Positions 1-64,000 of a stretch of 64,000 bases of DNA are shown here, in pieces (position 1 is the first letter of the stretch; each line of letters opens with the position of its first letter). A model generated the notes under the pieces. That model saw only the letters and a program-made list of their open reading frames with translations. It was not told the origin of the DNA and searched no databases. The stretch spans positions 1,482 to 65,481 of the forward strand of contig DBRS01000017.1 in NCBI GenBank assembly GCA_002306085.1, given 5' to 3'. This stretch comes from Candidatus Moranbacteria bacterium UBA1362 (GTDB lineage: Bacteria; Patescibacteriota; Minisyncoccia; Moranbacterales; GWC2-37-73). The translations under genes were made by a program, and so were the position numbers.

Positions 1-2
1 GC

Positions 3-1046
3 TATTGGATTCCCGATATCAGCATGAGCGTCGAACCTGAAGAGCCCGATGGCAAGAAAGGGTTTTACAAAACCACACCTTGCGTGACTCTTTCAGCCGA
101 TATTCATGGAGAAAAAGACGGAATAGACATATTCTATGAATTTTCAAATGATGGAAATCCGATCAAAGGAGGCAAAAAATATGAAGGAAAATGCGTGAAA
201 ATTCCGGACGGCGATCCGACTCATTTTCAAGCGCAAGCCGTTAATGAAGACAATGACGATTGGAAAAGCGAGGTTGTTTCCAAAGACTTCAAGGTAAAGA
301 CCGGAGCCGATGAAGGCGATGTCGTGATCAATGAACTGATGTGGATGGGAAGCTTCGGCGATAGAGATGACGAGTGGATCGAGCTCAGGAACATGACAGA
401 CGAAGATATCGATATTTCAGGCTGGAGGATTCTGGGTGCGGGAAAAGGTTCGGGAGAAAACGCCCACATCCAGATACCGAATGGCTACACGATTGAAGCG
501 AACGGATATTTCCTTTTGACAAAAAACAAATGGAACAAGACCGAAATCAATCTTTCTGAAGATTTGGAAAAAAACGAGGGCAGAACGAATGTTTCAGGAA
601 TGAACCTTGCGGATTGCGGCGAAAAACTGGTCCTTGAGGATAAGAATAAAAATGTAATAGATGAAGTATGGAAGAATGACAGACATTGGCCGGACGGATG
701 GCATGGAATCTTTTTGCACATGTCCATGGCGAGAGACGGAAAGCCGGATGATGGAACTTCCTCTTCGAGCTGGCATACCTGCATAAATTCCAAGTGTAAC
801 AACAAAACCTATTGGCGCCATGAAGGACTGAATTTCGGAACGCCCGGCAAGGCAAATCTTTCACCTGACAACTCGGATGATCCTGAAATCATGGAGCAGA
901 AAATAGCGAAAGAAGAAGACAAAAAAGATGAGAAGAAAAAAGACGAAGAAAATCAAGGCAGTGAAAAAACAAAGCTTGAAATGAATCCGACGGCGGAAAA
1001 TTCGGATGCGGGAGAAAATGTTGAACCGCAAGCAACCGAAGAATAA
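3..1046 (+). CDS. Lamin-tail-domain (LTD) containing protein, 5'-partial (frame is open to window start); acidic Lys/Glu-rich C-terminal tail
   Basis: LTD signature VINELMW...DEWIELRN...DISGWRI...GYFLL; no stop between position 3 and the listed ATG at 24. Confidence 0.5.
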   Translation, partial: YWIPDISMSVEPEEPDGKKGFYKTTPCVTLSADIHGEKDGIDIFYEFSNDGNPIKGGKKYEGKCVKIPDGDPTHFQAQAVNEDNDDWKSEVVSKDFKVKTGADEGDVVINELMWMGSFGDRDDEWIELRNMTDEDIDISGWRILGAGKGSGENAHIQIPNGYTIEANGYFLLTKNKWNKTEINLSEDLEKNEGRTNVSGMNLADCGEKLVLEDKNKNVIDEVWKNDRHWPDGWHGIFLHMSMARDGKPDDGTSSSSWHTCINSKCNNKTYWRHEGLNFGTPGKANLSPDNSDDPEIMEQKIAKEEDKKDEKKKDEENQGSEKTKLEMNPTAENSDAGENVEPQATEE

Positions 1047-1060
1047 AAAATGTGAAATAT

Positions 1061-1092
1061 AAAAACGCAAGGACTATTCCCTTGCGTTTTTC
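1061..1092. terminator. Bidirectional rho-independent terminator between LTD gene (+) and alaS (-)
   Basis: AAAAACGCAAGG-actatt-CCTTGCGTTTTTC: 8-bp GC-containing stem flanked by A-run and T-run. Confidence 0.6.
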
Positions 1093-1127
1093 ATTTCCCT
1101 AAAAATTCAATGCCGTTCCTCAACAAG

Positions 1128-2999
1128 CTATTCCAAAACAGCCTTAATTCTTCTTACTCCGGCGCTTGACGATTCCTCTTTTACAAGCTTGAAATGTCCG
1201 AGTTCTCCTGTATTTTTCACATGCGGGCCTCCGCATATTTCACGGCTGACGATTTCACCTGCGTCATTAACGATGGAATATACCGTCACTTTTTCGCCAT
1301 ACTTTGAATCAAAAATTCCCATTGCATTTTTTTCTCGAGCCTCATCCAGTGTCATCTCCTCTTTGATAACGTCCAGCTTTGCTTCGATCGCGGCATTAAC
1401 AAGCTGCTGAACTTTTGTTTTTTGCTCTTCCGTCATTTTTTCCGGATGCGAAAAATCAAAACGGAGCCTTTCGGGAGTAATGTTCGAACCTTTTTGAACG
1501 ACATGATTCCCCAAAACCTGCCTGAGCGCCGCCAGCATCAAATGAGCAGCTGTGTGAAGTTTCACTGTCTGCTCGCTAGTATCTTGAAGCCCTCCTTTGA
1601 ACATTCCGGCAGAAGCAGTTTTTGAAAGCTCCTGATGTTTTTTGAATTCTTCCTTGAATTCCTCTATTTCAACAAACATCCCCTTTTTCTCTAATTCTTC
1701 CTGGATGAGTTCCAGGGGAAATCCATATGTTTGATATAAATCAAAAGCTATCTTTGCGTCAACTTTATTCATATATTCCCCTTTCTTCCACCCACCCTTC
1801 TTCCTTACTGGCAACCATTTGATTTTCTCCATGATTCTTAATCCCTGCTCCAAAGTCCTTTTAAATTTTTCTTCCTCTTTCTCCAGCTCTTCAAAAATCT
1901 TTTCTTTATTATCTTTAAGTTCTTTGTAAAAATCTTTATACATATCAACCACAACTTGGGCAATTTCTTTAGCAAAGTTTTTTTCAATTCCAAGAAGTTT
2001 TCCGTATCGCACAGCACGACGGATCAATCTGCGAAGAACATATCCCCTTCCGACATTTGCAGGAACGACACCTTCGGAAATGATGAAAGTCGCGGCTTTT
2101 ATGTGATCCGCAATGATGCGACAGCTTTTGGCTTCGGACTCGCAATTTTTTCCTGCAATTTCAAAAATTTTTGCAAAAATCGGTTGAAACAATTCGGTTT
2201 CAAAAACATTCTGCTTTCCGCTTATGACATAGAGCGTCCTTTCCAGACCCATTCCGGTATCAACATTGTGTTTCTTTAATTTTTCATATGTTCCGTCAGC
2301 CTTTTTTTCATATTCCATGAAAACGTCGTTCCAGACCTCAATGAGGCGTCCTGATTTTACAAGATCGGAAAATTTTCCGTTCATCTGCCCTTCTTCGGGT
2401 CTTGTATCATAGAACATTTCGGTGTCAGGACCGCACGGTCCCGTTTTCCCCGCAATCCAAAAATTATCGTCTTCTCCGAGCGGTATAATTTTTATGTTGC
2501 CCTTAATCATTTCATCATCGCCAGCCACTTCCGCGTCAAATCCGGTTTTTTGCTTGAAAACATCCTGCCAGATCAAAATCGATTCCTCGTCGCGCGGAAT
2601 GCCATCTTCGCCCTTAAAAACAGTGACGTACAACCTTTCGTGATCAAGTCCGAGCCCGTTTTCTTTGTCTGTCAAAAATTCAAAGCTCCACTCGATCGCT
2701 TCTTTTTTGAAATAATCTCCAAAGCTCCAGTTTCCGAGCATTTCAAAAAAAGTAAGATGTCTGTTGTCTCCGACGTCGTCAACATCGCTCGTGCGGATAC
2801 ACTTTTGAACGTTCGCAACTCTTTTACCGCCCGGATGCTCCTCGCCAAGAAGATACGGCACCAAAGGATGCATTCCGGCAGTCGTAAACAAAGTCGAAGC
2901 GTCGGTTTCGCGCGGAATTAAAGAAGCCGAAGGGATTATTGTGTGTCCCTTTGATTCAAAAAAATCCAGATATTTTTTTCTGAGTTCGTTTGCCGTCAT
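1128..2999 (-). CDS. alaS: Alanyl-tRNA synthetase (short form lacking C-terminal C-Ala domain)
   Basis: N-terminal class II AlaRS catalytic core (FFESKGH..., WSFGDYFK), editing-domain HxxxH region; 623 aa. Confidence 0.88.
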   Translation of the reverse strand: MTANELRKKYLDFFESKGHTIIPSASLIPRETDASTLFTTAGMHPLVPYLLGEEHPGGKRVANVQKCIRTSDVDDVGDNRHLTFFEMLGNWSFGDYFKKEAIEWSFEFLTDKENGLGLDHERLYVTVFKGEDGIPRDEESILIWQDVFKQKTGFDAEVAGDDEMIKGNIKIIPLGEDDNFWIAGKTGPCGPDTEMFYDTRPEEGQMNGKFSDLVKSGRLIEVWNDVFMEYEKKADGTYEKLKKHNVDTGMGLERTLYVISGKQNVFETELFQPIFAKIFEIAGKNCESEAKSCRIIADHIKAATFIISEGVVPANVGRGYVLRRLIRRAVRYGKLLGIEKNFAKEIAQVVVDMYKDFYKELKDNKEKIFEELEKEEEKFKRTLEQGLRIMEKIKWLPVRKKGGWKKGEYMNKVDAKIAFDLYQTYGFPLELIQEELEKKGMFVEIEEFKEEFKKHQELSKTASAGMFKGGLQDTSEQTVKLHTAAHLMLAALRQVLGNHVVQKGSNITPERLRFDFSHPEKMTEEQKTKVQQLVNAAIEAKLDVIKEEMTLDEAREKNAMGIFDSKYGEKVTVYSIVNDAGEIVSREICGGPHVKNTGELGHFKLVKEESSSAGVRRIKAVLE

Positions 3000-3277
3000 T
3001 ACAATCTATTTTTTAATTCTCTAAGATTATGCTCGATATCTTCCTTAATATCTTTCCAGTTTTTCCCCACCCAGATCGAACTTCCCAGTGAGTTTCTGAA
3101 AGCCCTTTCAAGCAACTCTTTGGTCCTGCGCAAAATTTCGTTCAAATCCGCATCGTTCCTGTTGGCCATGCCGTCAATCTCACGTTCTATATCATGTAAC
3201 TTATTGCCAATTTTCCCAAGGACATCTTCATCCGATATTTTTTCTTTCACGACTTTTTCAAATTTCGAATATATCAT
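2999..3277 (-). CDS. Hypothetical small protein (92 aa)
   Basis: ORF co-oriented and tightly packed with neighbours; no recognisable motif. Confidence 0.35.
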   Translation of the reverse strand: MIYSKFEKVVKEKISDEDVLGKIGNKLHDIEREIDGMANRNDADLNEILRRTKELLERAFRNSLGSSIWVGKNWKDIKEDIEHNLRELKNRL

Positions 3278-3294
3278 ATGAGTAAAATTAAATA

Positions 3295-3549
3295 TTAATG
3301 TCCCAGCATGTTCATCTGGCGCTTCAATTTTATTATTTCGTTGCGAAGCTGAGTAATATCTTCTTCAGTTCTTTTGAGCCTGCTCTCCTTTGATGCTTTA
3401 TCCGCCTGAAGCTGCGCTTCCTTTTGCTTGATATCGCGAAGCGCAATCTCCAGCTCAACCTTAACCCGCTCGAATTTTTTCACATCAGATTCCTTGAGCA
3501 GAATTTCCATCTGCATTTTTTTCTTTTGTGCCGAAATTTCAGGATTCAT
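3295..3549 (-). CDS. Hypothetical coiled-coil protein (84 aa)
   Basis: heptad-like charged repeat composition; co-oriented, tight spacing. Confidence 0.35.
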   Translation of the reverse strand: MNPEISAQKKKMQMEILLKESDVKKFERVKVELEIALRDIKQKEAQLQADKASKESRLKRTEEDITQLRNEIIKLKRQMNMLGH

Positions 3550-3620
3550 ATATTAGCTTTTTAGGTTTTTAATTTTTAGCTTCTATATTTTGCAGTTGCT
3601 TCAAGCTCGCATTCTGATGC

Positions 3621-4772
3621 CTATTTGATTATTCCTCCCCCCAGCACCTCGCTGTCGTCAGAATAGAACACAGCGGACTGGCCGGGAGTCACCGCTCTCT
3701 GAGGCTCCAAAAATTCCACTTTCAGGATTGTTTTCGATTTTTGCCCTTTTTCCGCCTGTTTTTTTATTATAGCACGAACCGCCCGATTCTTATAGCGGAT
3801 TTTCACATTGGCTTCAAGAGGAAATTTCGGCTCGCCCGAGATCCAATTTTCGGCTTCAACAAGCATCGTTTTTCTGCAGAGGCCGGGATCGTTGGGGTTA
3901 TTGGTGACAATAAGCCGGTTGCTTTTAAAATCGCGCTCCACAACATAATAAGGCCCGTTTCCGCCTATATTTATGCCCTTCCTCTGCCCGATTGTGTATA
4001 GCTCAAGTCCCTCATGGGTTCCTATTTTCGCTCCTGCTCCGGACTTCAGGGTGCTTTGTGCGCCGGCACAAAGTGAACTGTTCGCAAAAACTATATCGCC
4101 GGGCGAAAGATTGACATTGCGCCTGATAAATCCATCCGGGCTCTCGCCTCTTATGAAACAAATATTCTGCGAATCATCCCTGTCAAAAACCGGAAGGCTC
4201 ATTTTTTTGGCGATCTTTCTCGTTTCGGGTTTCTTGAGTGACTCCAGCGGAAACAGAATTTTAGCCAGCTGTTTTTCAGTAAGATTATACAAGAAATATG
4301 TCTGATCTTTTTGCGCGTCACTTGGCATATACAAGCGATATTTTCCGTTCTTTTTTTCTATTCTGGCATAATGTCCGGTAGCAACAAAATCGGCTTTCAT
4401 CTCAAGCATTTTTTCAAAAAGCACGTGAAATTTCACTTTTTTGTTGCATGTCACACAGGGATTCGGGGTTCTGCCGGCCTTAATTTCATCGATAAAATAT
4501 TTCACAACGTGTTTTTTAAATTCTCTCGAGACATCCACCGCATGAAACTCGATGCCCAACGTTTTTGCCACATTTTTCGCATCTTTTTCGGATTCCGCGA
4601 AGTAGTCATCGCTTTCTCCGGACGTTTCTTTTGGCTCTTTCCAGAAACGCAAAAACACTCCAACGACATCGTATCCCTGTTTCTTGAGCAGCGCTGCCGC
4701 GGTGGAGGAATCAACTCCCGCTGACATGCCGACAATTACTTTTTTTCTTTTATTCTTTTTATTCCTTTGCAT
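3621..4772 (-). CDS. mnmA: tRNA-specific 2-thiouridylase MnmA
   Basis: PP-loop SGGVDSS motif (VGMSAGVDSS), conserved Cys, full-length MnmA architecture. Confidence 0.88.
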   Translation of the reverse strand: MQRNKKNKRKKVIVGMSAGVDSSTAAALLKKQGYDVVGVFLRFWKEPKETSGESDDYFAESEKDAKNVAKTLGIEFHAVDVSREFKKHVVKYFIDEIKAGRTPNPCVTCNKKVKFHVLFEKMLEMKADFVATGHYARIEKKNGKYRLYMPSDAQKDQTYFLYNLTEKQLAKILFPLESLKKPETRKIAKKMSLPVFDRDDSQNICFIRGESPDGFIRRNVNLSPGDIVFANSSLCAGAQSTLKSGAGAKIGTHEGLELYTIGQRKGINIGGNGPYYVVERDFKSNRLIVTNNPNDPGLCRKTMLVEAENWISGEPKFPLEANVKIRYKNRAVRAIIKKQAEKGQKSKTILKVEFLEPQRAVTPGQSAVFYSDDSEVLGGGIIK

Positions 4773-4894
4773 AAAAATCCTCAGAAAAATAAAAACTCGG
4801 GACTGATGTCAGTCGCCAAGCTTGGTGATAAAACGGATTAAAAATACCGCTTACAGTTCGAACAATCTCAAGGAATTATCTGACATTTCGCCTA

Positions 4895-6808
4895 TTATTC
4901 TTGTTTTTTATTATTTTTTGAATTATCTATCAGCTTCCGAACTTCGTCAAGATTTATTTGAGGTCTTTTTCTTTGCGATCTGAATTTTTTCGGAGCAATA
5001 TATTTCATCTGTGAAAGTTTTAGCGATTTTTCATCGGGCGCATAGAGTTTGTGCTCCACATGTTTTTCGAAGGGTTTTTGAGATGAAAAATCTTTTTGGA
5101 AATCTCCCTCTTTTTCCCGATTCTCTTTCGCGCGTTTACTAGTTTTTTCTCCGCGATCCGCGCTTTTCCCAGATCCCGCTTCTTCTCTTTCGTGCTGGGC
5201 GCGCTTCTCCTGGGCAAGTTTCTCTTTCGCCATCATGCGCTGGTAGTCTTTTAGGCACTCTCTGCAGAAAGTCGGCCTCTTTCCGTCCGGCTGGAAAGGA
5301 ACCTGAATATTATTGCCGCACATGTCGCATATTGCGTCGAACATCGGCCTTGAAATTGCAGGTTCAGCATCACTTTCCTTTGGAGCCTTCACAGAATCTT
5401 TTCCGGCAGTTTCTTTTTTTACCTCCGCCTCGGGTTTTGTCCCTTGTTGCGCCTGTTGTTTTTGCCGCGGCTCGCTGACTGTTTGTTCCTGCTGCAGCTT
5501 GTTGACCGTTTGGAATCCTCCCGAAGGCATGATTCCAGACCAGCGTGCAATCTTATCTTCCACTTCAGCTTTTGTCGACGCGTAGCGTTCGCGAGAGATC
5601 TGTATAACTTTCTGTTCATTTTCCAGCGTGTCTTCTATAAATATGGGGGGCAGAGTCACCGCCGAAAAAGCGTCTCCCGCGATTCCATCAATCATCAATT
5701 TAAGATAGATGTTGTATTTTGCGAGATTGACAATATCATTTTCCGTAAAGATAGGCGCGAATTCTTTTTCCAAAAATTCAGCGTCAACCGCGCCGACCCT
5801 GAATGAGATTATTGTTCCGGCATTGCCGAAAATCGCGTCGCGCACCTTTTCATCGATTTGAGATATATACTGATTAGCCAAAATCAAATTAAGTCTGTAT
5901 TTTCTGGCCTCCGAGAGAATATTGGCAAAAGATTCCGTCGCGAAGTTCTGAAACTCATCGACATAAAGGTAGAAATCATTGCGTTCTTCTTCGGGAATAT
6001 CAACACGCGCCATCGCGGCAAGCTGAATTTTTGTTATCATCATCGCGCCCAAAAGAGCGCTGTTATCTTCGCCAATTCTTCCTTTGGAAAGATTCAGGAT
6101 GAGAATTTTTTTGGAATCCATGACTTCCCTGATATCAAAAGACGACTGCGTCTGGCCGACAATGTTTCTAATAAGCGAACTTGATAAAAATTGCCCGACT
6201 TTGTTTTGAATAGGTGAAATAACTTCCTGCAGAACTCTGTCGTTCCATTTTGTGAATTCCTCGTTCCAAAACTGTTTCACAACGGGATCCGTGACTTTGT
6301 CCACGACTTTCTCGCGATATCTCTTGTCCACAAGAATTCTTGTCACGCCCAAAAGCGTGCTGCCCGGATATTCCAAAAGCGCCAAAATTGCATTGCGCAA
6401 AATATATTCCAAACGGGGACCCCACGAATCCGCCCATATTTTTTTGAACACACCGATAAGACCGGACGCAACTAGATGTCGGTATTCCGGATTGACAGCT
6501 TCCATGACATTGAAAGCTATCGGAAACTTTTGGTCCGCTGGATTGAGATATATAACATCCTTGATGCGCTCGGACGGAATCGCTTTTATGAGCTTCTCGG
6601 CGGTGTCTCCGTGAGGATCAATATAGCAAACTCCGTTCCCTCTTCGAATATCCTGCACGGCCATATTCTCAAGCAGATTTGTCTTTCCCATTCCGGTCTT
6701 TCCGATGATGTAAATGTGTCTGCGCCTGTCATCGGTTTTTATTCCGAAGACCCGTTCCTGGTTTCTGAAATTTGTTTTTGCAAAAAAAGTTATATCATTA
6801 TTCATCAC
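4895..6808 (-). CDS. VirD4/TraG/HerA-like P-loop ATPase (FtsK-HerA superfamily) with C-terminal C4 zinc ribbon and Lys-rich tail
   Basis: Walker A GKTGMGKT, Walker B YLYVDEFQNF, C-terminal CDMCGN...FCRECL. Confidence 0.6.
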   Translation of the reverse strand: MMNNDITFFAKTNFRNQERVFGIKTDDRRRHIYIIGKTGMGKTNLLENMAVQDIRRGNGVCYIDPHGDTAEKLIKAIPSERIKDVIYLNPADQKFPIAFNVMEAVNPEYRHLVASGLIGVFKKIWADSWGPRLEYILRNAILALLEYPGSTLLGVTRILVDKRYREKVVDKVTDPVVKQFWNEEFTKWNDRVLQEVISPIQNKVGQFLSSSLIRNIVGQTQSSFDIREVMDSKKILILNLSKGRIGEDNSALLGAMMITKIQLAAMARVDIPEEERNDFYLYVDEFQNFATESFANILSEARKYRLNLILANQYISQIDEKVRDAIFGNAGTIISFRVGAVDAEFLEKEFAPIFTENDIVNLAKYNIYLKLMIDGIAGDAFSAVTLPPIFIEDTLENEQKVIQISRERYASTKAEVEDKIARWSGIMPSGGFQTVNKLQQEQTVSEPRQKQQAQQGTKPEAEVKKETAGKDSVKAPKESDAEPAISRPMFDAICDMCGNNIQVPFQPDGKRPTFCRECLKDYQRMMAKEKLAQEKRAQHEREEAGSGKSADRGEKTSKRAKENREKEGDFQKDFSSQKPFEKHVEHKLYAPDEKSLKLSQMKYIAPKKFRSQRKRPQINLDEVRKLIDNSKNNKKQE

Positions 6809-6877
6809 TGGCTTCGTCGTTTAATTTTTTATGTTTTTCATAGATTCATGTGTGATTCGTGGTTTCGTATCGGTGAT

Positions 6878-8155
6878 TTATTCCACGGGCAAATTTGCCG
6901 GAGCTCCTCCGCGTTTTGCCTCAACGCGCGTAATCGAAGGAGCAACCACGCTCATATCAGGCAGATGAAATACCGTTGCAAGTTCTTCCGAGCTCAAAGT
7001 CATCTTAAATCCATCCATGCTTCTCGATCTGTATCTGCGCAAAATTTTCCTTTGTCTGTATCTCAAACGAGATTCCTTGAAAAAATAGGCGGAGACAGTT
7101 TTGGTATCACTCCCCGGCTTGAAACCGTTCAAATTTTCGTCATTAAACTGCTTTATTCCACCGAAGAAAGAAGTGACTCCGAGCGACCTGTCGAAATTTT
7201 CCCTGCGTCCCACATAAATGAAACGTCCCTTTGTGAAAAATTGCAATTTACCCAGATTATCTTCGATCGCTTTAAGAACCTCTCTTTCCCCTGGTGACAG
7301 TCTGAATTCGAGCGGCTGTTCCTCTTTCTTTGACTCTTCCTTAAATTCAACCGGCTTGGTAAGCGCGATTATCAAATTGGAAAATACATCCATAATATCT
7401 TTCCAAAGCCTTTTTAGAATTTCTTCCTTTTTCTCCTCCCTGCCTTTCAGTTTATCCAATATTTTCTTTCCTTCAGTCACTCCCCAACTCGGCTTGGCGG
7501 GATAAATGACCCATTGAAGCCACATTTTCTGGCCGGGACCTATTTTTCCCATTGTTTCGACGAGTCCGGCCAAAGGATCGATCATTTTTCCCGTGACTGA
7601 TTCTTCAAATTTCGGATAGGTTCTTATGGGATAAGCGTCATGTTTGGTAAATTCCAAATCTGCTCCCCACAAGTCCCATTGGCTGTTGGGAACTATTCTG
7701 GGTATATCATCCACGTAATCGGGAACCTCGACTATCCCCACATCCGGATACTGGGCGTAGATGTGCGACTCAACAAGACTGCGATGCTTTTTCAACGTTC
7801 TAATGTAAAAATGCACATTGCCTTCATCGCTTACTAGTTCCAGACTCATTATGTCTGTGAACGCTCCGTCGAGATTTATTTCAAGCTGATTGAATGTTTT
7901 TTCAACTCCGGCAAAACCAGCAAAAAGAGCCTCCATGGGTTTAGGGCTTTTTTCAATATTTTTTGGAGGAATGATTTCAAGCAACGTCCAGGTAAGGGAA
8001 GAAAAATATTTGTCCTGTATATGATACAGCCAAAGGATTTTGAAAAACAGATAAAAGATGGGCGGCAGAGCGATAAACCAAGTATGTTCCAATACCTGGC
8101 CCGATAACGCCAATGAATTTCCGATCTGGATAAATGCGCTTGAAATTATTTCCAT
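6878..8155 (-). CDS. Hypothetical membrane-anchored protein, likely operon partner of the VirD4/HerA-like ATPase
   Basis: N-terminal hydrophobic helix (WFIALPPIFYLFFKILWLY); 70-bp gap to downstream ATPase gene on same strand. Confidence 0.45.
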   Translation of the reverse strand: MEIISSAFIQIGNSLALSGQVLEHTWFIALPPIFYLFFKILWLYHIQDKYFSSLTWTLLEIIPPKNIEKSPKPMEALFAGFAGVEKTFNQLEINLDGAFTDIMSLELVSDEGNVHFYIRTLKKHRSLVESHIYAQYPDVGIVEVPDYVDDIPRIVPNSQWDLWGADLEFTKHDAYPIRTYPKFEESVTGKMIDPLAGLVETMGKIGPGQKMWLQWVIYPAKPSWGVTEGKKILDKLKGREEKKEEILKRLWKDIMDVFSNLIIALTKPVEFKEESKKEEQPLEFRLSPGEREVLKAIEDNLGKLQFFTKGRFIYVGRRENFDRSLGVTSFFGGIKQFNDENLNGFKPGSDTKTVSAYFFKESRLRYRQRKILRRYRSRSMDGFKMTLSSEELATVFHLPDMSVVAPSITRVEAKRGGAPANLPVE

Positions 8156-8233
8156 ATTTTTGTCTCGTTAAACCCGCCCGGATGCAATTTTGCCCTTCAA
8201 ACAAGACATGATTTTTATTTTTTCGCAATACGG

Positions 8234-9328
8234 CTATTTTTTGATTGAATATGTGCCGCTTTTCGATTTAGTAAAGTAGTTGTTAAGATTGATCACTATG
8301 GTTGATTTCTTCACTTGTCTTACCTTCAGGACTTTTCCTATAATCTCATCTCTTTTGAGTGGTTTTTTTGCCGCCTTGATGATTTCCTCGATAACGTCTT
8401 TTACCGTACCTTTTTTGTACCCCCACTCTGCCAAAGCATATATGCCTCTTCCCACCAGCACAAAATTGTCATCTTTAATAAGCTCATTATGCACGGTCTG
8501 GGGATGCGTTTTCTTTTTGTTAAGGCTGTGCCTGTCGATTTCTTCCGCGATTTCCCGGAAATGCAACGGTTTCTTTGTTTCCTTGAGGATAAGATAGGCC
8601 TTTTCCCTTGTTCCTTTGGGAGAAACTTCTTTCCACTTTGCAATTCCCCATTTTCCAAAAGAATTTCTGGCCAATTCTTCCGATACATCCAGATAATGCG
8701 AAAGATTTTCTTTGCCGAAACCGGAGAAGGAATAATTTTCAACAATGGACTTGAATAATTCATCAAGAAGCAAAGTGCTTTTCTTTTTTTCAAGCATCTC
8801 AACAGCGGCATCCTTTATTGATTTCCATTTTTTGACATTGAATTCCGCGGTTGAATATGACGCCTTAAGCACGCCGGGAATTTCCTGATAATTTATCCCG
8901 TCCACGCATTCCAGAAAAAAACTTATGGCAGCTTCTTCGCTTTTATCACTTTTTCCCAACTCAGAAGCGAGTTTTTTCTTCTCTATTATACCACTGTTTG
9001 ACTGTATAGCCAATGTGATTTTTGTTTTAGCCTGAACAAGATATGGATTATCTTTTTTTTCACAGATTTTTCTCACGACTTCATGTACGATCTGCCTCAC
9101 TCGTTCCCGGGTAATGTTATATTTGTTTCCGATTTCTTCCAATGTCAAAGCGTTGCCGCCGTGAACCCCATAGCGGATAAAAATGATTTCCTGGGAACGT
9201 TTTGACAAACCGGAAATAATCTCTTTTAGCGCATCAGAAAAAAAGAAGTTTTCGGATATATTTTTTTGTGGCTGATTTGAGCTGGATTCCATATTTTTAA
9301 ACACAAAAATAAATATTAGACACTTCAT
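8234..9328 (-). CDS. Sigma-70 region-4 HTH fused to two HARE-HTH (RNAP delta-like) winged-helix repeats; putative transcription regulator
   Basis: region 4.2-like LTLEEIGNKYNITRERVRQIVHEVVRKI; C-terminal repeats ...FREIAEEI...VHNELIKDDNFVLVGRGIYALAEWGY. Confidence 0.55.
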   Translation of the reverse strand: MKCLIFIFVFKNMESSSNQPQKNISENFFFSDALKEIISGLSKRSQEIIFIRYGVHGGNALTLEEIGNKYNITRERVRQIVHEVVRKICEKKDNPYLVQAKTKITLAIQSNSGIIEKKKLASELGKSDKSEEAAISFFLECVDGINYQEIPGVLKASYSTAEFNVKKWKSIKDAAVEMLEKKKSTLLLDELFKSIVENYSFSGFGKENLSHYLDVSEELARNSFGKWGIAKWKEVSPKGTREKAYLILKETKKPLHFREIAEEIDRHSLNKKKTHPQTVHNELIKDDNFVLVGRGIYALAEWGYKKGTVKDVIEEIIKAAKKPLKRDEIIGKVLKVRQVKKSTIVINLNNYFTKSKSGTYSIKK

Positions 9329-9481
9329 ATTATATTACCATATATTAAATTTTTGTCAACCCCAAAACAGCTTTTTGAAACTTTTGATTTTTCTCCTGTT
9401 TTTAAGCTCTCGAAAGCCCAAAAATCGACCGCAACTCGCATACAGAAAGCACACATAATAAATGCACACCGGAAAGCAAAA

Positions 9482-9506
9482 AATTACGTAATTAATTACG
9501 TAATTT
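9482..9506. promoter_or_regulatory. Tandem palindromic TTACGTAA operator-like sites (2 copies, 12-bp spacing) upstream of the sigma4/HARE-HTH gene
   Basis: AATTACGTAATTAATTACGTAATTT; same motif recurs at 29469-29502, 46741-46788, 47960-47993. Confidence 0.5.
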
Positions 9507-9555
9507 TAAAGCAAGCGTTGAATTTTGATACTTATTTAGGTAAGGAATATATTCC

Positions 9556-12063
9556 TTACCGCCTCACCTTTACTTTAAGGCCCTCTTCCAGAGCTCTTGT
9601 AATCGCGCTTACCACATCATCTATTTCCTCGCTGGTCAAGGTCCTGTCATCGGCGCCCAAAATTATATGAAAAGCAAAGCTTGAAGTGCCGTCATCAAAA
9701 TCAATGGCATCAAACAAATCTACATCGAGCACGATGTTCCCGCCGGCCGCCTGAATGGTCTGCAATATTTCATCAACTTTTATTGTGCCGTCCGTAACCA
9801 TTGAGACATCCCTGGTGACGCTCGGAAACCTGTTAATCGGACTGTATTCCCTTTCTTGCTGCACGAAACTGAAAAGTTTTTGCATGTCAAATTCAAACAT
9901 AGCGACTCGAGTATGAATATTAAACTGCGCAAGAACAAACGGATTTATTTCTCCCATAAAACCTACGGCGTCTTCATGCCCTTCAATTTTCACTTCGGCG
10001 CTCCTGCTTTCATGCCATAATGATCTCGGCGTGTCGACAGGACTGCTGTTGAAGTTATCATAGTAATAATCCGTTATGCCGATCCGCGAAAGAAGGTTGT
10101 CTACCGAGGATTTTGCGATGAAGAAATTTGATTCATGCCTCTTTTCCCGCTTTTCTCCTTTTTTGCCCTTATTTTCGAGAATAATCGCGCCAACAAGCAT
10201 TTCCTTCTCTTCCGGTAAAATTTCCTTCAGTCTGCCTGCAGCGGAAGATTTTGTGGTTTTTCCCGAAATTTCTTGCGCAACTTGTTCGATGGCCAAGTTT
10301 TGGGCAGGCCAATATACCCTTCCTATTTCAAAAATTTCAAATTCCCTGAAATATTTGAGGTTTTCTCTGGTATTTTTGAGAATATTGGGAACGAGACTTA
10401 CTCTCATGAGAGCCTGATCGGGATTGGCCGGATTTTCCAGTTCAAGATGCTTGAGCGAACCGAGCTGAGCAAGATTGGCGTCGCGCTGTGAATAAAAAGA
10501 ATAGTTATACATTTCGGAAAATCCCTGCGAAACAAGTACGTCTTTCACGAGCCTTGCAAAAATCCTCTTTTCGTTTATCTTCGCCGGCTGAAGTGAAACG
10601 AGCGGCGCCCGCGATTTGATTTTTTCGTATCCGTAAATTCTTCCTATTTCTTCAATCAAATCCTCCTCGGTCCTGAGATCAAGCCTGAACGTGGGAATGC
10701 CGACGCTGATATTTTTTCCGGAACCCGCCACTTTTAGATCAAGAGATCTCAGGATTTTCTTGACCGTGCCGGCCGGAACAGTTTCCCCAAGAAGCTTGTT
10801 TGCATAATCAAGTCTCAGTTTAATTTTCCAAGGATTGACTTTTTTGGGATACACGTCTTTGACGCCTTCCAGCTCGGCGCCTGCAGTGTGCTCAAGAATT
10901 TCAATAATCCTTGCCATGGCTTTCTCGGCGATGTTCGAATCAATATCTTTTTCATAGCGCAAGGCCGCATCGCTTATTATTCCCAAACGCATCCTTGTGC
11001 GCCTTATGGAGCTGGCATTGAAATTCGCCGATTCTATTACGATCCTTTTTGTATTTTTCGAAACTCCGCTTCCAAGTCCGCCCATTACTCCGGCAAGAGC
11101 AATGGGTTCTTTTTCGTTAGCGATGACAATATCATTTTCACCAAGTTCTTTAACGCTTTCATCAAGAAGCTTAAGCTTTTCTCCTTTTGCAGCCTTTCGT
11201 ACTATAATATTGGCTTTTTGGCCGTCTGAAATTTTATCAAAATCAAAAGCATGCATAGGCTGCCCAAGTTCAAGCATCACATAGTTGGTCGCGTCAACAA
11301 TGTTGTTTATCGGCCTGATTCCTGACATTTTCAACCGATTTTGGATCCATTGAGGCGAATCTTCCACTGTTATCCCTTTCATCACGGCCCCGACGTAGCG
11401 AGGACAAAGATTTTTATCTTTCACTTCAATTAAAAGCGCTTCCGTTTTCTTTTTTGCAACGCCGAGTCCGTCATAATCATATTCAACTTTTTTTCCTTCG
11501 AGAGCCGCTATTTCGCGCGCCATGCCGACATGCGAGAGCGCGTCATGACCGCGATTTGCCAAAACATCAATTTCTATTGAAACGTCGTCAAGTCCAAAAA
11601 TTTTCGCGATGGGTTGCCCTAACTTGGCGTTCTTTTTTAAAATCATTATTCCGCTGTGATCGGTTCCCAGACCCAGCTCATCTTCCGCGCAAAGCATTCC
11701 GAACGATTTTACTCCCCTAATTTCGGCCTCTTTGATTTCAAAACCTTTCGATCCGCCCAAGGGCGAAGCGGGAAGTTTGGCTCCAACCAACGCGACGGGA
11801 ACCCTCTGTCCCACCTCGATATTCGGCGCTCCGCAAACGATCTGAAGCACTTCCTTGCCAATATTAACTTTTGCGATCCTGAGCTTGTCGGCATTCGGAT
11901 GTTTTGATATTTCCATGATTTCCCCCACGACCACGTCTTTTAAATTTTCCAACTTTTCAATCCCTTCGATTTCAAAAGAATGCAACATCAAATTGTCAGC
12001 CAGTTTTTCAACCGACATTTTCGTCCCTGATAATTCTTTGAGCCAATTGTAACTGTATTTCAT
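9556..12063 (-). CDS. pheT: Phenylalanyl-tRNA synthetase beta subunit
   Basis: 835 aa; tRNA-binding N-terminal domain, B3/B4, B5 and FDX-ACB regions; follows pheS. Confidence 0.88.
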   Translation of the reverse strand: MKYSYNWLKELSGTKMSVEKLADNLMLHSFEIEGIEKLENLKDVVVGEIMEISKHPNADKLRIAKVNIGKEVLQIVCGAPNIEVGQRVPVALVGAKLPASPLGGSKGFEIKEAEIRGVKSFGMLCAEDELGLGTDHSGIMILKKNAKLGQPIAKIFGLDDVSIEIDVLANRGHDALSHVGMAREIAALEGKKVEYDYDGLGVAKKKTEALLIEVKDKNLCPRYVGAVMKGITVEDSPQWIQNRLKMSGIRPINNIVDATNYVMLELGQPMHAFDFDKISDGQKANIIVRKAAKGEKLKLLDESVKELGENDIVIANEKEPIALAGVMGGLGSGVSKNTKRIVIESANFNASSIRRTRMRLGIISDAALRYEKDIDSNIAEKAMARIIEILEHTAGAELEGVKDVYPKKVNPWKIKLRLDYANKLLGETVPAGTVKKILRSLDLKVAGSGKNISVGIPTFRLDLRTEEDLIEEIGRIYGYEKIKSRAPLVSLQPAKINEKRIFARLVKDVLVSQGFSEMYNYSFYSQRDANLAQLGSLKHLELENPANPDQALMRVSLVPNILKNTRENLKYFREFEIFEIGRVYWPAQNLAIEQVAQEISGKTTKSSAAGRLKEILPEEKEMLVGAIILENKGKKGEKREKRHESNFFIAKSSVDNLLSRIGITDYYYDNFNSSPVDTPRSLWHESRSAEVKIEGHEDAVGFMGEINPFVLAQFNIHTRVAMFEFDMQKLFSFVQQEREYSPINRFPSVTRDVSMVTDGTIKVDEILQTIQAAGGNIVLDVDLFDAIDFDDGTSSFAFHIILGADDRTLTSEEIDDVVSAITRALEEGLKVKVRR

Positions 12064-12159
12064 TTCACTTATAACTTCACCAGCTCCGCTAGCTTCACCA
12101 GAATTTAGAAATTTGAATTTCCCAAAAACCGAAGAAGCTAAAAGCTAACAAAGTCAATC

Positions 12160-13194
12160 TTAGAACTGTTTTATAAATCTTATATCACCGCTATGAAAAA
12201 ATCTGATATCGGTAATTTTGTTGCGCATCATAAGAAGTCTTTCCAGTCCGAATCCCCACGCAAATCCCTGATATTTTCCTCTCGGATAGCCGGATGAGAC
12301 AAAAACATTCTGATTTACCATGCCCGCGCCTCCGACCTCAAGCCATCCTCCGCCTTTGCATGTTTGGCAGCCTTTTCCTCCGCAAACGGTGCAGCTTATG
12401 TCAAATTCAAAACTAGGTTCGGTGAACGGAAAAAAGCTTGGCCGCAGTCTCACTGTTATTTTTTTCTTGAAAAATCTGGAAAAAAATTGCTCGGCAATGA
12501 ATTTGAAGTTTGCCACACTCACATCTTCGCCAACCATAAGAGCTTCGAACTGATAAAAAGTGTGTTCGTGTTTGGCATCGGTAGCTTCATTGCGGAAGCA
12601 TTTTCCGGGAGATATTATCCGAAGCGGAGGTTCGTGATTTTCCATATGTCTTATCTGTACCGGGGAAGTATGCGGACGCAACAAAATTTTGTCTTTTTGT
12701 TCTCCGTCGCTTTTGATCCAAAACGTATCCCACTTGTCGCGCGCCGGATGATCGGGAGGCATATTGAGCGCATCAAAACTGTAAAAATCGGTTTCCACTT
12801 CCGGACCGTCTGCAATTTCAAATCCCAGCGAAATGAATATATCTTCCAATTCGTTCTGAATTTGCGTAAGCGGATGAAGATGCCCTCGTTTCATTTTAAC
12901 GGCAGGAATCGTAATATCGATTTTTTCAGCCGCAAAATCAAAACTTTTCTGTTTGATTTCCTGGCCTTTTTGCGCTAAAGCTTCCTCTATTTCCCTTTTG
13001 GCGGAGTTTGCAAGTTGTCCAACGGATTTTCTTTCGTCCGGCGAAAGATCCTTAAGCCCTTTCAGAATGGATGTGAATTCACTCTTCCTGCCCAAAAATT
13101 TCACCCTGATGGCGTTTATTTCATCCTCATTGGCGGCGCTTTGTATCTGCAAAATCGCCTCATTTCTGATTTTGTTTATTTTTTCGCTAAGCAT
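12160..13194 (-). CDS. pheS: Phenylalanyl-tRNA synthetase alpha subunit
   Basis: class II motifs (FRNEATD..., GFAWGFGLERL); 344 aa. Confidence 0.9.
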   Translation of the reverse strand: MLSEKINKIRNEAILQIQSAANEDEINAIRVKFLGRKSEFTSILKGLKDLSPDERKSVGQLANSAKREIEEALAQKGQEIKQKSFDFAAEKIDITIPAVKMKRGHLHPLTQIQNELEDIFISLGFEIADGPEVETDFYSFDALNMPPDHPARDKWDTFWIKSDGEQKDKILLRPHTSPVQIRHMENHEPPLRIISPGKCFRNEATDAKHEHTFYQFEALMVGEDVSVANFKFIAEQFFSRFFKKKITVRLRPSFFPFTEPSFEFDISCTVCGGKGCQTCKGGGWLEVGGAGMVNQNVFVSSGYPRGKYQGFAWGFGLERLLMMRNKITDIRFFHSGDIRFIKQF

Positions 13195-13202
13195 AGAAAA
13201 AA

Positions 13203-13643
13203 TTAAATATTTTTGAGATAATCTTCAATTATTTTGTTATGATCAAACGCCAATCGCGGCAAAGATTTCAGTGATTCCCATTTATAGTCATCAACATCAC
13301 TTCCTATTTTTACATTCCCTTCAATTTCTGCGGCAAAAGCTACATTTATATTCTGATCGGGATGCCTGCCTGGAGCGCTATACACTCCAATTATCTTTGA
13401 AGATTTTACGGATACGCCCAATTCCTCCAATACCTCACGCTTTACCGAATCTTCAACCGTTTCATCCCATTCTATGTACCCCCCGGGAAGAGCCCAATAT
13501 CCCTTGAACGGCTCGCTTCCTCTTTTTATAAGCAAGATTTTGCCGTTCTTGATAATAACGGCATCCACAGTAACGTTTCTGCCGGCAAACCTTCCGCATT
13601 TTGGACACGGTTTATTATTTTTCAAGTGCATACTACTTTTCAA
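13203..13643 (-). CDS. Nudix hydrolase with N-terminal CxxC
   Basis: Nudix box GGYIEWDETVEDSVKREVLEELG. Confidence 0.8.
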   Translation of the reverse strand: MKSSMHLKNNKPCPKCGRFAGRNVTVDAVIIKNGKILLIKRGSEPFKGYWALPGGYIEWDETVEDSVKREVLEELGVSVKSSKIIGVYSAPGRHPDQNINVAFAAEIEGNVKIGSDVDDYKWESLKSLPRLAFDHNKIIEDYLKNI

Positions 13644-14859
13644 ATTTTATTCTAACAAATCCCATTTTGCCTATCTTTAAAACCTTTTGGTCTTTTTCTT
13701 TCGTGACGACGCTTTGCACATCGGTTATTTTCTCATCGTCTAATGATACGCCTCCTTGTTCTATTTTTCTTCTCGCGTCGCTAAGACTCTTCGCATTTTT
13801 TGATTCCAAAATGAGCTGCGCGAGCTTTATGGAATCGCCCTTGACAACAAATTTCGGAGCTTCAGCAGGAATTTCTTTTTTTGAAAAAGTATTGATAAAA
13901 TACTGGCGAGCTTTGCGAGACTCCGTTTCCCCGTGATAAAGCTTCACTATTTCTCCTGCAAGGCGCAGTTTTGCATCGCGCGGATTAAGTTTTTCATCAT
14001 CCATCTCTTTTTTTATCTTTTCCACCTCATCAAGTGGCACTCTGGTGCAACTTATGAAATATTTCACAATAAGATCATCGCCCACGCTCATCACCTTACC
14101 AAACATGGTGTTTGGATCGTCCGTAATGTTGACTGTATTCCCCCAGCTCGAACTCATCTTTCGTCCGTCTATACCTTCAATAAGCTCATTTAATATTATG
14201 TCTTGCGGTTTTTGTCCGAAATGTTTCTGCATTTCCCTGCCTGCGAGGATATTGAACTTTTGATCTGTTCCTCCTATTTCAACATCCGCCTTAATCATTA
14301 CGCTGTCATATCCCTGCATAAGAGGATACAGAACTTCCCTGAGAGAAACTCTTTTTCCCGCGGTCAATCTTTTCCTGATATTTTCACGCGCGGAAAACTC
14401 AGCAAGAGAAAAAATATTTGCCTGCTCAGATATTTCAGAATACGTAAGCTTTCCAAGCCATTCGGAATTCCTGTGTGATTCAACTTTATTCATGTCCAAA
14501 ATCTTTCCAGCCTGCTGGAGATATGTCCTAAGATTGGACTCGACCGTTTCTTTTGAAAGCATGGGCCTTTCGCTTTCCTTGTCGGAAGTATCTCCAATTT
14601 GAGCGGTGAAATCTCCAATAATGAATACTATCTGATGTCCAAGTTGTTGCAAGTCGCGAAGTTTTAAAAGCGTAACGGCGCGGCCGAGATGAATATTCGA
14701 ACTTGTGGGATCAATTCCGAGCTTCACCCTGAGTTTCTCTCCGGCAAGAAGCCTTTTTTTAAGGTTTTCTTTGTCTATCACCTCTGTCACTCCTCGCGTG
14801 AGAATTTCATCAATTTGTTTTTCCAAGTTTTTGTCCATATACAGCCATAATAGCAACAA
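13633..14859 (-). CDS. tyrS: Tyrosyl-tRNA synthetase
   Basis: HIGH-type motif (SSNIHLG) and KMSKS-type motif (KMSSS), C-terminal S4-like domain. Confidence 0.88.
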   Translation of the reverse strand: MLLLWLYMDKNLEKQIDEILTRGVTEVIDKENLKKRLLAGEKLRVKLGIDPTSSNIHLGRAVTLLKLRDLQQLGHQIVFIIGDFTAQIGDTSDKESERPMLSKETVESNLRTYLQQAGKILDMNKVESHRNSEWLGKLTYSEISEQANIFSLAEFSARENIRKRLTAGKRVSLREVLYPLMQGYDSVMIKADVEIGGTDQKFNILAGREMQKHFGQKPQDIILNELIEGIDGRKMSSSWGNTVNITDDPNTMFGKVMSVGDDLIVKYFISCTRVPLDEVEKIKKEMDDEKLNPRDAKLRLAGEIVKLYHGETESRKARQYFINTFSKKEIPAEAPKFVVKGDSIKLAQLILESKNAKSLSDARRKIEQGGVSLDDEKITDVQSVVTKEKDQKVLKIGKMGFVRIKFEK

Positions 14860-15031
14860 AACGGCTTGGATGCAATATGCTTCAGACGCAATCTATTGAC
14901 AAATTATTCTTCTGTTGCATAATAAAAATAATATAGGATTTTCATCACGAATTATCTATATTTAGTTACTAGTAGTTTAAAAAATTTAATTAAAGTGCCG
15001 TGGAACATCTTTTAAAACAAGGAGGTTGAAA

Positions 15032-15742
15032 TTGAAAAAATGTCTGATGTCTCTGCGGTTATGGCATCTGAGATTGGAGAAGCAGAAAGGATTGATTTTT
15101 CTGGCGCTGTCTGCGTTCTCATTCGCAGGATGCATAATCTTCGGCGAATTCTTGGCGCCACATAGCAATGCCCTTTTGCTTTTTCCGGCAAAAGCGGTAA
15201 AATGTTTCGGTTTCTCTTTTCTTGTATTTGGAATGTTGCTGATTCTCTTCGGAAACAATAGTTGCCCGAGAGATTCTCTCACGGGACTGATCAACGGACG
15301 AATCTTCATGGAAACCGAAATGAAACGCCGTCGCTCGCTATTAGCCACAGAAAGCAGATTTGTCATCTTTTTCATTGACATAGACGGCCTCAAAAAAATA
15401 AACGACATCCACGGGCATAGGGCGGGAGACGAAGCAATTTTGGCTGTCGTAGCATGCATCAAGAAAATTCTTCGAAAAAATGACATTTTCATACGCTACG
15501 GCGGAGATGAATTTGTGGTGGCAACCACTTTCAGCAAAGACTCTTTGGATTATGACCCATGCGCCTTTGAGTTTAGAATCAGAGAATCTGTAAGGACCCA
15601 TCAGTTATTCTTCGAAGACGTACGAATACCTCTTTCAGTGTCCATAGGCAGAGAAGTATTCGAACCGCGCATGGACATAGACAAAGCAATAAAACTTGCC
15701 GACGAGAAAATGTATGAAGAAAAAAAGCGAAAAGCAGCATGA
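15032..15742 (+). CDS. Membrane-anchored GGDEF-domain diguanylate cyclase (start adjusted to TTG/ATG 6-20 nt after AAGGAGG RBS)
   Basis: two N-terminal TM helices; GGDEF domain with intact RYGGDEF active site; RBS AAGGAGG at 15019-15025. Confidence 0.75.
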   Translation: MKKCLMSLRLWHLRLEKQKGLIFLALSAFSFAGCIIFGEFLAPHSNALLLFPAKAVKCFGFSFLVFGMLLILFGNNSCPRDSLTGLINGRIFMETEMKRRRSLLATESRFVIFFIDIDGLKKINDIHGHRAGDEAILAVVACIKKILRKNDIFIRYGGDEFVVATTFSKDSLDYDPCAFEFRIRESVRTHQLFFEDVRIPLSVSIGREVFEPRMDIDKAIKLADEKMYEEKKRKAA

Positions 15743-15788
15743 AAAAAAGCCGGGAAGGTATACACCTATCCCGGCTTATATTTTTTCT
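15741..15788. terminator. Bidirectional rho-independent terminator (GGDEF gene + / small ORF -)
   Basis: AAAAAAAGCCGGGA-loop-TCCCGGCTTATATTTTTTCT, 8-bp GC-rich stem. Confidence 0.7.
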
Positions 15789-15796
15789 GGATGATT

Positions 15797-16069
15797 TTAG
15801 AGTAATCCTAATCTTTTTTTTGCTTCAAAAACCTGATGCGAGTTCATCTGCCCGGATTTCTGCATGGCTTCAAGAGTTTTAAGGATTTCAGCCTTGTTTT
15901 TCTGGATATTTTTTGGTGTCATTACCTTTTTTATAAGTTTGCCTCTTTCTTCGGGACTCATCTTTTCAAGTTTTTTCATTGCCATTCTCTGCATGAAACT
16001 CATGTTCTGCGGATCCAGAGGATTATCAGTTTTTTTATCTTTATCTTTTTTCTTAAAAATATTAAACAT
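15797..16069 (-). CDS. Hypothetical Lys-rich small protein (90 aa)
   Basis: ORF on dominant strand between terminator and secF; no motif. Confidence 0.35.
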   Translation of the reverse strand: MFNIFKKKDKDKKTDNPLDPQNMSFMQRMAMKKLEKMSPEERGKLIKKVMTPKNIQKNKAEILKTLEAMQKSGQMNSHQVFEAKKRLGLL

Positions 16070-16158
16070 ACTTTTAAAATTGTTAATTTGATATTTTGAT
16101 TATTAAGTCTTATGAATGAAAAACAAACTTACTGCTTATAGCATTTGTTATCTAAGGC

Positions 16159-17055
16159 TTATTTTTTTACCATCAGATTATAACTCGTCACAAGCAATGC
16201 CGACGCGATGAATATGGAAGAATATGTTCCGATAATGACACCTATGAGCAGTGCCAGCGCGAAATATTTTATCGACAAGCCTCCAAAAAGATATATTGCC
16301 AGCAGCGTTATCACCACAGTCAGCGAAGTATTAATCGAACGAACAAGAGTTTCATTAAGACTCCTATTTACTACGTCCGAAAAGCCTTCTTTATTCGACC
16401 CCCTGAGAAGATTCTCCCTTGTCCTGTCATAGACCACAATCGTATCGTGCACGGAAAATCCTAATATTGTCAAAAGTGCGGCTATGAACGGTATTCCGAT
16501 TTCCACCCCGTAGAAATGTCCGAGCACTGAAAACACTCCTGTTGTGATCAAGATGTCATGAGCGAGAGCAATCGCTGCGCCAAGTCCATATTTCCATGAT
16601 TCGACAGGGCGCGAAACCTTGCGGAAAGCCCAAGCAATATACGCCATGATCATCGCTATCGCCAACGCGATTGCTTGGAGCGATTTTGATTTGAGCTCTT
16701 TAGACACCGTGGAATTTATGAAATCCACGCTTTGTTGTGTGGCACCCGAATATTTTTCTCTGATAGCGTTCCAAACATCATCATTTGTTTTGTCATCATC
16801 CGCGGAATATCTAATGAGCGCTATATTTCCGTCCGAAGCTTGAATTATTAGACTGCCCAAATTTAAATGCTGAAGAGTTTCTGAAATTTCTTGATTGGAC
16901 GGAACGCTATCGGCAAATCCAACCTTCATAAGCGTCCCTCCTGTAAAGTCGATGTCATATTTAAGTCCCCAAAAAGACAAACTCAAAATACTGGCAAAAA
17001 CAAGTATTCCCGAAAATATATAAGCGTATTTGGCTTTACCGATAATATTGAACAT
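16159..17055 (-). CDS. secF: Protein translocase subunit SecF
   Basis: 6-TM SecD/F family C-terminal domain; immediately downstream of secD. Confidence 0.85.
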   Translation of the reverse strand: MFNIIGKAKYAYIFSGILVFASILSLSFWGLKYDIDFTGGTLMKVGFADSVPSNQEISETLQHLNLGSLIIQASDGNIALIRYSADDDKTNDDVWNAIREKYSGATQQSVDFINSTVSKELKSKSLQAIALAIAMIMAYIAWAFRKVSRPVESWKYGLGAAIALAHDILITTGVFSVLGHFYGVEIGIPFIAALLTILGFSVHDTIVVYDRTRENLLRGSNKEGFSDVVNRSLNETLVRSINTSLTVVITLLAIYLFGGLSIKYFALALLIGVIIGTYSSIFIASALLVTSYNLMVKK

Positions 17056-17117
17056 GTTCGTAAAATTTCTACCAATGTCTAAATATTTAATAAACCGAAT
17101 TTGTTAGAAATTAGCCA

Positions 17118-18812
17118 TTAAGTATTGGAAATTTTCACATCTTTTTTTCTGATGCCCACTATCCATACTCTCTCATGTATCCAATCGCTAACCAAAAACC
17201 TCAGCATGGTGCGAGTTATCACGATGGCTGTAAACATGGAAACGGCAACTCCGATAAAAAGAGATGCTGCGAATCCTTTCACGAAACCCGTACCCATGAA
17301 ATAGAGGATTCCCGCAGTCAACATGGATGATACGTTTCCGTCACGAATCGAAGTCCATGCGCGCTTGAATCCTTCTTCAATGGCGTTCTGCACAGTCCTC
17401 CCTCTTTTTATTTCTTCTTTCGTGCGTTCAAAAATCAAGATGTTTGCGTCAACGGCCATTCCAATGGAAAGAATAAATCCAGCGATTCCGGACAACGTCA
17501 GAGTAATCCCGCTGAATTTAAAAATAGTTATCATAAGTGCGGTATAGATCAGAAGCGAAATCGAAGCTACAAAGCCCAAAAACCTATAGAAAATAATCAT
17601 AAAAACTGTAACAGCAGCAAGTCCAACAACACCAGCAATAAGGCTTTTCTGGAGCGATTCAATGCCAAGAGACGCCTCGACGCTCTGTTGAGAAACAAGC
17701 GTTAACGGCACAGGCAATGCTCCCTGATTCAATCTTTCGGCTATTTCCTTGGCTTCTTGAAAAGTGTAATTACCGGTGATAACCGCCTGTCCGTTGGTTA
17801 TTTCTGATTGCACAACAGGAGCAATTTGAAGCTCTCCATCAAGAAATATCGCTATTTGCTTGCCCAGATTTTTTTTCGTAAGTTCGGCAAAAAGCTTAGT
17901 TCCCTCATCGTCGAACTGGAGCGCCACTTCCGGCTCTCCCAATCCCTGACCTTGGGAATATTGAGCCGTTGCAAATTTCAAATTCTTTCCGGAAAGACCG
18001 GTATCTTTATATATAAACTGTTCATATTGATATGGATCGTGTTTTGCAAAAAGGATATGGGCGGCATGAACTTCCCTCTCGTCCCCCTCACCTCTTGATT
18101 CAATAAACTTGATGATGTGCCAGCCGAATTGTGTTTCAACAAGTTCAGGATAAATTTCTCCCGATTTCAAACCCTTTTCAAAAAGCACTTCGTCAAATTC
18201 GGAAACAAATTGTCCCTTTTTTGCAAAATCAAGATCTCCCCCATTTTCTTTTGATCCCGGATCCTCACTATTATCTTTTGCGAGTTGTGAGAAATCTCCT
18301 CCATTTTTCACTTCTTCAAGAACTTTCTGCGCCTTCTCCTTCGCCTGCTTGTTTATCTGATCAAACATGTCTTTGGTCGATTGATCCGGTTCGCCCTCTT
18401 CTTTGAACTCCAAAAGCGGCGCATCTTTTATTTTTTCTTTCGCCTGCTCAATATCTTTTATACCGGGAAGCTCAACAATCACTCTGTGCTCATTGCCGCT
18501 TTTTGCTGTTTGCACCAACGGTTCGCCGACACCAAAAGCGTTGATTCTCCTTTCGATCACATCCTGCGCCCCCTGAAGCGCTTCATCAACATGCGACGAA
18601 TCTATGTTTGAAATATCCGCCTTATATTCCAAATGTATCCCTCCCTGCAGATCAAGGCCGAGATTAATTTTCAACCTGCTGATGGCATTATATGCCGGAG
18701 GAGCAAATTTCAGCACTTCGGGATATGAAAACAAGCCCGCAAAAACGGCCAGCAAAACGGTTCCCGCAAACTGAAGTTGTAGTTTCTTTTTCGCGCTTGT
18801 CATAGTTGGCAT
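17118..18812 (-). CDS. secD: Protein translocase subunit SecD carrying an inserted parvulin-type PPIase domain in the periplasmic head
   Basis: SecD motifs GLDLQGG, AIFLDG; insertion VLEEVKNGGDFSQLAKDNSEDPGSKENGGDLDF...FGWHIIKF matches the PpiC/PrsA rotamase signature. Confidence 0.8.
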   Translation of the reverse strand: MPTMTSAKKKLQLQFAGTVLLAVFAGLFSYPEVLKFAPPAYNAISRLKINLGLDLQGGIHLEYKADISNIDSSHVDEALQGAQDVIERRINAFGVGEPLVQTAKSGNEHRVIVELPGIKDIEQAKEKIKDAPLLEFKEEGEPDQSTKDMFDQINKQAKEKAQKVLEEVKNGGDFSQLAKDNSEDPGSKENGGDLDFAKKGQFVSEFDEVLFEKGLKSGEIYPELVETQFGWHIIKFIESRGEGDEREVHAAHILFAKHDPYQYEQFIYKDTGLSGKNLKFATAQYSQGQGLGEPEVALQFDDEGTKLFAELTKKNLGKQIAIFLDGELQIAPVVQSEITNGQAVITGNYTFQEAKEIAERLNQGALPVPLTLVSQQSVEASLGIESLQKSLIAGVVGLAAVTVFMIIFYRFLGFVASISLLIYTALMITIFKFSGITLTLSGIAGFILSIGMAVDANILIFERTKEEIKRGRTVQNAIEEGFKRAWTSIRDGNVSSMLTAGILYFMGTGFVKGFAASLFIGVAVSMFTAIVITRTMLRFLVSDWIHERVWIVGIRKKDVKISNT

Positions 18813-18919
18813 TATATATTAAGCCTGCGGATAAGGCAATAATAGCCTTACAGAGATAAAATATGCAAAATTTCTTTGCATTTTTGCAAATTTATGCAGG
18901 CTTTGTAATTATGCAAGCT

Positions 18920-19183
18920 TTACGGTTCTGGCAGTTTCTCTTTATGCCTTTCCAGTTGCTCCTTTATTTCCCCCCAACGAGAATCCAGGTCGCTTTTTAT
19001 TTTTTCGAGATTTTCATCCGGATGAAAAAAACCAAACGCTCTTTTTTCTTCCACAATTTCATCAACCAGCCCTTTGTATTCTTCATATGAAGTTATTTTT
19101 TCAAAAGCGACTCGCTGTCTCAGATCGCTCAAGAGCTGCTCTTCCGAATACTCCCCACCTGTATATGTTTCGAGTTTTTTCAT
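18920..19183 (-). CDS. Hypothetical acidic small protein (87 aa)
   Basis: ORF between secA and secD, same strand. Confidence 0.35.
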   Translation of the reverse strand: MKKLETYTGGEYSEEQLLSDLRQRVAFEKITSYEEYKGLVDEIVEEKRAFGFFHPDENLEKIKSDLDSRWGEIKEQLERHKEKLPEP

Positions 19184-19247
19184 GGATTATTTTTTGGCTG
19201 CTTATGAAAGATAGTACATCGCGGTCTTTTTTATTTTTTCACATAAC

Positions 19248-21881
19248 CTACCTCCCACAGCACTTCTTGTATTTCTTTCCGCTGCCGCAAGGACACGGAT
19301 CATTTCTTCCAACTTTGCTTTTGTTGATAATTGGCTGCTGCGGAGCAGGAGCTTCTCCTGTTTCAGTTTCTTTCGCCGCACCGAACTGCGAGACACTTTC
19401 TTCAGCGCCCTTATACTGGACATTTTTCGGCTGCTGCGGTTGCTGCGGACCTGCTGAAACCAACGAAACCCTAAAAATTGTTTTCACGGTTGTCGATCGC
19501 ATATTTTCAACAAGATGTGAAAACAAATTGTATGCCTCTTTCTTGTACTCAACAAGCGGATCGCGCTGCCCATATCCCCTGAGACCGATTCCCTGCCGCA
19601 AGTAGTCAATTTCATCAAGATGGTTCATCCAAAGAGTGTCTATGGTCTGCAGGATTACCGCCTTTTCAACTTGCCTCATAACTTCAGGACCGATTTCTTT
19701 TTCCTTTTGAATATATGCTTCTTTTGCTTTGCCTATCGCATATTCTGTCATTGCGGAAATTTTTTCAGCCACATCTTTGGCCTTATCGCTCCTGATGCCC
19801 TCAATTTTTTTGCGGTCTTGTCCTGAAAAAGGAAAAACATTTTGCAGTTCGGTGGAAATTAATTCCATGTTCCAGTCCTGTTCTTCTCCTACGCATTGAT
19901 TGGCAACAGTCCTCTCAATTTCTTCCTCTATGTAATTCGTCATCTCTTGCCTTGCGTCTTTGGATGCCAATATTTCTTTGCGTTTCTTGTAGATGACTTC
20001 ACGCTGCTTGTTCATCACGTCGTCATAGTCAAGCACGTGCTTTCGGATGTCGAAGTTATATCCTTCAATTTTCGATTGAGCGCTTTCAATTGTTTTAGAA
20101 ATGATTGAATTCTGGATAGGCTGATCTTCCGGAAGGCCAAGATTGTCCATCATATTCTTCAACTTATCACCACCAAATCTTCGCATAAGCTCATCCTCAA
20201 GTGAAACATAGAATTGGCTCATTCCCGGATCGCCCTGGCGACCGGCACGACCGCGAAGCTGATTGTCGATGCGCCGCGCCTCATGGCGTTCCGTTCCGAT
20301 AATATATAGTCCGCCAACCTCCCTCACTCCTTCTCCAAGTTTTATGTCTGTTCCGCGGCCGGCCATGTTGGTCGCGATTGTGACAGCGCCTTTCTGTCCC
20401 GCATTGGTAATGATGGAAGCTTCTTTTTCGTGATGCTTCGCGTTTAAAACTTCATGTTTGATGCCTTCGCGTTCAAGAAGCGCGCTCAGATATTCCGATT
20501 TCTCAATAGCAATCGTTCCGACCAAAAGAGGCTGTCCCTTTTTGTTCGCTTCTTTGATAAGCTCGACAATCGCATCGAATTTTCCTTTCTCAGTCTTATA
20601 GACCACATCCGGAAGATCTTTCCTGATCATCTGTTTGTTTGTCGGAATCTCGAGAACATCAAGCTTATATACTTTCGCAAATTCCTCCGCGCTTGTTGAC
20701 GCTGTTCCTGTCATTCCGGCAAGCTTCTTGTACATCCTGAAATAGTTCTGAAAAGTTATCGTCGCGAGTGTCCTGGATTCTTTCTGCACTTCCACACGTT
20801 CTTTTGCTTCGATTGCCTGATGCAGTCCGTCGCTGTAACGCCTTCCTTCCATGAGGCGTCCCGTAAAATCATCAACAATGATTACTTGACCGTCCTTCAC
20901 GACATAGTCACGATCACGCTTGAAAATCACCTGCGCTTTCAAAGACTGTTCAAGATGATGGACATAGTTTATCTTACCTACTTCGTAGATATTACCGACT
21001 CCAAGCTCTTTTTCAACTTTGGAAATTCCGGCTTCCGTGAGAGTCGCAGCTTTCATCTTTTCATCGACTTCATAATCTTCTTTTTCTTTGAGACGCGGAA
21101 CGATCTGCGCAAAGCGCTGATAGAGTTTCGTCGATTCGCTGTCGGGAGCGGAAATGATCAAAGGGGTTCTTGCTTCATCTATAAGTATCGAGTCAACTTC
21201 ATCCACAATCGCATAGTTCAATTCCCTTTGTGACATCTGATCAAGGCTCTGCACCATGTTGTCGCGGAGATAGTCAAAACCAAATTCATTATTAGTTCCG
21301 TACGTGATGTCTGCGGCATATGCCTCCCTACGCGTAATCTCCTTAAGATTTTCCATCTCAACGCTGACTTCATTCTTGTCGATCACTTTCGGTTCATAAA
21401 CATATGAAACGTCATGCATGATGCACGCAGTCGAAAGTCCCAACGCGTGATAGATCGAGCCCATCCAGTTGCAATCGCGTTTTGCGAGATAATCGTTGAC
21501 CGTTATCACGTGTACGCCTTTTCCTTCAATAGCATTAAGATATATAGCAAGAGTCGATGTCAGCGTTTTTCCTTCACCGGTCTTCATTTCAGTTATGGTT
21601 CCCTTATGAAGCGCTATCCCTCCCATGAGCTGAACGTCGTAGTGCCGTTCGCCAATGATCCTTTTTGCCGTTTCACGAACGACTGCAAATGCCTCAGGCA
21701 AAATATCGTCAAGAGTTTCGCCTTTTTTGAGCCTTTCCCTGAATTCATCGGTTTTAGTCTTGAGCCCTTCATCGGAAAGCGCAGATATTTTTTCTTCCCA
21801 CGCATTAACAGCCGCAACGATCGGCTGCAGCCTCCTTATTTCCCTCTCATTTGATCCAAATATCTTGCTTAAAAAATCCAT
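19248..21881 (-). CDS. secA: Preprotein translocase ATPase SecA
   Basis: DEAD-like motor domains, C-terminal zinc finger [14 protein letters not shown]. Confidence 0.92.
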
Positions 21882-22031
21882 ACAATAGTTTTTAGAAATT
21901 CAGCATGTTTAAAAGTTAGTCAAGTAGATTTAAATTGTACTTCTTGATGAACTTGTTGCTTGATAAAAATATAATCAGGGCTCCGCCAGAAGCCAATATA
22001 CATTACGTCTTCAAAATCGCTTTCTTTGCAC

Positions 22032-22060
22032 ATTTTATACCCAAAAAAGCCCCGAGTCAA
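22032..22060 (-). promoter_or_regulatory. Putative sigma-70-type promoter for secA (-35 TTGACT, 17-bp spacer, -10 TAAAAT) overlapping a hairpin
   Basis: minus-strand TTGACTcggggcttttttgggTATAAAAT ~150 nt upstream of the secA ATG. Confidence 0.3.
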
Positions 22061-22208
22061 AGGCTTTCCATATTATAAATACGACCTATTTTTACTGCCG
22101 CATATACTATTATGTATGGCAGCGGATGCATTATCTTATTTGCCATTAACTTTTTTAACAACAACTTGGGTCAAAGGATTCTTGGTAAGGAGTATGGTAA
22201 GTAATATA

Positions 22209-22610
22209 TTACTTACTTATACAGCCCTCTTCCCATGTTCTTAGGCATTTTTGTTTTTCTTCGCACCAAACGTAGCCTGCAGAACCTATGCACCCGTGTT
22301 CATCCCGATCGTTTCCGACCACTTGTTGCGGACCGTTGTTCACTGCATCCTGTTTGCCGTTTTCCGGACATGGCGCAAATTCACAACTCGGTCCTGTCCT
22401 GCCGACGCTAGATCCGTCAGGACAAATTTTCGCTTCTTCCGTACAAGCCCTTTGATGATCATCACCTGCTGGTTGTTGGCCATTTATCTTATTCTGCCAA
22501 TAAAATACTCCTCCTATTGCAACAGCAACTAATAAAATTATTCCTACTGCAACTTCGCTTGCGATTTTTTTGTTCATATTTTTGCAAAATTTATCGGCCG
22601 TAAACTGCAC
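22209..22610 (-). CDS. Small Cys-rich secreted/anchored protein (likely true start at second Met, ~22577)
   Basis: signal-anchor MNKKIASEVAVGIILLVAVAIGG then an 8-Cys domain. Confidence 0.5.
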   Translation of the reverse strand: MQFTADKFCKNMNKKIASEVAVGIILLVAVAIGGVFYWQNKINGQQPAGDDHQRACTEEAKICPDGSSVGRTGPSCEFAPCPENGKQDAVNNGPQQVVGNDRDEHGCIGSAGYVWCEEKQKCLRTWEEGCISK

Positions 22611-22611
22611 A

Positions 22612-22962
22612 TTATTCCTCCCCGACCATTTTCTTCTTGAGATCTCTCGCTCCCTTCTTCTGAAGAGTCTCGGTCTTGCCTTTTACGTGTGTGATCTGAT
22701 TTTGGAGCTCATCAACAACCATATCAACGGAGCCCTCAATGCTGTCCGTCGTGTTGTCGGCCCTAAACATGTCGCGCGGAGTAAACAGCATCACCTCAAC
22801 TCTGAATTTTCCCTTTTTGTCCTTATCAATTTCCACTTCAGCTTTCAGTATATTTTCAATATACCTGTCCAAACCGTTCAGCCGTTTCCTCACATATCCC
22901 TCGGTCCTTTCATCGATCTTCACGCCTTTGAACAAAAATTTCATGTTTTCTTTGATTGCCAT
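22612..22962 (-). CDS. hpf: Ribosome hibernation promoting factor / RaiA family
   Basis: sigma-54 modulation protein / S30EA-family fold-length and motif pattern (FKGVKIDE..., EVEI..KGKFRVEV). Confidence 0.75.
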   Translation of the reverse strand: MAIKENMKFLFKGVKIDERTEGYVRKRLNGLDRYIENILKAEVEIDKDKKGKFRVEVMLFTPRDMFRADNTTDSIEGSVDMVVDELQNQITHVKGKTETLQKKGARDLKKKMVGEE

Positions 22963-23008
22963 GATTTTATTTTTAAATTATTAACAGATAACAAATTAAA
23001 ATAGCTTA

Positions 23009-23971
23009 TTAAAACCCGACATAATTAACTTCTTCCTGCAGCTGCACTCCGAACTTGCTGCGAATCTGTTGCTTGATAAAACTTGCCAATATTATTACAT
23101 TTTCGGCAGTGGCATTATCCGCGTTTATCAGGAAGTTGCCATGCTTCTCGCTAACAGCAGCCCCTCCGATTTTTTTCCCGCAGAGACCGGCTCTTTCAAT
23201 CAGCCACCCGGCCGGGATGGTGCTGCCCCTCAGCCGCTGTCCGGTATCTTTTTCGAATTCAGATCTCAATTTTTCATCAGACACTTCGGGATTCATAAAA
23301 AATGAACCGGCACTCTTGAGACCATAGAGTCCACTGCTGTTCCTTTTGGAAAGTAATTCCTTCACCTTTTGCAGAAGCTCCTCTGAGTTTCCTTTTTCCA
23401 AAACAAAACTCACTGAAACAATAATGAGATGCTTGTTTTTCTTAAAGATACTCTTCCTGTATCCGAATTCCGACTCTTCTTTCCCGTACTCTTTTTCCTG
23501 AGATGTCTTAGCATCAAAAACGCTGATGCTTTTTATGCGTTCGCTTATTTCCGATCCATACGCTCCGGCATTGCCGCGCACGGCTCCTCCCAATGTTCCG
23601 GGAATTCCGGCAAGCGATTCCAAGCCTGCAAGACCGGCTTCCGCAACAGCATTTACGATTCCCAAAAGAGACGCACCTGCCCCCGCCGTCACTTCATTTC
23701 CTTCTATTTTCACTCTTTCGTTCCTAATCCTAATAATTAATCCGGAAAATCCTTTGTCACTGAACAAAACATTCGTGCCGCCTCCGAGAACATAGAAATC
23801 AAGCCTGTTTTCCTTTGCAAACTTCAAGGCTTCTTTGAGCTCACTGACAGTTTTTACTTCCGCATAAAAATCAGCGTTTCCGCCGATCTTGAAAGAGGAC
23901 ATCGGCGCTAACGGCGCATTTTTTTCGATATTGATCATTTGTTTTTGATTAGTTTTGTTTGTTAATTTCAA
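23009..23971 (-). CDS. murB: UDP-N-acetylenolpyruvoylglucosamine reductase
   Basis: FAD-binding GGGTNVL motif, MurB C-terminal domain; overlaps murC by 23 nt. Confidence 0.85.
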   Translation of the reverse strand: MKLTNKTNQKQMINIEKNAPLAPMSSFKIGGNADFYAEVKTVSELKEALKFAKENRLDFYVLGGGTNVLFSDKGFSGLIIRIRNERVKIEGNEVTAGAGASLLGIVNAVAEAGLAGLESLAGIPGTLGGAVRGNAGAYGSEISERIKSISVFDAKTSQEKEYGKEESEFGYRKSIFKKNKHLIIVSVSFVLEKGNSEELLQKVKELLSKRNSSGLYGLKSAGSFFMNPEVSDEKLRSEFEKDTGQRLRGSTIPAGWLIERAGLCGKKIGGAAVSEKHGNFLINADNATAENVIILASFIKQQIRSKFGVQLQEEVNYVGF

Positions 23972-25385
23972 CCAGTTTCTTCGCTATTTTCCAAACATCG
24001 CCCGCTCCCATCGTGATAAGCACGTCATATCTTCCATAAGTTTCGACAAGATAACGCACTGCCTCATCCATTGTCGGAATATAGTCGGCACGTCCAGGAA
24101 GATATTTGTTGATCAATTCTACCAGATCCTTTGAAGAAATTCCGCCATGAAGTTCGCGAACACTTCCGTAGATATCAATCACTATCACTCTATCCGTATC
24201 TTCAAAGCTTTGCGAAAATTCCTGAAGTAAGGCTTTTGTTCTTGTGAACGTGTGCGGATGAAAAACCGTCCATATGTTTTTTTCCGGGAAATATCCGCGC
24301 GCTCCCTGAAGGGTCGCTTTTATTTCATCAGGATGATGCGCGTAATCATCAATCACAATAACATCTTGAAACATTCCAACCTTTTCAAATCTCCTCGATG
24401 TTCCCTTAAATTCCTTAATTGCCTTTCTGATTTTTTCTATGTCCAGTTTCATCTCGAAACAAAGGGCAATGACGGATGCCGCGTTGAGCACGTTATGCCT
24501 CCCAACAAGCGCGATTTCAAAGTTTCCCAAATTCTTGTCTTCACAGACAATTTCAAAGCTTTGCGTTCCGCCTTTTTCCATGCTTTTTTGTTCATGGTTC
24601 ACAATTCTATAATAATTATCCTCTCCAAAACCGTAGGTGACTACAGGGCAACGCGCATTTTCGGCAATTTCCAGCGTATCACTGCTGTCTCCCCAAACGA
24701 CCAAGAAGCCCGTAATCGGGATTTTTTTCACAAACTCCCTGAAAACATCTTTATAAGACGAAAAATTAACGAAAAAATCCGGATGATCCCAGTCCACACT
24801 CGCAAGAATAACGGACCATGGATTATAATACTGAAGCTTGTTCTGATATTCGTCGGCTTCTGCTATGAAATATTCTCCTTTACCCAGAAGAACATTCGTT
24901 TTCCAATCTGCAACCTGGCTTCCCACCAGAGCGATCGGCGAAGCATTAAGTTTCAACATCACGTCGGCGAGCAGCGCCGTCGTCGTTGTTTTTCCGTGAG
25001 TGCCGCAAACTGCTATGCCCGCTTTTTCATTAAAAAGTCTTCCGAGCGCTTCGCTGTAGGAATAAATTCGTATTCCCCTTTTCTTCAGTTCCGCAATTTC
25101 CACATTGTCATCGTTAAAAGCGCTCGATTTTATCGCAAATTCAATCCCGTCGGGAATGTTTTTTTTGTCGAAATTTTGAAAAACCTTAATATTTTTCCCC
25201 TCCAAAACACGCCAATAAAAATGATCCCCGTTATCGCTCCCCAAAACTTCATAACCCATGCTTGCATATATTTGAGCAAGCGCTGATGTTCCGGATCCTT
25301 CAATTCCCACAATATAGATTTTTCTCCGATTTTCCATATGCGTGTTTCTGAAAATGTTAAGCGATGTTTCAGGATACCATACCAC
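23949..25385 (-). CDS. murC: UDP-N-acetylmuramate--L-alanine ligase
   Basis: Mur ligase P-loop GTHGKTTTT; 478 aa. Confidence 0.88.
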   Translation of the reverse strand: MVWYPETSLNIFRNTHMENRRKIYIVGIEGSGTSALAQIYASMGYEVLGSDNGDHFYWRVLEGKNIKVFQNFDKKNIPDGIEFAIKSSAFNDDNVEIAELKKRGIRIYSYSEALGRLFNEKAGIAVCGTHGKTTTTALLADVMLKLNASPIALVGSQVADWKTNVLLGKGEYFIAEADEYQNKLQYYNPWSVILASVDWDHPDFFVNFSSYKDVFREFVKKIPITGFLVVWGDSSDTLEIAENARCPVVTYGFGEDNYYRIVNHEQKSMEKGGTQSFEIVCEDKNLGNFEIALVGRHNVLNAASVIALCFEMKLDIEKIRKAIKEFKGTSRRFEKVGMFQDVIVIDDYAHHPDEIKATLQGARGYFPEKNIWTVFHPHTFTRTKALLQEFSQSFEDTDRVIVIDIYGSVRELHGGISSKDLVELINKYLPGRADYIPTMDEAVRYLVETYGRYDVLITMGAGDVWKIAKKLVEINKQN

Positions 25386-25406
25386 AAGATATGCGCAACA
25401 AAAAAA

Positions 25407-26516
25407 TCAGGATTTCGCTATTTCAATCACGGCGTTCGCCACAACTTCGGCAGCATTCGGATGATAGAAAGTCTTTATTTTTTCAGACATTGCCTGATAC
25501 AAATCATTATCGCCCAAAATATAATCTACTTTATCAATCAATATATTCTCTACAAGATTGGGCTCTTCCAACACGATCGCCGCTCCTATTTTTGCAAGAG
25601 AATAGGCATTCATGCGCTGGTGGTCATTGGCGCTTTCAGCGATCGGAACCAGGATAGCCGGTTTAGCATTAGCAGCTATTTCTGTGATAAAAGTGGCTCC
25701 CGCACGACTTATCACTAGATCAGCAAGCGCAAACGAATCTCTGATCTGATTCGAGTTCATGAAGGGAACTGCAAAATATCCGCCACGCCCGCTTTTCACT
25801 CCCATATAAGCCGCATTACTTTTAACTTCGGCAAAGTTCGCTTCGCCTGTCTGATGGATGACCTGATAGCGCTGTAGAAGTTTTGGCAAAATTTTGACAA
25901 TCGCATCATTTATAACTTTTGAACCCTGGCTTCCGCCCAGGACCAGGACGGTCTTCTTCCCTTCGGTGAAATTCAGCTGGTTGCGCAGCATAACAGGATC
26001 CCCATCAGTGACCTGAAAACGAATCGGATTTCCAATGAGGGCTGTTTTTTCTTTCGGAAAATATTCTCCAGCAGAAGGATAGGCAATGGCAATACGCCTC
26101 GCAAATTTCGACAAAAATCTATTCGCGGTTCCGGGAATCGAATCGGATTCATGAATCATGACCGGTATGCGATAGACCCACGCAGCCAAAACGACAGGAA
26201 TTGCAACATATCCGCCTTTGGAGAACACAGCATCGGGCATATATCTCAGAAGTATCCACAGTGACTGAAAAAACCCCACAGGCACTCTGAAAAAATCAAT
26301 GAAATTCTGCAGCGAAAAATATCTTCTCATTTTTCCGCTTTGCACAAATTTTACGGGGATATTCTCCTCCGCCATCATTTTCTTTTCCATTTCGGCGCCA
26401 GACCCGATATACAGAATATCCGCCTCCGGTCCGAGCTTCTCCTTTATCTTTTTTGCAACTGCTATAAGGGGCGTTAAATGCCCTCCTGTTCCGCCTCCGG
26501 TCAATACTATACGCAT
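25407..26516 (-). CDS. murG: Undecaprenyl-PP-MurNAc-pentapeptide-UDP-GlcNAc GlcNAc transferase
   Basis: GT28 architecture, N-terminal GGTGGH motif. Confidence 0.88.
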   Translation of the reverse strand: MRIVLTGGGTGGHLTPLIAVAKKIKEKLGPEADILYIGSGAEMEKKMMAEENIPVKFVQSGKMRRYFSLQNFIDFFRVPVGFFQSLWILLRYMPDAVFSKGGYVAIPVVLAAWVYRIPVMIHESDSIPGTANRFLSKFARRIAIAYPSAGEYFPKEKTALIGNPIRFQVTDGDPVMLRNQLNFTEGKKTVLVLGGSQGSKVINDAIVKILPKLLQRYQVIHQTGEANFAEVKSNAAYMGVKSGRGGYFAVPFMNSNQIRDSFALADLVISRAGATFITEIAANAKPAILVPIAESANDHQRMNAYSLAKIGAAIVLEEPNLVENILIDKVDYILGDNDLYQAMSEKIKTFYHPNAAEVVANAVIEIAKS

Positions 26517-26675
26517 AGAAATTTGATTGATTATTAGTTACACAGGCAATAAATTTGGTTTTTGGCCACAAACCCTTAATGACCAATAATAGGTGACTTG
26601 TTCTACATCTAATGACTTATCAGCTTATAGTTTTATTTAATAATATCAATTTTACATCGAAAAATCCAATATTTT

Positions 26676-27776
26676 TTATATTCTCGAATGCCTGGACAAG
26701 TTAAGCAAAATTCCTACAGCCGACATCAAAAACACCAGCGACGTTCCTCCATAACTTATAAAAGGCATGGGAACTCCGGTTAACGGCACCAGTGCAACGT
26801 TGGCGCTTATGTTTATGAATGCCTGAAACACGATCCACATGGTTATGCCTATAGCCAGAAGCCGTCCGAAAAAATCAGGCGCGTTTTTTGCGATCTTTAT
26901 ACCCCTCAGGGCAAGCATAAAGAACAGGATAATTAACACCGACGCTCCTAATATTCCCAACTCTTCGCCTATTATCGCAAAAATGGAATCCCCCACCGGT
27001 TCGGGAAGATAGTTAAATTTCTGCCTGCTATGACCGAGCCCTACTCCCAAAATCCCTCCCGATCCTATCGCAAGCAAAGCCTGATTTATCTGATAGCCCG
27101 TTCCTTGAGGATCAGCCTGCGGATTTAAAAACGTCATTATCCGGTTTAACCGATAAGGCTCCAGTTTAATCAGCACCCAAAGAATAAGCAAACCCATCAG
27201 ACCCAACAAGCCTATATGCCTGAAATTCGCTCCTGCCACAAAAAAAATAGCCAGCGAAGTCAACACTATTATGCCAAAGGTTCCCGTATCAGGTTGATTC
27301 ATAATAAGAACTCCTATCAATCCCAATATTCCGACAAACGGGAGCAGTCCTTCATAGACATCCTTTATTCTATTTATTCCTCGGCTCTCCAGCCATGCAG
27401 CCAGATATAAAACCATGGACAATTTGGCCATTTCTGAAGGCTGAAATGAGAAAGGACCGAGCTGTATCCAACGGCTTGCGCCGTACACCTTCGATCCAAT
27501 TCCTGGCACAAAAACCAAAAGCAGGAAAATTATCGACAAAAAAAAGAAAGGCACTGATATTTTTTTCCAAAAAGAATAATTTATTTTCGAAAAAAAATAT
27601 AGCGCGGCCAAGCCTGGAATGACCCCGTAAATCAGCTGATGCTTGAAAAAATAATATTTGTCTTCAAAGCGCGTCTCGCTATAGATCACTCCCGCACTCG
27701 CTATCATGACCAAGCCGAAAACAAGAAGGATCAAGACGATACTCAGCAATATTTTGTCAGCATTTCTTGAATGCAT
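26676..27776 (-). CDS. ftsW: SEDS-family peptidoglycan glycosyltransferase FtsW/RodA
   Basis: 10-TM SEDS protein adjacent to murG. Confidence 0.8.
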   Translation of the reverse strand: MHSRNADKILLSIVLILLVFGLVMIASAGVIYSETRFEDKYYFFKHQLIYGVIPGLAALYFFSKINYSFWKKISVPFFFLSIIFLLLVFVPGIGSKVYGASRWIQLGPFSFQPSEMAKLSMVLYLAAWLESRGINRIKDVYEGLLPFVGILGLIGVLIMNQPDTGTFGIIVLTSLAIFFVAGANFRHIGLLGLMGLLILWVLIKLEPYRLNRIMTFLNPQADPQGTGYQINQALLAIGSGGILGVGLGHSRQKFNYLPEPVGDSIFAIIGEELGILGASVLIILFFMLALRGIKIAKNAPDFFGRLLAIGITMWIVFQAFINISANVALVPLTGVPMPFISYGGTSLVFLMSAVGILLNLSRHSRI

Positions 27777-27862
27777 GGGAATAACTAATTATCAATAACT
27801 ATATTAATAAAACTTATAATCTTTTTACAAATCCTGCTAACTTGATAAGTTTTATAAACTTT

Positions 27863-29464
27863 TTAGCTCACGTTCAATCCCGTTGGATTCGCCGGCGCGG
27901 CCATGTCAAGATCGGCATAATAACCCATATTGGGACAAATACTCGGATCCTGCAGATGAAAATTGCTTTGAGCGGCATCAACAAATATCGATTGCGGATC
28001 GCTTCTAATTATTATCAGCGAATCGGGATCGAAGCCGAAAATGTTCCGAGCTTGAGTATAGGTATAATGTTCCACTCCTGACGGCATATAACGGGAAGCA
28101 AATTGAAAATCCGAATGAGGAGAAATGAAGCAGTTGTTGTTTGATGTCACCTGCTGCAACAAAGATTCCGCCACGTTTTCGGCGTCGGTATAAACTTCGC
28201 TTTTTGAAATATACGCGGGAGTGTCCCAATTGGCCCCCTGAACCCTCGAATTCAAACCACAGAAAATATTGTTGCGGATCGTATGTCCGGTGCCAGTCCA
28301 CAAAGACATCAAAAGATCAAGCCCGACGAAAGTATTATACTCAACAGTGGCGTTTTGTCCGGCAATAGCAACCAACCTGGGATCATTCATGATACCGTCA
28401 CTGTTGTTTCCCATTGCCCTAAACCCCCTGTCAACATTGTAGCTGAGATTGCGCACAAAATGCATATTTGAAGCTACAATAGTGCCAAGGCTTCCGCAAT
28501 CATGAATAATATTGTTTTCTATAAGAACAGGTCCGGCGGTGCAATTCTTAAAAAAGAACGCTTGAGGAACTTCATATATTTCATTATTCTTTATTTCTAT
28601 ATATCCCGTTCCTCCGCCTTCAAATCCCAAATACGATTGCCTTGAAAGCATCGTTACTGCTCCAAAATGCTGCGCATCAATAACGCCGTCCCATTGGTTC
28701 GGTTGCTCCCAATCATATATTCCATGTAACTTGTTGCCGTGTATGAAAATATTATACGGGCCTCCCCAGTCTCCTCTGTCGATCCGGACAATTCCCGGAT
28801 TATCTCCGCCGTCACAGGCAATGTCATGAATATTGTTATTTTTTATAGTTATATCATGTGTTTGAGCACTTTGTGTTCCTCCTTCAACATTCACAATGCC
28901 ACCCATTATTTCAAATCCCTCGATAACCCAATATGCCTTGAGGCCCACCGTGACAGCTCTCTTGAAAACTTCGCCATTGGGAGGAAATCCGGGATCAAAC
29001 CTTTGATCCGTTAAATCCAAAATTGGGGTCTCACCCGGATAGTTTCTGACAGTAATCGGATTGTTTTCCGCACCGCTGGCTATGGAATACGCGGGATGAT
29101 TCGACGCCCAGCCGCTAAAGTCTTTTATGCTTATAAATCCATAAGCGTCCTTGAAGCAATATCCATCTGTTAGTTTCTGCCCTTCCGGACAACTGGTTGC
29201 GCCAGCGCTGCTGGCGTCTCTTGCAATGCCTCTCACCATCGCATTGTCAAAATCATACGTGCCGCCACGCGCATATATCGTGTCCCCCGCTTGCGCCCTT
29301 GTGAGCGCCGGTAAAAATGTCTTGAATGGTTCCACTATGGTTCCGGATGCGACATCGTTTCCGTCAGGTGCGACATAATATTCCGCCGCTTCGGAATTTT
29401 TCGTAAAGCAAAAAAAACTGAGAAAAAGCACTGATAAAATTAATTTTCGAGCATGTCTTTTCAT
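27863..29464 (-). CDS. Secreted right-handed parallel beta-helix protein 1 (pectate-lyase-like fold); start moved to second in-frame ATG (track start 29494)
   Basis: signal peptide MKRHARKLILSVLFLSFFCF...SEA; PbH1-type repeats (NNNIHD, NNIIHD); TTACGTAA repeats between the two ATGs. Confidence 0.7.
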   Translation of the reverse strand: MKRHARKLILSVLFLSFFCFTKNSEAAEYYVAPDGNDVASGTIVEPFKTFLPALTRAQAGDTIYARGGTYDFDNAMVRGIARDASSAGATSCPEGQKLTDGYCFKDAYGFISIKDFSGWASNHPAYSIASGAENNPITVRNYPGETPILDLTDQRFDPGFPPNGEVFKRAVTVGLKAYWVIEGFEIMGGIVNVEGGTQSAQTHDITIKNNNIHDIACDGGDNPGIVRIDRGDWGGPYNIFIHGNKLHGIYDWEQPNQWDGVIDAQHFGAVTMLSRQSYLGFEGGGTGYIEIKNNEIYEVPQAFFFKNCTAGPVLIENNIIHDCGSLGTIVASNMHFVRNLSYNVDRGFRAMGNNSDGIMNDPRLVAIAGQNATVEYNTFVGLDLLMSLWTGTGHTIRNNIFCGLNSRVQGANWDTPAYISKSEVYTDAENVAESLLQQVTSNNNCFISPHSDFQFASRYMPSGVEHYTYTQARNIFGFDPDSLIIIRSDPQSIFVDAAQSNFHLQDPSICPNMGYYADLDMAAPANPTGLNVS

Positions 29465-29468
29465 ATTT

Positions 29469-29502
29469 TTTACGTAAGGTTTTACGTAAAACATTACGTA
29501 CT
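29469..29502. promoter_or_regulatory. Three tandem TTACGTA(A/C) sites (12-bp spacing) at or overlapping the translation start of beta-helix protein 1
   Basis: TTTTTACGTAAGGTTTTACGTAAAACATTACGTACTT; 24-mer nearly identical to 47970-47993. Confidence 0.55.
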
Positions 29503-29569
29503 TATACCATTTTTATCGAAATCAGATTTTTCAGATGAGGAGTTTAATTCCCAAAACCTTTTTGTATTT

Positions 29570-31309
29570 TCAGCTCACGCTTAATCCCTGCGGTGAAGCC
29601 GGAGCGATCTCATCTCCCGAAGTCGTTGCGCCTTCGATCCAATCAGGGTCTCCCAAAGCGTTTTGCAAAATTGAAACATCAGCAAGATTCAGGACTCCTT
29701 CAACCCAATCGTTATCATCTGGGTTTGTCGCTCCGATGTAAGAAGGGATCGTAACGTCATCAAGATACGGATGTCCGCTTCCGATTCCGCCGTTTGAAAT
29801 GGTGGCCGAACCCGACACCGCATGCTCTTCACGAGTGATATAGCGGCTTGATCCGGAAGTGCCGCTCATCAAATTGTCGATTCCCTCAGAGCTTGCTTTG
29901 CGATAATTGCCGGAAATTTGAGGATAATTTGTCTCCCAATTGGAAATGAGCCCTATATCCCTGTGTCCGGGCGCGACCAAGTCCGCATTCCAAACGTCAT
30001 TGTTATTGTCAGGACGATAAAGATAGTTGTTTTTAAAATGGAAATCGTTCAGATTAAGAACCGTCGAATCGTCATAATAAGAAGCGCAACCGGAATCACC
30101 GGTGTTACACATATAGTCCCTAAAGCCCACCTGCCTGTTCCGATCACTGTCTACAAAGTTATCGATAATATTGTTATAGGTCCAGTCTTTGCGAAATGCC
30201 ACATCTCCCGCAGGATCCCAAAAATAATACTTGTTGCTTGTCGTGACGTATGAAAGAGAATAGTGAAGCCTCTTTACGTAATTATTATATATGCATGAAT
30301 AGAGCGGAGCGTAATCTCCGGTATACCCCACGCTTATATGGCTGTCCGGAATTATATTGTTGTAAATTTGCGCCAGATCCTGATTGGTCTCTATCATTTC
30401 CGACCCCAAAACAAGATTATGATGGATCTTGTCGCCGAAATGCTTGCGTGATTCCGTGATTGTTCCATTCACGGCGTGCGGGATTATTGTCTGACCAGCC
30501 TTGTGTTTGAAAGCTCTCGTCGACCTGTCGGTTGTTTCTTTGAAAAGGTTGTATCTGACAATATTCCTTGCAATCAAAGAATTTTCATTATAAGCCCCGT
30601 CAGCCAAAACATTTGTTTTCGAAATGAGCTCATATGAAACCGCATAGTCGCTCAAAAAAACTATCTGCGCGCAATTTGTTCCCGCGGTATCGGACGCTCC
30701 ATTGGAATCAAAAAAGTTATATTCAATCACCGAATCCATCGGGACATTGGCATAGATTCCGGCAGGATTATCTCCGCCAGTACCGGCATAATTGTCGTGT
30801 ATGTAACAATACCTCACAGTAAATGGACCGCCGGAAAGAGCGATTCCGGCGTTAGTCCCTCCGGATATCTCCAGACGCTCAAATCTCCAATATTTGACAC
30901 ATCCCGGTCCGGGACATTGGTTTTGATATGCTCTTAGTCCGATGACGCACCAGTCTCCGGAGCCCTGAATACGCGCCCATTCGCCGGGATAGGATTGTAT
31001 GGAGCTATAATCATCGGCGGTCCCGTCAGCTTTTATTTCAAACGTCTCGCGCCCGTCTCCCGAACTCGCATAAGTTCCGCCGCGAAGGTATATGTCATCC
31101 CCTCCTGCCATCGCGTCAAGGGCGGCCTGCACGTTCACGTATGCATCGCCGTCGCTTCCGCCGCAATTTCTGGCAGCGGTTGAATAGTTGCCCGACGTGC
31201 AATTTGCCGCAAGCGTCTGGTCGACATAAATATTCGCCGCTTCGGATTTTCCGGCAAACGCAAAAACACTCAGCAACGCGAAAAAAAATAATATCTTTTT
31301 TTGGTTCAT
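29570..31309 (-). CDS. Secreted right-handed parallel beta-helix protein 2 (paralogue of 27863-29464)
   Basis: signal peptide MNQKKILFFFALLSVFAFAGKSEA; beta-helix repeats; shared N- and C-terminal motifs with paralogue. Confidence 0.7.
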   Translation of the reverse strand: MNQKKILFFFALLSVFAFAGKSEAANIYVDQTLAANCTSGNYSTAARNCGGSDGDAYVNVQAALDAMAGGDDIYLRGGTYASSGDGRETFEIKADGTADDYSSIQSYPGEWARIQGSGDWCVIGLRAYQNQCPGPGCVKYWRFERLEISGGTNAGIALSGGPFTVRYCYIHDNYAGTGGDNPAGIYANVPMDSVIEYNFFDSNGASDTAGTNCAQIVFLSDYAVSYELISKTNVLADGAYNENSLIARNIVRYNLFKETTDRSTRAFKHKAGQTIIPHAVNGTITESRKHFGDKIHHNLVLGSEMIETNQDLAQIYNNIIPDSHISVGYTGDYAPLYSCIYNNYVKRLHYSLSYVTTSNKYYFWDPAGDVAFRKDWTYNNIIDNFVDSDRNRQVGFRDYMCNTGDSGCASYYDDSTVLNLNDFHFKNNYLYRPDNNNDVWNADLVAPGHRDIGLISNWETNYPQISGNYRKASSEGIDNLMSGTSGSSRYITREEHAVSGSATISNGGIGSGHPYLDDVTIPSYIGATNPDDNDWVEGVLNLADVSILQNALGDPDWIEGATTSGDEIAPASPQGLSVS

Positions 31310-31315
31310 TTTTAT

Positions 31316-31969
31316 TTAAATACTTTTGGATTTTTTCTTCCTCCATTTTTCAATTTCACCGTGATTCCCGGAAAGAAGAATTTCGGGCACTTTCCAGCCA
31401 TTAAAAATTTCCGGCTTTGTGTATTGAGGATATTCAAGATAACCTTCCTTGCTGTGAGACTCGATAAGAGGACTTTGTTCGTTGCCCAAAACGCCCGGAA
31501 TCAATCTTGCAATGGAATCAACAACAACCATTGCCGGAATTTCTCCTCCTGTCAAAACAAAATCTCCGATTGAAATTTCCTCGCCGGCAACATGCTGGGC
31601 AACTCTTTCATCCACTCCTTCATAACGTCCGCAAATCAAGATTAGTCGGTCATATTTGGAAAGCCTTTTCACATCTTTTTGTGTGAATCGCTTTCCCTTT
31701 GCCGAAAATAATATTGTTCTTGTTTTTTGGCTTTCGCCCTGCGATTTTATGGACTCTACAACTTTAGATATCGGCTCAACCTTCATCACCATTCCGGCGC
31801 CACCGCCATAAGGAGTGTCATCGACTGTTTTGTGCTTATCCGTGGCATAATCGCGCAAATTATGGACATTGATTTTCACCGCCCCAGCCTTTCGGGCGCG
31901 CTTGATGATGGACTCATTGAAGTATGAATCGAAAATTTTCGGAAAAATTGTTATTATGTCAAAATTCAT
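31316..31969 (-). CDS. trmD: tRNA (guanine37-N1)-methyltransferase
   Basis: SPOUT knot motifs ([14 protein letters not shown]). Confidence 0.9.
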
Positions 31970-32083
31970 GCCAGATTTTAAAAATTTATTCTTAATTTTT
32001 AACCATAAATCAATTAAATTTTAGCATATTTCCATGCGCTTTGAAAGCTTGCAACTGTTTATGATTATAGCTAATATTATTGA

Positions 32084-33523
32084 ATGGAAATCGACAGCTT
32101 TAAACAATTTGAAAAATTCCTCGCTTCGCACGTGCCGCCCAAAGAGGCAGTTTTTAAGAATGACGCCGGAATAAAAAGAATGGGATATTTTATGAAGCTT
32201 TTGGGAAATCCCCAAAACAAAATCAAAGTTATCCATATTGCCGGCACTTCAGGAAAAGGATCGACCGCATATCTCACAGGCCACATCCTTTGGAGTCAGG
32301 GCTTTCGTGTCGGACTCTCGGTTTCTCCGCACATTCTCGACATCCGTGAAAGAATGCAAATTTTCGATCTGCCTAGAAAATCAAAACCGCAAGCAAGAGC
32401 AAAAAACACAAGATGCGCAAGCAACCTGCCAAGCAAGAAGCTGATTTTAAAATATTTCAGCGAGATACAACCTACCATCAAAGTTATGGGAAAAAGCAAA
32501 TACGGACCGCCAACTTTTTTCGAAATTTGCATCGGACTTGCTTATTATATTTTCGCGAAAGAAAAACTCGATTATGCCGTAATGGAGACGGGTCTTGGTG
32601 GAAAAATCGACGCGACCAACTGTGTTTCCCGCAGGGATAAAGTAGCCGTAATCACGAGAATAGGACACGATCATATGAGTCTTCTGGGAAACACGATATC
32701 GAAAATAGTTAATAAAAAATGCGGCATAATTAAAAATCAAAATTCAGTAATCAGCATAAGGCAGAAGGCGGCGAACATCATCAAAAAGAAATGCGAAGAA
32801 AAAAATTCCGATTTGTTTCTGCTTGATAAGAAAAATTACAAAATCATTTCTGCAAATGCACAAAAAACTGTCTTCGATTTTCAATTTTTCCCTTTTTCCA
32901 AAAAAGGAATTAGAGAAGCAGAAAAAAGAGAAAATTTAAAAATTAAAAACTTGAATCTTGGACTGATTGGAAAACATCAAGCAGAAAACTGTTCGCTTGC
33001 GCTTGCCTGCCTTTGCCTTCTTTCAAAACGCGACAGGTTCAAAATAAATGAAAAAAATCTTCGGAAATCGCTTGAAAACATAAATATTCCCGGCCGTTTC
33101 AACATTCTGAAATATTACGGAAAAAAAGTAATCATTGACGGCGCGCATAATAAACAAAAAATGGGTATTTTTACTGAAAATCTTTCGAAAATTTACTCTG
33201 GCAAACAGTTTGACTTTATTGTCGCGTTCAAAAAAGGAAAAGATTTTCGTTCTATGCTAGAAAAAATAGTTCCGCTCGCGGAAAAAGTATTCTTATCGTC
33301 CCTTTCAATCGTCAATGGCAAAAAGTCCGTTGACTCTGTAGAAAATGATTTGGTATCCAAATACCTCCGGATGAGAAAATTTGAGAATTTTAAAATCATA
33401 AAAAATAATAGAAAAGAAATCATAAGCGCAATCAAGTCATCAAAAAATCCTGTCGTAATCACAGGTTCCCTATATTTTATCGGCTCGATTTATCCCTATC
33501 TTATTAAAAATAATCCTTCTTAA
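32084..33523 (+). CDS. folC: Mur-ligase-family folylpolyglutamate synthase/dihydrofolate synthase-like protein
   Basis: P-loop HIAGTSGKGST, Mur ligase middle and C-terminal domains. Confidence 0.65.
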   Translation: MEIDSFKQFEKFLASHVPPKEAVFKNDAGIKRMGYFMKLLGNPQNKIKVIHIAGTSGKGSTAYLTGHILWSQGFRVGLSVSPHILDIRERMQIFDLPRKSKPQARAKNTRCASNLPSKKLILKYFSEIQPTIKVMGKSKYGPPTFFEICIGLAYYIFAKEKLDYAVMETGLGGKIDATNCVSRRDKVAVITRIGHDHMSLLGNTISKIVNKKCGIIKNQNSVISIRQKAANIIKKKCEEKNSDLFLLDKKNYKIISANAQKTVFDFQFFPFSKKGIREAEKRENLKIKNLNLGLIGKHQAENCSLALACLCLLSKRDRFKINEKNLRKSLENINIPGRFNILKYYGKKVIIDGAHNKQKMGIFTENLSKIYSGKQFDFIVAFKKGKDFRSMLEKIVPLAEKVFLSSLSIVNGKKSVDSVENDLVSKYLRMRKFENFKIIKNNRKEIISAIKSSKNPVVITGSLYFIGSIYPYLIKNNPS

Positions 33524-33529
33524 AGATAC

Positions 33530-33562
33530 AAAAACCCTCCGACTAAATCGGAGGGTTTTCAA
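33530..33562. terminator. Bidirectional rho-independent terminator (folC + / KH gene -)
   Basis: AAAAACCCTCCGA-ctaaa-TCGGAGGGTTTTC. Confidence 0.7.
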
Positions 33563-33576
33563 AATTCAAGTGAGAA

Positions 33577-33918
33577 TTATATGCTGCCAATCACATCATC
33601 AATGCTCTTTTTGTCATTGTTTGATTCGGCAGGTTTTGCCGACCTTTCGCCTCTTGTTGAACCCTCAGGTTCATTGATTTTGAGGTTAACGCGAGCATTG
33701 TTTCTTGCACCGATCACTCTCAAAATTGTGCGAAGGGCTTTTGCGGTCTGACCTTCCCGGCCAATTACCATTCCCATGTCCTGAGGATTTACATCCAGCG
33801 TAATGAGAACGCCCATTTCATCAATTTTTCTCTCAACCTTCACATCGTCAGGATTGTCGACGAGCGCCTTGACGGCAAACTCCAAAAATTCCTGATCTGT
33901 GGCTCTTTTGTCTGTCAT
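33577..33918 (-). CDS. KH-domain RNA-binding protein (UPF0109/YlqC-like) with basic C-tail
   Basis: KH GxxG loop VIGREGQTAKAL. Confidence 0.75.
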   Translation of the reverse strand: MTDKRATDQEFLEFAVKALVDNPDDVKVERKIDEMGVLITLDVNPQDMGMVIGREGQTAKALRTILRVIGARNNARVNLKINEPEGSTRGERSAKPAESNNDKKSIDDVIGSI

Positions 33919-34065
33919 AAGAGTACTTCTTTAATTACTGATTAAGAACCGAGAAGATAGGATGAAGCAGTCGACCAAACCGTTTTCATCGATCTTCCAT
34001 ATTATAATTATAGTCTATTTTTCATATTTTGTCAAACTTATCCACAACCGCATCAAGCTTTGGCG

Positions 34066-35481
34066 CTAATTCTTCCTTTTTTTGAATAAAGTTAATACTG
34101 TTTTAAGACAAATCTGAATGTCCAACCAAAGAGACCAATTTTCAATATAATAAACATCCAACTTATACTCGTCTTCAAATTCAAGATCGCTTCTACCGGA
34201 AACCTGCGCCATACCTGAGACTCCGGGCTTTATCGTAAGAAGACGCCTGTGATATTCGTTGTATTTCTCCACCTCTCTTTCCTGGTGTGGACGCGGCCCT
34301 ATAAGACTCATGTCTCCCCTTAAAACATTAAAGAGTTGGGGAAGCTCGTCAATGGAATATCTCTCAATAAACGTTCCGACTTTCGTCTTCCGGGGATCAT
34401 TTTTGATCTTATATAACGGTCCCTGTTTGATGGAACGTTCGGCAATCAATTTTTGCTCAAAATCGAGCGCGTCTTTGAGTTTTTTGTTTTCCCTTGTCAC
34501 GCAATATTCCCATTTCATGTAGCGAAACTTGTAGACGAAAAATTTCTTTCCGTCACTGCCGATTCTTTCGTTTTTATATATTATCGGACGGCCGGTTTCA
34601 ATCCATATCGCCAGAGCCGTGATAAGCATTACCGGAGACAAGATTGCTATCAGTATGGCTGATGCGACAATGTCAAATGCTCTCTTGAGTATTCTTCCCC
34701 ATCCCTCGAGAGGAGTGTGCTTTATTTCTATGATCGGCTCTCCGCCAAAAATTCCGGTTTCGAAGCGCGCGGTCTGAAGCGTCGTCGGAATAAATTTGTA
34801 TGCAATATTGTTTATCGCGCAGTAATCTATGAGCTTCTCCTGTTCAGCATCCGTGAGCGAAGGATCACACACTATTATTTCATCGACACCTCTTTGCTCC
34901 TTTATATCCTTGATCGCATGAATGCTTGCGCTGTCTATGTGTTCCACTATTCTGTATCCAAGCTGCGGATTGCCGCTGATCGTGTCTATCAGCCTGTCTA
35001 TTTTCCCGTTGCGCCCGACAAGAAGCAACCTATGCACTCCAAGACCTTTCTTTTTTAGGAGCCATTTTTGAGCTTTTTGAAGCAGATAGCGCGCGGTCGT
35101 CACATACAGAACCGCCAAAAGCCATCCCGACAAGATTATGAAACGGGAAGAAAACCATTCTCTTTTGAGAAATATTGCAACAATTATCGCAACAAGACCG
35201 ATTGAAGTAGCAGAAAAAATCTTGAGCGATTCCTTCCAAAATCTTCTGGTCACTCTTAGATCATAGAGGCCTTCCAAGGCGTATATCAATATGAAAAAAG
35301 GAATTATCATTGAAACAACGACAAGGTAGTCGTTGAACGGAAATTTATAAAGTTTTGGCTGCAAAGTAACAACTTGCGGAATGTCGCGGATTGCAAATGC
35401 GCTGATGGCCGCAAGCATTATCATTGCCATATCAAGCGGAACTTGTATGGCACTGAAGAATAATTCGGATCTTTTCTTCAT
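34066..35481 (-). CDS. Polyprenyl-phosphate sugar phosphotransferase (WbaP/EpsB-type bacterial sugar transferase)
   Basis: N-terminal TM bundle; C-terminal bacterial sugar-transferase domain (…PGVSGMAQVSGR…). Confidence 0.8.
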   Translation of the reverse strand: MKKRSELFFSAIQVPLDMAMIMLAAISAFAIRDIPQVVTLQPKLYKFPFNDYLVVVSMIIPFFILIYALEGLYDLRVTRRFWKESLKIFSATSIGLVAIIVAIFLKREWFSSRFIILSGWLLAVLYVTTARYLLQKAQKWLLKKKGLGVHRLLLVGRNGKIDRLIDTISGNPQLGYRIVEHIDSASIHAIKDIKEQRGVDEIIVCDPSLTDAEQEKLIDYCAINNIAYKFIPTTLQTARFETGIFGGEPIIEIKHTPLEGWGRILKRAFDIVASAILIAILSPVMLITALAIWIETGRPIIYKNERIGSDGKKFFVYKFRYMKWEYCVTRENKKLKDALDFEQKLIAERSIKQGPLYKIKNDPRKTKVGTFIERYSIDELPQLFNVLRGDMSLIGPRPHQEREVEKYNEYHRRLLTIKPGVSGMAQVSGRSDLEFEDEYKLDVYYIENWSLWLDIQICLKTVLTLFKKRKN

Positions 35482-35587
35482 ATAAACTGCGATTATAAAA
35501 CACTAATCAAACCACAGACAAAAACTAATGAAAAGCTTAGTTTTTAATGCCAGTACTTGCTTCTTTAGTGTTTATCCTTTGAGAAAC

Positions 35588-36016
35588 AAATCATCAAGAC
35601 AACCTGTAAGCCGGATTCTGTCATCGTGCCTTGCGCGAACAAAGCACGGCGGACAATCATTTATCTTGATCTACCGTTGCCGGCAGATTCCAGCGGCACT
35701 CCCCGATAAATCGGGGCACGGCCTTGCACCACGCAGGGTTTGCCATCTTTCATTGTCGCCAATGAAGAACTTCCGTAGCAAAAGTATTTCGCTAATCAGC
35801 TGATAGAGCGAAAACTTGCACACCGAAAAACTTTTCACCTTTGCCCGACGCATGGCGTCGGATAGTATAGTCTCTGTGGCACTTTCCCTTCTGCGATGTC
35901 GCCATCGCAGCGGTGGGCATTACCCACTGCGCATAATCCCGACAAAACGAGAATGGTGTCCGGACTTTCCTCTCCACCCAAAGCGGAGCGATTGCCCGGT
36001 TGCCTTGATGATTTAT
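35588..36016 (-). ncRNA. rnpB: RNase P RNA (bacterial type)
   Basis: minus strand GGUGGAGAGGAAAGUCCGGACACC (P4 5' half), ...ACAGAAUCCGGCUUACAGG (P4 3' half); 17-bp P1 helix AAAUCAUCAAGGCAACC / GGUUGUCUUGAUGAUUU; GC-rich island in AT-rich DNA covered only by short conflicting ORFs. Confidence 0.8.
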
Positions 36017-36137
36017 TCTTCAAAGAACCGACTATTGTATTATACCACAACCGGTTAAGTATATTAAAAAATCCCATTTTTGTCAATAGGAAACACTAGA
36101 AAAATGCCTAATATAAGGGAAATTTGGCAAGCCAACC

Positions 36138-38021
36138 TCAATTTTTGTCTCCAAAATACCATTCATAAATCTCTTTCGTGGCTGGAACGGCGCTTGAATT
36201 CCCGTCGCTTTCACCTTCGGAAAGAATCACCAATGCGATTTCGGGGTTGTCATATGGCGCGAAAGAAACAAACCATCCATGGGTTTTGTCTTCGGATCCG
36301 AATTGCGCGGTGCCTGTTTTTCCGGCAACCTCCACCGGCAAGTCTTTAAGTGATTGCGCAGTGCCGTCCGTGACAGTTTTTCTCATTCCTTCCTTGACTA
36401 CATTGATAAAATTTGCAGAAGCAAATCCACTCCGAATAATTTCCGGCTCAAGTTCGATTGTTTCGCCGCTGTTTTTTTTGATTTTAGAAACAATACGAGG
36501 CTTATACAGCGTTCCGCCATTGGCTACTGCGACAACATAGTTGGCAAGCTGAAGCGGAGTTGCTGCCACATATCCCTGTCCGATCGAAGCATGATAGCTG
36601 TTTCCTATGGTCCACCTTTCGCCGATCTTTTCTTTTTTCCACTGCTCATCGGGGATAAGCCCTTCGCTTTCTCCACCGATATCAATGCCCGTTTTTTCTC
36701 CCAGCCCGAAAAGATTGTACCACTTCTTCATTCTGCTTATGCCGAGTCCCTGAATATTTCCATATCCACCTCCGATGGTATAGAAAAAAATGTCATTGCT
36801 TTCAGCGATTGCGGTTCTGACATCGCTGGGCCCGTGCACTTTCCAGTCCCCGAAAGAATAACTTCCAATTCTGAGAACTCCTCCAAGTCCGTCTATTATC
36901 GTCGAAGGTGTTATTACACCTTCTGAAAGAGCTGCTACGGAAATTATGGGTTTTATCGTGGATCCCGGCGGATATTCTCCCGAAACAGCGCGATTGAAAA
37001 GCGGTTTGTCCGGATCCTGAATGAGCTTGCTATATTCTTCTCCCGATATTTTTTTCGCAAAAAGATTGTTGTCAAAGCTTGGCAAATTTACCACCGCCAA
37101 AACCCCGCCATCTCTTGGGTCTATCGCGACTGCGGCTGCCGTTTTCGTTCCGGTTTTCTCAAGTATCGCATTCAGGCTGTCATATATTTTTTTCTGCAGT
37201 CCGCTGTCAATGTTAAGAATCAAATCATTTCCGGGTTTCGGATGAATTATACCAACCTCACGCTTCATGTTTCCCATGGAATCGACCTCAATCTGATTGG
37301 CTCCGTGAACGCCCCTCAGATGCTGCTCATATGATTTTTCGATTCCCTGTTTTCCGATATAGTCGGTGAGCAGATAGCCTTTGTTTTGCTCGAGTTCTTT
37401 CTTTTCAATCTTCCCTTCATATCCCAGCACGTGTGAAAATATGGCGCCGTCTATATATTCCCTGATAGCCGTCTTCTCTATTCCGATTCCGGGAAGTTCA
37501 ACCGCCTTTTCAAGAAGCATCAAAGATTCATCTTGAGATATGTTTTCCTTTAGTAAGACAGTGTTGAACGATTTCGACATATTGCTTTCCAACGCTATGC
37601 GCACTTCTGCCTCGTTCATCCCGAGTATCGACGAAACTTTGTTTGATATTTTTTTCAACTGCGCGCTGTCGCGCGGAATGTCACCAGGCACAATCACCGC
37701 ATCGATGCTCGGAACATTATTGACAAGCGGAACATTGTTTCTGTCAAAAATTCTTCCCCTCGGAGCTTTCATGACGACAGACCTTATGCTGTTTCCTTTT
37801 GAAACTTCCCTGTAATATGCACCTTTTATTACATTGAGAAAAATCACCCGGAACGCGAGAACAACCATAAGAAAAATCACCAGCCAATACAAAACATCAA
37901 ACCATTTTTTTTGGAACGGCTTTTCCATCCTGGCAGCCTCCTTCTCGGTAGCAGTCAGCACATAATCCTCTATTTCCAATCCGGATGGCATCTTGTTCGT
38001 TTTTCGAGCACCTTTAAACAT
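36138..38021 (-). CDS. mrdA: Penicillin-binding protein 2 (elongasome transpeptidase)
   Basis: PBP dimerisation + transpeptidase domain (SxxK STIKP, SxN, KTGTA); adjacent to mreBCD. Confidence 0.82.
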   Translation of the reverse strand: MFKGARKTNKMPSGLEIEDYVLTATEKEAARMEKPFQKKWFDVLYWLVIFLMVVLAFRVIFLNVIKGAYYREVSKGNSIRSVVMKAPRGRIFDRNNVPLVNNVPSIDAVIVPGDIPRDSAQLKKISNKVSSILGMNEAEVRIALESNMSKSFNTVLLKENISQDESLMLLEKAVELPGIGIEKTAIREYIDGAIFSHVLGYEGKIEKKELEQNKGYLLTDYIGKQGIEKSYEQHLRGVHGANQIEVDSMGNMKREVGIIHPKPGNDLILNIDSGLQKKIYDSLNAILEKTGTKTAAAVAIDPRDGGVLAVVNLPSFDNNLFAKKISGEEYSKLIQDPDKPLFNRAVSGEYPPGSTIKPIISVAALSEGVITPSTIIDGLGGVLRIGSYSFGDWKVHGPSDVRTAIAESNDIFFYTIGGGYGNIQGLGISRMKKWYNLFGLGEKTGIDIGGESEGLIPDEQWKKEKIGERWTIGNSYHASIGQGYVAATPLQLANYVVAVANGGTLYKPRIVSKIKKNSGETIELEPEIIRSGFASANFINVVKEGMRKTVTDGTAQSLKDLPVEVAGKTGTAQFGSEDKTHGWFVSFAPYDNPEIALVILSEGESDGNSSAVPATKEIYEWYFGDKN

Positions 38022-38024
38022 TTT

Positions 38025-38540
38025 CTAACTTTCTATCTTAAAAAATTCTTTGCACTTTTTGATGACAAAAAACCAGAAGAAAAACAAAACGAAATTATGC
38101 GCGAGTTGCCAAACAATGCCGGCTGGTGAAGCAAAAATTTTCCAGAATCCGTTCAGTGAAAGATTTCCCCATGAGTTAACAAGAAAAAGAATTATTCGCG
38201 AAAAAATTGTCACCGAAACGACAAAAACAATAAATAAAACAATTCTGACGCCTTTCGATTCCATCGTGAAGCGTCTTGAAAAAAAACTTACAAAATAGAG
38301 CACCGGGAGAATGACAAGCACATGCATCCCGATCGGAGAATAACTTATAATGTCATACAGCAGTCCCAGCAGGATAGCCCAGGGGAAAAAAGCGAAGAAG
38401 CCGTCCAGGATTGACCACGCGAGTGCCGCCATAATAACCGAATCACCCGGCATCTTTGTTTCCGTTACTACCGGAATGACGCTTGTCTGAAACAAGATAG
38501 CAATCAAACCTATGAATATGTAGACTAACTTCTTTTTCAT
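38025..38540 (-). CDS. mreD: Rod shape-determining protein MreD
   Basis: small polytopic membrane protein directly after mreC. Confidence 0.6.
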   Translation of the reverse strand: MKKKLVYIFIGLIAILFQTSVIPVVTETKMPGDSVIMAALAWSILDGFFAFFPWAILLGLLYDIISYSPIGMHVLVILPVLYFVSFFSRRFTMESKGVRIVLFIVFVVSVTIFSRIILFLVNSWGNLSLNGFWKIFASPAGIVWQLAHNFVLFFFWFFVIKKCKEFFKIES

Positions 38541-38576
38541 GGGCTTCCTGTTTTATGGAAAAATGCCGATGTTTGC

Positions 38577-39389
38577 CTATTGCTTAACTCCCTTCACGAC
38601 GAAAACTATCTTCAATTTTGAAGGCTGAATGGGTGAAATCACGATGGCTTGTTGAAAAAGATGATCGTCCGACGGACGGACTTCCTGCACTTTTCCGACA
38701 TAAAGGCCGCGCGGAATTTCTCCGCCTATCCCGGAAGTCACAACATTGTCGCCCGCTTGAATCGAATCAGTCTGCAAAACCATATCAAAAATGATTCCAA
38801 GCCCGTATTCTCCTTTGGCAACACCCTTCGAACTGTTTTCAAGAGTCATTGCGTTCACCGCACTTGTGGGATTAGTCAAAAGAATTACTTTGGAACTTTT
38901 CAGCCCCACATCCTTAATTTTTCCGACCAAAATACCTTTGGAAACTATTACGGGCATCCCTTCGGTCATCCCATCTTCGCTTCCGCGATCTATTTCAATC
39001 CAGTTTCCGGAATTACCCGGATCCTCGCTGACTATAAATGCGGGAACAAGATCGTATCGCGCGCGCGGAAGAAGATTCAGTTGTTCGCGAAGAAGCTCAT
39101 TCTCGTTTCCAACTTCCTTAAGAGACGCGTTTTCCGCAACCAATTCCTGCTTTTCACGGATGAGTTGCTCATTTTCTTTCTTGATTTCACCGATAGAAGA
39201 CAGAAAATCCATTGTGTTTTGAACGTTCACCGAAAAAGAATAAAAAACTTTCTGAAAAGGTAAAGTAAAAACGCTTAATCCGGAACGGATCGAATTGGAT
39301 GCGGAAACCGGATTAAAATAGACAATCAAGCCGAAAATGGCGGAAGCGACCAGAACTACAAACAGTTTTGTTTTGGTAAATCTTTGCAT
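38577..39389 (-). CDS. mreC: Rod shape-determining protein MreC
   Basis: N-terminal TM, coiled coil, C-terminal beta domains; downstream of mreB. Confidence 0.75.
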   Translation of the reverse strand: MQRFTKTKLFVVLVASAIFGLIVYFNPVSASNSIRSGLSVFTLPFQKVFYSFSVNVQNTMDFLSSIGEIKKENEQLIREKQELVAENASLKEVGNENELLREQLNLLPRARYDLVPAFIVSEDPGNSGNWIEIDRGSEDGMTEGMPVIVSKGILVGKIKDVGLKSSKVILLTNPTSAVNAMTLENSSKGVAKGEYGLGIIFDMVLQTDSIQAGDNVVTSGIGGEIPRGLYVGKVQEVRPSDDHLFQQAIVISPIQPSKLKIVFVVKGVKQ

Positions 39390-39424
39390 AAGCCGATTCG
39401 AAACTGCAAATCAAATACAAATCT

Positions 39425-39456
39425 ACGAAAATATTTAAATCTGCTTCAGCAGATTC
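39425..39456 (-). terminator. Hairpin/terminator downstream of mreB
   Basis: AATCTGCT-tc-AGCAGATT followed by T-rich tract on minus strand. Confidence 0.45.
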
Positions 39457-39483
39457 AAATATTTTATAGGCTCGTATCGGTTA

Positions 39484-40575
39484 TTATTTAAACGCTTTCT
39501 CTCTTTGATCTTCAACAAGTACTTCTCTGAGAGTTTCCAAATCTTCAAGAACGATTCCTATGCCCCTCACGACTGCGGTAAGCGGATCTTCCATAACTCT
39601 AACAGGCATTTTGGTCTGGTTGGCAATAAGCTTATCAAGATTTCTGATCATGCTTCCTCCTCCAGCTATGATCACGCCTCTTTGCATAACATCCGAGAGC
39701 AGTTCCGGGGGAGTTTCTTCAATAACGGTCTTTATATTGTTTATTATTATTCTTATTGATCTTGAAAGACCTTCCCTGATCTGCTCATCAGTCACCATGA
39801 CTTCTTTCGGCAGTCCGCTCACCAGATCACGCCCGCGAACAGGCATGGAAAGCCCCTCCTTGAGAGAAAAAGCACTTCCAACGGCAATCTTTATGTCTTC
39901 CGCAGTTTTTTCTCCGACCAACAGATTAAATTCATCCCTGCAATACCTCACTATATCTTCGTTCATCTCATCTCCAGCAACCCGAAGGCTTCTCGCGCTG
40001 ACAATGCCTCCCAACGAAATCACGGCAATTTCCGAAGTTCCTCCGCCAATATCAACAATCATGTTTCCGCGCGCGTCCGTCACCGGAAGTCTTGCTCCGA
40101 TCGCCGCTGCCATCGGTTCTTCAATAAGATACGCTTCGCGGGCACCGGCATTCATGGCGGCATCTATCACAGCTTTCTTCTCAACCTCAGTGATTCTCGA
40201 AGGAATCCCAATCAAAACCCGCGGCCTCGGTGAGAGAGCAAAAGAATCTTTGTTTATCTTGTCGATAAAATATTTAAGCATCTGCGTGGTCACTTCAAAA
40301 TCACTCACCACGCCGTCTACGAGCGGTCTTGTCGCTACAATATGGCCGGGAGTTTTCCCTACCATTCTTTTCGCCTCCCTGCCGATTGCCAGAACTTGTC
40401 CGGTACGCTTATTGATTGCCACCACTGAAGGCTCGTTTATTATTATTCCTTTCCCCTTGAGATAAACAAGCGTATTGGCGGTACCTAAATCAATGCCGAT
40501 ATCTCTCGACACATTACTGAAAAACCCTTCCGAAAACCTTTGAAAAATGCTTTTTGCTTTTTCTGTCATATTCAA
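39484..40575 (-). CDS. mreB: Rod shape-determining actin homologue MreB
   Basis: actin-fold motifs (DLGTANT, DIGGGT). Confidence 0.92.
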   Translation of the reverse strand: MNMTEKAKSIFQRFSEGFFSNVSRDIGIDLGTANTLVYLKGKGIIINEPSVVAINKRTGQVLAIGREAKRMVGKTPGHIVATRPLVDGVVSDFEVTTQMLKYFIDKINKDSFALSPRPRVLIGIPSRITEVEKKAVIDAAMNAGAREAYLIEEPMAAAIGARLPVTDARGNMIVDIGGGTSEIAVISLGGIVSARSLRVAGDEMNEDIVRYCRDEFNLLVGEKTAEDIKIAVGSAFSLKEGLSMPVRGRDLVSGLPKEVMVTDEQIREGLSRSIRIIINNIKTVIEETPPELLSDVMQRGVIIAGGGSMIRNLDKLIANQTKMPVRVMEDPLTAVVRGIGIVLEDLETLREVLVEDQREKAFK

Positions 40576-40816
40576 AAAATTTTTTTCTTTTTTAAAATGC
40601 GTGCAAAAGAAAAAATGGCGTATTTAAAAGAAAATATCGCTTAAAAAAGTGATCTGTATTTTTGTATTATTTCCTATATATAGTAGATTAAATACTTTCT
40701 TATGTCAAAAAGGCAAAATCAGGCAATTTTCCTGTTCGACAGCAAACAGCAGAACGCTTCATAGAGACCTCTACAGAGGTCTCCAACGTACACTCTGTTT
40801 TCCTTTGGGTTTACGC

Positions 40817-41833
40817 TTATAGCCCATATTTCTGCTTATTCTTCACGTGCTCTTCGAAGGTCACAGAATATACCGTGTTTTTAAGATTGTTAGGATCGGT
40901 TAAAAAGTAGAGATAATTTGTTTTTTTGGGACGCAAAGCCGCTGAAATTGTTTCCAAGCCGGGATTTGAAACCGGCCCGGGCGGCAGGCCTTTGTTGATA
41001 TAGGTATTGTACGGAGAATCGATTCTGGTTTGTTCAAAGGAGTGTTGAAAATCTCTCGTCTTAAGCACATATTCCAAAGTTGCATCGCTCTGAAGAGCCT
41101 GCCCGATCGCAATCCTGCGCCAAAATATTCCGGAAACAATTTGAAAATCTTCCGGCGTGCTTACTTCTCTCTCCAGGATACTTGCCATCGTAAGGATTTC
41201 AAATACCGTTTTCCCCTGTTTTTTCGCCTCCTCGCGCAATTCTTCGTCAAATTTATTTTCAGTATTGCTAAGAATTTTCTTCAAGATTCCCTCCGGAGTG
41301 GCATCTTTTGAAAATTTATACGTGTCGGGAAAAATATATCCTTCGAGCGAAGCCTTTTGCGGCTTGTCTGCCAGCACTGAAAATTGAGAAACAATATCTT
41401 CCGACGGATTGTTTACCAGCTCGAGAAAAGCGCCGCCGTCAAACCCATTCTCGTTAAGGCGTCCGGCAATCTGCTCGGCAGTCCAGCCTTCGGGAAACGT
41501 CAGTTTCACAAAAACTTTCTGTGGATTAGTTATTATCTCGGCAATTTCCGGAATCGTAAGGTTTCCGCTAAGCATATAATCTCCGGGATATATTTTTCCC
41601 AAAAGATTGCGCCCGCTCAAATAGATAAGAAAATAGAACCTGTTGGGCACAAGACCTTCTTTTTGAAGATTGAACGCAATTTCCTCATTACCCTCTCCTT
41701 TTTTTATCGAAAACATCACATTCGCTTCCGAATTTCCGTGGGAAAAATAAATCTGGTTGTACAGATAAAAAAAGCCGGCGATGGCTAAGGCGAACGACAA
41801 TACTATGATACTGGTTCTTCTTCTTAATTTCAT
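40817..41833 (-). CDS. mltG: Endolytic murein transglycosylase MltG (YceG family)
   Basis: N-terminal TM anchor, YceG-like domain. Confidence 0.75.
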   Translation of the reverse strand: MKLRRRTSIIVLSFALAIAGFFYLYNQIYFSHGNSEANVMFSIKKGEGNEEIAFNLQKEGLVPNRFYFLIYLSGRNLLGKIYPGDYMLSGNLTIPEIAEIITNPQKVFVKLTFPEGWTAEQIAGRLNENGFDGGAFLELVNNPSEDIVSQFSVLADKPQKASLEGYIFPDTYKFSKDATPEGILKKILSNTENKFDEELREEAKKQGKTVFEILTMASILEREVSTPEDFQIVSGIFWRRIAIGQALQSDATLEYVLKTRDFQHSFEQTRIDSPYNTYINKGLPPGPVSNPGLETISAALRPKKTNYLYFLTDPNNLKNTVYSVTFEEHVKNKQKYGL

Positions 41834-41901
41834 AAATTAATTATTAAAATTAATCACTAAAATATATTACAAACTGGAAAATATTTCGTTGCCTTGCCGA
41901 C

Positions 41902-42534
41902 CTACGCCCCGCCTTTGGTATCTTTCACAAAAGGCACAAACGCAAAGCCGGGAAATTCTTCAACATGAAATTTGTCCTGACCGCGCTTCTCCACAAGACA
42001 TATGCTGTCCGAAACCGGTATCACCATTTTGCCGCCAACTGCCAACTGATTCTTGAAAACTTCCGGAATTTCTTTGGTGTCCGCCGAAACCAAAATTCTG
42101 TCATAGGGCGCGTTCCTCTCAAATCCCTTTTCCGCCGAAATGCAATAGAATTCAACAATATTTTTTTTGATAAAACCGAACTTGGCAACATTTTTCTTTC
42201 CAAACTCGCAAAGACCCTCTACCTTTTCCATCGCCGTAACTCTTCCGCTTGCTCCCACAATGTGAGCAAGAAGCGCCGTCGTCCAGCCGCTTCCGCTTCC
42301 CACGTCAAGAATGTTCTGTCCTTCTTGGGGATCCAATAGTTCAAGCATAAAAGCAACCGTAAGCGGCTGCGAAATTGTCTGGCCGTATCCTATCGGAAGA
42401 GCGATGTCTTCATACGCCTGTCCCGCCATGTCCGCGGGCACAAACTCAGCTCTATCAATTTGTCGGAACGCTTCGATAATCCTTTCGCTTTTCAGATGTC
42501 CTCTTTCAATCAAGTCTTTTACAAGTATACTCAT
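41902..42534 (-). CDS. pcm: Protein-L-isoaspartate O-methyltransferase
   Basis: SAM motif VLDVGSGSGWTTA. Confidence 0.82.
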   Translation of the reverse strand: MSILVKDLIERGHLKSERIIEAFRQIDRAEFVPADMAGQAYEDIALPIGYGQTISQPLTVAFMLELLDPQEGQNILDVGSGSGWTTALLAHIVGASGRVTAMEKVEGLCEFGKKNVAKFGFIKKNIVEFYCISAEKGFERNAPYDRILVSADTKEIPEVFKNQLAVGGKMVIPVSDSICLVEKRGQDKFHVEEFPGFAFVPFVKDTKGGA

Positions 42535-42555
42535 AAATTTGATTTGAATCTCAGA

Positions 42556-43002
42556 CTAAATTCCCATCACATGAATTATTACATCCCTCTTCCTCGATCC
42601 GTCGAATTCTATCGCAAGAATGCTCTGCCTCTCATTGAGAAGCATTTTTCCTTTTTCAATCGGAATCGTCTGGCCTACTCCAAGCAGGAACGACTTACAA
42701 TGCGAATGCCCGTTACTTCTGCCGTCGGATTTTGATCCTCTGCGAAGCTCAAAAAGATCATGAGAATACCTGTCATCCATTGGCGCTAGCTTGTAAAGAA
42801 TACGCATAAAGTCCTGCACCAACATCGGCTCATTCTGGTTAACGGCAATCCCCATGGTGGTATGAGGAGCAAAAACGGTGACGATTCCTTCCCTGATTCC
42901 GCTGTCCGAAATTACTTTCTGCACATCGTCGGTGATGTCCATGAATTCTATCTGATTTTTGCTTTCAAGACTTAGTTTTTGTTTGTGTATTTTTACATCC
43001 AT
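42556..43002 (-). CDS. yjbQ: YjbQ/UPF0047 family protein (secondary thiamine-phosphate synthase-like)
   Basis: family-typical length and motifs (TDDV...GIVTVF.PHTTMG). Confidence 0.6.
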   Translation of the reverse strand: MDVKIHKQKLSLESKNQIEFMDITDDVQKVISDSGIREGIVTVFAPHTTMGIAVNQNEPMLVQDFMRILYKLAPMDDRYSHDLFELRRGSKSDGRSNGHSHCKSFLLGVGQTIPIEKGKMLLNERQSILAIEFDGSRKRDVIIHVMGI

Positions 43003-43165
43003 ACGACTTCACACAAATTCAACGAATATTTTAAAGTTTCGATCAAATTCTATTCGTTTAATTTGTGTTTTATTATTTTGGCGTCTGCCACTCGGGCAAC
43101 CGCCTATTTTATTTGTTTATATGATAATTTTATCACGGCTAAAGCCATTCACCAAACAGGCACAA

Positions 43166-44086
43166 CTATTTTTTAACAAGCTTTAATTTCTTGTAGACGC
43201 TTCCGGCCGCAACGGCGCCTTCCGCAACCGCCGTAATTATTTGCCTGAACTTGTTCGAACCTGTCGTAACGTCTCCCGCGGCATAAACGTTCTCAATATT
43301 AGTGCTCTGATCCTGCTTTACCACTATGTAATTTTGTTCATCGGTCTCCACTCCAAGATCTTTGGCAAGCATGACTCCGGGAGTAGAACCGATCTCGATG
43401 AAAATACCCTGCACTTTTAATTCTTTCTTTTTGCCGTCTTTTGTTTCATACACAATTCCCGCCACGCTTTCGCTTCCGAGAATCTCGTCAATTTTTTCAA
43501 AAGAAGCAACCGCAATTTTTCCGGTTTCGGCCATTCGCTGTTCCCACGCAGGCTCAAAAACTTTCGTACCGTCTTTGAAAAGAAGCTGCACTGAATTCAC
43601 AAATTCTGCAAGATGAAGAGCGGCTGTCGCCGCGCTGTCGCCTCCTCCGATCACGACCACATCCTTGCCGCGCGAAAACATGGCGTCGCACGTCGCGCAA
43701 TATGAAATTCCCTTGCCTATAAACTTGTCCTCGTTCGGGATATTAAGCTTGCGCGGTTTCATTCCGAGCGCGAGAATAACCGACTTTGCCTCCCTTTTCT
43801 TTCCGTCGTCGGTAATTATTTCAAACCCATCATAATTTTTAGAAATTTTAGTCACGGTGGCGGAAACGATAGTGCCTCCCAGATCTATGGTCTGTTTCTT
43901 AAATTTTTCCATGAGATCTTTTCCCGAAATGGATTCGATGCCGGCATAGTTTTCAATCTCCCAGGCTTCAACAACCTGCCCTCCCACTTCCGCACCAAGA
44001 ACCAAGTGATTGAGTTTGTAACGTGAAGCATAAATGGACGCTCCGAGCCCTGCAGGACCGGCCCCGATTATCACCAGATCATACAT
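43166..44086 (-). CDS. trxB: Thioredoxin reductase
   Basis: FAD motif GAGPAG, redox CATC, NADPH motif GGGDSA. Confidence 0.9.
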   Translation of the reverse strand: MYDLVIIGAGPAGLGASIYASRYKLNHLVLGAEVGGQVVEAWEIENYAGIESISGKDLMEKFKKQTIDLGGTIVSATVTKISKNYDGFEIITDDGKKREAKSVILALGMKPRKLNIPNEDKFIGKGISYCATCDAMFSRGKDVVVIGGGDSAATAALHLAEFVNSVQLLFKDGTKVFEPAWEQRMAETGKIAVASFEKIDEILGSESVAGIVYETKDGKKKELKVQGIFIEIGSTPGVMLAKDLGVETDEQNYIVVKQDQSTNIENVYAAGDVTTGSNKFRQIITAVAEGAVAAGSVYKKLKLVKK

Positions 44087-44207
44087 ACTTGTCTTTTTGA
44101 TGTTTATGTTTGTTGCCTAATTATATCACATGTCAACAATTTTATAAAACAAGCACTCATGAAAATTTCCGACTTTGAGTTTTGAATTTCGAATAAAATT
44201 TTGGCAA

Positions 44208-44236
44208 ATGAAAAAGAATCTGCCTGCAGGCAGATC
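44208..44236 (-). terminator. Rho-independent terminator downstream of trxA
   Basis: ATCTGCCTG/CAGGCAGAT 9-bp palindrome followed by T-run on minus strand. Confidence 0.6.
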
Positions 44237-44262
44237 CTTTCAGTAAACGCGACAGCAAAAAA

Positions 44263-44604
44263 CTATGCGAGTTTTTCCAGCGCTTTTTGCAACGCTTCTT
44301 TCGACTGCACTCCTATGAATTCCTGCTGCACTTTTCCGTTTTTAAATATTTTTATAGAAGGTATTGACATTATTCCGAATTTTTCGGCAGTTGCCGAATT
44401 TTCATCGACGTTGCATTTCCCGACTTTGGCCCTGTCTCCCATCTCTTTGGCAAGCTCCTCAACAATAGGTCCCATCATCTGGCAAGGTCCGCACCAAGGA
44501 GCCCAAAAATCAACCAGGACAGCTTTGTCACTTTCCAGCACTTCGCTTTGGAAATTTTGATCGGTAAATTGCATTTCCATAAAGATTGCAACAATTGGAA
44601 TCAC
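44263..44604 (-). CDS. trxA: Thioredoxin
   Basis: WCGPC active site. Confidence 0.92.
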   Translation of the reverse strand: MIPIVAIFMEMQFTDQNFQSEVLESDKAVLVDFWAPWCGPCQMMGPIVEELAKEMGDRAKVGKCNVDENSATAEKFGIMSIPSIKIFKNGKVQQEFIGVQSKEALQKALEKLA

Positions 44605-44649
44605 GCATTGCGCGCAAAATTCAACTATATTAATGATTAAGTTTTAAAC

Positions 44650-45360
44650 TTATTTTCCCAGCCTTCTCCCCCTCTTCATGAAATCCTCGATGGCGATCCT
44701 GAATTCGTCACCGTTGAAATCCGGATAAAATTTTTCCGAAAAATACAGCTGAGCGTTGGCAGTGTCCCACATCATGAAACCCGCGCTGAGATGGGGTTCG
44801 CCTCCCGTGCGGATCATGTAATCAACCGGAGGGAGGTCTTTTGTCATGAGATGATTTTTAATGGTCTCGTCGGTTATATCTTCCGGCTCAATCTTCTCGC
44901 CGGCAATTTTCTTGATAGCTTCCTTCATTTCATCGTCACCGCTATAGGCAAGCAAAAAATTCAGCGTGTGCCGGCCATAGTTTTTGGTCGCTTCAATACA
45001 TTTATATATTATCTTCTTGAGCGCTTCGGGAAATTGCTGTTCCCATTTGCCGATGAAATTTATTTTCACTTCATTTTCATGTACCTCCTTGCTTTTGGAA
45101 AGTTTTTCAAAATACTGCGCGTAAATTTCAAGCAACGCTTTTTTTTCTTCGATGGGACGCTTCTTGAGATTTTCAAGCGACGATCCCCAGAGCGACAGGC
45201 ATTTTATTTTCATCTCAAGCGCTTTTTTCATCAGGTTTTCCGTGTTCTTGGCTCCTTCAATGTGCCCTTCCCAAGGCTTCAATCCTCTTTGTTTGGCCCA
45301 TCTCCTGTTCCCGTCCGGAATTATGGCGACATGATTAGGGATGCTGGATATATCAGACAT
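44650..45360 (-). CDS. uppS: Undecaprenyl diphosphate synthase
   Basis: cis-prenyltransferase motifs HVAIIPDGNRRWA. Confidence 0.9.
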   Translation of the reverse strand: MSDISSIPNHVAIIPDGNRRWAKQRGLKPWEGHIEGAKNTENLMKKALEMKIKCLSLWGSSLENLKKRPIEEKKALLEIYAQYFEKLSKSKEVHENEVKINFIGKWEQQFPEALKKIIYKCIEATKNYGRHTLNFLLAYSGDDEMKEAIKKIAGEKIEPEDITDETIKNHLMTKDLPPVDYMIRTGGEPHLSAGFMMWDTANAQLYFSEKFYPDFNGDEFRIAIEDFMKRGRRLGK

Positions 45361-45547
45361 ATAAAATAATTTTTTTAATTAAGGATTTCAAATTTTTAAT
45401 CAATGCCAAACTTCAATTGTTTTAGTTCTAATTTTTCTTCAGCCGTTTATCGTCGGTTTTGATTGGAAATTAAAATTTAAATCAATTGAAAATTGTCGTC
45501 TTTTAGATTGTACCATACTTGCCCGAAAGCTAAAAGACAGAATCGAC

Positions 45548-46621
45548 CTACACGTTCCTCTTCTCGAGATAGTCCACAAGTCCGAAAAAAAATTCTTTCG
45601 CATTCGGCAAAATTACCGCTTTTTCCATGGCGCGCCTGCCTTTTTTGAAATTTTTGCGAGCCGTTTCTAAGGCATAGTCCAATGAACCGGTTTCTTTCAG
45701 GATGTTCCGGAACGCTTCTATTTCGTTTCGCCCGATATTTTTCTTTCCGAGAATGTCGCCCAGAATTTTTTTCTGCCGCCTGTTGCCCCTCTCGCGCGCC
45801 TTAACAACAAGAAGAGACTGTTTGCCTTCCTCGATGTCGGAAGCATTTGATTTTCCGATCTTTTTGGCATCGCCGAACACCCCGAGAATGTCGTCCTGAA
45901 TCTGAAACGCTATCCCGAGCGGAACGGCATAGGCGCTGAATGCTTTGAACACTTTTCTGTTATTGCATCCGGCAAGTTTCGCTCCCATATGCAACGGACC
46001 TTCAAAGGTATAGCGCGCTGTCTTGTTGCGATACATCGAAAGCACCTGTTCTTCTGTAACGTTTTTTTCATAGGCGATCGCAATATCCTGCGACTGTCCG
46101 ATGATTGTCGTGGCGACAACCGACTGAAGATTCGCAAGAACTTTCGCCGCAATATCTCCGCCAAAACCGGCTTCGGCAATGATTCTGTTGGCCATGGCAT
46201 AGAGCATGTCCCCGCCGATGATTGCCATCGAGTTTCCGAAATGCTCTGCATCCTTTCCCGCGATCTTTTCATCCGCAAAAAAGACATTGAGCGTCTTTTG
46301 CCCGTGCCGGGATTTTCCGCGATCGATTATGTCATCGTGCGCAAGCAGGAAAAGATGCACAAGCTCGATTGCGGCTGCCGCTTTCAGAATTTTCTTCTTT
46401 TCCCTGCCTCCCACCGCAAAATACGCCCAGCACAAAAGCGCGCCGCGAATCCTCTTTCCTCCGGAAAGCGCAATTTTCTTGGCCTGCACGAGCGCGTCGG
46501 CCATAATCGGATCTTCCTTGAGAGTCTTCGCTATTTCCTTGCTAAACTGACGTTCAAGTTCCCCGCTTATGGCGCCTTTCAGGTTTTTTAGTTCTTGCTT
46601 GAAATCCATAATAAAAAACAA
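45548..46621 (-). CDS. trans-Polyprenyl diphosphate synthase (IspA/GGPPS family)
   Basis: FARM LLAHDDIID and SARM QIQDDILG aspartate-rich motifs. Confidence 0.85.
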   Translation of the reverse strand: MFFIMDFKQELKNLKGAISGELERQFSKEIAKTLKEDPIMADALVQAKKIALSGGKRIRGALLCWAYFAVGGREKKKILKAAAAIELVHLFLLAHDDIIDRGKSRHGQKTLNVFFADEKIAGKDAEHFGNSMAIIGGDMLYAMANRIIAEAGFGGDIAAKVLANLQSVVATTIIGQSQDIAIAYEKNVTEEQVLSMYRNKTARYTFEGPLHMGAKLAGCNNRKVFKAFSAYAVPLGIAFQIQDDILGVFGDAKKIGKSNASDIEEGKQSLLVVKARERGNRRQKKILGDILGKKNIGRNEIEAFRNILKETGSLDYALETARKNFKKGRRAMEKAVILPNAKEFFFGLVDYLEKRNV

Positions 46622-46707
46622 AAATGATTTATTTTTGTCTTTTAAGCCTACTATTTCCGGCCCAAAAAAGCAAGCGCGCCAACATCACATCAGTGCGCGT
46701 AAAATCA

Positions 46708-46736
46708 CAAAAAAGCGCTAATCGGCGCTTTTTTCA
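46708..46736. terminator. Bidirectional hairpin terminator downstream of the nuclease gene
   Basis: AAAAAAGCGC-taatcg-GCGCTTTTTT. Confidence 0.5.
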
Positions 46737-46740
46737 AACT

Positions 46741-46788
46741 TATTACGTATTTTATTACGTAAAATTTTACATATTTAAATATGTAAAA
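46741..46788. promoter_or_regulatory. Array of four TTACGTA-type half-sites, ending in a perfect 24-bp palindrome
   Basis: TATTACGTATTTTATTACGTAAAA + TTTTACATATTTAAATATGTAAAA (46765-46788, perfect palindrome). Confidence 0.5.
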
Positions 46789-46808
46789 AGATTTGAAAAT
46801 TAGCAAAA

Positions 46809-47645
46809 TTATTTTTCCACTTTGCTGGCGGCCTGGCGATAGTTGCAGTAGTCGCAATCGGGATGAGCTTCGGGCATCTCGCCGTCCAGACACTTTTTAA
46901 TTTCAAAAATCGTGCCCTCAATCCAAGAATCATCTCCCGTGTACGGGATAATTTTGATATCAAATTCCAGTTTTCCGTCAAAAGCCTCTTTGTCTGTAAC
47001 TCCGTTGCAATAAACAAAATATCCGGTCTTTGAAACCGCAAAATCATTTTTCCGAAACAGCCACTGATAAATTTCCATCTGCCTTTTATATTCAATCTGC
47101 CAGTCGGCATCTAAATTTACTTCCTCCTTTTTGGAAGTCGACTTATAGTCAACAATAATCAGTTCGCCTTTGGGATTGACCCACACGTCATCCACTCCGC
47201 CTGTCAAAAGCAAATTGGTTTCCTTATGCAGATATTGGATGCCTCCGCGCAATGAATCCCGCCATTCATCCATTCTCGGATCCTGAAACGGCACAGCGTC
47301 AATGCCATATTTTTCCATCAGCGGATGAGCTTTTTCTTTGGCGCGATGCAGATCAAATTCTTTTTTAAGCAAAGCATCAACAGCTGAATTAAGATTAAAA
47401 GGAAATCCCGGCGGACGTCCTATCCCTAGCCGCCTGTCCAGATAAAAACATCTTGGGCAATTCAAAAACAAACTGATTTTCGAACGGGACAACTTGAACG
47501 CTTCCGCCTTTTCAGGATCGTATACATTCCGCGTTCTGTTTGCCTTGTAGTACACAGACATAGGATATTTTTTATTATTTAATGGATTTTTAAAGTCATG
47601 TAATCCTTTAATAGAAAAAGGTTCTTGATTTGTAATAACTATCAT
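46809..47645 (-). CDS. PD-(D/E)XK nuclease, RecB/Cas4 family, with CxxC...CxxC cluster
   Basis: motifs GGVDDV, ELIIVDYK, QMEIYQ (QxxxY), Cys pairs CPRC and CDYC. Confidence 0.6.
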   Translation of the reverse strand: MIVITNQEPFSIKGLHDFKNPLNNKKYPMSVYYKANRTRNVYDPEKAEAFKLSRSKISLFLNCPRCFYLDRRLGIGRPPGFPFNLNSAVDALLKKEFDLHRAKEKAHPLMEKYGIDAVPFQDPRMDEWRDSLRGGIQYLHKETNLLLTGGVDDVWVNPKGELIIVDYKSTSKKEEVNLDADWQIEYKRQMEIYQWLFRKNDFAVSKTGYFVYCNGVTDKEAFDGKLEFDIKIIPYTGDDSWIEGTIFEIKKCLDGEMPEAHPDCDYCNYRQAASKVEK

Positions 47646-47764
47646 TTTAGTTTTCGGCCAATATTTATCTAGCTACGCTCTTTCCCACTCAGCATTTCTT
47701 CTCGATTTTCTATTTCCTAAATATCTTACCGCCACAAACATTATATTTTTCGCTCGGATTTAAG

Positions 47765-47947
47765 TTATTTTCTAGAATAAAAATCTCTGATTATAATACC
47801 GCCTTTTATTTTTTTGACCACGACTTTCTGTTTTTCTTTCCAGCCGAAAGCGCGGATAATTTCGATTGGCAATGTCAGGCCGATGGAATGATTGCCCAAT
47901 TTTGTAAGTTTTCTTACATTGGATTCTTCCCTTTTTCTTGTTGACAT
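47765..47947 (-). CDS. AbrB/MazE/SpoVT-family small DNA-binding protein (60 aa)
   Basis: swapped-hairpin pattern KLTKLGNHSIGLTLPIEIIRAFGW. Confidence 0.5.
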   Translation of the reverse strand: MSTRKREESNVRKLTKLGNHSIGLTLPIEIIRAFGWKEKQKVVVKKIKGGIIIRDFYSRK

Positions 47948-47959
47948 ATGTTTGTTCTA

Positions 47960-47993
47960 AGTATGTAAAATATTACGTAAAATATTACGTACT
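47960..47993. promoter_or_regulatory. Tandem TTACGTA(A/C) sites 14-45 nt upstream of the AbrB-like gene start
   Basis: TATGTAAAATATTACGTAAAATATTACGTACTT. Confidence 0.55.
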
Positions 47994-48080
47994 TTGATAT
48001 ATTTCATTTTACGCCCAAAGCTTTTTTCAAGCAAACTGATGCTTTTTTTATCTTAAGACGGCTACAGAATTTTGGAAATT

Positions 48081-48113
48081 TTAAAAACCCTCTTTCAAAC
48101 AAAGAGGGTTTTG
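48081..48113. terminator. Bidirectional rho-independent terminator immediately 3' of tRNA-Glu
   Basis: AAAAACCCTCTTT-caaac-AAAGAGGGTTTTG. Confidence 0.7.
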
Positions 48114-48120
48114 AGAACTG

Positions 48121-48195
48121 TACCGCGTATGGGATTCGAACCCATGATTTCTTGGATGAGAACCAAGTGTCCTAGACCAACTAGACGAACGCGGC
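48121..48195 (-). tRNA. tRNA-Glu (anticodon CUC)
   Basis: cloverleaf: acceptor GCCGCGU/ACGCGGU, 3-bp D stem, anticodon stem CUUGG/CCAAG, loop UUCUCAU, T-arm AUGGG-UUCGAAU-CCCAU, discriminator A. Confidence 0.75.
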
Positions 48196-48273
48196 ATGCG
48201 CTTTGAACGGCAAAATCAACACGCCAAAAGCATGGGGTTTATTATAACGAAATTGGCAAATTAATCAAGATTT

Positions 48274-49569
48274 CTAAGGATTTGCAAATTCCTTTTTCTT
48301 CCACTCCGAATTTTGCCTGCAAAGCAGCTCATGCGCTTTTGAGCCGTCCACGATTAATTTCTCAACGATCTTTTCCATGCGCATTCCCTGTGAACCTTTC
48401 ACCAAAACAAGATCTCCTTTCTGAATAATCCTGAAAACTTTTTCAGCGGCGGAAACCGGATCGTTGAACCGCATTATACGCGAAGATGGAAATCCCGAAG
48501 AAATCAAAAACCCCGCGGCATGCTCCATTCTTTTTCCGACCGCAATGAAATTGTCTATTTTCAAATCCAAGATGCGCTTGGCAACTTCCCTGTGTCCGTT
48601 TTCCGTTTCGTTTCCAAGCTCCAGCATATCTCCGAGCACGGCAATTTTTCTTTTTCCGGGAAGCGCGGCAAGAACTTCAAGCGCGGAGATCGTTGAAGCC
48701 GGCGAAGCGTTATATGTGTCGTCGATAATACCGCTTCCGTTTATGCCTTCGAGAAGATTCAATCTTCCCGCGGCGGGCTTGAGCGTTTCCAGGGATTTTG
48801 CTATGTCCACAAGATTTATTTTAAAAACTATCCCCGTGCTTATCGCCGCAAGCGCGGCATAGACGTAGTGAAGCGCAAAGAAATTTCTCATTCTTATCGG
48901 CATGTTCTTTCCTTCGTAATTCAGCTTAAAGCTTATCCCCTCGGGCTTTCCATTTTCAAGGTTGTATATGATGTTGGACGCGTTGACAACGGCTTCCGTG
49001 TCCGTTCCGAACGTCATGACTTCCGCCTTGGTGTGTTTTTTCATTTCCAAAACAAGCTCGTCGTCCATGTTGAGAATTGCAACTCCGTCGGCGCCAAGAG
49101 ATTCAATTAGTATTCTTTTTTCTCTTGCGGTGTTTTCTATGGTTTTGAAAAATTCAACGTGGCTCAGGGAAACATTTGTGACAATTCCGACATCAGGTTT
49201 TATGAACGACATGAAATATTTCATGTCTCCCGGCCTGTCCACTCCGAGCTCAAAGACAAGGATTTCAGGATAGAAAGGCGTCACCAGATCATAGAGCCAT
49301 TTCAAAAAAACCCAAGCCCATTTGAAAATATTTTTTCCGCCGCTCTCGGCGCCTATGATGACCAGAGGAATTCCGATTTCATTGTTGTAGTTTTTTTCGG
49401 ATTTTCGAACGTCGAATTTTGAAGAAAGTACGGCAAAAACAGCTTCTTTCGTCGAAGTTTTTCCCATGGAACCCGTTATCGCCACAATCTTGGGTTTATG
49501 GCGTTTCAGAACGGCAACAGCTGCAAGACGCAATATTTTTTCGAGCATGAGCAGTTTTTTCGACTTCAT
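48274..49569 (-). CDS. murF: UDP-MurNAc-tripeptide--D-Ala-D-Ala ligase
   Basis: Mur ligase P-loop GSMGKTSTKE. Confidence 0.85.
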   Translation of the reverse strand: MKSKKLLMLEKILRLAAVAVLKRHKPKIVAITGSMGKTSTKEAVFAVLSSKFDVRKSEKNYNNEIGIPLVIIGAESGGKNIFKWAWVFLKWLYDLVTPFYPEILVFELGVDRPGDMKYFMSFIKPDVGIVTNVSLSHVEFFKTIENTAREKRILIESLGADGVAILNMDDELVLEMKKHTKAEVMTFGTDTEAVVNASNIIYNLENGKPEGISFKLNYEGKNMPIRMRNFFALHYVYAALAAISTGIVFKINLVDIAKSLETLKPAAGRLNLLEGINGSGIIDDTYNASPASTISALEVLAALPGKRKIAVLGDMLELGNETENGHREVAKRILDLKIDNFIAVGKRMEHAAGFLISSGFPSSRIMRFNDPVSAAEKVFRIIQKGDLVLVKGSQGMRMEKIVEKLIVDGSKAHELLCRQNSEWKKKEFANP

Positions 49570-49691
49570 GTGTTTTTCTGCGAATTATAAATCCTTACGA
49601 ATATACGAATATGAGTTAAGCATATTTTTAATACTATAGCCAGCAAGCTCGCATTCGCATATTCATTAAATCAGCAGTTTGCATAAAATAC

Positions 49692-51584
49692 TCAATCGCT
49701 TGACGTTATTATTCTGGAGTTTGATCTCTTTTCTTCCTTCTTTTTCTTATTCTTGTCATTCTTTTCTTTCTCGCCGCTGCTGTTTTCCGCTTGTCCGGCA
49801 TTTGCGACTGGCGCCAGTTTATAGATCGGACTTGTCTTCGGATCTTCGGTGGGTTTGACTTTGTAGTATTCAAGCAAGAATTTCATCACTTCGCCAAACG
49901 TGGGAGCCGCCGACGATTCCGCCCAGACTACTCCCTTGGGGTTTGAAATCTTCACCAAAACCACGAATTGGGGATCATTGATCGGAGCATATCCCGCGAA
50001 CGATCCTATGTTGATTCCTTCTTCATAACCTTTAGCTCCCGTTTTGGCAACCTGAGCCGTTCCCGTTTTTCCTCCGACCAAATATCCCGGCACGTCAGCC
50101 CTTTTGCCGTGTCCGTTCATCACGACCGCCCGCAACATCTTTGAAACCTGTCTTGCCGCGTCTTCCGAGACAACTTGCCGCACCTGTTGAGGCTCAACTT
50201 CTTCTTCGCGCCCGTCTTTGTGGCGAAACCTGTCAATAATCTGCGGCTTCATGAGAATCCCGTCGTTCGCAAGCGCGGCAAAAGCGGAAGCAAGCTGAAT
50301 CGGCGTGACGGAAATTCCCTGCCCGAACGAAGCCGTATAGAAATTGATTGTTATTCTCGGATTGCTCAGGTTTTTGATGTTGCCCGCAACCTCTCCGGGA
50401 AGCTCTATGCCGCTTTTTTCTCCAAAACCGAACCTTTTAATATATTCGGCAAATTTCACGTTGCCGACAAGCTTTTCTATGTATATCACTCCCGTGTTCA
50501 AAGACTTTTCAAGAACTTCAGTCATCGTCTGTTTTCCGTATGCCTTCATGTCGGAATTGTGGATTTCATAGCCTGCTTCATGCACAACTCCCGTGTCCGT
50601 GAAAGTGGTGTCCGGATTTATTTTCCCGTCATCAATTCCAATTGCCGCAGTGAACGGTTTGAAAACCGAACCGCATTCATACGGAAGACTCAAAGCCGGA
50701 TTCAGAAATTTTGAAATATCATCGACGGACGAAAATTCGTTGGGATTGAAGCTGGGCTGATTCGCAAGCGCCAAAATCTTTCCGGTTTTCGGTTCCATGA
50801 CCACGATCGTGCCTCCGTCGGCGCCGAATTTCTCCATTGTTGCTTTCAGGATTTTCTCCACTTCGAATTGCACCGTATGGTTTATCGTGAGGATTATGTC
50901 GAGTCCGTCTCTCGTCTCATGCACGTTCCTGTCGGAAATCGGGATCCATCTTCCTCTGGAATCGCTTTCCTGCTTTAGCATTCCCGACTCCCCCTTCAAT
51001 TCTTCCTCCCAGAAAGCCTCTACGCCATACATCCCTTTCTGTTTGGCGCCGTCCGAGCCTACAAATCCGATGATTTGCGCCGCAAGCTCCCCCGCCGGAT
51101 AGTATCTGAAACTTTCCGGAGCAAGATAGATGCCCGAAATTTTCGCTTCTTTTATTTTTGCGACTTCTTCGTCGTTCAGCTTATGCTTGAGAATCTCGAA
51201 CATGTCATCGCGGTCGCTGAATTTTTCAAGGAGCATTCCCTTATCAAGACTCAAGATGGACGACAGGGATTCTGCGGCAGAATTTGTATCTTCCATTTCT
51301 TTCGGGACGGCATACGCCATTTGCAATTCCTTGTTGACGGCCACCGGATACGGTCCGCCCTCGTCCCGCAAAAATATCTCTCCCCTTTCGGGCAGAATTT
51401 GAATAGTGCTTTGATGCTGGTTTTCCGCCAATTCTTCGAACGCGTCGTGGCGAACAACCTGAAGAAAGTAAAGTCTTGCCAGAATACAGAAAGCGGCAAC
51501 CAACACGAAAATCGTCAATATATAAATCCGCCAATTCTTCTCCGAAACTTCAGAAGTTTGAATTTTTTCCTTTGGTAGTTTCAT
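49692..51584 (-). CDS. ftsI: Peptidoglycan D,D-transpeptidase FtsI (PBP3-like)
   Basis: PBP dimerisation and transpeptidase domains (SxxK, SxN, KTGTA); dcw context. Confidence 0.82.
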   Translation of the reverse strand: MKLPKEKIQTSEVSEKNWRIYILTIFVLVAAFCILARLYFLQVVRHDAFEELAENQHQSTIQILPERGEIFLRDEGGPYPVAVNKELQMAYAVPKEMEDTNSAAESLSSILSLDKGMLLEKFSDRDDMFEILKHKLNDEEVAKIKEAKISGIYLAPESFRYYPAGELAAQIIGFVGSDGAKQKGMYGVEAFWEEELKGESGMLKQESDSRGRWIPISDRNVHETRDGLDIILTINHTVQFEVEKILKATMEKFGADGGTIVVMEPKTGKILALANQPSFNPNEFSSVDDISKFLNPALSLPYECGSVFKPFTAAIGIDDGKINPDTTFTDTGVVHEAGYEIHNSDMKAYGKQTMTEVLEKSLNTGVIYIEKLVGNVKFAEYIKRFGFGEKSGIELPGEVAGNIKNLSNPRITINFYTASFGQGISVTPIQLASAFAALANDGILMKPQIIDRFRHKDGREEEVEPQQVRQVVSEDAARQVSKMLRAVVMNGHGKRADVPGYLVGGKTGTAQVAKTGAKGYEEGINIGSFAGYAPINDPQFVVLVKISNPKGVVWAESSAAPTFGEVMKFLLEYYKVKPTEDPKTSPIYKLAPVANAGQAENSSGEKEKNDKNKKKKEEKRSNSRIITSSD

Positions 51585-51633
51585 CTTTTTGCTCCCCCCG
51601 TCTTAACTATCTTCCCGCATATTCTTTCCGGGC

Positions 51634-52041
51634 TTACTCCGTTCCGTAGGCAACCGATGAATTCTCTTCGATATATTTGACATCGGGACAATCAACCATA
51701 TTAAGTTCTTTGGATTGCTGCTCGATGCGATACAATGATTTAAGCTCCGCTTCCTTTATCTTAAGCGCTTCGTTGGTTTTTTTCTGATTGGCAATCTCCT
51801 GCTCGACGCGCCTCATTTCTATGCCTTTGACTGCCGTCTGATTGATTGAGTAGATATACAACAATCCGGAAAACGCCGTGCATGCGAGAACCACAAACAC
51901 CGGACTGATAAATCCGGAAAAGCGGGGCCTGTTTGACGCCTGCAATTGAATTTTTCTTTTTATGTTTGGTTGCCACCTATGGGTTTTTCTGATGACAACA
52001 GTTCTTTTTGTCATTTCTCGTGGATCCCCCCAGAGAAACAA
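51634..52041 (-). CDS. ftsL: Cell division protein FtsL-like (single TM + coiled coil); true start may be internal
   Basis: position between rsmH and ftsI; TM then coiled coil. Confidence 0.5.
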   Translation of the reverse strand: MFLWGDPREMTKRTVVIRKTHRWQPNIKRKIQLQASNRPRFSGFISPVFVVLACTAFSGLLYIYSINQTAVKGIEMRRVEQEIANQKKTNEALKIKEAELKSLYRIEQQSKELNMVDCPDVKYIEENSSVAYGTE

Positions 52042-52109
52042 ATGATTAACTAAAAACCTTTCAAACTTATAAAGTCTGTGAAGCCGACAATTTTTGCGAC
52101 TTTACGGAT

Positions 52110-53069
52110 TTATATTTTCTCTATCACTCTCAATTTTGCGCTTCTTGCGCGCGGATTTTTGGAAATTTCATCCTCTCCCGGCGCAATCGGCTTTCGAGTG
52201 ATCAGTTTCACCTTTGGCGTCCTGTGACATCTGCATACTGGAAATTCACTCGGGCAAATGCATCCCCTAGCATTTTCCCTGAACGTATGTTTCACAAGCG
52301 AATCCTCTCCGGAATGGAAAGTGATTATCGCCAGACGCCCCCCAGGCTTCAGCGTTTCAATTGCCTGGGACAGAAATGATTCAAGGGCTTCAAGCTCCCT
52401 GTTCACTTCTATCCTTAGCGCTTGAAATGTTTTGGTGGCGTAGTGGATTTTTTTGTGCTTGTACGCGGATGGCACAGAATTTCCGATCAGTTCCACAAGT
52501 TCGGAAGTCCAGGTGACCGGTTTTTCTTTCCGGCGAGCAACGATTTTGCGGACGATGGAGTTTGCGTACTGCTCATTGCCATATTCTCTTAGAATTTTTT
52601 TGAGCTCGTCTTCCTTATATGTGTTGAGCACATCGGCAGCCGTGATTCCCTTTGACCTGTCCATGCGCATATCCAGAAATCCCTCAGACTGGAAACTTAT
52701 CCCGCGGCTTTCGTCTTCCAGCTGGTCGGAAGATATTCCCAAATCCGCCAAGATCGCATCCACTTTTTCTATTTTCAAATCAGCTAAAATATTTTTTAAA
52801 TTTTTGAAATTGTCATGAATCAAACAAACGTTTGTCATTTTCGTGCCGCTTCCGCCCGCCTCTTTCGCATCATCCGTAAATTTTGCGAATCTCTTGAGCG
52901 CTTCCTCGTCCTGATCTATCGCCGCAAGCGTTCCAGTATTGCCTATTTTTTTGAGTATTTCGCGGCTGTGTCCTCCTCCGCCGAGCGTCGCGTCAACAAC
53001 AACCATTCCCTTTTTTAATTTCAGAGCATCAACTGTTTCTTCGACTAATACGGATTTATGGATGGACAT
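52110..53069 (-). CDS. rsmH: 16S rRNA (cytosine1402-N4)-methyltransferase
   Basis: MraW motifs (VDATLGGGGHS). Confidence 0.9.
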   Translation of the reverse strand: MSIHKSVLVEETVDALKLKKGMVVVDATLGGGGHSREILKKIGNTGTLAAIDQDEEALKRFAKFTDDAKEAGGSGTKMTNVCLIHDNFKNLKNILADLKIEKVDAILADLGISSDQLEDESRGISFQSEGFLDMRMDRSKGITAADVLNTYKEDELKKILREYGNEQYANSIVRKIVARRKEKPVTWTSELVELIGNSVPSAYKHKKIHYATKTFQALRIEVNRELEALESFLSQAIETLKPGGRLAIITFHSGEDSLVKHTFRENARGCICPSEFPVCRCHRTPKVKLITRKPIAPGEDEISKNPRARSAKLRVIEKI

Positions 53070-53114
53070 GACCTAAATTTTAAATTTTTAAAGTCTTTAA
53101 AAATTAAAAATTTT

Positions 53115-53549
53115 CTAATATATTCCCAGTTTTCCAAGTTGCTCTGCCACTTCATCAGTGTTCTCTTCCGCTTTCGCTCTGTACGATTTCCATTTGTCTT
53201 CCGCCCAGACCTCCAGCCTGTTATAAAGTCCCGCGACGACAACAGAGCGGTCAAGCCCCGCATATTCTTTGAGATATTCCGGAAGCAAAATTCTTCCCTG
53301 GCTGTCCACGTCGCTGTCGATCGCCCCCGCAAGCATCAATCTCACAAAGCTTCTTGTTGAAGATTCACCCATCGGAAGCGTTCCAAGTTTTTCAGCAAGT
53401 TCTTTCCATGTTTTCAGCGGATACACAAACAGACATTTGTCCAATCCCCTTGTGATGACAACTTTGCCTCCAAGCTCTTTTCTGAACTTTGAAGGAAGCG
53501 CGAGGCGCTTTTTCGGATCCAAACTGTGCTGATATTCTCCGATAAACAT
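53115..53549 (-). CDS. mraZ: Transcriptional regulator MraZ
   Basis: tandem SpoVT/AbrB-like MraZ repeats (DPKKRLALP). Confidence 0.88.
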   Translation of the reverse strand: MFIGEYQHSLDPKKRLALPSKFRKELGGKVVITRGLDKCLFVYPLKTWKELAEKLGTLPMGESSTRSFVRLMLAGAIDSDVDSQGRILLPEYLKEYAGLDRSVVVAGLYNRLEVWAEDKWKSYRAKAEENTDEVAEQLGKLGIY

Positions 53550-53662
53550 TTGCCTTGAATTTTAGCTGATAAAAATGCGGACGATTTCTAAAAAAATAGG
53601 AGACGTAAAATTACGGCTACCCCCTATAGCATAATTCAGATATCATTCATTATTGTTATACT

Positions 53663-53720
53663 TGTCAATGCCCCACTTTCTTCCACTTTATGGCATTACA
53701 ATGTAATTCTACCCCACCCT
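53663..53720 (-). promoter_or_regulatory. Putative mraZ promoter (-35 TTGACA) with MraZ-box-like AAAGTGG direct repeats immediately upstream
   Basis: minus strand GGGTGGGG...AAAGTGGAAGAAAGTGGGGCATTGACA (10-bp phasing). Confidence 0.45.
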
Positions 53721-53917
53721 ATGGCATGCGTCAACACAAATCAAGCATCAAAAAAATGGCTATATATAGCCATTATTTTAAGTTATCCACAGCTCGGGAA
53801 GCGGAATTTTGAACAAAATTTCATCAAATCAGTTAATGCAACCGCCGAATTTGATCCTGCTTAGCAACACACTTTCTGCCGCTTATCGCACACAAAATAC
53901 ATCCGGCGTCGAGAAGT

Positions 53918-53951
53918 TGTTATATAAATTGTTATATAACAAGTTATATAA
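53918..53951. repeat. Three direct repeats of GTTATATAA(C) with 12-13 bp periodicity
   Basis: GTTATATAAattGTTATATAAcaaGTTATATAAca inside a 454-bp non-coding gap. Confidence 0.6.
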
Positions 53952-54003
53952 CACTTTGCGGACACTCGAGAATTTGCTGCTTGCGCTTGCCAAATTGTAA
54001 AAG

Positions 54004-55210
54004 CTACTTTCTGTCTATTTTGCTTTTGAGATACGCGTAATATTCTTTGTTTATTTCCCCTTCGGTCGAATATGCCTTTATGGCTTTTTGTCTTGCGTTA
54101 TCTCCCATGTTCTCCCTGAATTCCCTGTCGGCAACAAGCTTGTCAAGCTTTTCACACCATTCCTCAGTTCCGCTTGCCACAAAACCGTCAACTCCGTCTT
54201 CGATTGCTTCACGAAAAGTTCTTGTGGCCGTGGCGATTGTCGGAACACGCAAGATTCCGGCTTCAAAAAATTTAAGTTCCGATTTTGCTTCACAAAAAGG
54301 ATTGCCAATTTCAAGAGGCGCTATGTTTATATCCATTCTAGCCACATTGAAAAAGTGCTCCTTGCGCGGAACGAAAGAAAGTTTTTTGATTCTGTCGCGG
54401 AAAGTGTTGAGTTTGTTTGTAAATTCAAGATAACCAGCAACATACAATTCAACTTCGGGATATTTTTCCATTATCATGTAGAGCGGCTCGATGACGGTTT
54501 CAAAATCCCTGTTATGGCTTGCGCTTCCCGAAAAATATCCTATTCTCACTTCGCTATGCGCTTCATATTTTTTATTGATGATGTCCTTGGCAAGTTTAAG
54601 ATCTTCGGCAGAAAGTTTGTTGCGAACAATAAAAACTTCTTTTCCCTTTTCGCGCAGCTTGTCGGCCAAAAACGATGTTGTTGTCGTGCACGTTTTGACA
54701 TAAGGATCGTTTAGAATTTCTGCTCCAAGACCGTTTTCAAAAAACTTTTTTTCCGTCTCGTTGAGATTTTTGTAGAAATCCTGCTGCTTTACGCATTCAA
54801 AGTCGAAAGTCAAATCGTCCGTTTCAAATATGATTTCTCCTCCGCATTCTTTTATTTTATCAATAAAGGACGCGATGTTCGCCGAATACGGAACTCTGTG
54901 AAAAATGAACACTTTGAAGTTTCGGACATATAAATCCAACCAGAGATTTTCCTGAATCGTGATTGAAGCGGAAATCCCGTGAAAGTTCAGCTCCTCGGCG
55001 ACATTCTTCACGCGATAGCGCCAGCTGTCTCCGACTGCGCCGCTTGAAATGAAAAGCACGTCCCCCGACCCGGCATGTCTCAAAACAGCCCAAAGCCCCA
55101 AAAAAGTTTTTTTGGAACCGGCGACAAGACCCTCATCCCTGAGCAGTAAACGTATTTTATTCAGATATCTTCCAAGCATAGAGTTAGGTTTATGTTTAGC
55201 TATATCCATT
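54004..55210 (-). CDS. Glycosyltransferase family 1 (GT4-type); start moved to ATG (track TTG start at 55248 overlaps a terminator hairpin)
   Basis: GT-B C-terminal domain pattern. Confidence 0.7.
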
Positions 55211-55212
55211 AT

Positions 55213-55243
55213 AGATAAAAACCCGTTTAAAGCCAAACGGGTG
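55213..55243 (-). terminator. Rho-independent terminator after secreted protein gene
   Basis: CCCGTTT-ggcttt-AAACGGG followed by TTTTTAT on minus strand. Confidence 0.6.
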
Positions 55244-55341
55244 GTCAAATAGCATGTTCAAATTATGGTCATTGAGATTAGGCGCGGGGCATGACCGCTT
55301 TTTTGCGTTCCTGACATGACACACGGACCTGATATATGGCG

Positions 55342-56154
55342 CTATTTCACTGTCAGACTGCTTGGCATTGCGGGGGGCGACAAGTCGACGTCAGGAATCC
55401 CGTTCCATATCTCATAGTCGTCGAATTGCCACCAACCCTCTCCCGGAAGGCATTCTACCGTAGCTTTGATGCTTGGAATATCCAAGGGTCTTGTGAAATC
55501 TCCCGTGATGATCGCATTGTCGTTGAAAGCATATGCGCCATCAAATTTCGCCCACGCAATGCCGTCCATGTTCTGGAATGTGGCGCCTGAGGATTTTTTC
55601 ATATATATCTCGACATGCAGCCAGTCGCCAATCACATAAGGGACACTCGCATATTTTGTCACTGTGGAATTGCCGTCCCAACTCATGCCCTGCTCCATCT
55701 GCCACTCCAGTCCCATGGTTTTGCTCGACGAATCATAAGATTGCCAGATGAGCTCAGTGTGAGGACCGGATCCGGTCGGAGCAGACATGATCTTCACATT
55801 CCAAATACCGCTATAATTTCCCCAGTAACCGCTTTCGTATTTTGCCCAATAAGAAACATATATCTCGCCCGAAGGAGGAAATCCGGCAGGCAACCTGAAG
55901 ATCAAGTCGCCTCCTCCGTCCTCATCGTTATGAGAAGTCCTTACGGATCTACCCGTGTGGCCCGAAGGATACGTGGGAACGCCCTCGCCATATAACCAAA
56001 GGGTGTTGACATATCCTAACATATCAACCAGACTGCTTTCATCAAATGTGACTCGGGAAAGCCTGTCCGCAGCTTTCCCTTCTGACGCAAAACTAAAAAT
56101 TCCGAAGGATAGAACGAAGAAGATCAATATATTTTTTTTCACAAGCCTTTTCAT
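55342..56154 (-). CDS. Secreted hypothetical protein (270 aa) ending in the same C-terminal tail as the beta-helix proteins
   Basis: signal peptide MKRLVKKNILIFFVLSFGIFSFASEGKA; C-terminus ...SPPAMPSSLTVK. Confidence 0.6.
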   Translation of the reverse strand: MKRLVKKNILIFFVLSFGIFSFASEGKAADRLSRVTFDESSLVDMLGYVNTLWLYGEGVPTYPSGHTGRSVRTSHNDEDGGGDLIFRLPAGFPPSGEIYVSYWAKYESGYWGNYSGIWNVKIMSAPTGSGPHTELIWQSYDSSSKTMGLEWQMEQGMSWDGNSTVTKYASVPYVIGDWLHVEIYMKKSSGATFQNMDGIAWAKFDGAYAFNDNAIITGDFTRPLDIPSIKATVECLPGEGWWQFDDYEIWNGIPDVDLSPPAMPSSLTVK

Positions 56155-56156
56155 AT

Positions 56157-58637
56157 TTATAGGCTTATCTTTTCACCTTTCTTTAGGTCGCCTGAAATGA
56201 TTTTTTTGGCAATGACGCTCTCAATTTTGTCTTCGATATACCTGTTGAGCGACCTTGCGCCGAAAATCGGGCTATATCCTTTGTCTATGATATCCAGAAC
56301 AACGTTTTCGTCAAACTCCAGTTGGATGTTTTTTTCCTTTGCAACCCTGCGGGCAAGTTTTTGGAGCTGAAGCCGCACGACGCTCTTTAGTTCGTTTCCG
56401 GCAAGCGGCCTGAAAAAGATCACGCCGTCGAAACGGTTCAAAAATTCTGTGCGGAATATATTATTTTCGATGGCATAGTCTACCGCGGCTTTTTTTATCT
56501 CTTCGGCGGCGCTTCCCTCATCAACCATCTTTTTGATTAGAGCCGCTCCGACATTTGAAGTAGCAATGATGATTGTGTTTCGAAAATTAATTTTTTCACC
56601 GAAAGCATCCGTAACGAACCCTTCATCCAAAATTTGCAAAAATAAATCCAGGATGTCCGGATAGGCTTTTTCTATCTCATCAAGCAAAACTATGGAATAA
56701 GGATTGTCTTTTATTTTAGTGGCAAGTCTTCCGGGCTGGTTCAGGTGGCTCGAGCCGAGAAGCCTGTCGACCGAACTGGGATTTTGGAATTCACTCATAT
56801 CAAAGCGCATCAATTTGTTCTCGTCACCGAAATACATTTTTGCAAGAGCTTTCGCCGTTTCCGTCTTCCCGACTCCGGTCGGACCGAGAAACATGAAGCT
56901 TCCAACCGGCTTTTGGGAATTTCTTATGCCGCTTCGCGCGCGTCTTAAGGCTTCCGAAACTTGTTTAATCGCTTCTTCCTGGCCGATTACTTGCCCATGC
57001 AAACGCTTTTCGAGATTAAGAAGTTTCTTCTTTTCGTCAGCGTCTATTTCCCCGTGCTGAATTCCGGTTTTCATTGTGAGATAGTCAGCAACAGTCTGTT
57101 CTTCAATGAGATGTTCCTGCGATTTTTTCTCCCAAAACATAAGTGTTTCCATCGCAAGATCTATCGCCCTTTCCGGAAGCGGAATCTTCCAATTGTATTT
57201 TTCCGACTCTTTGACAACCAATTTGAGCGCTTTGTATGTGAAAATCACTCTTTTGCTTTCGTGCTTTTCCAGTTCCATCAAAAGTATTTTGACGGCTTCC
57301 GTTTCGGAAGGCTCGCGCATTTCGATAACTTCAAAATATTTCGTGATTTCCTGATGCTTTTCAATCAATTCATGATATTCCTTCATGGTTGAAGTGGCGA
57401 TTATCCTGAACGAAGGAATGTCAAGAAATTCTCCGAGCACTGCGGAAATGTCGGGATGAAATGCGCTTTGATTTTTCCCCAAAAAATGCTCGACGTGTTC
57501 GATTGCCAGAATAACATTTCCCGCATAGCAACTTTCGGAAAAAATGAGCCGCAATTTGTTTTCAACATCTTCTCCGCGATTGATTGCATCGGCAATAACC
57601 CTGCCGAGATCCAGGAGCAGAATTCTTGCTTCGGCAAAACTTTTTTCATTCCTGAGACGCACATTGAGCGCAAACGCGTGAATAAGCGTTTTCTTGCCTA
57701 TGCCGCTGTCTCCCGCAAGCAAAACACAATTCTGATCGGGCCTCAGCATGATCATTTTTAGAAGTTCGTATTCATTATTCCTGCCCACAAGTTCCGATTT
57801 GAAATAACCTGTCGGATCGCCCTTCGAAAGATCCGTGCAATATCTGTCGAGATTGACGGTATATCCAAAACGCCACTGCCTTCCTATGGGAGTAGTTTTC
57901 TTGAGATTCTCGCTAAGCCAAAATTTTCCCGCATTATTTTTATCCCGCCAACGCTTGGTTTCCCATCTGACGATACTTTCAAATTCTTCGCCGCTTATAT
58001 TTTTTTCCTCAAGGAAATTTGCCAGCGATTTCTCGTCAGAAAAAATTGCGGAAAAAGTTTTTGGATCGGTTTCCACCCGATCGCATATTCTTTTGAAGAG
58101 CGGCTGCTTTGCGAGAAGCTCTGGTTTCATTTCGGATAATTCCGGTTTTGTGCTGCTGAAAAAAGACAGAAGCGAGGTCGCAAGCCATACCAGAACAATT
58201 GCAGCTACCGCAATCCAATTCAAACCAAGATAGAAATGCAAGGCAACAGTCGAAAACGGCGCACTGATCCAAAAGAAAACAAGAGCGAGACCAAGTGACA
58301 TTAAAACAAGAAGAAAAAATATCCCCAAAAGAATGACACAGAGGCGAACAAACGCTCCAAGCAACCTTGAAAACATGTTTTCAAAAAAAATTTCCAAACT
58401 CTTCAGCGGATGCCATCCGCGCCAATTTCCGGCTACGGCGTCGCGGTGCCATGGAGAAAAAAGCGTCAAAGAAAGTTCTTTAAGCGAAAAAAAATCCAAA
58501 ACAAAAACCAGGAAATTTTTCCAGATTTCAAATATTCCATGGATTCCTTCATTGAAGTACCAGGACAAAAAATTGAGACGTTTCATTTTGAAATTATTTA
58601 AATTTCTCACACATCTGAAAGCGCGCGGAAAGCACAA
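56157..58637 (-). CDS. Membrane-anchored ClpA/ClpB-like double AAA+ ATPase (no M-domain, no ClpP IGF loop seen)
   Basis: N-terminal ~4 TM helices; D1 Walker A GDSGIGKKT; D2 Walker A GPTGVGKTE plus sensor regions. Confidence 0.7.
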   Translation of the reverse strand: MCFPRAFRCVRNLNNFKMKRLNFLSWYFNEGIHGIFEIWKNFLVFVLDFFSLKELSLTLFSPWHRDAVAGNWRGWHPLKSLEIFFENMFSRLLGAFVRLCVILLGIFFLLVLMSLGLALVFFWISAPFSTVALHFYLGLNWIAVAAIVLVWLATSLLSFFSSTKPELSEMKPELLAKQPLFKRICDRVETDPKTFSAIFSDEKSLANFLEEKNISGEEFESIVRWETKRWRDKNNAGKFWLSENLKKTTPIGRQWRFGYTVNLDRYCTDLSKGDPTGYFKSELVGRNNEYELLKMIMLRPDQNCVLLAGDSGIGKKTLIHAFALNVRLRNEKSFAEARILLLDLGRVIADAINRGEDVENKLRLIFSESCYAGNVILAIEHVEHFLGKNQSAFHPDISAVLGEFLDIPSFRIIATSTMKEYHELIEKHQEITKYFEVIEMREPSETEAVKILLMELEKHESKRVIFTYKALKLVVKESEKYNWKIPLPERAIDLAMETLMFWEKKSQEHLIEEQTVADYLTMKTGIQHGEIDADEKKKLLNLEKRLHGQVIGQEEAIKQVSEALRRARSGIRNSQKPVGSFMFLGPTGVGKTETAKALAKMYFGDENKLMRFDMSEFQNPSSVDRLLGSSHLNQPGRLATKIKDNPYSIVLLDEIEKAYPDILDLFLQILDEGFVTDAFGEKINFRNTIIIATSNVGAALIKKMVDEGSAAEEIKKAAVDYAIENNIFRTEFLNRFDGVIFFRPLAGNELKSVVRLQLQKLARRVAKEKNIQLEFDENVVLDIIDKGYSPIFGARSLNRYIEDKIESVIAKKIISGDLKKGEKISL

Positions 58638-58731
58638 ATTTTTTGTAAAGATGAATCAAGCTTCTTTATTACATAATTTTACATCATCAAATATCGCTTT
58701 GCAAATATGAAAATTTGATTGTATAATTGGA

Positions 58732-60609
58732 ATGTCGCCAGCTGAAAAACTCTCGGTTTACAGCCAAAAAATATTTAAATTGCGGTCATCTAAACTACGC
58801 AAAAAACCGATGGAAAACAAAAAATTATCACTTTCGGATTATCATATATTCTTTCTGAAATCAATCTTTTTTCTGGGAATAGTTTGGGTAAGCTTTATCC
58901 TCGCGCTTTTGGGATTTTTTTATGCTTCTTTTATTTGGATCGCCGCCGTAATTTGCGGAATTTTTTTCTTTTGGAACGCCGCTTCGCGCGGTATGCGTCT
59001 CACGCCTTCTGCAGAAATGATGATCGCAAGCGCAGTCATCGCGCTTATTGCGCTGTCATTTTCAATCTTTTCCACTCCCACTGTATTTTCCGGACGCGAT
59101 CAGGGATCCATAAGCGAGGCAGCGATACGGCTTGCCCAAAACCATACGATCGAATTTTCAACTCCAGCAAGCAGTGAATTTTTCAAGATATACGGACCGG
59201 GACGCGCCCTGAATTTCCCGGGCTTTTATTATACCGAAAACGGCCAGCTGACAAGCCAGTTTCCTTTGGTCTACATCGTTTGGCTTGCGCTGTTTTTTGC
59301 CTTATTTGGAACAACTGGATTTGCAGTCGCAAACGCCATTTTGGGATTCATGTTCCTAATGGCGCTATATCTGTTGCTGCGATTTTTCCTGAAGATCCCT
59401 TCTTCTTCTCTCGGAATCGCTTTCATCGCGACATCATTCATCTTTATGTGGTTCTCAAAGTTTACGCTGAGCGAAAATATGGCACTGCCCATACTTTGGA
59501 TTTCCATATTGTCTCTTATTCTTTTTTTAAGAAGACCCCGCAAACTCAGCTACGCGGTTCTTCTCGCGTCATCAGCTCTTATATGCTTTACAAGAATAGA
59601 AGGATTCGCTTTTTTTGTGGTATCCATAGCAATAATTTTTCTCAGCAGAGATGCTAGGGAATTCATCAAGGCCAAAATATTAAAAAGAATATTGCTGCCA
59701 CTGGGCTTCTTTGTCGCGATCCTGCTCTTGAATGCGGTGCAAGACATAAGCTTTTATATCGAACTTGCCAAAACATTAATCCCCAAAGTGACTCCTCCAC
59801 AGGCCCAGCAACTCGGAGAAATGAAAAACACGGTGCTTCCTCCTTTTTATACAGGAAAAATATTTCATTTGTACGGTCTTCTCGGATTCTTCATTTTGGG
59901 CATGCTGGGAGCAGTTGTGCAGGCGCTGAAAAAAGACGTCAGCAAACTTATCCCCCTGTTTGTCGTTGCTCCCACATTCATATATTTCCTGAATTCCCAC
60001 ATCACACCGGATCATCCCTGGATGCTCAGAAGATTCGCTTTCTCTATCTTTCCTGCCGCTGTTTTCTATACAGCGATCCTGGTTGGAGAGCAAATTGAAA
60101 AAAATCAGGCAAGCAGCAGAGAAAAGAAACTGAAATTTATTTCTATTTTTATTTCCCTGGCACTTATCGCTGGAAATCTTGTAGCATTTGTTCGCTATTT
60201 CCCGTTTTCTGAACACAAAAATCTTCTTGCGCAAACGGAAATGATCAGCGAACAATTCTCATCGAACGATCTCGTCCTTCTGGACCGTGAAGTCACAGGT
60301 GACGGCTGGTCGATGATAAGTGGACCGATGAGTTCCCTTTTTGGGAAAAATGCAGTATATTTTTTCAATAACCAGGATTTCAACAAATTAGATTTGGATA
60401 AGTTTGAAAAAGTCTATCTTATGGCACCTGCAAGCAAAGCCAATTATTATCTTAACAGCACCATAGGAAACAGACTATCACCCGTAAACAATTACAGCTT
60501 TACCTTTCCGAAGCTGAATATGGGGCAAAAGGATCCGCTTAAAAAAGTGATCTTTCCTGAAAAGAAAGAATTCTTAGTGACAGGAAAAATTTTCCAAGTA
60601 TCAAAATAA
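58732..60609 (+). CDS. Polytopic GT-C-type glycosyltransferase (PMT/ArnT/GT39-like); true start possibly at Met 58810
   Basis: ~12 TM helices over N-terminal 450 aa then soluble C-terminal domain; sigma-70-like TTGCAA-17-TATAAT at 58700-58728. Confidence 0.5.
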   Translation: MSPAEKLSVYSQKIFKLRSSKLRKKPMENKKLSLSDYHIFFLKSIFFLGIVWVSFILALLGFFYASFIWIAAVICGIFFFWNAASRGMRLTPSAEMMIASAVIALIALSFSIFSTPTVFSGRDQGSISEAAIRLAQNHTIEFSTPASSEFFKIYGPGRALNFPGFYYTENGQLTSQFPLVYIVWLALFFALFGTTGFAVANAILGFMFLMALYLLLRFFLKIPSSSLGIAFIATSFIFMWFSKFTLSENMALPILWISILSLILFLRRPRKLSYAVLLASSALICFTRIEGFAFFVVSIAIIFLSRDAREFIKAKILKRILLPLGFFVAILLLNAVQDISFYIELAKTLIPKVTPPQAQQLGEMKNTVLPPFYTGKIFHLYGLLGFFILGMLGAVVQALKKDVSKLIPLFVVAPTFIYFLNSHITPDHPWMLRRFAFSIFPAAVFYTAILVGEQIEKNQASSREKKLKFISIFISLALIAGNLVAFVRYFPFSEHKNLLAQTEMISEQFSSNDLVLLDREVTGDGWSMISGPMSSLFGKNAVYFFNNQDFNKLDLDKFEKVYLMAPASKANYYLNSTIGNRLSPVNNYSFTFPKLNMGQKDPLKKVIFPEKKEFLVTGKIFQVSK

Positions 60610-60621
60610 CAGGATTTTCTC

Positions 60622-61956
60622 ATGATCAATCTGACAAAGGAAATTAAGCTAAAACACGACCTGCAAAAAAAATATGTGGCGGCCCTGGTTGTCCTTTATG
60701 TTACTTTTTTGGCCGGCATGTTTTTTGTTGCGTATCGTATACTCTTTCCGTCAGCGCCTCTCTTTTTCTCTTTCAGCAATGCCAATGCTCTTAAAAATAA
60801 TTTGCTGTTTCCAAGAACAAGCGGTTGGGACACTCCGGAGAAAGGCATCATCAAAGCCGGAGAAAAATTTATTTTTAATGCGGCTCCTTCCGGTTTTTTT
60901 TCAAAGGCAAAAATTTCTTTCGCGCCTGAAAGCAGTGCCGACATCAAAGGAACACGCGTAGATGCCAGAAAATCATACATGGCATTTTTCTTGCCCGATG
61001 GCAATCCGGTGGGCTTTAAGGATGGCACACTTCTTACATCGAAAGAAAAATATTACATTGTTTCAAACGGAGTGTTGCGCGAATTTGAAAATCAGAGTTT
61101 GATGCAGGAAATGGGATATTCCAAAAACGCGTTCACGCAAGTCAAAGAAGATGATCTGGGATATAACGCGCACGGAGAAATGATTTCAGATCCGCAAAAA
61201 TACCCCGATAACACCGCTTTTTTCGTGGATGACATCTATTATCAACTAAAAAATGGCGAGCTTTTTCCTTTTGTGAGTGAAAAAGCGTTTCTTTCGTCTT
61301 TCGATCCGTCGCAAGCAATAACTAAATCAAGTGATTTTCTTTCACTTTATCCAGTTTCAGAAGACCTGCTCGGCTACGCAGATGGAACGCTTGGTTCATT
61401 TGACGGATCAGTTTACATCTTAAGCAACATGAAAAGCTATCCGATTATAAATCCTGAAACTTTCGTTTCCATGGGATACGACTGGAACACAGTTATTCCT
61501 CTTGATTCTGAAGAAATAAGTATATATGAAAAACAAAAAACTTTTACCCGCAGCCAAATGCATCCGGATGGCACACTTTTTCTGGATGAAAAAAGTGGAA
61601 AATATTATGTGGTTTCTAGCATGACAAAACACCCCATTGAATCTGACGCGGTGGCAAAAACATACCGCAAGCAAAAACCGGTTCTCGCAAGCCTTGAAGA
61701 CAGCGAGAAAGTTTTTTCCTGCGACCTTAAGGATGAAGACCTTACTTTGAACATATATTCCTGCACAATTCCCGTTGTTGAAATGGAGTTATTCCCCGGT
61801 AACGCATACGAAATCAGCACTATATTCGGCGACGACGCCAATCTACAGACAATGAACATGACTTTCCGCACGTCTTTTACATGGAAAAATTTCATGCTTT
61901 CGCTTTCCAATATAAAAAACAGGATTCTGACCAACTACAACATAACTCCGGAATAA
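60622..61956 (+). CDS. Hypothetical N-terminally anchored extracytoplasmic protein (444 aa)
   Basis: single N-terminal TM (VAALVVLYVTFLAGMFFVAY) then large soluble domain; 12-bp gap to upstream gene. Confidence 0.5.
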   Translation: MINLTKEIKLKHDLQKKYVAALVVLYVTFLAGMFFVAYRILFPSAPLFFSFSNANALKNNLLFPRTSGWDTPEKGIIKAGEKFIFNAAPSGFFSKAKISFAPESSADIKGTRVDARKSYMAFFLPDGNPVGFKDGTLLTSKEKYYIVSNGVLREFENQSLMQEMGYSKNAFTQVKEDDLGYNAHGEMISDPQKYPDNTAFFVDDIYYQLKNGELFPFVSEKAFLSSFDPSQAITKSSDFLSLYPVSEDLLGYADGTLGSFDGSVYILSNMKSYPIINPETFVSMGYDWNTVIPLDSEEISIYEKQKTFTRSQMHPDGTLFLDEKSGKYYVVSSMTKHPIESDAVAKTYRKQKPVLASLEDSEKVFSCDLKDEDLTLNIYSCTIPVVEMELFPGNAYEISTIFGDDANLQTMNMTFRTSFTWKNFMLSLSNIKNRILTNYNITPE

Positions 61957-61957
61957 A

Positions 61958-62368
61958 ATGCGCAAAATCGATCTTAGAAAAATTTGCAAAGATAAAGACA
62001 TACATATGGCAGCCTACAAATTACTCAACAATTTGTTGCTGCTTTTGCTTATCGCTTTCACGGGCACAATATTCGCCGAAAGCCTTCTTCCGGGAATCAT
62101 AACTTCCCAGATAGGCTTCACGAGCATAGCGTCAGCCATTCTCCTGACAATGCTCGCGCTAATTTGGATTGGAAACAAATATCAGATAAGATATGAAAAG
62201 CTTCCTCTTAGAAAAACAAGGATCGTTCCGATTTTGGCTTTCGTTTCTTTTCTGCTCTTGGGCAACTCCATGTTAAAATTCGACCTGTGGGAAAATATCA
62301 TAATAACAATGTCTGTTTTATTTTTTATGCTTCTGCTTTACCAGCAGATATTTGAAGCAAAAAAATAG
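61958..62368 (+). CDS. Small polytopic membrane protein (136 aa)
   Basis: 3-4 hydrophobic helices; 1-bp gap to upstream gene. Confidence 0.45.
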   Translation: MRKIDLRKICKDKDIHMAAYKLLNNLLLLLLIAFTGTIFAESLLPGIITSQIGFTSIASAILLTMLALIWIGNKYQIRYEKLPLRKTRIVPILAFVSFLLLGNSMLKFDLWENIIITMSVLFFMLLLYQQIFEAKK

Positions 62369-62404
62369 AAATTACAGACGGAATTTCGCCGCACTTCCTA
62401 TAAT

Positions 62405-62446
62405 AAAAAATGAAACGGCATCATAAAGCCGTTTTTTATTTTTATG
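62405..62446. terminator. Bidirectional rho-independent terminator
   Basis: AAACGGC-atcataaa-GCCGTTTTTTATTTTT. Confidence 0.65.
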
Positions 62447-62475
62447 TTTTATACAAGAATTATTGCCACGGTTAA

Positions 62476-63615
62476 TCACCTGTTTTTTCGCGCATCAAGT
62501 AAAACCTTCAGCGTTTCTTCGGCACACTTCCGCCATGAAAATTTTTGCGCCTGCTTAAATCCTTTTTCTATCAATTCTTTTCTTTTGTCATCATAAGCAA
62601 TAATTTTCTCAATATTTTCTGCTAAAGCAACGGGATTTTCCGCATCGAAAAACAATGCCGCATTTCCGGCCACTTCGGGAATGCTTGAATTTTTTGCAGA
62701 AATGACGGGAACTCCTGAAGCCATTGCTTCAAGAATCGGAATTCCAAAACCTTCGTACAGTGAGGGAAAAATGAAAATTAAGGCGTTTTGATAAAACGCC
62801 GGAAGATGCTCAAAAGGCATTGTGTCTGTTATAACAATATCCTCCTTGAAACTGCTTTGGGAAATTTTTTCAAATACTTCTTCATATTTCCAGGCTGGAG
62901 CTCCGGCAATGGCAAGCTTGATTTTGCTGTTGCCTTTTTTAATGATTTCAAAAGCATCTATCAAAACATTGATGTTTTTCCTAGGCTGGATAGCTCCAAC
63001 ATAAAGAAGGTAATTGCCGGATTCCAGCCCATATTTTTTCAGAATATCGATTGCCGCCACCTCTGAGCTTATTTTCTTTTCAAACAATTCGCGATCAAAA
63101 CCGTTGTGCACCACAGAAATTTTTCCTTCTTTCACGTCGGGATAAAACTTCAATATGTCTTTTTTTGTAGAATTGGAAATCGCGATTATGTGGTCTGCCG
63201 ACCGCACCGCTTTGTCTGTAAGCATATTAAGTTTGAATAAATCTTTTGCGGTAAAATGCTCAGGAAAAATCTTAAAAGCCAAATCATGAATAGTGACCAC
63301 AGTCTTGAGATTTCTTCTTCGCAATATGGGCAAATTCTGAACCGGCATCCAAAGAACATCAGAACTGTCTCTGAAAATTCGGAACGCGAATGCCGTTTGA
63401 GTCCAAAACGCCCGCGATTGACATCTTTCAAAAAAATAATTTGGAAATTTGGGAGGTTTAAGTTTCGGATTAAAGTTTGATTTGTGATAGATGAAAAAAG
63501 AATTTTCCCTGTCGATCTTTCCGAAATTTTTAAGAATATTTAAAAGATAGACCCTGGTGCCGTCTATCCTTTGATGATCCAAATCTGCTGCGTGAACTGC
63601 AATTTTCATATTCAA
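62476..63615 (-). CDS. Glycosyltransferase family 1 (GT4)
   Basis: GT-B E-x7-E region YEGFGIPILEAMASGVPVI. Confidence 0.8.
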   Translation of the reverse strand: MNMKIAVHAADLDHQRIDGTRVYLLNILKNFGKIDRENSFFIYHKSNFNPKLKPPKFPNYFFERCQSRAFWTQTAFAFRIFRDSSDVLWMPVQNLPILRRRNLKTVVTIHDLAFKIFPEHFTAKDLFKLNMLTDKAVRSADHIIAISNSTKKDILKFYPDVKEGKISVVHNGFDRELFEKKISSEVAAIDILKKYGLESGNYLLYVGAIQPRKNINVLIDAFEIIKKGNSKIKLAIAGAPAWKYEEVFEKISQSSFKEDIVITDTMPFEHLPAFYQNALIFIFPSLYEGFGIPILEAMASGVPVISAKNSSIPEVAGNAALFFDAENPVALAENIEKIIAYDDKRKELIEKGFKQAQKFSWRKCAEETLKVLLDARKNR

Positions 63616-64000
63616 AGCGCTCTAAAAACATTTTGATGACGTTTTACGCCAATACTATCTAAAAAATCGGCAAGCTCCTTTCCTTTTATTTCCCTAAACG
63701 CTCCGGCAGCAAGATTTCCCAAACATATGTTTGCGATTCTTACTCTCGAGATATCCACGGCCGTCCATCCCAAATTCGCGCACATACGCCTTATCTCATG
63801 CTTTTTTTCTTCAAACATGATAATCCTGAATGCCGTGTCGCTTTTTTTCTTGACTTCAGCCGGTCTTGTTTTGACGTCTTCAAGCTGGACACCATGGCTC
63901 ATGGCCTTAAGAAAAGTATTTGTGATAGACTTGTCTGTTGAAACGACGTATTCCCTTTCGTACTGCTGTTGCTGATCAAGAAGCCTGCTTGCTATCCTTC
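63612..64000 (-). CDS. Pseudouridine synthase (RsuA/RluB family), C-terminal part; gene continues beyond window end
   Basis: minus frame stays open from 63902 to 64000 (...EYVVSTDKSITNTFLKAMSHGVQLEDVKTRPAE...); RsuA-like catalytic-domain C-terminus. Confidence 0.6.
   Translation of the reverse strand, partial: RIASRLLDQQQQYEREYVVSTDKSITNTFLKAMSHGVQLEDVKTRPAEVKKKSDTAFRIIMFEEKKHEIRRMCANLGWTAVDISRVRIANICLGNLAAGAFREIKGKELADFLDSIGVKRHQNVFRAL

Follow-up and report, generated by a model that had tools for sequence, protein, structure and literature searches.

A position-locked, FN3 strand A-like C-terminal tail on signal-peptide proteins of a small Moranbacteria-like clade

Secreted proteins of the window and their C-terminal ends

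The window, which is the whole 64,000-nucleotide stretch of DNA analyzed here, contains three minus-strand genes for secreted proteins whose products share a C-terminal tail. The beta-helix 1 gene (27863..29494) encodes 543 residues that were assigned with Pfam to a Pel9A-like/DUF1565-like right-handed beta-helix. Its signal peptide (29387..29494) was read from the translation, with the cleavage site inferred by eye between ...FTKNSEA and AEYY, and its tail, DMAAPANPTGLNVS, is encoded together with the TAA stop at 27863..27907. The beta-helix 2 gene (29570..31309, 579 residues) encodes a fold nearest to the PL9/PL6 polysaccharide lyases, preceded by a signal peptide ending ...FAGKSEA before ANIY (31238..31309) and followed by the tail DEIAPASPQGLSVS and a TGA stop (29570..29614). 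The third gene (55342..56154) encodes a 270-residue secreted protein without a known domain; the signal peptide ends ...FASEGKA before ADRL (56071..56154), and the tail, DLSPPAMPSSLTVK, with its TAG stop occupies 55342..55386. All three tails and stops were read from the translation and the codons.

Translation confirmed the three open reading frames (ORFs) and the shared ending that had been reported in the first-pass annotation (...APANPTGLNVS in beta-helix 1, ...APASPQGLSVS in beta-helix 2 and ...PPAMPSSLTVK in the 270-residue protein), and codon reading confirmed that the tails are closed by three different stops, TAA, TGA and TAG. As had also been stated, no TM segment follows the tail, and the design is not LPXTG/sortase-like. 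The distance to the stop had to be corrected, as each of the three proteins ends exactly one residue past L-x-V and not two to three residues past it. The three proteins had been described as unrelated, which held for the 270-residue protein but not for beta-helix 1 and beta-helix 2, which are distantly related and belong to the same BLAST single-linkage group. Similarly, terminators had been placed past at least two of the stops; the consensus scan revealed one terminator hairpin ~100 nt past the stop of the 270-residue gene (55242-55221), whereas neither beta-helix stop is directly followed by one. Past the stop of beta-helix 1, the sequence contains an 11-bp AT-rich inverted repeat (ATAAAACTTAT...ATAAGTTTTAT).

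A fourth ORF of the window, a DUF8128 membrane protein (6878-8155) ending ...GGAPANLPVE, was rejected as a carrier because it lacks a signal peptide and does not fit P-x-x-P-x-G-L-x-V-x. No further secreted proteins were found past the window end in the extended sequence, and a contig scan for relatives returned non-Patescibacteria matches only. A SipW/TasA-like operon is located ~1 kb outside the window start. The organism is present in more than 80 samples, and contigs of this kind recur in anaerobic digesters and groundwater.

Association of the tail with signal peptides

In the window, the ORFs with canonical cleavable signal peptides and the ORFs with the tail are the same three, a coincidence far beyond chance (hypergeometric P=3.4e-5). 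The tail was thus present on 3/3 canonical signal-peptide proteins in the window, and it was found on 4/4 in L122, a strain of the same organism, and on 6/6, 2/2 and 5/5 signal-peptide proteins in the relatives L001, L003 and L041, respectively. When the loci of tail organisms were pooled, 19 proteins had both a signal peptide and the tail, one had a signal peptide only, none had the tail only and 99 had neither (Fisher P=4e-21); these assignments rest on N-termini inspected by eye, as the signal-peptide heuristic over-calls (e.g., MurG and MurC). The single exception was a Peripla_BP_6 binding protein of L005, which has a signal peptide and no tail. All full-length carriers start with an n-h-c signal whose last residues are ...(S/N/K)xA, with A after the cleavage site, as judged by the heuristic and inspection and not by SignalP. 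Nearly every sampled exported soluble protein of one small Moranbacteria-like clade bears the same ~14-residue tail.

The carriers found so far comprise 24 proteins in 8 unrelated families (BLAST groups), and 36 of 47 same-organism carrier pairs are unrelated by BLAST. The window organism and its strains have seven tail genes in ~85 kb, L001 has six and L041 has five; outside the window and in close relatives, the tail-bearing secreted genes stand in runs of 4, 6, 5 and 2. A refuting observation named in the first-pass annotation, a motif that is common at internal positions, was not made: in 34 kaa of tail-organism genes, all 18 occurrences of the strict motif were C-terminal and none was internal. 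Nor was the motif missing from other secreted proteins, as the tail was found on further secreted proteins of the sampled loci. In ~450 kaa of comparison genes, the strict motif matched once, 3 residues from an end, and it was not found among 1009 shadow ORFs of 80 FtsW-anchored loci. Loose-regex matches on a conserved 357-residue housekeeping protein ending ...GEPMPGVEVLVKN were dismissed as chance or family-specific.

Among the 80 FtsW-anchored Moranbacteria-like loci, the tail was found in L041 and L042 only and was absent from the other 78, most of which have no secreted proteins near FtsW. The tail was also absent from other Moranbacteria-like loci and from non-Patescibacteria loci, which together comprise ~1,400 genes. 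A general Moranbacteria trait was ruled out on the basis of the FtsW-anchored sample, and, as the tail is carried by 8 unrelated groups in the Moranbacteria-like clade, a property of the beta-helix families alone was ruled out there. The beta-helix-2 family is the only one on which a related tail was found in other phyla, so the history of the tail is at least partly family-specific.

Conservation of the tail at the peptide level

The tails are 12-15 residues long and have the consensus [GS]-D-T-T-[AP]-P-A-x-P-[ST]-G-L-[SN]-V-S-COOH. The end is always one residue past V/I (24/24). The residues P-9, P-6, L-3 and V/I-1 are each present in 24/24 tails and G-4 in 22/24, counts that are inflated in part, as the motif itself served to find the tails. 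Ser or Thr occupies position -5 in 23/24 tails, and the terminal residue is Ser in 16/24 and N, Q, K, L or G in the other 8/24. P0273, a near-identical strain variant, has Leu in place of the otherwise invariant Pro at -6.

Orthologues that are only 45-79% identical between organisms retain both the motif and the position of the stop, and their synonymous sites are largely randomized. At 45-49% overall identity, the motif is kept while the adjoining linker is not conserved; the orthologue of the 270-residue protein, P0122, is 49% identical and ends ...TTAPNAPSGLSVS. About half or more of the identical tail residues are encoded by different codons, such as TTG/CTA for Leu and AGC/TCA for Ser, and the tail codons also differ between paralogues in one genome. 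As the codons differ where the residues match, selection appears to act on the peptide. A DNA-level element (a recombination site or repeat) was ruled out as the cause of conservation for the same reason. No frameshifted, eroded or extended tails occurred among the 24 genes. The tail is position-locked, conserved at the peptide level and confined to signal-peptide proteins, and it is present on unrelated folds.

No Pfam or NCBIfam model matched the tail, and no matching description was found in the literature searched, which included literal motif strings; the claim that the motif matches no known signal was upheld to this extent.

Cargo proteins and predicted structures

Beta-helix 1 has 289 homologues, in which the core ends at CPGMGYY and the tail is an optional add-on. 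Beta-helix 2 has 764 relatives in the representative library, and Foldseek matched it to 1ru4, 7o78 and 1dbg. The 270-residue protein has no Pfam or NCBIfam match and only 2 relatives among 5.8 billion clusters. The cargo proteins are predicted to be glycan-active or adhesin-like, with a PL9/PL6-like fold and weak PL14, TIG and He_PIG matches.

At the C-terminal position of the tail, homologues from other lineages have known anchoring or sorting modules. They carry a T9SS CTD, PG_binding_1, dockerin-like repeats, TM segments with basic tails or FG-GAP arrays; PF18962 is carried by homologues such as P0085, P0094, P0098, P0114 and P0213. Short-ended members of the beta-helix-2 family, whatever their phylum, almost always retain an extension of 12-25 residues that ends in an alternating hydrophobic strand (e.g., GLSVS, GLRIQ, GATIQ and GIIR).

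The AF2 models of two families revealed confident bodies (pLDDT 88 and 91.7) with low-confidence, undocked coil tails. In particular, the beta-helix 2 model had an overall pLDDT of 88 and a coil tail with a pLDDT of 54-58, and the last ~20 residues of beta-helix 1 (about 523-543) were coil, with mean pLDDT values of 47-51 for blocks of residues 531-543. The monomer models show the tail as predicted to be flexible and not cis-structural.

Relationship of the tail to FN3 strand A

The end-to-end alignment of beta-helix 2 with P0262 (BLASTP, E=2e-58) extends to the final residue of beta-helix 2, and it is there that Pfam fn3 begins in P0262. The beta-helix 2 tail matches the beginning of this domain position by position. 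P0130, P0172 and P0129 likewise continue from the tail point into a full Pfam fn3 domain. The first-pass annotation had named homologues running past the tail into an Fn3-like domain as evidence against a new tag; as far as origin is concerned, these four proteins are such homologues, and the tail is an orphan FN3 A-strand rather than a motif invented de novo.

The tail is collinear with D-x-T-A-P-x-x-P-T-G-L-T-A-T at the fn3 (PF00041) start of P0262 and P0130; the two Pro and the Leu are conserved at matching positions, and there is a hydrophobic residue two after Leu. As judged through P0262, the tail covers only ~model positions 2-9 of 84. Pfam fn3 did not match the window proteins. In contrast to FN3, strands B-G are absent from the tail proteins and are not encoded downstream, so there is no complete seven-strand sandwich. 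An FN3 HMM revealed no FN3 body, with or without strand A, downstream or elsewhere in ~150 kb of tail-organism DNA, which is a fraction of any one genome; an acceptor lacking its A-strand might escape the HMM. From these comparisons, we regard it as settled that the tail is an FN3 linker plus strand A, truncated.

The stop-to-next-gene gap at the three tails of the window is 75-165 nt, which is less than the ~240 nt of the FN3 remainder, and thus there is too little room for the rest of the domain. Read-through and recoding, excluded before on narrower grounds, were again excluded by the three stop codons, the non-FN3 DNA past the stops, the short gaps and the same ends in independent assemblies. 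A pseudogene remnant was ruled out on the same evidence.

Comparison with known C-terminal signals

Small tripartite C-terminal sorting domains are defined by seven attributes (Haft et al., bioRxiv 10.1101/2023.06.07.544157), and the tail shows five of them (1, 2, 3, 6 and 7). Similar to the LPXTG/sortase, PEP-CTERM/exosortase, GlyGly-CTERM/rhombosortase and MYXO-CTERM/myxosortase systems, it lies at the extreme C-terminus in many copies per genome and has at least three near-invariant residues, and its carriers have signal peptides and are otherwise unrelated. Homologous beta-helix proteins of other phyla carry such signals at the tail position. The differences are the absence of a TM segment after the motif (attribute 4) and of a basic/Arg cluster (attribute 5), as the tail ends in S, N, Q, K, L or G, and the size of the whole tag, 12-15 residues. 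No candidate for a cognate sorting enzyme was encoded near any tail cluster in the sampled neighborhoods, and no conserved neighbor gene recurred beside the tail genes of the sampled loci. Canonical PDZ C-terminal ligands have a hydrophobic residue at the last position (0) and specificity at -2. In the tails, the last residue is non-hydrophobic in 23/24 (Leu once), and the hydrophobic residues are at -1 and -3.

The T9SS CTD is a folded domain of ~70-100 residues (e.g., PF18962) that occurs in organisms with a T9SS, whereas the tail has 12-15 residues and no PF18962 match. Dockerin-cohesin, SLH, PG_binding and LysM modules occupy the same C-terminal position on secreted glycan-active enzymes, but they are folded domains of 40-70 or more residues and the tail is an unstructured peptide. 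Donor-strand complementation or exchange is known from chaperone-usher pili, type V pili and TasA fibers (PMC9674648). As in these systems, the tail is a short strand at the chain end in which hydrophobic residues alternate, and it would make structural sense only when inserted in the beta-sandwich of another subunit. However, donor and acceptor there belong to the same subunit family and the incomplete fold of the acceptor is known, whereas the tail donors are diverse enzymes; no acceptor with an incomplete Ig-like fold was detected in the ~150 kb searched, with the reservation about A-strand-less acceptors given above. TfpO and TfpM glycosylate pilins specifically on a C-terminal Ser/Thr (PMC9829042). 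Their substrates resemble the tail proteins in having a position-locked C-terminal signal, and the last tail residue is usually Ser; in contrast, it is not Ser/Thr in 8/24 tails, and none of the carriers is a pilin. In the sampled loci, no TfpO-like gene was found.

Proposed role of the tail and alternative explanations

The first-pass annotation had suggested a C-terminal recognition signal. The tail retains the features expected of one, being position-locked, conserved at the peptide level and present on unrelated signal-peptide proteins, but only in a narrow clade. We tentatively propose, as a plausible reading that falls somewhat short of probable, that it is a selected, lineage-specific C-terminal tag of exported soluble proteins, derived from FN3 strand A and read in trans as a beta-strand. 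Tagged proteins would leave the cell by Sec and signal peptidase I, after which the exposed tail could be read in trans as a strand. P-9, P-6, L-3 and V-1 would be the residues by which strand A is defined and which, in a complete FN3 domain, point toward the core, and they may pack on an Ig/FN3-like or other strand-binding acceptor at the cell surface. Glycan-active exoenzymes and binding proteins would in this way be kept on the surface of a tiny monoderm cell, with a functional likeness to a dockerin or a donor strand.

A narrower form of this proposal, which we regard as rather unlikely, is split FN3 docking, in which the tail would be the missing strand A of a surface FN3/Ig-like acceptor and would tether Sec-exported enzymes non-covalently. 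Strand complementation would then hold nearly all enzymes that an ultrasmall episymbiotic bacterium exports by Sec, as a peptide-sized minimal analogue of cohesin-dockerin or pilus donor-strand exchange, and the tag-coding DNA could double as a recombination handle for cargo cassette swaps.

The strict position lock (24/24) would be expected if a free carboxylate is recognized. Together with the five shared attributes and P-[ST]-G, which loosely recalls (L)PxTG, it would suit a covalent sorting signal, in which a dedicated extracytoplasmic peptidase or transpeptidase (sortase-, exosortase- or PorU-like) recognizes the tail from its free C-terminus, cleaves the chain in or ahead of P-[ST]-G-L and joins the protein to the wall or to lipid, with no need of a membrane-spanning retention segment. 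This is unlikely, as the tail lacks the TM helix and Arg cluster that hold substrates at the membrane for all known such enzymes, no candidate enzyme lies near any tail cluster, and the FN3 strand-A heritage fully explains the conserved residues. The tail might also be a glycosylation or glycan-tether sequon, whose Pro-flanked Ser/Thr at -5 (23/24) or terminal Ser (16/24) is O-glycosylated on the outer side of the membrane by a GT-C/PMT-like or TfpO/PglL-like enzyme, with the modification protecting the C-terminus or linking the protein to surface polysaccharide. The action of TfpO/TfpM on C-terminal Ser/Thr is consistent with this, and tail genes lie among glycosyltransferases (GT1, 54004-55248; GT4, 62476-63615; the GT4/GT4/DUF4012/MurJ cluster of L040); additionally, a 625-residue membrane protein (58732-60609) has GT-C-type matches (PMT_2, E=0.016; NF047440, E=1e-7), all below curated cut-offs. 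We find a sequon improbable: the terminal residue is not Ser/Thr in 8/24 tails, known O-glycosylation sequons make no use of the invariant L-x-V, an internal sequon needs no position lock, and S/T-G/N before Leu is typical of ordinary FN3 A-strands too (PTGL in P0262 and PTGI in P0129).

A functionless vestige would have arisen by one FN3 truncation past strand A, copied via recombination or gene conversion through 'DTTPP...' linker DNA during genome reduction, so that identical cut points came about without selection for the tail. The full-FN3 homologues, the Pro-to-Leu change at -6 in P0273 and the recombination directly observed inside tail DNA between strains (L123) are in line with such a history. 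We nevertheless doubt it and hold it to be quite unlikely, as the motif and stop are kept at 45-79% orthologue identity with synonymous sites largely randomized and the adjoining linker free to vary, none of the 24 genes has a frameshifted, eroded or extended tail, and the codon differences between paralogues in one genome speak against recent conversion. Finally, the Pro-rich tail could cap the C-terminus against exoproteases or form an edge strand on its own last domain or in a homo-oligomer. The strand-ending extensions kept by nearly all short-ended beta-helix-2 members across phyla agree with a cis role of this kind, which is very unlikely given that AF2 docks the tail on neither beta-helix body, that at least eight unrelated folds would need the same cis contact, and that simple protection needs neither an invariant L-x-V nor a fixed length.

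The tail has the look of a C-terminal tag, not described before, of the proteins secreted by this clade. It bears on how surface enzymes are held and organized in Patescibacteria/CPR cells, whose genomes are tiny and whose envelope is unclear. The small C-terminal sorting signals described so far consist of a motif, a TM segment and Arg residues read by membrane enzymes, and a TM-less 14-residue tag would differ from them. With it, the surface-exposed proteins of these organisms could be predicted from sequence in a simple way; it would also provide a bait peptide for the receptor or enzyme, and it may belong to a natural strand-complementation pair of biotechnological interest. If the tail is selected but purely cis-acting or protective, it would still be a useful annotation rule. 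As a caution, a 'truncated FN3' end of this type should not be taken for an artefact of assembly or gene calling.

Recombination through the gene ends

The ends that these genes share, which code for the signal peptide and the tail, may serve as recombination handles, with which cassettes would expand, contract and reshuffle between strains. We consider recombination through tail DNA to be a consequence and not a cause of its conservation. In L123, recombination between strains occurred exactly inside the tail-coding DNA, with a 16-nt junction and a 3.5 kb deletion.

A shared C-terminal tail on secreted proteins

The window is chromosomal DNA of Candidatus Moranbacteria (Patescibacteria/CPR) with a GC content of 42%, and its genes include FtsW, MurG, TrmD, Mur ligases, MraZ and PBPs. 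An identical copy of one of its proteins is known from an NCBI MAG with this name. As the first-pass annotation had described, three minus-strand ORFs end in a shared tail of about 14 residues: beta-helix 1 (27863-29494, 543 aa, ending ...DMAAPANPTGLNVS-TAA), beta-helix 2 (29570-31309, 579 aa, ending ...DEIAPASPQGLSVS-TGA) and a 270-aa secreted protein (55342-56154, ending ...DLSPPAMPSSLTVK-TAG). The stop follows L-x-V by exactly one residue in all three, not by 2-3 as had been stated, and the terminators placed downstream were confirmed in part only. Canonical cleavable signal peptides (SPs) were found in 3 of the 57 called genes, which were exactly the three tail carriers (P=3.4e-5), with predicted cleavage after ...NSEA, ...KSEA and ...EGKA, in each case before A.

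The tail was also found on secreted proteins beyond these three. On L001, a relative's contig, a beta-helix 1 orthologue (79% identical) occupies the equivalent slot between TrmD and FtsW, and six SP proteins in a row all carry the tail, ending in PTGLSVS, PSGLSVS, PSGLSVS, PTELVVS, PSGLSVL and PSGLNIS. The orthologue of the 270-aa protein ends in PSGLSVS and an adjoining paralogue in PTGLSVN. In L122, a strain of the window organism, four further secreted tail genes about 4 kb outside the window start end in PTGLAVS, PSGLIVS, PSGLNIS and PSGLNVS. In a tail-blind sample of 80 FtsW-anchored metagenomic loci (1.05 Mb, about 1000 genes), the tail occurred only in L041 (5/5 SP proteins) and L042 (n=1), which rank among the closest relatives. 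The 24 tail proteins collected fall into eight groups unrelated by BLAST; of the 47 carrier pairs within an organism, 36 showed no similarity beyond SP and tail. The consensus is [GS]-D-[TV]-[TV]-[AP]-P-A-x-P-[ST]-G-L-[SN]-V-S-COOH. The concern that the motif might be common internally did not hold, as the strict motif occurred 18 times C-terminally and never internally in tail organisms. Among genes of other Moranbacteria-like organisms and of organisms outside Patescibacteria (about 450 kaa), there was a single occurrence, three residues from an end, and the 1009 shadow ORFs in the FtsW-anchored sample had none. The pooled association of SP and tail was strong (Fisher P=4e-21); the tail recurs as a tag and is not due to chance.

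Origin from FN3 strand A

The core of the beta-helix-2 family terminates at 'DPxWIEG', after which the homologues P0262, P0130, P0172 and P0129 continue 'D-I-T-A-P-S-I-P-T-G-L-T-A-T-A-I-S-S-S-R-I-N-L-F-W...GYRVYRN...'. BLASTP aligned window beta-helix 2 with P0262 through the final window residue (E=2e-58), the alignment ending DEIAPASPQGLSVS versus DITAPSIPTGLTAT, and the Pfam fn3 match on P0262 (model positions 2-78 of 84) begins where the window protein ends. The tail is therefore an FN3 linker plus strand A, without strands B-G. The remainder of the domain cannot fit 3' of the stops because the next gene starts only 75-165 nt away. Homologues running on into an Fn3-like domain had been named earlier as grounds against a tag; they do so, which bears only on the tail's origin and leaves its status as a tag standing.

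Beta-helix-2 homologues elsewhere are lone secreted proteins within exopolysaccharide-type clusters in many phyla, including Desulfobacterota, Bacteriovoracaceae and Marinimicrobia. Related strand-like tails are frequent there (...PPSGLQISPN, ...QNLRVQP, ...PTGVGVQIIQ, ...GATIQ), and the adjoining genes do not share them. Position lock together with spread onto unrelated secreted proteins is seen only in a narrow Moranbacteria-like clade. The clusters (L040:533-9360, and L013, L016, L035 and L037 at about position 10000), found from Patescibacteria to Desulfobacterota, hold GT4s, a UDP-GlcNAc 2-epimerase-like gene, flippases and DUF4012; the consistent presence of the family inside them suggests a conserved role in surface polysaccharide processing.

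A second tail type was found on L006, a 202-kb contig of more distant Patescibacteria, where two neighbouring secreted multi-Ig proteins (9995-16428) end in a variant orphan strand, ...DTTPPGQVTDLTAP and ...DTTTPGQVTNLLAS. Their 'DTTPP + short strand' grammar is also that of the points where internal domains of the two proteins begin; read by eye, these tails would be the A-strand of another FN3 subtype. Next comes the gene for a membrane-anchored protein that combines FN3 and FG-GAP, and just upstream lie an Rce1-like/CPBP membrane protease (5491-6867), a type I signal peptidase and a prepilin.

Selection, structure and strain variation

Among the tails of a single genome, roughly half or more of the identical residues differ in codon, and between orthologues residues are kept despite Leu TTG/CTA and Ser AGC/TCA switches. 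The motif is retained between proteins that are 45-49% identical overall, whereas the linker immediately upstream is free to vary, and none of the 24 carriers has an eroded, frameshifted or extended tail. Pro at -6 is invariant except in P0273 (a cluster of seven member sequences), a near-identical copy of beta-helix 2 from another assembly that ends ...APASLQGLSVS, with Leu. Selection thus acts on the peptide.

AlphaFold2 with deep alignments modelled the bodies of beta-helix 2 (pLDDT 88, pTM 0.91) and beta-helix 1 (pLDDT 91.7) well and both tails as coil (pLDDT ~47-58); therefore, cis packing of the tail is not predicted. The nearest folds of the beta-helix 2 body are PL9 and PL6 polysaccharide lyases, and other cargo gave weak PL14, TIG and He_PIG matches. 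At the equivalent C-terminal position, homologues from other lineages carry T9SS CTDs, PG_binding_1, dockerin-like repeats, FG-GAP arrays or TM-plus-basic sorting tails; the tail occupies the usual place for anchoring devices. Another module in this position in beta-helix-1/-2 homologues, often preceded by a Cys-rich spacer, is a helical repeat, 'E-[LI]-x-x-Y-[IM]-x-x-W-[KL]-x-G-x-[ILV]-x-x-x-[EQ]-L-[ML]-x-x-I-x-x-W-[KR]' (P0013, P0021, P0059 from Woesearchaeota, P0146, P0152, P0227, P0229, P0237, P0246 and P0307; one carrier is from Altiarchaeota).

Starting about 4 kb outside the window, on the side of position 1, a cassette cluster varies among strains of the same organism (L122:16229-21508 versus L123:16222-17982 versus L121:16323-17435). 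Four SP+tail genes are present in L122. L123 has lost about 3.5 kb, and its gene 1 runs into the end of gene 4 across a 16-nt overlap within the DNA coding for the tail's 'DTTPP'; L121 has gene 4 only, with genes 1-3 absent. Genes 1 and 4 share 92% identity across 104 nt of their SP-coding regions, and the gene ends, conserved at both 5' and 3', act as recombination handles.

Possible function of the tail

The data show a selected, exposed C-terminal tag specific to SP proteins, which matches no Pfam or NCBIfam model and is undescribed in the literature searched. The residues conserved in the tail are the ones by which strand A is defined and packs into the core of an FN3 domain. Most simply, therefore, the tail would still function as a beta-strand; a surface acceptor would bind it in trans, and exoenzymes would thereby be retained on the cell. 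We hold this reading tentatively, at somewhat below an even chance. An acceptor was not found, the FN3 HMM having no matches in the roughly 150 kb of DNA from tail organisms, and no recurring gene adjoins the tail-gene clusters. The tail, though homologous to strand A, does not amount to an FN3 domain, and that it represents a genuinely new split-domain docking system is unlikely.

We rated the tail as a kind of C-terminal exoprotein tag. It is functionally closest to sorting and anchoring tags and fits 5/7 published attributes of a cleaved, covalent sorting signal, yet it falls outside the tripartite C-terminal sorting family and has neither a TM helix nor an Arg cluster, so that such a signal is improbable. 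A glycosylation sequon, for which TfpO, acting at a C-terminal Ser, is a precedent (PMC9829042), seems similarly doubtful: Ser/Thr stands at -5 in 23/24 tails and GTs lie nearby, as does a sub-threshold GT-C-like protein, but L-x-V would be left unexplained and the terminal residue is sometimes other than Ser. Recombination within tail DNA is real and could have spread a functionless vestige, although conservation of the tail speaks against this, making it quite improbable; a cis or protective role is very unlikely.

Other loci

The GT-C-like protein (58732-60609, plus strand) is a multi-pass membrane protein of 625 aa. Its gene stands between GT1 and GT4 genes, at a distance of 2.6 kb from the third tail gene, and its GT-C-type matches are all sub-threshold (PMT_2, E=0.016; NCBIfam LA_3751/LA_3752 putative glycosyltransferase, E=1e-7). 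The minus-strand gene at 4895-6808 encodes a coupling ATPase of the TrwB/VirD4 type, which has a treble-clef zinc finger, and adjoins the gene for a DUF8128 membrane protein (6878-8155, minus strand), whose end, ...GGAPANLPVE, resembles the tail superficially and was judged unrelated. The first ORF of the window (24-1046, plus strand) is the 3' part of a gene for a 403-aa lamin-tail-domain (LTD) protein (see L121:11954-15159). This gene leads an operon that also encodes a SipW-like signal peptidase (S24/S26) and a pair of TasA/Peptidase_M73-like proteins, both with the SipW-type signal 'GGATxAxFSD'. This operon, whose proteins all lack the tail, is likely a donor-strand-exchange fibre system.

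A different recurrent end, '...IL-x-[ST]-F-K-F-[TLI]-[NDEK]-COOH', was observed near the dcw cluster in many Moranbacteria-like loci (L060:15954-16706, L061:15528-16190, L074:18130-18756, L075:7960-8700, L079:18626-19642, L083:824-1894, L087:17855-18889, L088:11840-12727, L098:3665-4453, L099:7967-8704 and L113:18316-19149). The proteins that carry it are 200-350 aa long and anchored at the N-terminus; the shared end may mark a single conserved family or a further C-terminal motif.

Follow-up and report, generated by a model that had tools for sequence, protein, structure and literature searches.

A minus-strand gene in the window (the whole stretch of 64,000 nucleotides analysed here) encodes an Hsp100-derived double-AAA+ ATPase, predicted to be membrane-anchored, which belongs to a large, previously undescribed and uncharacterised family of Patescibacteria. 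The ATPase is probably a remodeller driven by its second AAA+ module (D2) at the inner membrane face, serving envelope biogenesis. The adjacent gene for a predicted secreted protein (S270) belongs to a recently acquired cassette and is not a conserved partner. The probability of this reading as a whole is put at roughly 0.55. The features are listed in Table 1.

Table 1. Features of the ATPase gene and its neighbours (positions in the window).
Feature	Position	Strand	Remarks
mraZ and rsmH, start of the dcw cluster	52110..53549	-	strand shared with the ATPase
GT4 glycosyltransferase downstream of the ATPase	54004..55179	-	in 42/80 loci; database gene calls of 391–401 aa
Terminator-like hairpin	55221..55242	-	about 100 nt after S270, inside the high-identity block
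S270, 270 aa	55342..56154	-	signal-peptide-like N-terminus, C-terminal tail ...PPAMPSSLTVK; lineage-specific cassette, no conserved partner
Membrane-anchored Clp/Hsp100-like ATPase, CDS	56157..58586	-	809 aa and TAA stop; probable start
D2 AAA+ module and D2-small domain, canonical	56160..57056	-	Pfam, alignments, homologue counts
D2 Walker B IVLLDEIEKA	56664-56693	-
D2 pore loop LLGSSHLNQPGRL	56724-56762	-	shortened, without an aromatic residue
D2 Walker A GPTGVGKTE	56859-56885	-
D1 AAA+ module, deviant	57087..57806	-	alignments to ClpB/ClpC, homologue counts
D1 Walker B VILAIEHVEH	57486-57515	-
D1 pore-loop equivalent ADAINRGEDVEN	57558-57593	-
D1 Walker A GDSGIGKKT	57687-57713	-
Cytoplasmic helical linker domain (predicted), residues 146-260	57807..58151	-	conserved KFWxWENL...IGxQWRYGYTVxLDRY; no Clp_N match
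Hydrophobic block, residues 82-145	58152..58343	-	hydropathy, AlphaFold, K+R counts
N-terminal membrane module, residues 1-120	58227..58586	-	homologous to standalone Patescibacteria proteins of ~130 aa
Divergent promoter-like sites	58676..58727	.	share a palindromic TTGCAA -35; consensus matches only
GT-C-fold membrane glycosyltransferase, 599 aa	58810..60609	+	maximal ORF start 58732; divergent neighbour of the ATPase
P444, 444 aa	60622..61956	+	N-terminal TM helix, conserved Cys; co-operonic with GT-C; 57/80 loci
Small polytopic membrane protein, 136 aa	61958..62368	+	third gene of the GT-C operon; 22/80 loci
GT4 glycosyltransferase, convergent with the GT-C operon	62476..63615	-	53/80 loci

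The maximal ORF of the ATPase (56157..58637) starts with TTG at 58637 and encodes the 826 aa reported in an earlier note on this DNA. That ORF is present, but the ATG at 58586 is probably the start, giving 809 aa, because the database orthologues are 809–830 aa long and begin with MKR(P)NF.

Both P-loops quoted in the earlier note, GDSGIGKKT and GPTGVGKTE, are located in the ATPase, and two Clp/Hsp100 AAA+ modules are present. D1 and D2 both align to ClpB and ClpC, which corresponds to the two tandem modules of class I Hsp100 proteins. Pfam matches are AAA_2 and ClpB_D2-small. No peptidase family, including the M41 protease, is among them, and the protein ends with D2-small. The NCBIfam models score far below their cut-offs: 409 bits against 1232 for ClpB (TIGR03346) and 400 against 993 for ClpA, the latter aligned in a single continuous stretch over residues 194-825. 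D2 scores 275 bits with the D2 of Thermus thermophilus ClpB and is conserved about as in true ClpB.

Motifs of the two modules were counted over 76 homologues. Walker A, Walker B, sensor 1, Arg finger and sensor 2 of D2 are seen in all of them (76/76). The canonical Walker A (GxxxxGK[ST]) and Walker B (hhhhDE) are lacking in D1 only. The D1 Walker A reads GxxG[IV]GK-K-T, with the second K in 62/76, and its Walker B contains E in 69/76 and H/N in 72/76 instead of D-E. From these motifs, D1 looks incapable of ATP hydrolysis. The pore-loop tyrosines of Clp/Hsp100 proteins (KYRG; GYVG) were not found in D1 or D2 of the ATPase or its homologues. The D1 site reads (I/L/V)-(N/S)-R-G. The D2 loop reads GSSQLNQ(P/Q)G, is 4 residues shorter than the ClpB loop, and has no conserved aromatic residue among the 76 homologues. 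The word unfoldase, used for this protein before, is doubtful, since both pore-loop tyrosines are absent and D1 is seemingly unable to hydrolyse ATP. In the relatives of the split type described below, D1 retains the D-E Walker B in 13/53 and some have Phe in the D2 loop, so a dead D1 and the lack of threading may not hold across the family.

The M-domain, in ClpB a coiled coil inserted in D1, and the IG(F/L)-type ClpP-docking loop that ClpA, ClpC and ClpE carry in D2 are absent, as noted earlier. The HMMER alignment skips from 390 to 521 of T. thermophilus ClpB while the query proceeds from 500 to 511. The ClpC segment rfAgfggs lies opposite a gap in the query, which is collinear there with the loop-less ClpB. 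No Clp_N domain is matched in Pfam at E <= 5, and a profile of residues 1-255 matches no Clp chain among PDB sequences at E <= 10.

Residues 1-120 constitute a membrane module (N-module) with the conserved motifs TLxSPW(K/H)RD...WRG...NxxSRxxGxxVR, an amphipathic helix (residues 6-32 in the AlphaFold model of the N-terminal region) and a long hydrophobic helix. Searches of Pfam and the PDB gave no counterpart of the module. The hydrophobic block of ~65 residues is modelled by AlphaFold as two helices, 60-120 and 124-145. K+R counts are 10.6 ahead of the block, 0.56 in the loop and 6.0 behind it. Based on hydropathy, the model and these counts, the block most likely forms two TM segments in a helical hairpin with both termini in the cytoplasm, and positive-inside counts leave almost no extracytoplasmic portion. 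The first hydrophobic helix in the model is oddly long, ~40 residues, and there are three hydrophobic segments. Of the proposal of about four N-terminal TM helices, the hydrophobic N-terminus stands, but the number is probably too high, the single block being modelled as two helices. A cleaved leader is ruled out because the block does not begin until 80 residues in and the residues preceding it are conserved. Two further similarities were rejected. The resemblance of residues 1-255 to the M1-M2 hairpin of Na,K-ATPase is insignificant (E ~ 0.04, profile against PDB sequences), and a weak Pfam match to CobD/CbiB (E = 0.05) is considered noise from transmembrane composition. One standalone module is labelled CobD/CbiB by JGI.

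More than 100 full-length homologues of the ATPase were obtained. The ATPase is present in 447 species genomes, and 1548 representative proteins match at E <= 1e-3. The named members all come from Moranbacteria, Paceibacterota, Portnoybacteria, Parcubacteria or the "Patescibacteria group". The family is restricted to Patescibacteria and very common there, with a single copy per locus. In a full-text literature search, no paper was seen to describe an Hsp100 anchored in the membrane of CPR/Patescibacteria; one promising match, the Lipocone paper, turned out to be irrelevant.

Two features can define the family: the N-module motifs (SPWxRD, NxxSRxxGxxVR, W...P) with a hydrophobic hairpin behind them, and a Clp-like ATPase of deviant D1 to which the module is fused or just ahead of which it is encoded. 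The window ATPase fits this definition. Its members share the N-module, the TM hairpin, the helical linker, a deviant but structurally kept D1, and canonical D2 and D2-small. Missing family-wide are the Clp_N domain, the M-domain, the ClpP-docking loop and the pore-loop tyrosines. In other Patescibacteria, the N-module is a separate gene of ~130 aa that abuts or overlaps the start of the Clp-like ATPase gene, and these split-type ATPases carry two TM helices of their own. The standalone module gene is directly ahead of a 2-TM Clp-like ATPase in 61/69 metagenome loci; L090 and L095 are examples of this order. An HMM of the standalone modules alone matches the N-terminus of the window ATPase at E = 7e-31. 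On this sequence evidence, the fused and split forms are linked by a putative fusion or fission between N-module and ATPase. The adjoining or overlapping genes in the split lineages indicate that the module and the ATPase work together.

The nearest known systems are ClpB/Hsp104, ClpA/ClpC, FtsH, the torsins and SpoVK. The tandem AAA+ pair, the strongly similar D2 and D2-small and the lack of a ClpP-docking loop are shared with ClpB/Hsp104, the disaggregases of class I Hsp100. The window ATPase differs from these in lacking Clp_N and the coiled-coil M-domain, in its predicted membrane anchoring via the new N-module, in its deviant D1 Walker motifs, in the loss of the pore-loop tyrosines with a shortened D2 loop, and in a score one third of the ClpB cut-off. 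The D1-D2 layout without a long M-domain resembles ClpA/ClpC, class I unfoldases that are coupled to ClpP, as does the unbroken alignment to the ClpA model, but the IGL/VGF ClpP-binding loop, the N-domain and the pore-loop Tyr are absent, D1 is deviant and TM helices are present. FtsH is a bacterial AAA+ machine anchored at the cytoplasmic membrane face by an N-terminal TM pair. It combines one AAA module of the classic clade, whose pore loop is aromatic, with an M41 protease in the same chain. The predicted topology of the window ATPase is similar to that of FtsH, but its two modules are of the Hsp100 clade and a protease domain is absent. Torsins, membrane-associated AAA+ proteins of the eukaryotic ER and nuclear envelope, are related to Hsp100 D2 and have no aromatic residue in the pore loop. 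Their presumed activity is the remodelling of partners, without threading. They are lumenal, consist of a single module, lack the Arg finger, and depend on LAP1/LULL1. The Hsp100-D2 kinship, the membrane association and the loss of the aromatic residue are common to torsins and the window ATPase. The differences are that the family of the window ATPase has an Arg finger and a sensor 2 that never vary and that its ring would be cytoplasmic.

The divergent neighbour had been described as a GT-C/PMT-like glycosyltransferase. Its GT-C fold is confirmed by comparison of the AlphaFold model (pLDDT 88.6). The best Foldseek PDB matches are ALG12, ALG9, PglB and ArnT, all at probability 1.0, and STT3, Pmt4 and EmbC also match at probability 1.0. 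The acidic motif of the first outer loop, R96-D97-x-G99, is invariant. The sequence match is weak (PMT_2, E = 0.015), and the profiles of this protein and P444 give no matches against PDB sequences; the assignment is therefore based on the structure comparison. The promoter-like sites match the consensus as TTGCAA-17-TATAAT on the plus strand for the GT-C operon and TTGCAA-17-TAAAAT on the minus strand for the ATPase. The TTACGTAA-like promoter site proposed earlier (TTACATAA, 58669-58676) is no more frequent than chance would give: 18 matches with at most one mismatch against 19.5 expected.

The linkage of the ATPase to a glycosylation locus holds in Moranbacteria. The GT-C gene is divergent and adjacent in 54/69 loci and missing in 15/69, GT4 genes lie downstream, and the divergent pairing is retained down to 38% ATPase identity. 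The position after the ATPase is taken in relatives by a GT4 of ~395 aa, often also by a DUF4012 protein. In split-type relatives, mraZ is directly 3' of the ATPase in 20/55 loci and an FtsQ-like gene is upstream in 14 of the 55. Outside Moranbacteria the neighbourhood varies, and some members are among unrelated housekeeping genes. For two family members of ~890 aa, an Hsp70 gene lies 5-6 kb upstream.

The D2-driven remodeller would work as follows. The ATPase would form a hexameric ring on the cytoplasmic side of the membrane, in which D1 may serve as a scaffold or nucleotide sensor and D2 may hydrolyse ATP. The movement of D2 might be passed through the TM helices and the N-module to membrane-embedded partners, instead of Tyr-mediated threading into a protease. 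Membrane proteins of envelope biogenesis would be the likeliest clients, although the identity of the clients and the direction of force are guesses. In Moranbacteria these could be the adjacent GT-C/GT4 machinery of glycan assembly, and elsewhere components encoded near the dcw cluster. In Bacillus, SpoVK, an AAA+ ATPase at the membrane surface, acts on the cell-envelope glycosyltransferase MurG and promotes it, as an AAA+ chaperone dedicated to a glycosyltransferase (PMC11513918). The likeness of SpoVK is a functional analogy only: it is a soluble single-module protein of another AAA+ clade and serves sporulation only.

The non-uniform context and the 15/69 Moranbacteria loci without GT-C make a more general role possible. 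The ATPase could be a housekeeping factor of reduced genomes for membrane-protein quality control, a tethered, protease-free extractase or disaggregase of the ClpB/FtsH kind, with the GT and dcw neighbours as inherited gene order. Gene-order conservation in Patescibacteria may inflate the apparent linkage. This explanation, which we hold at about half the weight of the remodeller, agrees with the very wide spread of the family, the ClpB-like conservation of D2 (the 275-bit match) and the variable context outside Moranbacteria, where two members are near Hsp70 and one further member is amid unrelated genes. It is harder to reconcile with the loss of both tyrosines normally required for Hsp100 threading and of Clp_N and the M-domain for the coupling of substrates or DnaK. 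The survival of the divergent pair at low ATPase identity and the recurrence of mraZ/FtsQ-like neighbours in another clade also argue against it. A bolder and improbable idea is that the N-module and the TM helices of the hexamer constitute a new type of membrane-embedded AAA+ machine on the Hsp100 scaffold, an ATP-driven extractor, insertase or translocon, which would be a lineage-defining core of envelope growth and division in Patescibacteria. Loose analogues of such a machine would be Bcs1 or force transmission of the FtsEX style.

Returning to the remodeller, S270 has no part in it. The earlier note combined a membrane-anchored double-AAA+ Clp relative with a linkage to glycosyltransferases, both of which stand, and with a coupling to the exoprotein, which is not supported. 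It supposed an export-assist or envelope quality-control module for tail-bearing secreted proteins, in which the ATPase is paired with S270. The arrangement is as it stated: the TAA stop of the ATPase is followed after 2 nt by the S270 ORF. No terminator lies in between, and the terminator-like hairpin comes after S270. The pair is retained in the sister species, and in one related locus (L017) a tail-motif protein is encoded about 5 kb downstream of the ATPase. However, no S270 homologue is found in any of the 80 related loci, which indicates chance adjacency. The database contains two homologues only, one of which, 49% identical, is without an ATPase nearby. The tail motif is present in 1 of 2277 ORFs of the related loci, and the other two tail proteins of the window are about 25 kb off. 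The nearly absent extracytoplasmic part of the ATPase is also unfavourable. The S270 block of ~1.1 kb (~55110-56210) is 95% identical in nucleotides to the sister species, the sole species sharing it, whereas the flanks are about 77% and the ATPase gene 77% identical. This difference indicates a recent arrival or exchange of S270. By these comparisons, S270 is a recently acquired cassette, co-transcribed by its position, and not a functional partner of the ATPase. The export-assist model, already largely refuted by the non-conservation of the gene pair, is very unlikely.

A role in anti-phage defence as a ClpB-like component such as DolB of Dodola is rejected as barely credible: two PADLOC models, PDC-M37B and DolB (the latter at 131 bits), do match in the D2 region, but 131 bits against 409 for ClpB indicates a cross-hit via the common AAA+ fold, no neighbour matches PADLOC and thus no DolA is present, and the single copy per locus in synteny with core envelope genes over hundreds of species is unlike defence islands.

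To our knowledge, the characterised Hsp100/Clp ATPases are all soluble, act via pore-loop tyrosines, and partner with ClpP or DnaK. The present family departs from them in its predicted membrane integration, its dedicated small membrane partner, fused or separate, its degenerate first ring and the lack of gripping tyrosines. These departures suggest a wider range of uses for the Hsp100 scaffold. Patescibacteria are ultra-small bacteria of minimal genome, about whose envelope biology very little is known; the links to the GT-C locus and the dcw cluster offer concrete, testable partners of the ATPase. The current database label of these proteins, "ATP-dependent Clp protease ATP-binding subunit ClpC", misleads metabolic and proteostasis inferences from Patescibacteria genomes.

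The start codon of the ATPase is likely the ATG at 58586, giving a protein of 809 aa, because the N-terminus MKR(P)NF is common to its homologues. An identical protein in the database, encoded by a Candidatus Moranbacteria MAG, is also 809 aa long. Public gene calls differ for the same sequence (loci L085 and L086, identical to window 56157-58637). Two records give 809 aa, and two others give a 714-aa ATPase plus a spurious 125-aa antisense ORF across the membrane-module region, so that the N-terminal module is lost. Pfam places AAA_2 at residues 576-737 and ClpB_D2-small at residues 747-825, while the first P-loop has a weak AAA_16 match alone. The NCBIfam models ClpB, ClpA, ClpV, ClpK, and ClpG all score far under their cut-offs (for ClpB, 409 bits vs 1232). 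From here on, residue numbers are those of the 809-aa form.

Coordinates of the features discussed, with the number of Moranbacteria loci (L001-L080) matched in tblastn searches with the window proteins
Feature	Position	Strand	Description	Loci with match
ATPase, maximal ORF	56157..58637	-	826 aa from TTG
S270, tail-motif gene	55342..56154	-	270 aa; start 2 nt past the ATPase TAA stop	0/80
GT4a	54004..55179	-		42/80
GT-C-like	58810..60609	+		59/80
P444	60622..61956	+		57/80
P136	61958..62368	+		22/80
GT4b	62476..63615	-		53/80
Tail-motif gene	27863-29494	-	window
Tail-motif gene	29570-31309	-	window
Tail-motif gene	L017:17509-19017		related locus outside the window
Tandem palindromes	9484-9503, 29470-29501, 46743-46762, 47961-47992		window, intergenic

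Family-averaged hydropathy shows a single strongly hydrophobic block at residues 82-145 and an amphipathic, mildly hydrophobic stretch at residues ~20-40. In an AlphaFold model of residues 1-280 (77 sequences, pLDDT 83), helices at 6-32, 35-40, 60-120, and 124-145 are followed by a helical domain at 155-255. This model has no PDB fold match, and the N-terminal profile has no significant match to Clp_N or any other model. The mean K+R counts are 10.6 for residues 1-81, 0.56 for the variable loop 106-123, and 6.0 for residues 146-175. These counts favour a predicted 2-TM hairpin with both ends cytoplasmic and almost nothing outside. The observation in the earlier note of a double-AAA+ Clp relative with a predicted membrane tether is confirmed; its figure of ~4 TM helices is probably an overcount. 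The reading as a cleaved leader is rejected, since residues 1-81 are well conserved; they contain the motifs TLxSPW(K/H)RD, WRG, and NxxSRxxGxxVR.

The Clp features were checked by HMMER alignment to solved structures. The M-domain is absent, because ClpB 390-521 spans only residues 500-511 of the window ATPase. The ClpP-docking loop is also absent, with ClpC 'rfAgfggs' falling opposite a gap. ClpB is likewise loop-less in this region, and the window ATPase is collinear with it there. In D1, the window ATPase has GDSGIGKKT, ADAINRGEDVEN, and VILAIEHVEH, whereas ClpB has GEPGVGKTA, AGAKYRGEFEE, and ILFIDELH at the equivalent positions. Among 76 full-length homologues, the P-loop lysine of D1 is followed by K in 62, the usual T being shifted one position later. 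The Walker B pair of D1 is E in 69/76, then H or N in 72/76; where the pore loop would have Tyr, there is N or S. In D2, Walker A, Walker B, sensor 1, the Arg finger, and sensor 2 are seen in all 76. The D2 pore loop, GSSQLNQ(P/Q)GRL, is 4 residues shorter than GAPPGYVGYEEGG and contains no conserved aromatic residue in these homologues. Based on these motif states, D1 of this clade probably does not hydrolyse ATP, and D2 would be the motor; the canonical tyrosine grip is missing.

More than 100 full-length homologues are found at 43-79% identity. The ATPase is seen in 447 GTDB species genomes, with Moraniibacteriota making up nearly all of the best 80. The Moranbacteria-type locus also occurs, in full synteny and with ATPase identity of 50-60%, in several MAGs named 'uncultured Bdellovibrionales' or 'Micavibrio' (L003, L005, L020, L021, L029, L041, and others), whose taxonomic assignment is probably mistaken. 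Searching with a profile of residues 1-255 gives 1548 representative proteins at E <= 1e-3, of which 817 pass E <= 1e-10. Many of these matches are standalone proteins of ~125-135 aa spanning profile positions 5-119, and no Pfam model covers these membrane modules. At locus L090, there is a 4-nt overlap between the standalone module gene and the start of the gene for an 814-aa Clp-like ATPase, which is 37% identical to the window ATPase from residue 179 to the end. This protein carries its own pair of TM helices and wholly lacks a D1 P-loop. Here (L090:6393-8837), LLVSNDKEEKL replaces GxxGxGK of D1 and D2 is canonical, an extreme of D1 decay within the family. The module and the ATPase are arranged in the same way at L095.

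Eighty metagenome loci (L096-L175) were recovered with standalone modules as the scan query, and 77 of them contain the standalone module ORF. In 69, the next same-strand ORF begins -60 to +300 nt from the module. Of these following ORFs, 61/69 match the window ATPase, and the remainder are mostly contig-end fragments with TM helices. In these split-type ATPases, Walker A of D1 is absent in 21/53 and otherwise follows GxxGxG[KR]x[ST]; Walker B is D-E in 13/53. An HMM built from standalone modules alone matches the N-terminus of the window ATPase (E = 7e-31). This is a classic fusion/fission signature, which indicates from sequence that the ATPase and the membrane module function together. The named members belong to Paceibacterota, Portnoybacteria, Parcubacteria, and 'Patescibacteria group', and are annotated as ClpC, 'AAA family ATPase', or hypothetical protein. 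Neither the N-terminal module nor the ATPase family is represented by a Pfam or NCBIfam model, and full-text literature searches found no description of the family. The family is rated as Hsp100-derived and not previously described in the literature searched.

The gene order in L001-L080 is fixed: GT4b; P136, P444, and GT-C on the opposite strand; the ATPase; a variable slot; and GT4a. GT-C is divergent from and adjacent to the ATPase in 54/69 loci with enough upstream DNA. The sequence matches of GT-C are weak (PMT_2, E = 0.015; NCBIfam LA_3751/2, E = 1e-7). Its structural model (pLDDT 88.6) has ALG12, ALG9, PglB, ArnT, STT3, Pmt4, and EmbC as top Foldseek PDB matches at probability 1.0, and the GT-C fold is thus confirmed at the level of the predicted structure. 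P444 is conserved as the second gene in the GT-C operon. Its product has two invariant cysteines and a single N-terminal TM helix, and ~400 of its residues probably lie extracellularly; Pfam, NCBIfam, and PDB sequences gave no match.

In relatives, the variable slot 3' of the ATPase is occupied by a ~395-aa GT4 (39 loci) and often by a ~470-aa DUF4012 protein (16 loci); neither gene is present within the window, where S270 takes up this slot and is probably co-transcribed with the ATPase. S270 has only two homologues in databases. One, at 49% identity, has no ATPase nearby, and the ATPase-S270 pair is found again only in the sister species (L081). Between the two species, S270 is 96% identical, while the ATPase, GT-C, and GT4a are 79-81% and the other flanking genes 67-74% identical. 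At the nucleotide level, S270 is 95% identical (88% at third codon positions) and the ATPase gene 77% (55%). A ~1.1-kb block (window ~55110-56210) reaches from the final ~50 nt of the ATPase gene through S270 and a terminator-like hairpin into the start of GT4a; its nucleotide identity to L081 is 90-100%, with flanks at about 75-80%. This indicates recent exchange, horizontally or by recombination. Because of this high identity and the restriction of the pair to the sister species, S270 is best read as a recently acquired or exchanged cassette and not a conserved partner. The interpretation in the earlier note is thus partly supported, for its membrane tether and its link to glycosylation but not for the coupling to the exoprotein.

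S270 shares the tail [AP]-P-A-x-P-x-[GS]-L-x-V-[SKQ]-stop with other proteins having signal-peptide-like N-termini. This motif is seen in 3/110 window ORFs vs 1/2277 ORFs of 80 related loci. As it lacks a TM segment, the tail differs from sortase or exosortase signals; it resembles the linker and first strand usually preceding an Fn3 domain. Tandem palindromes, TTACGTAA-N4-TTACGTAA, 12 bp apart, occur in four intergenic regions of the window, one set closely preceding the tail-motif gene 27863-29494. Eleven strand-wise matches are observed vs 0 expected by chance, and the palindromes are probably an operator of a dimeric regulator. The lone TTACGTAA copy with one mismatch at the ATPase/GT-C promoter is at chance level.

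In 20/55 split-type loci (about 36%), mraZ is the gene directly 3' of the ATPase and shares its strand, within 340 nt in 13 of these, and an FtsQ-like gene is just upstream of the module-ATPase pair in 14. In the window, mraZ, rsmH, ftsL, and ftsI are located 2.6 kb downstream of the ATPase on the same strand. Some other family members are located among unrelated genes. A general role in membrane-protein quality control is the main rival to a dedicated role in envelope biogenesis. A defence-system reading is rejected, as the DolB match is a cross-hit.

An AAA+ chaperone that serves a glycosyltransferase has a precedent in SpoVK, which promotes the activity of MurG (PMC11513918). The data establish the architecture, the motif states, the family, the module-ATPase linkage, and the genomic contexts. 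Beyond these, the ATPase is inferred to form a hexameric ring on the inner face of the membrane, where D1 would be a scaffold and D2 the motor, and its output would be relayed via the TM helices and the N-terminal module to membrane partners. The most likely clients would be envelope-biogenesis proteins: in Moranbacteria, the GT-C/GT4 machinery; in other lineages, proteins of division or of the wall.
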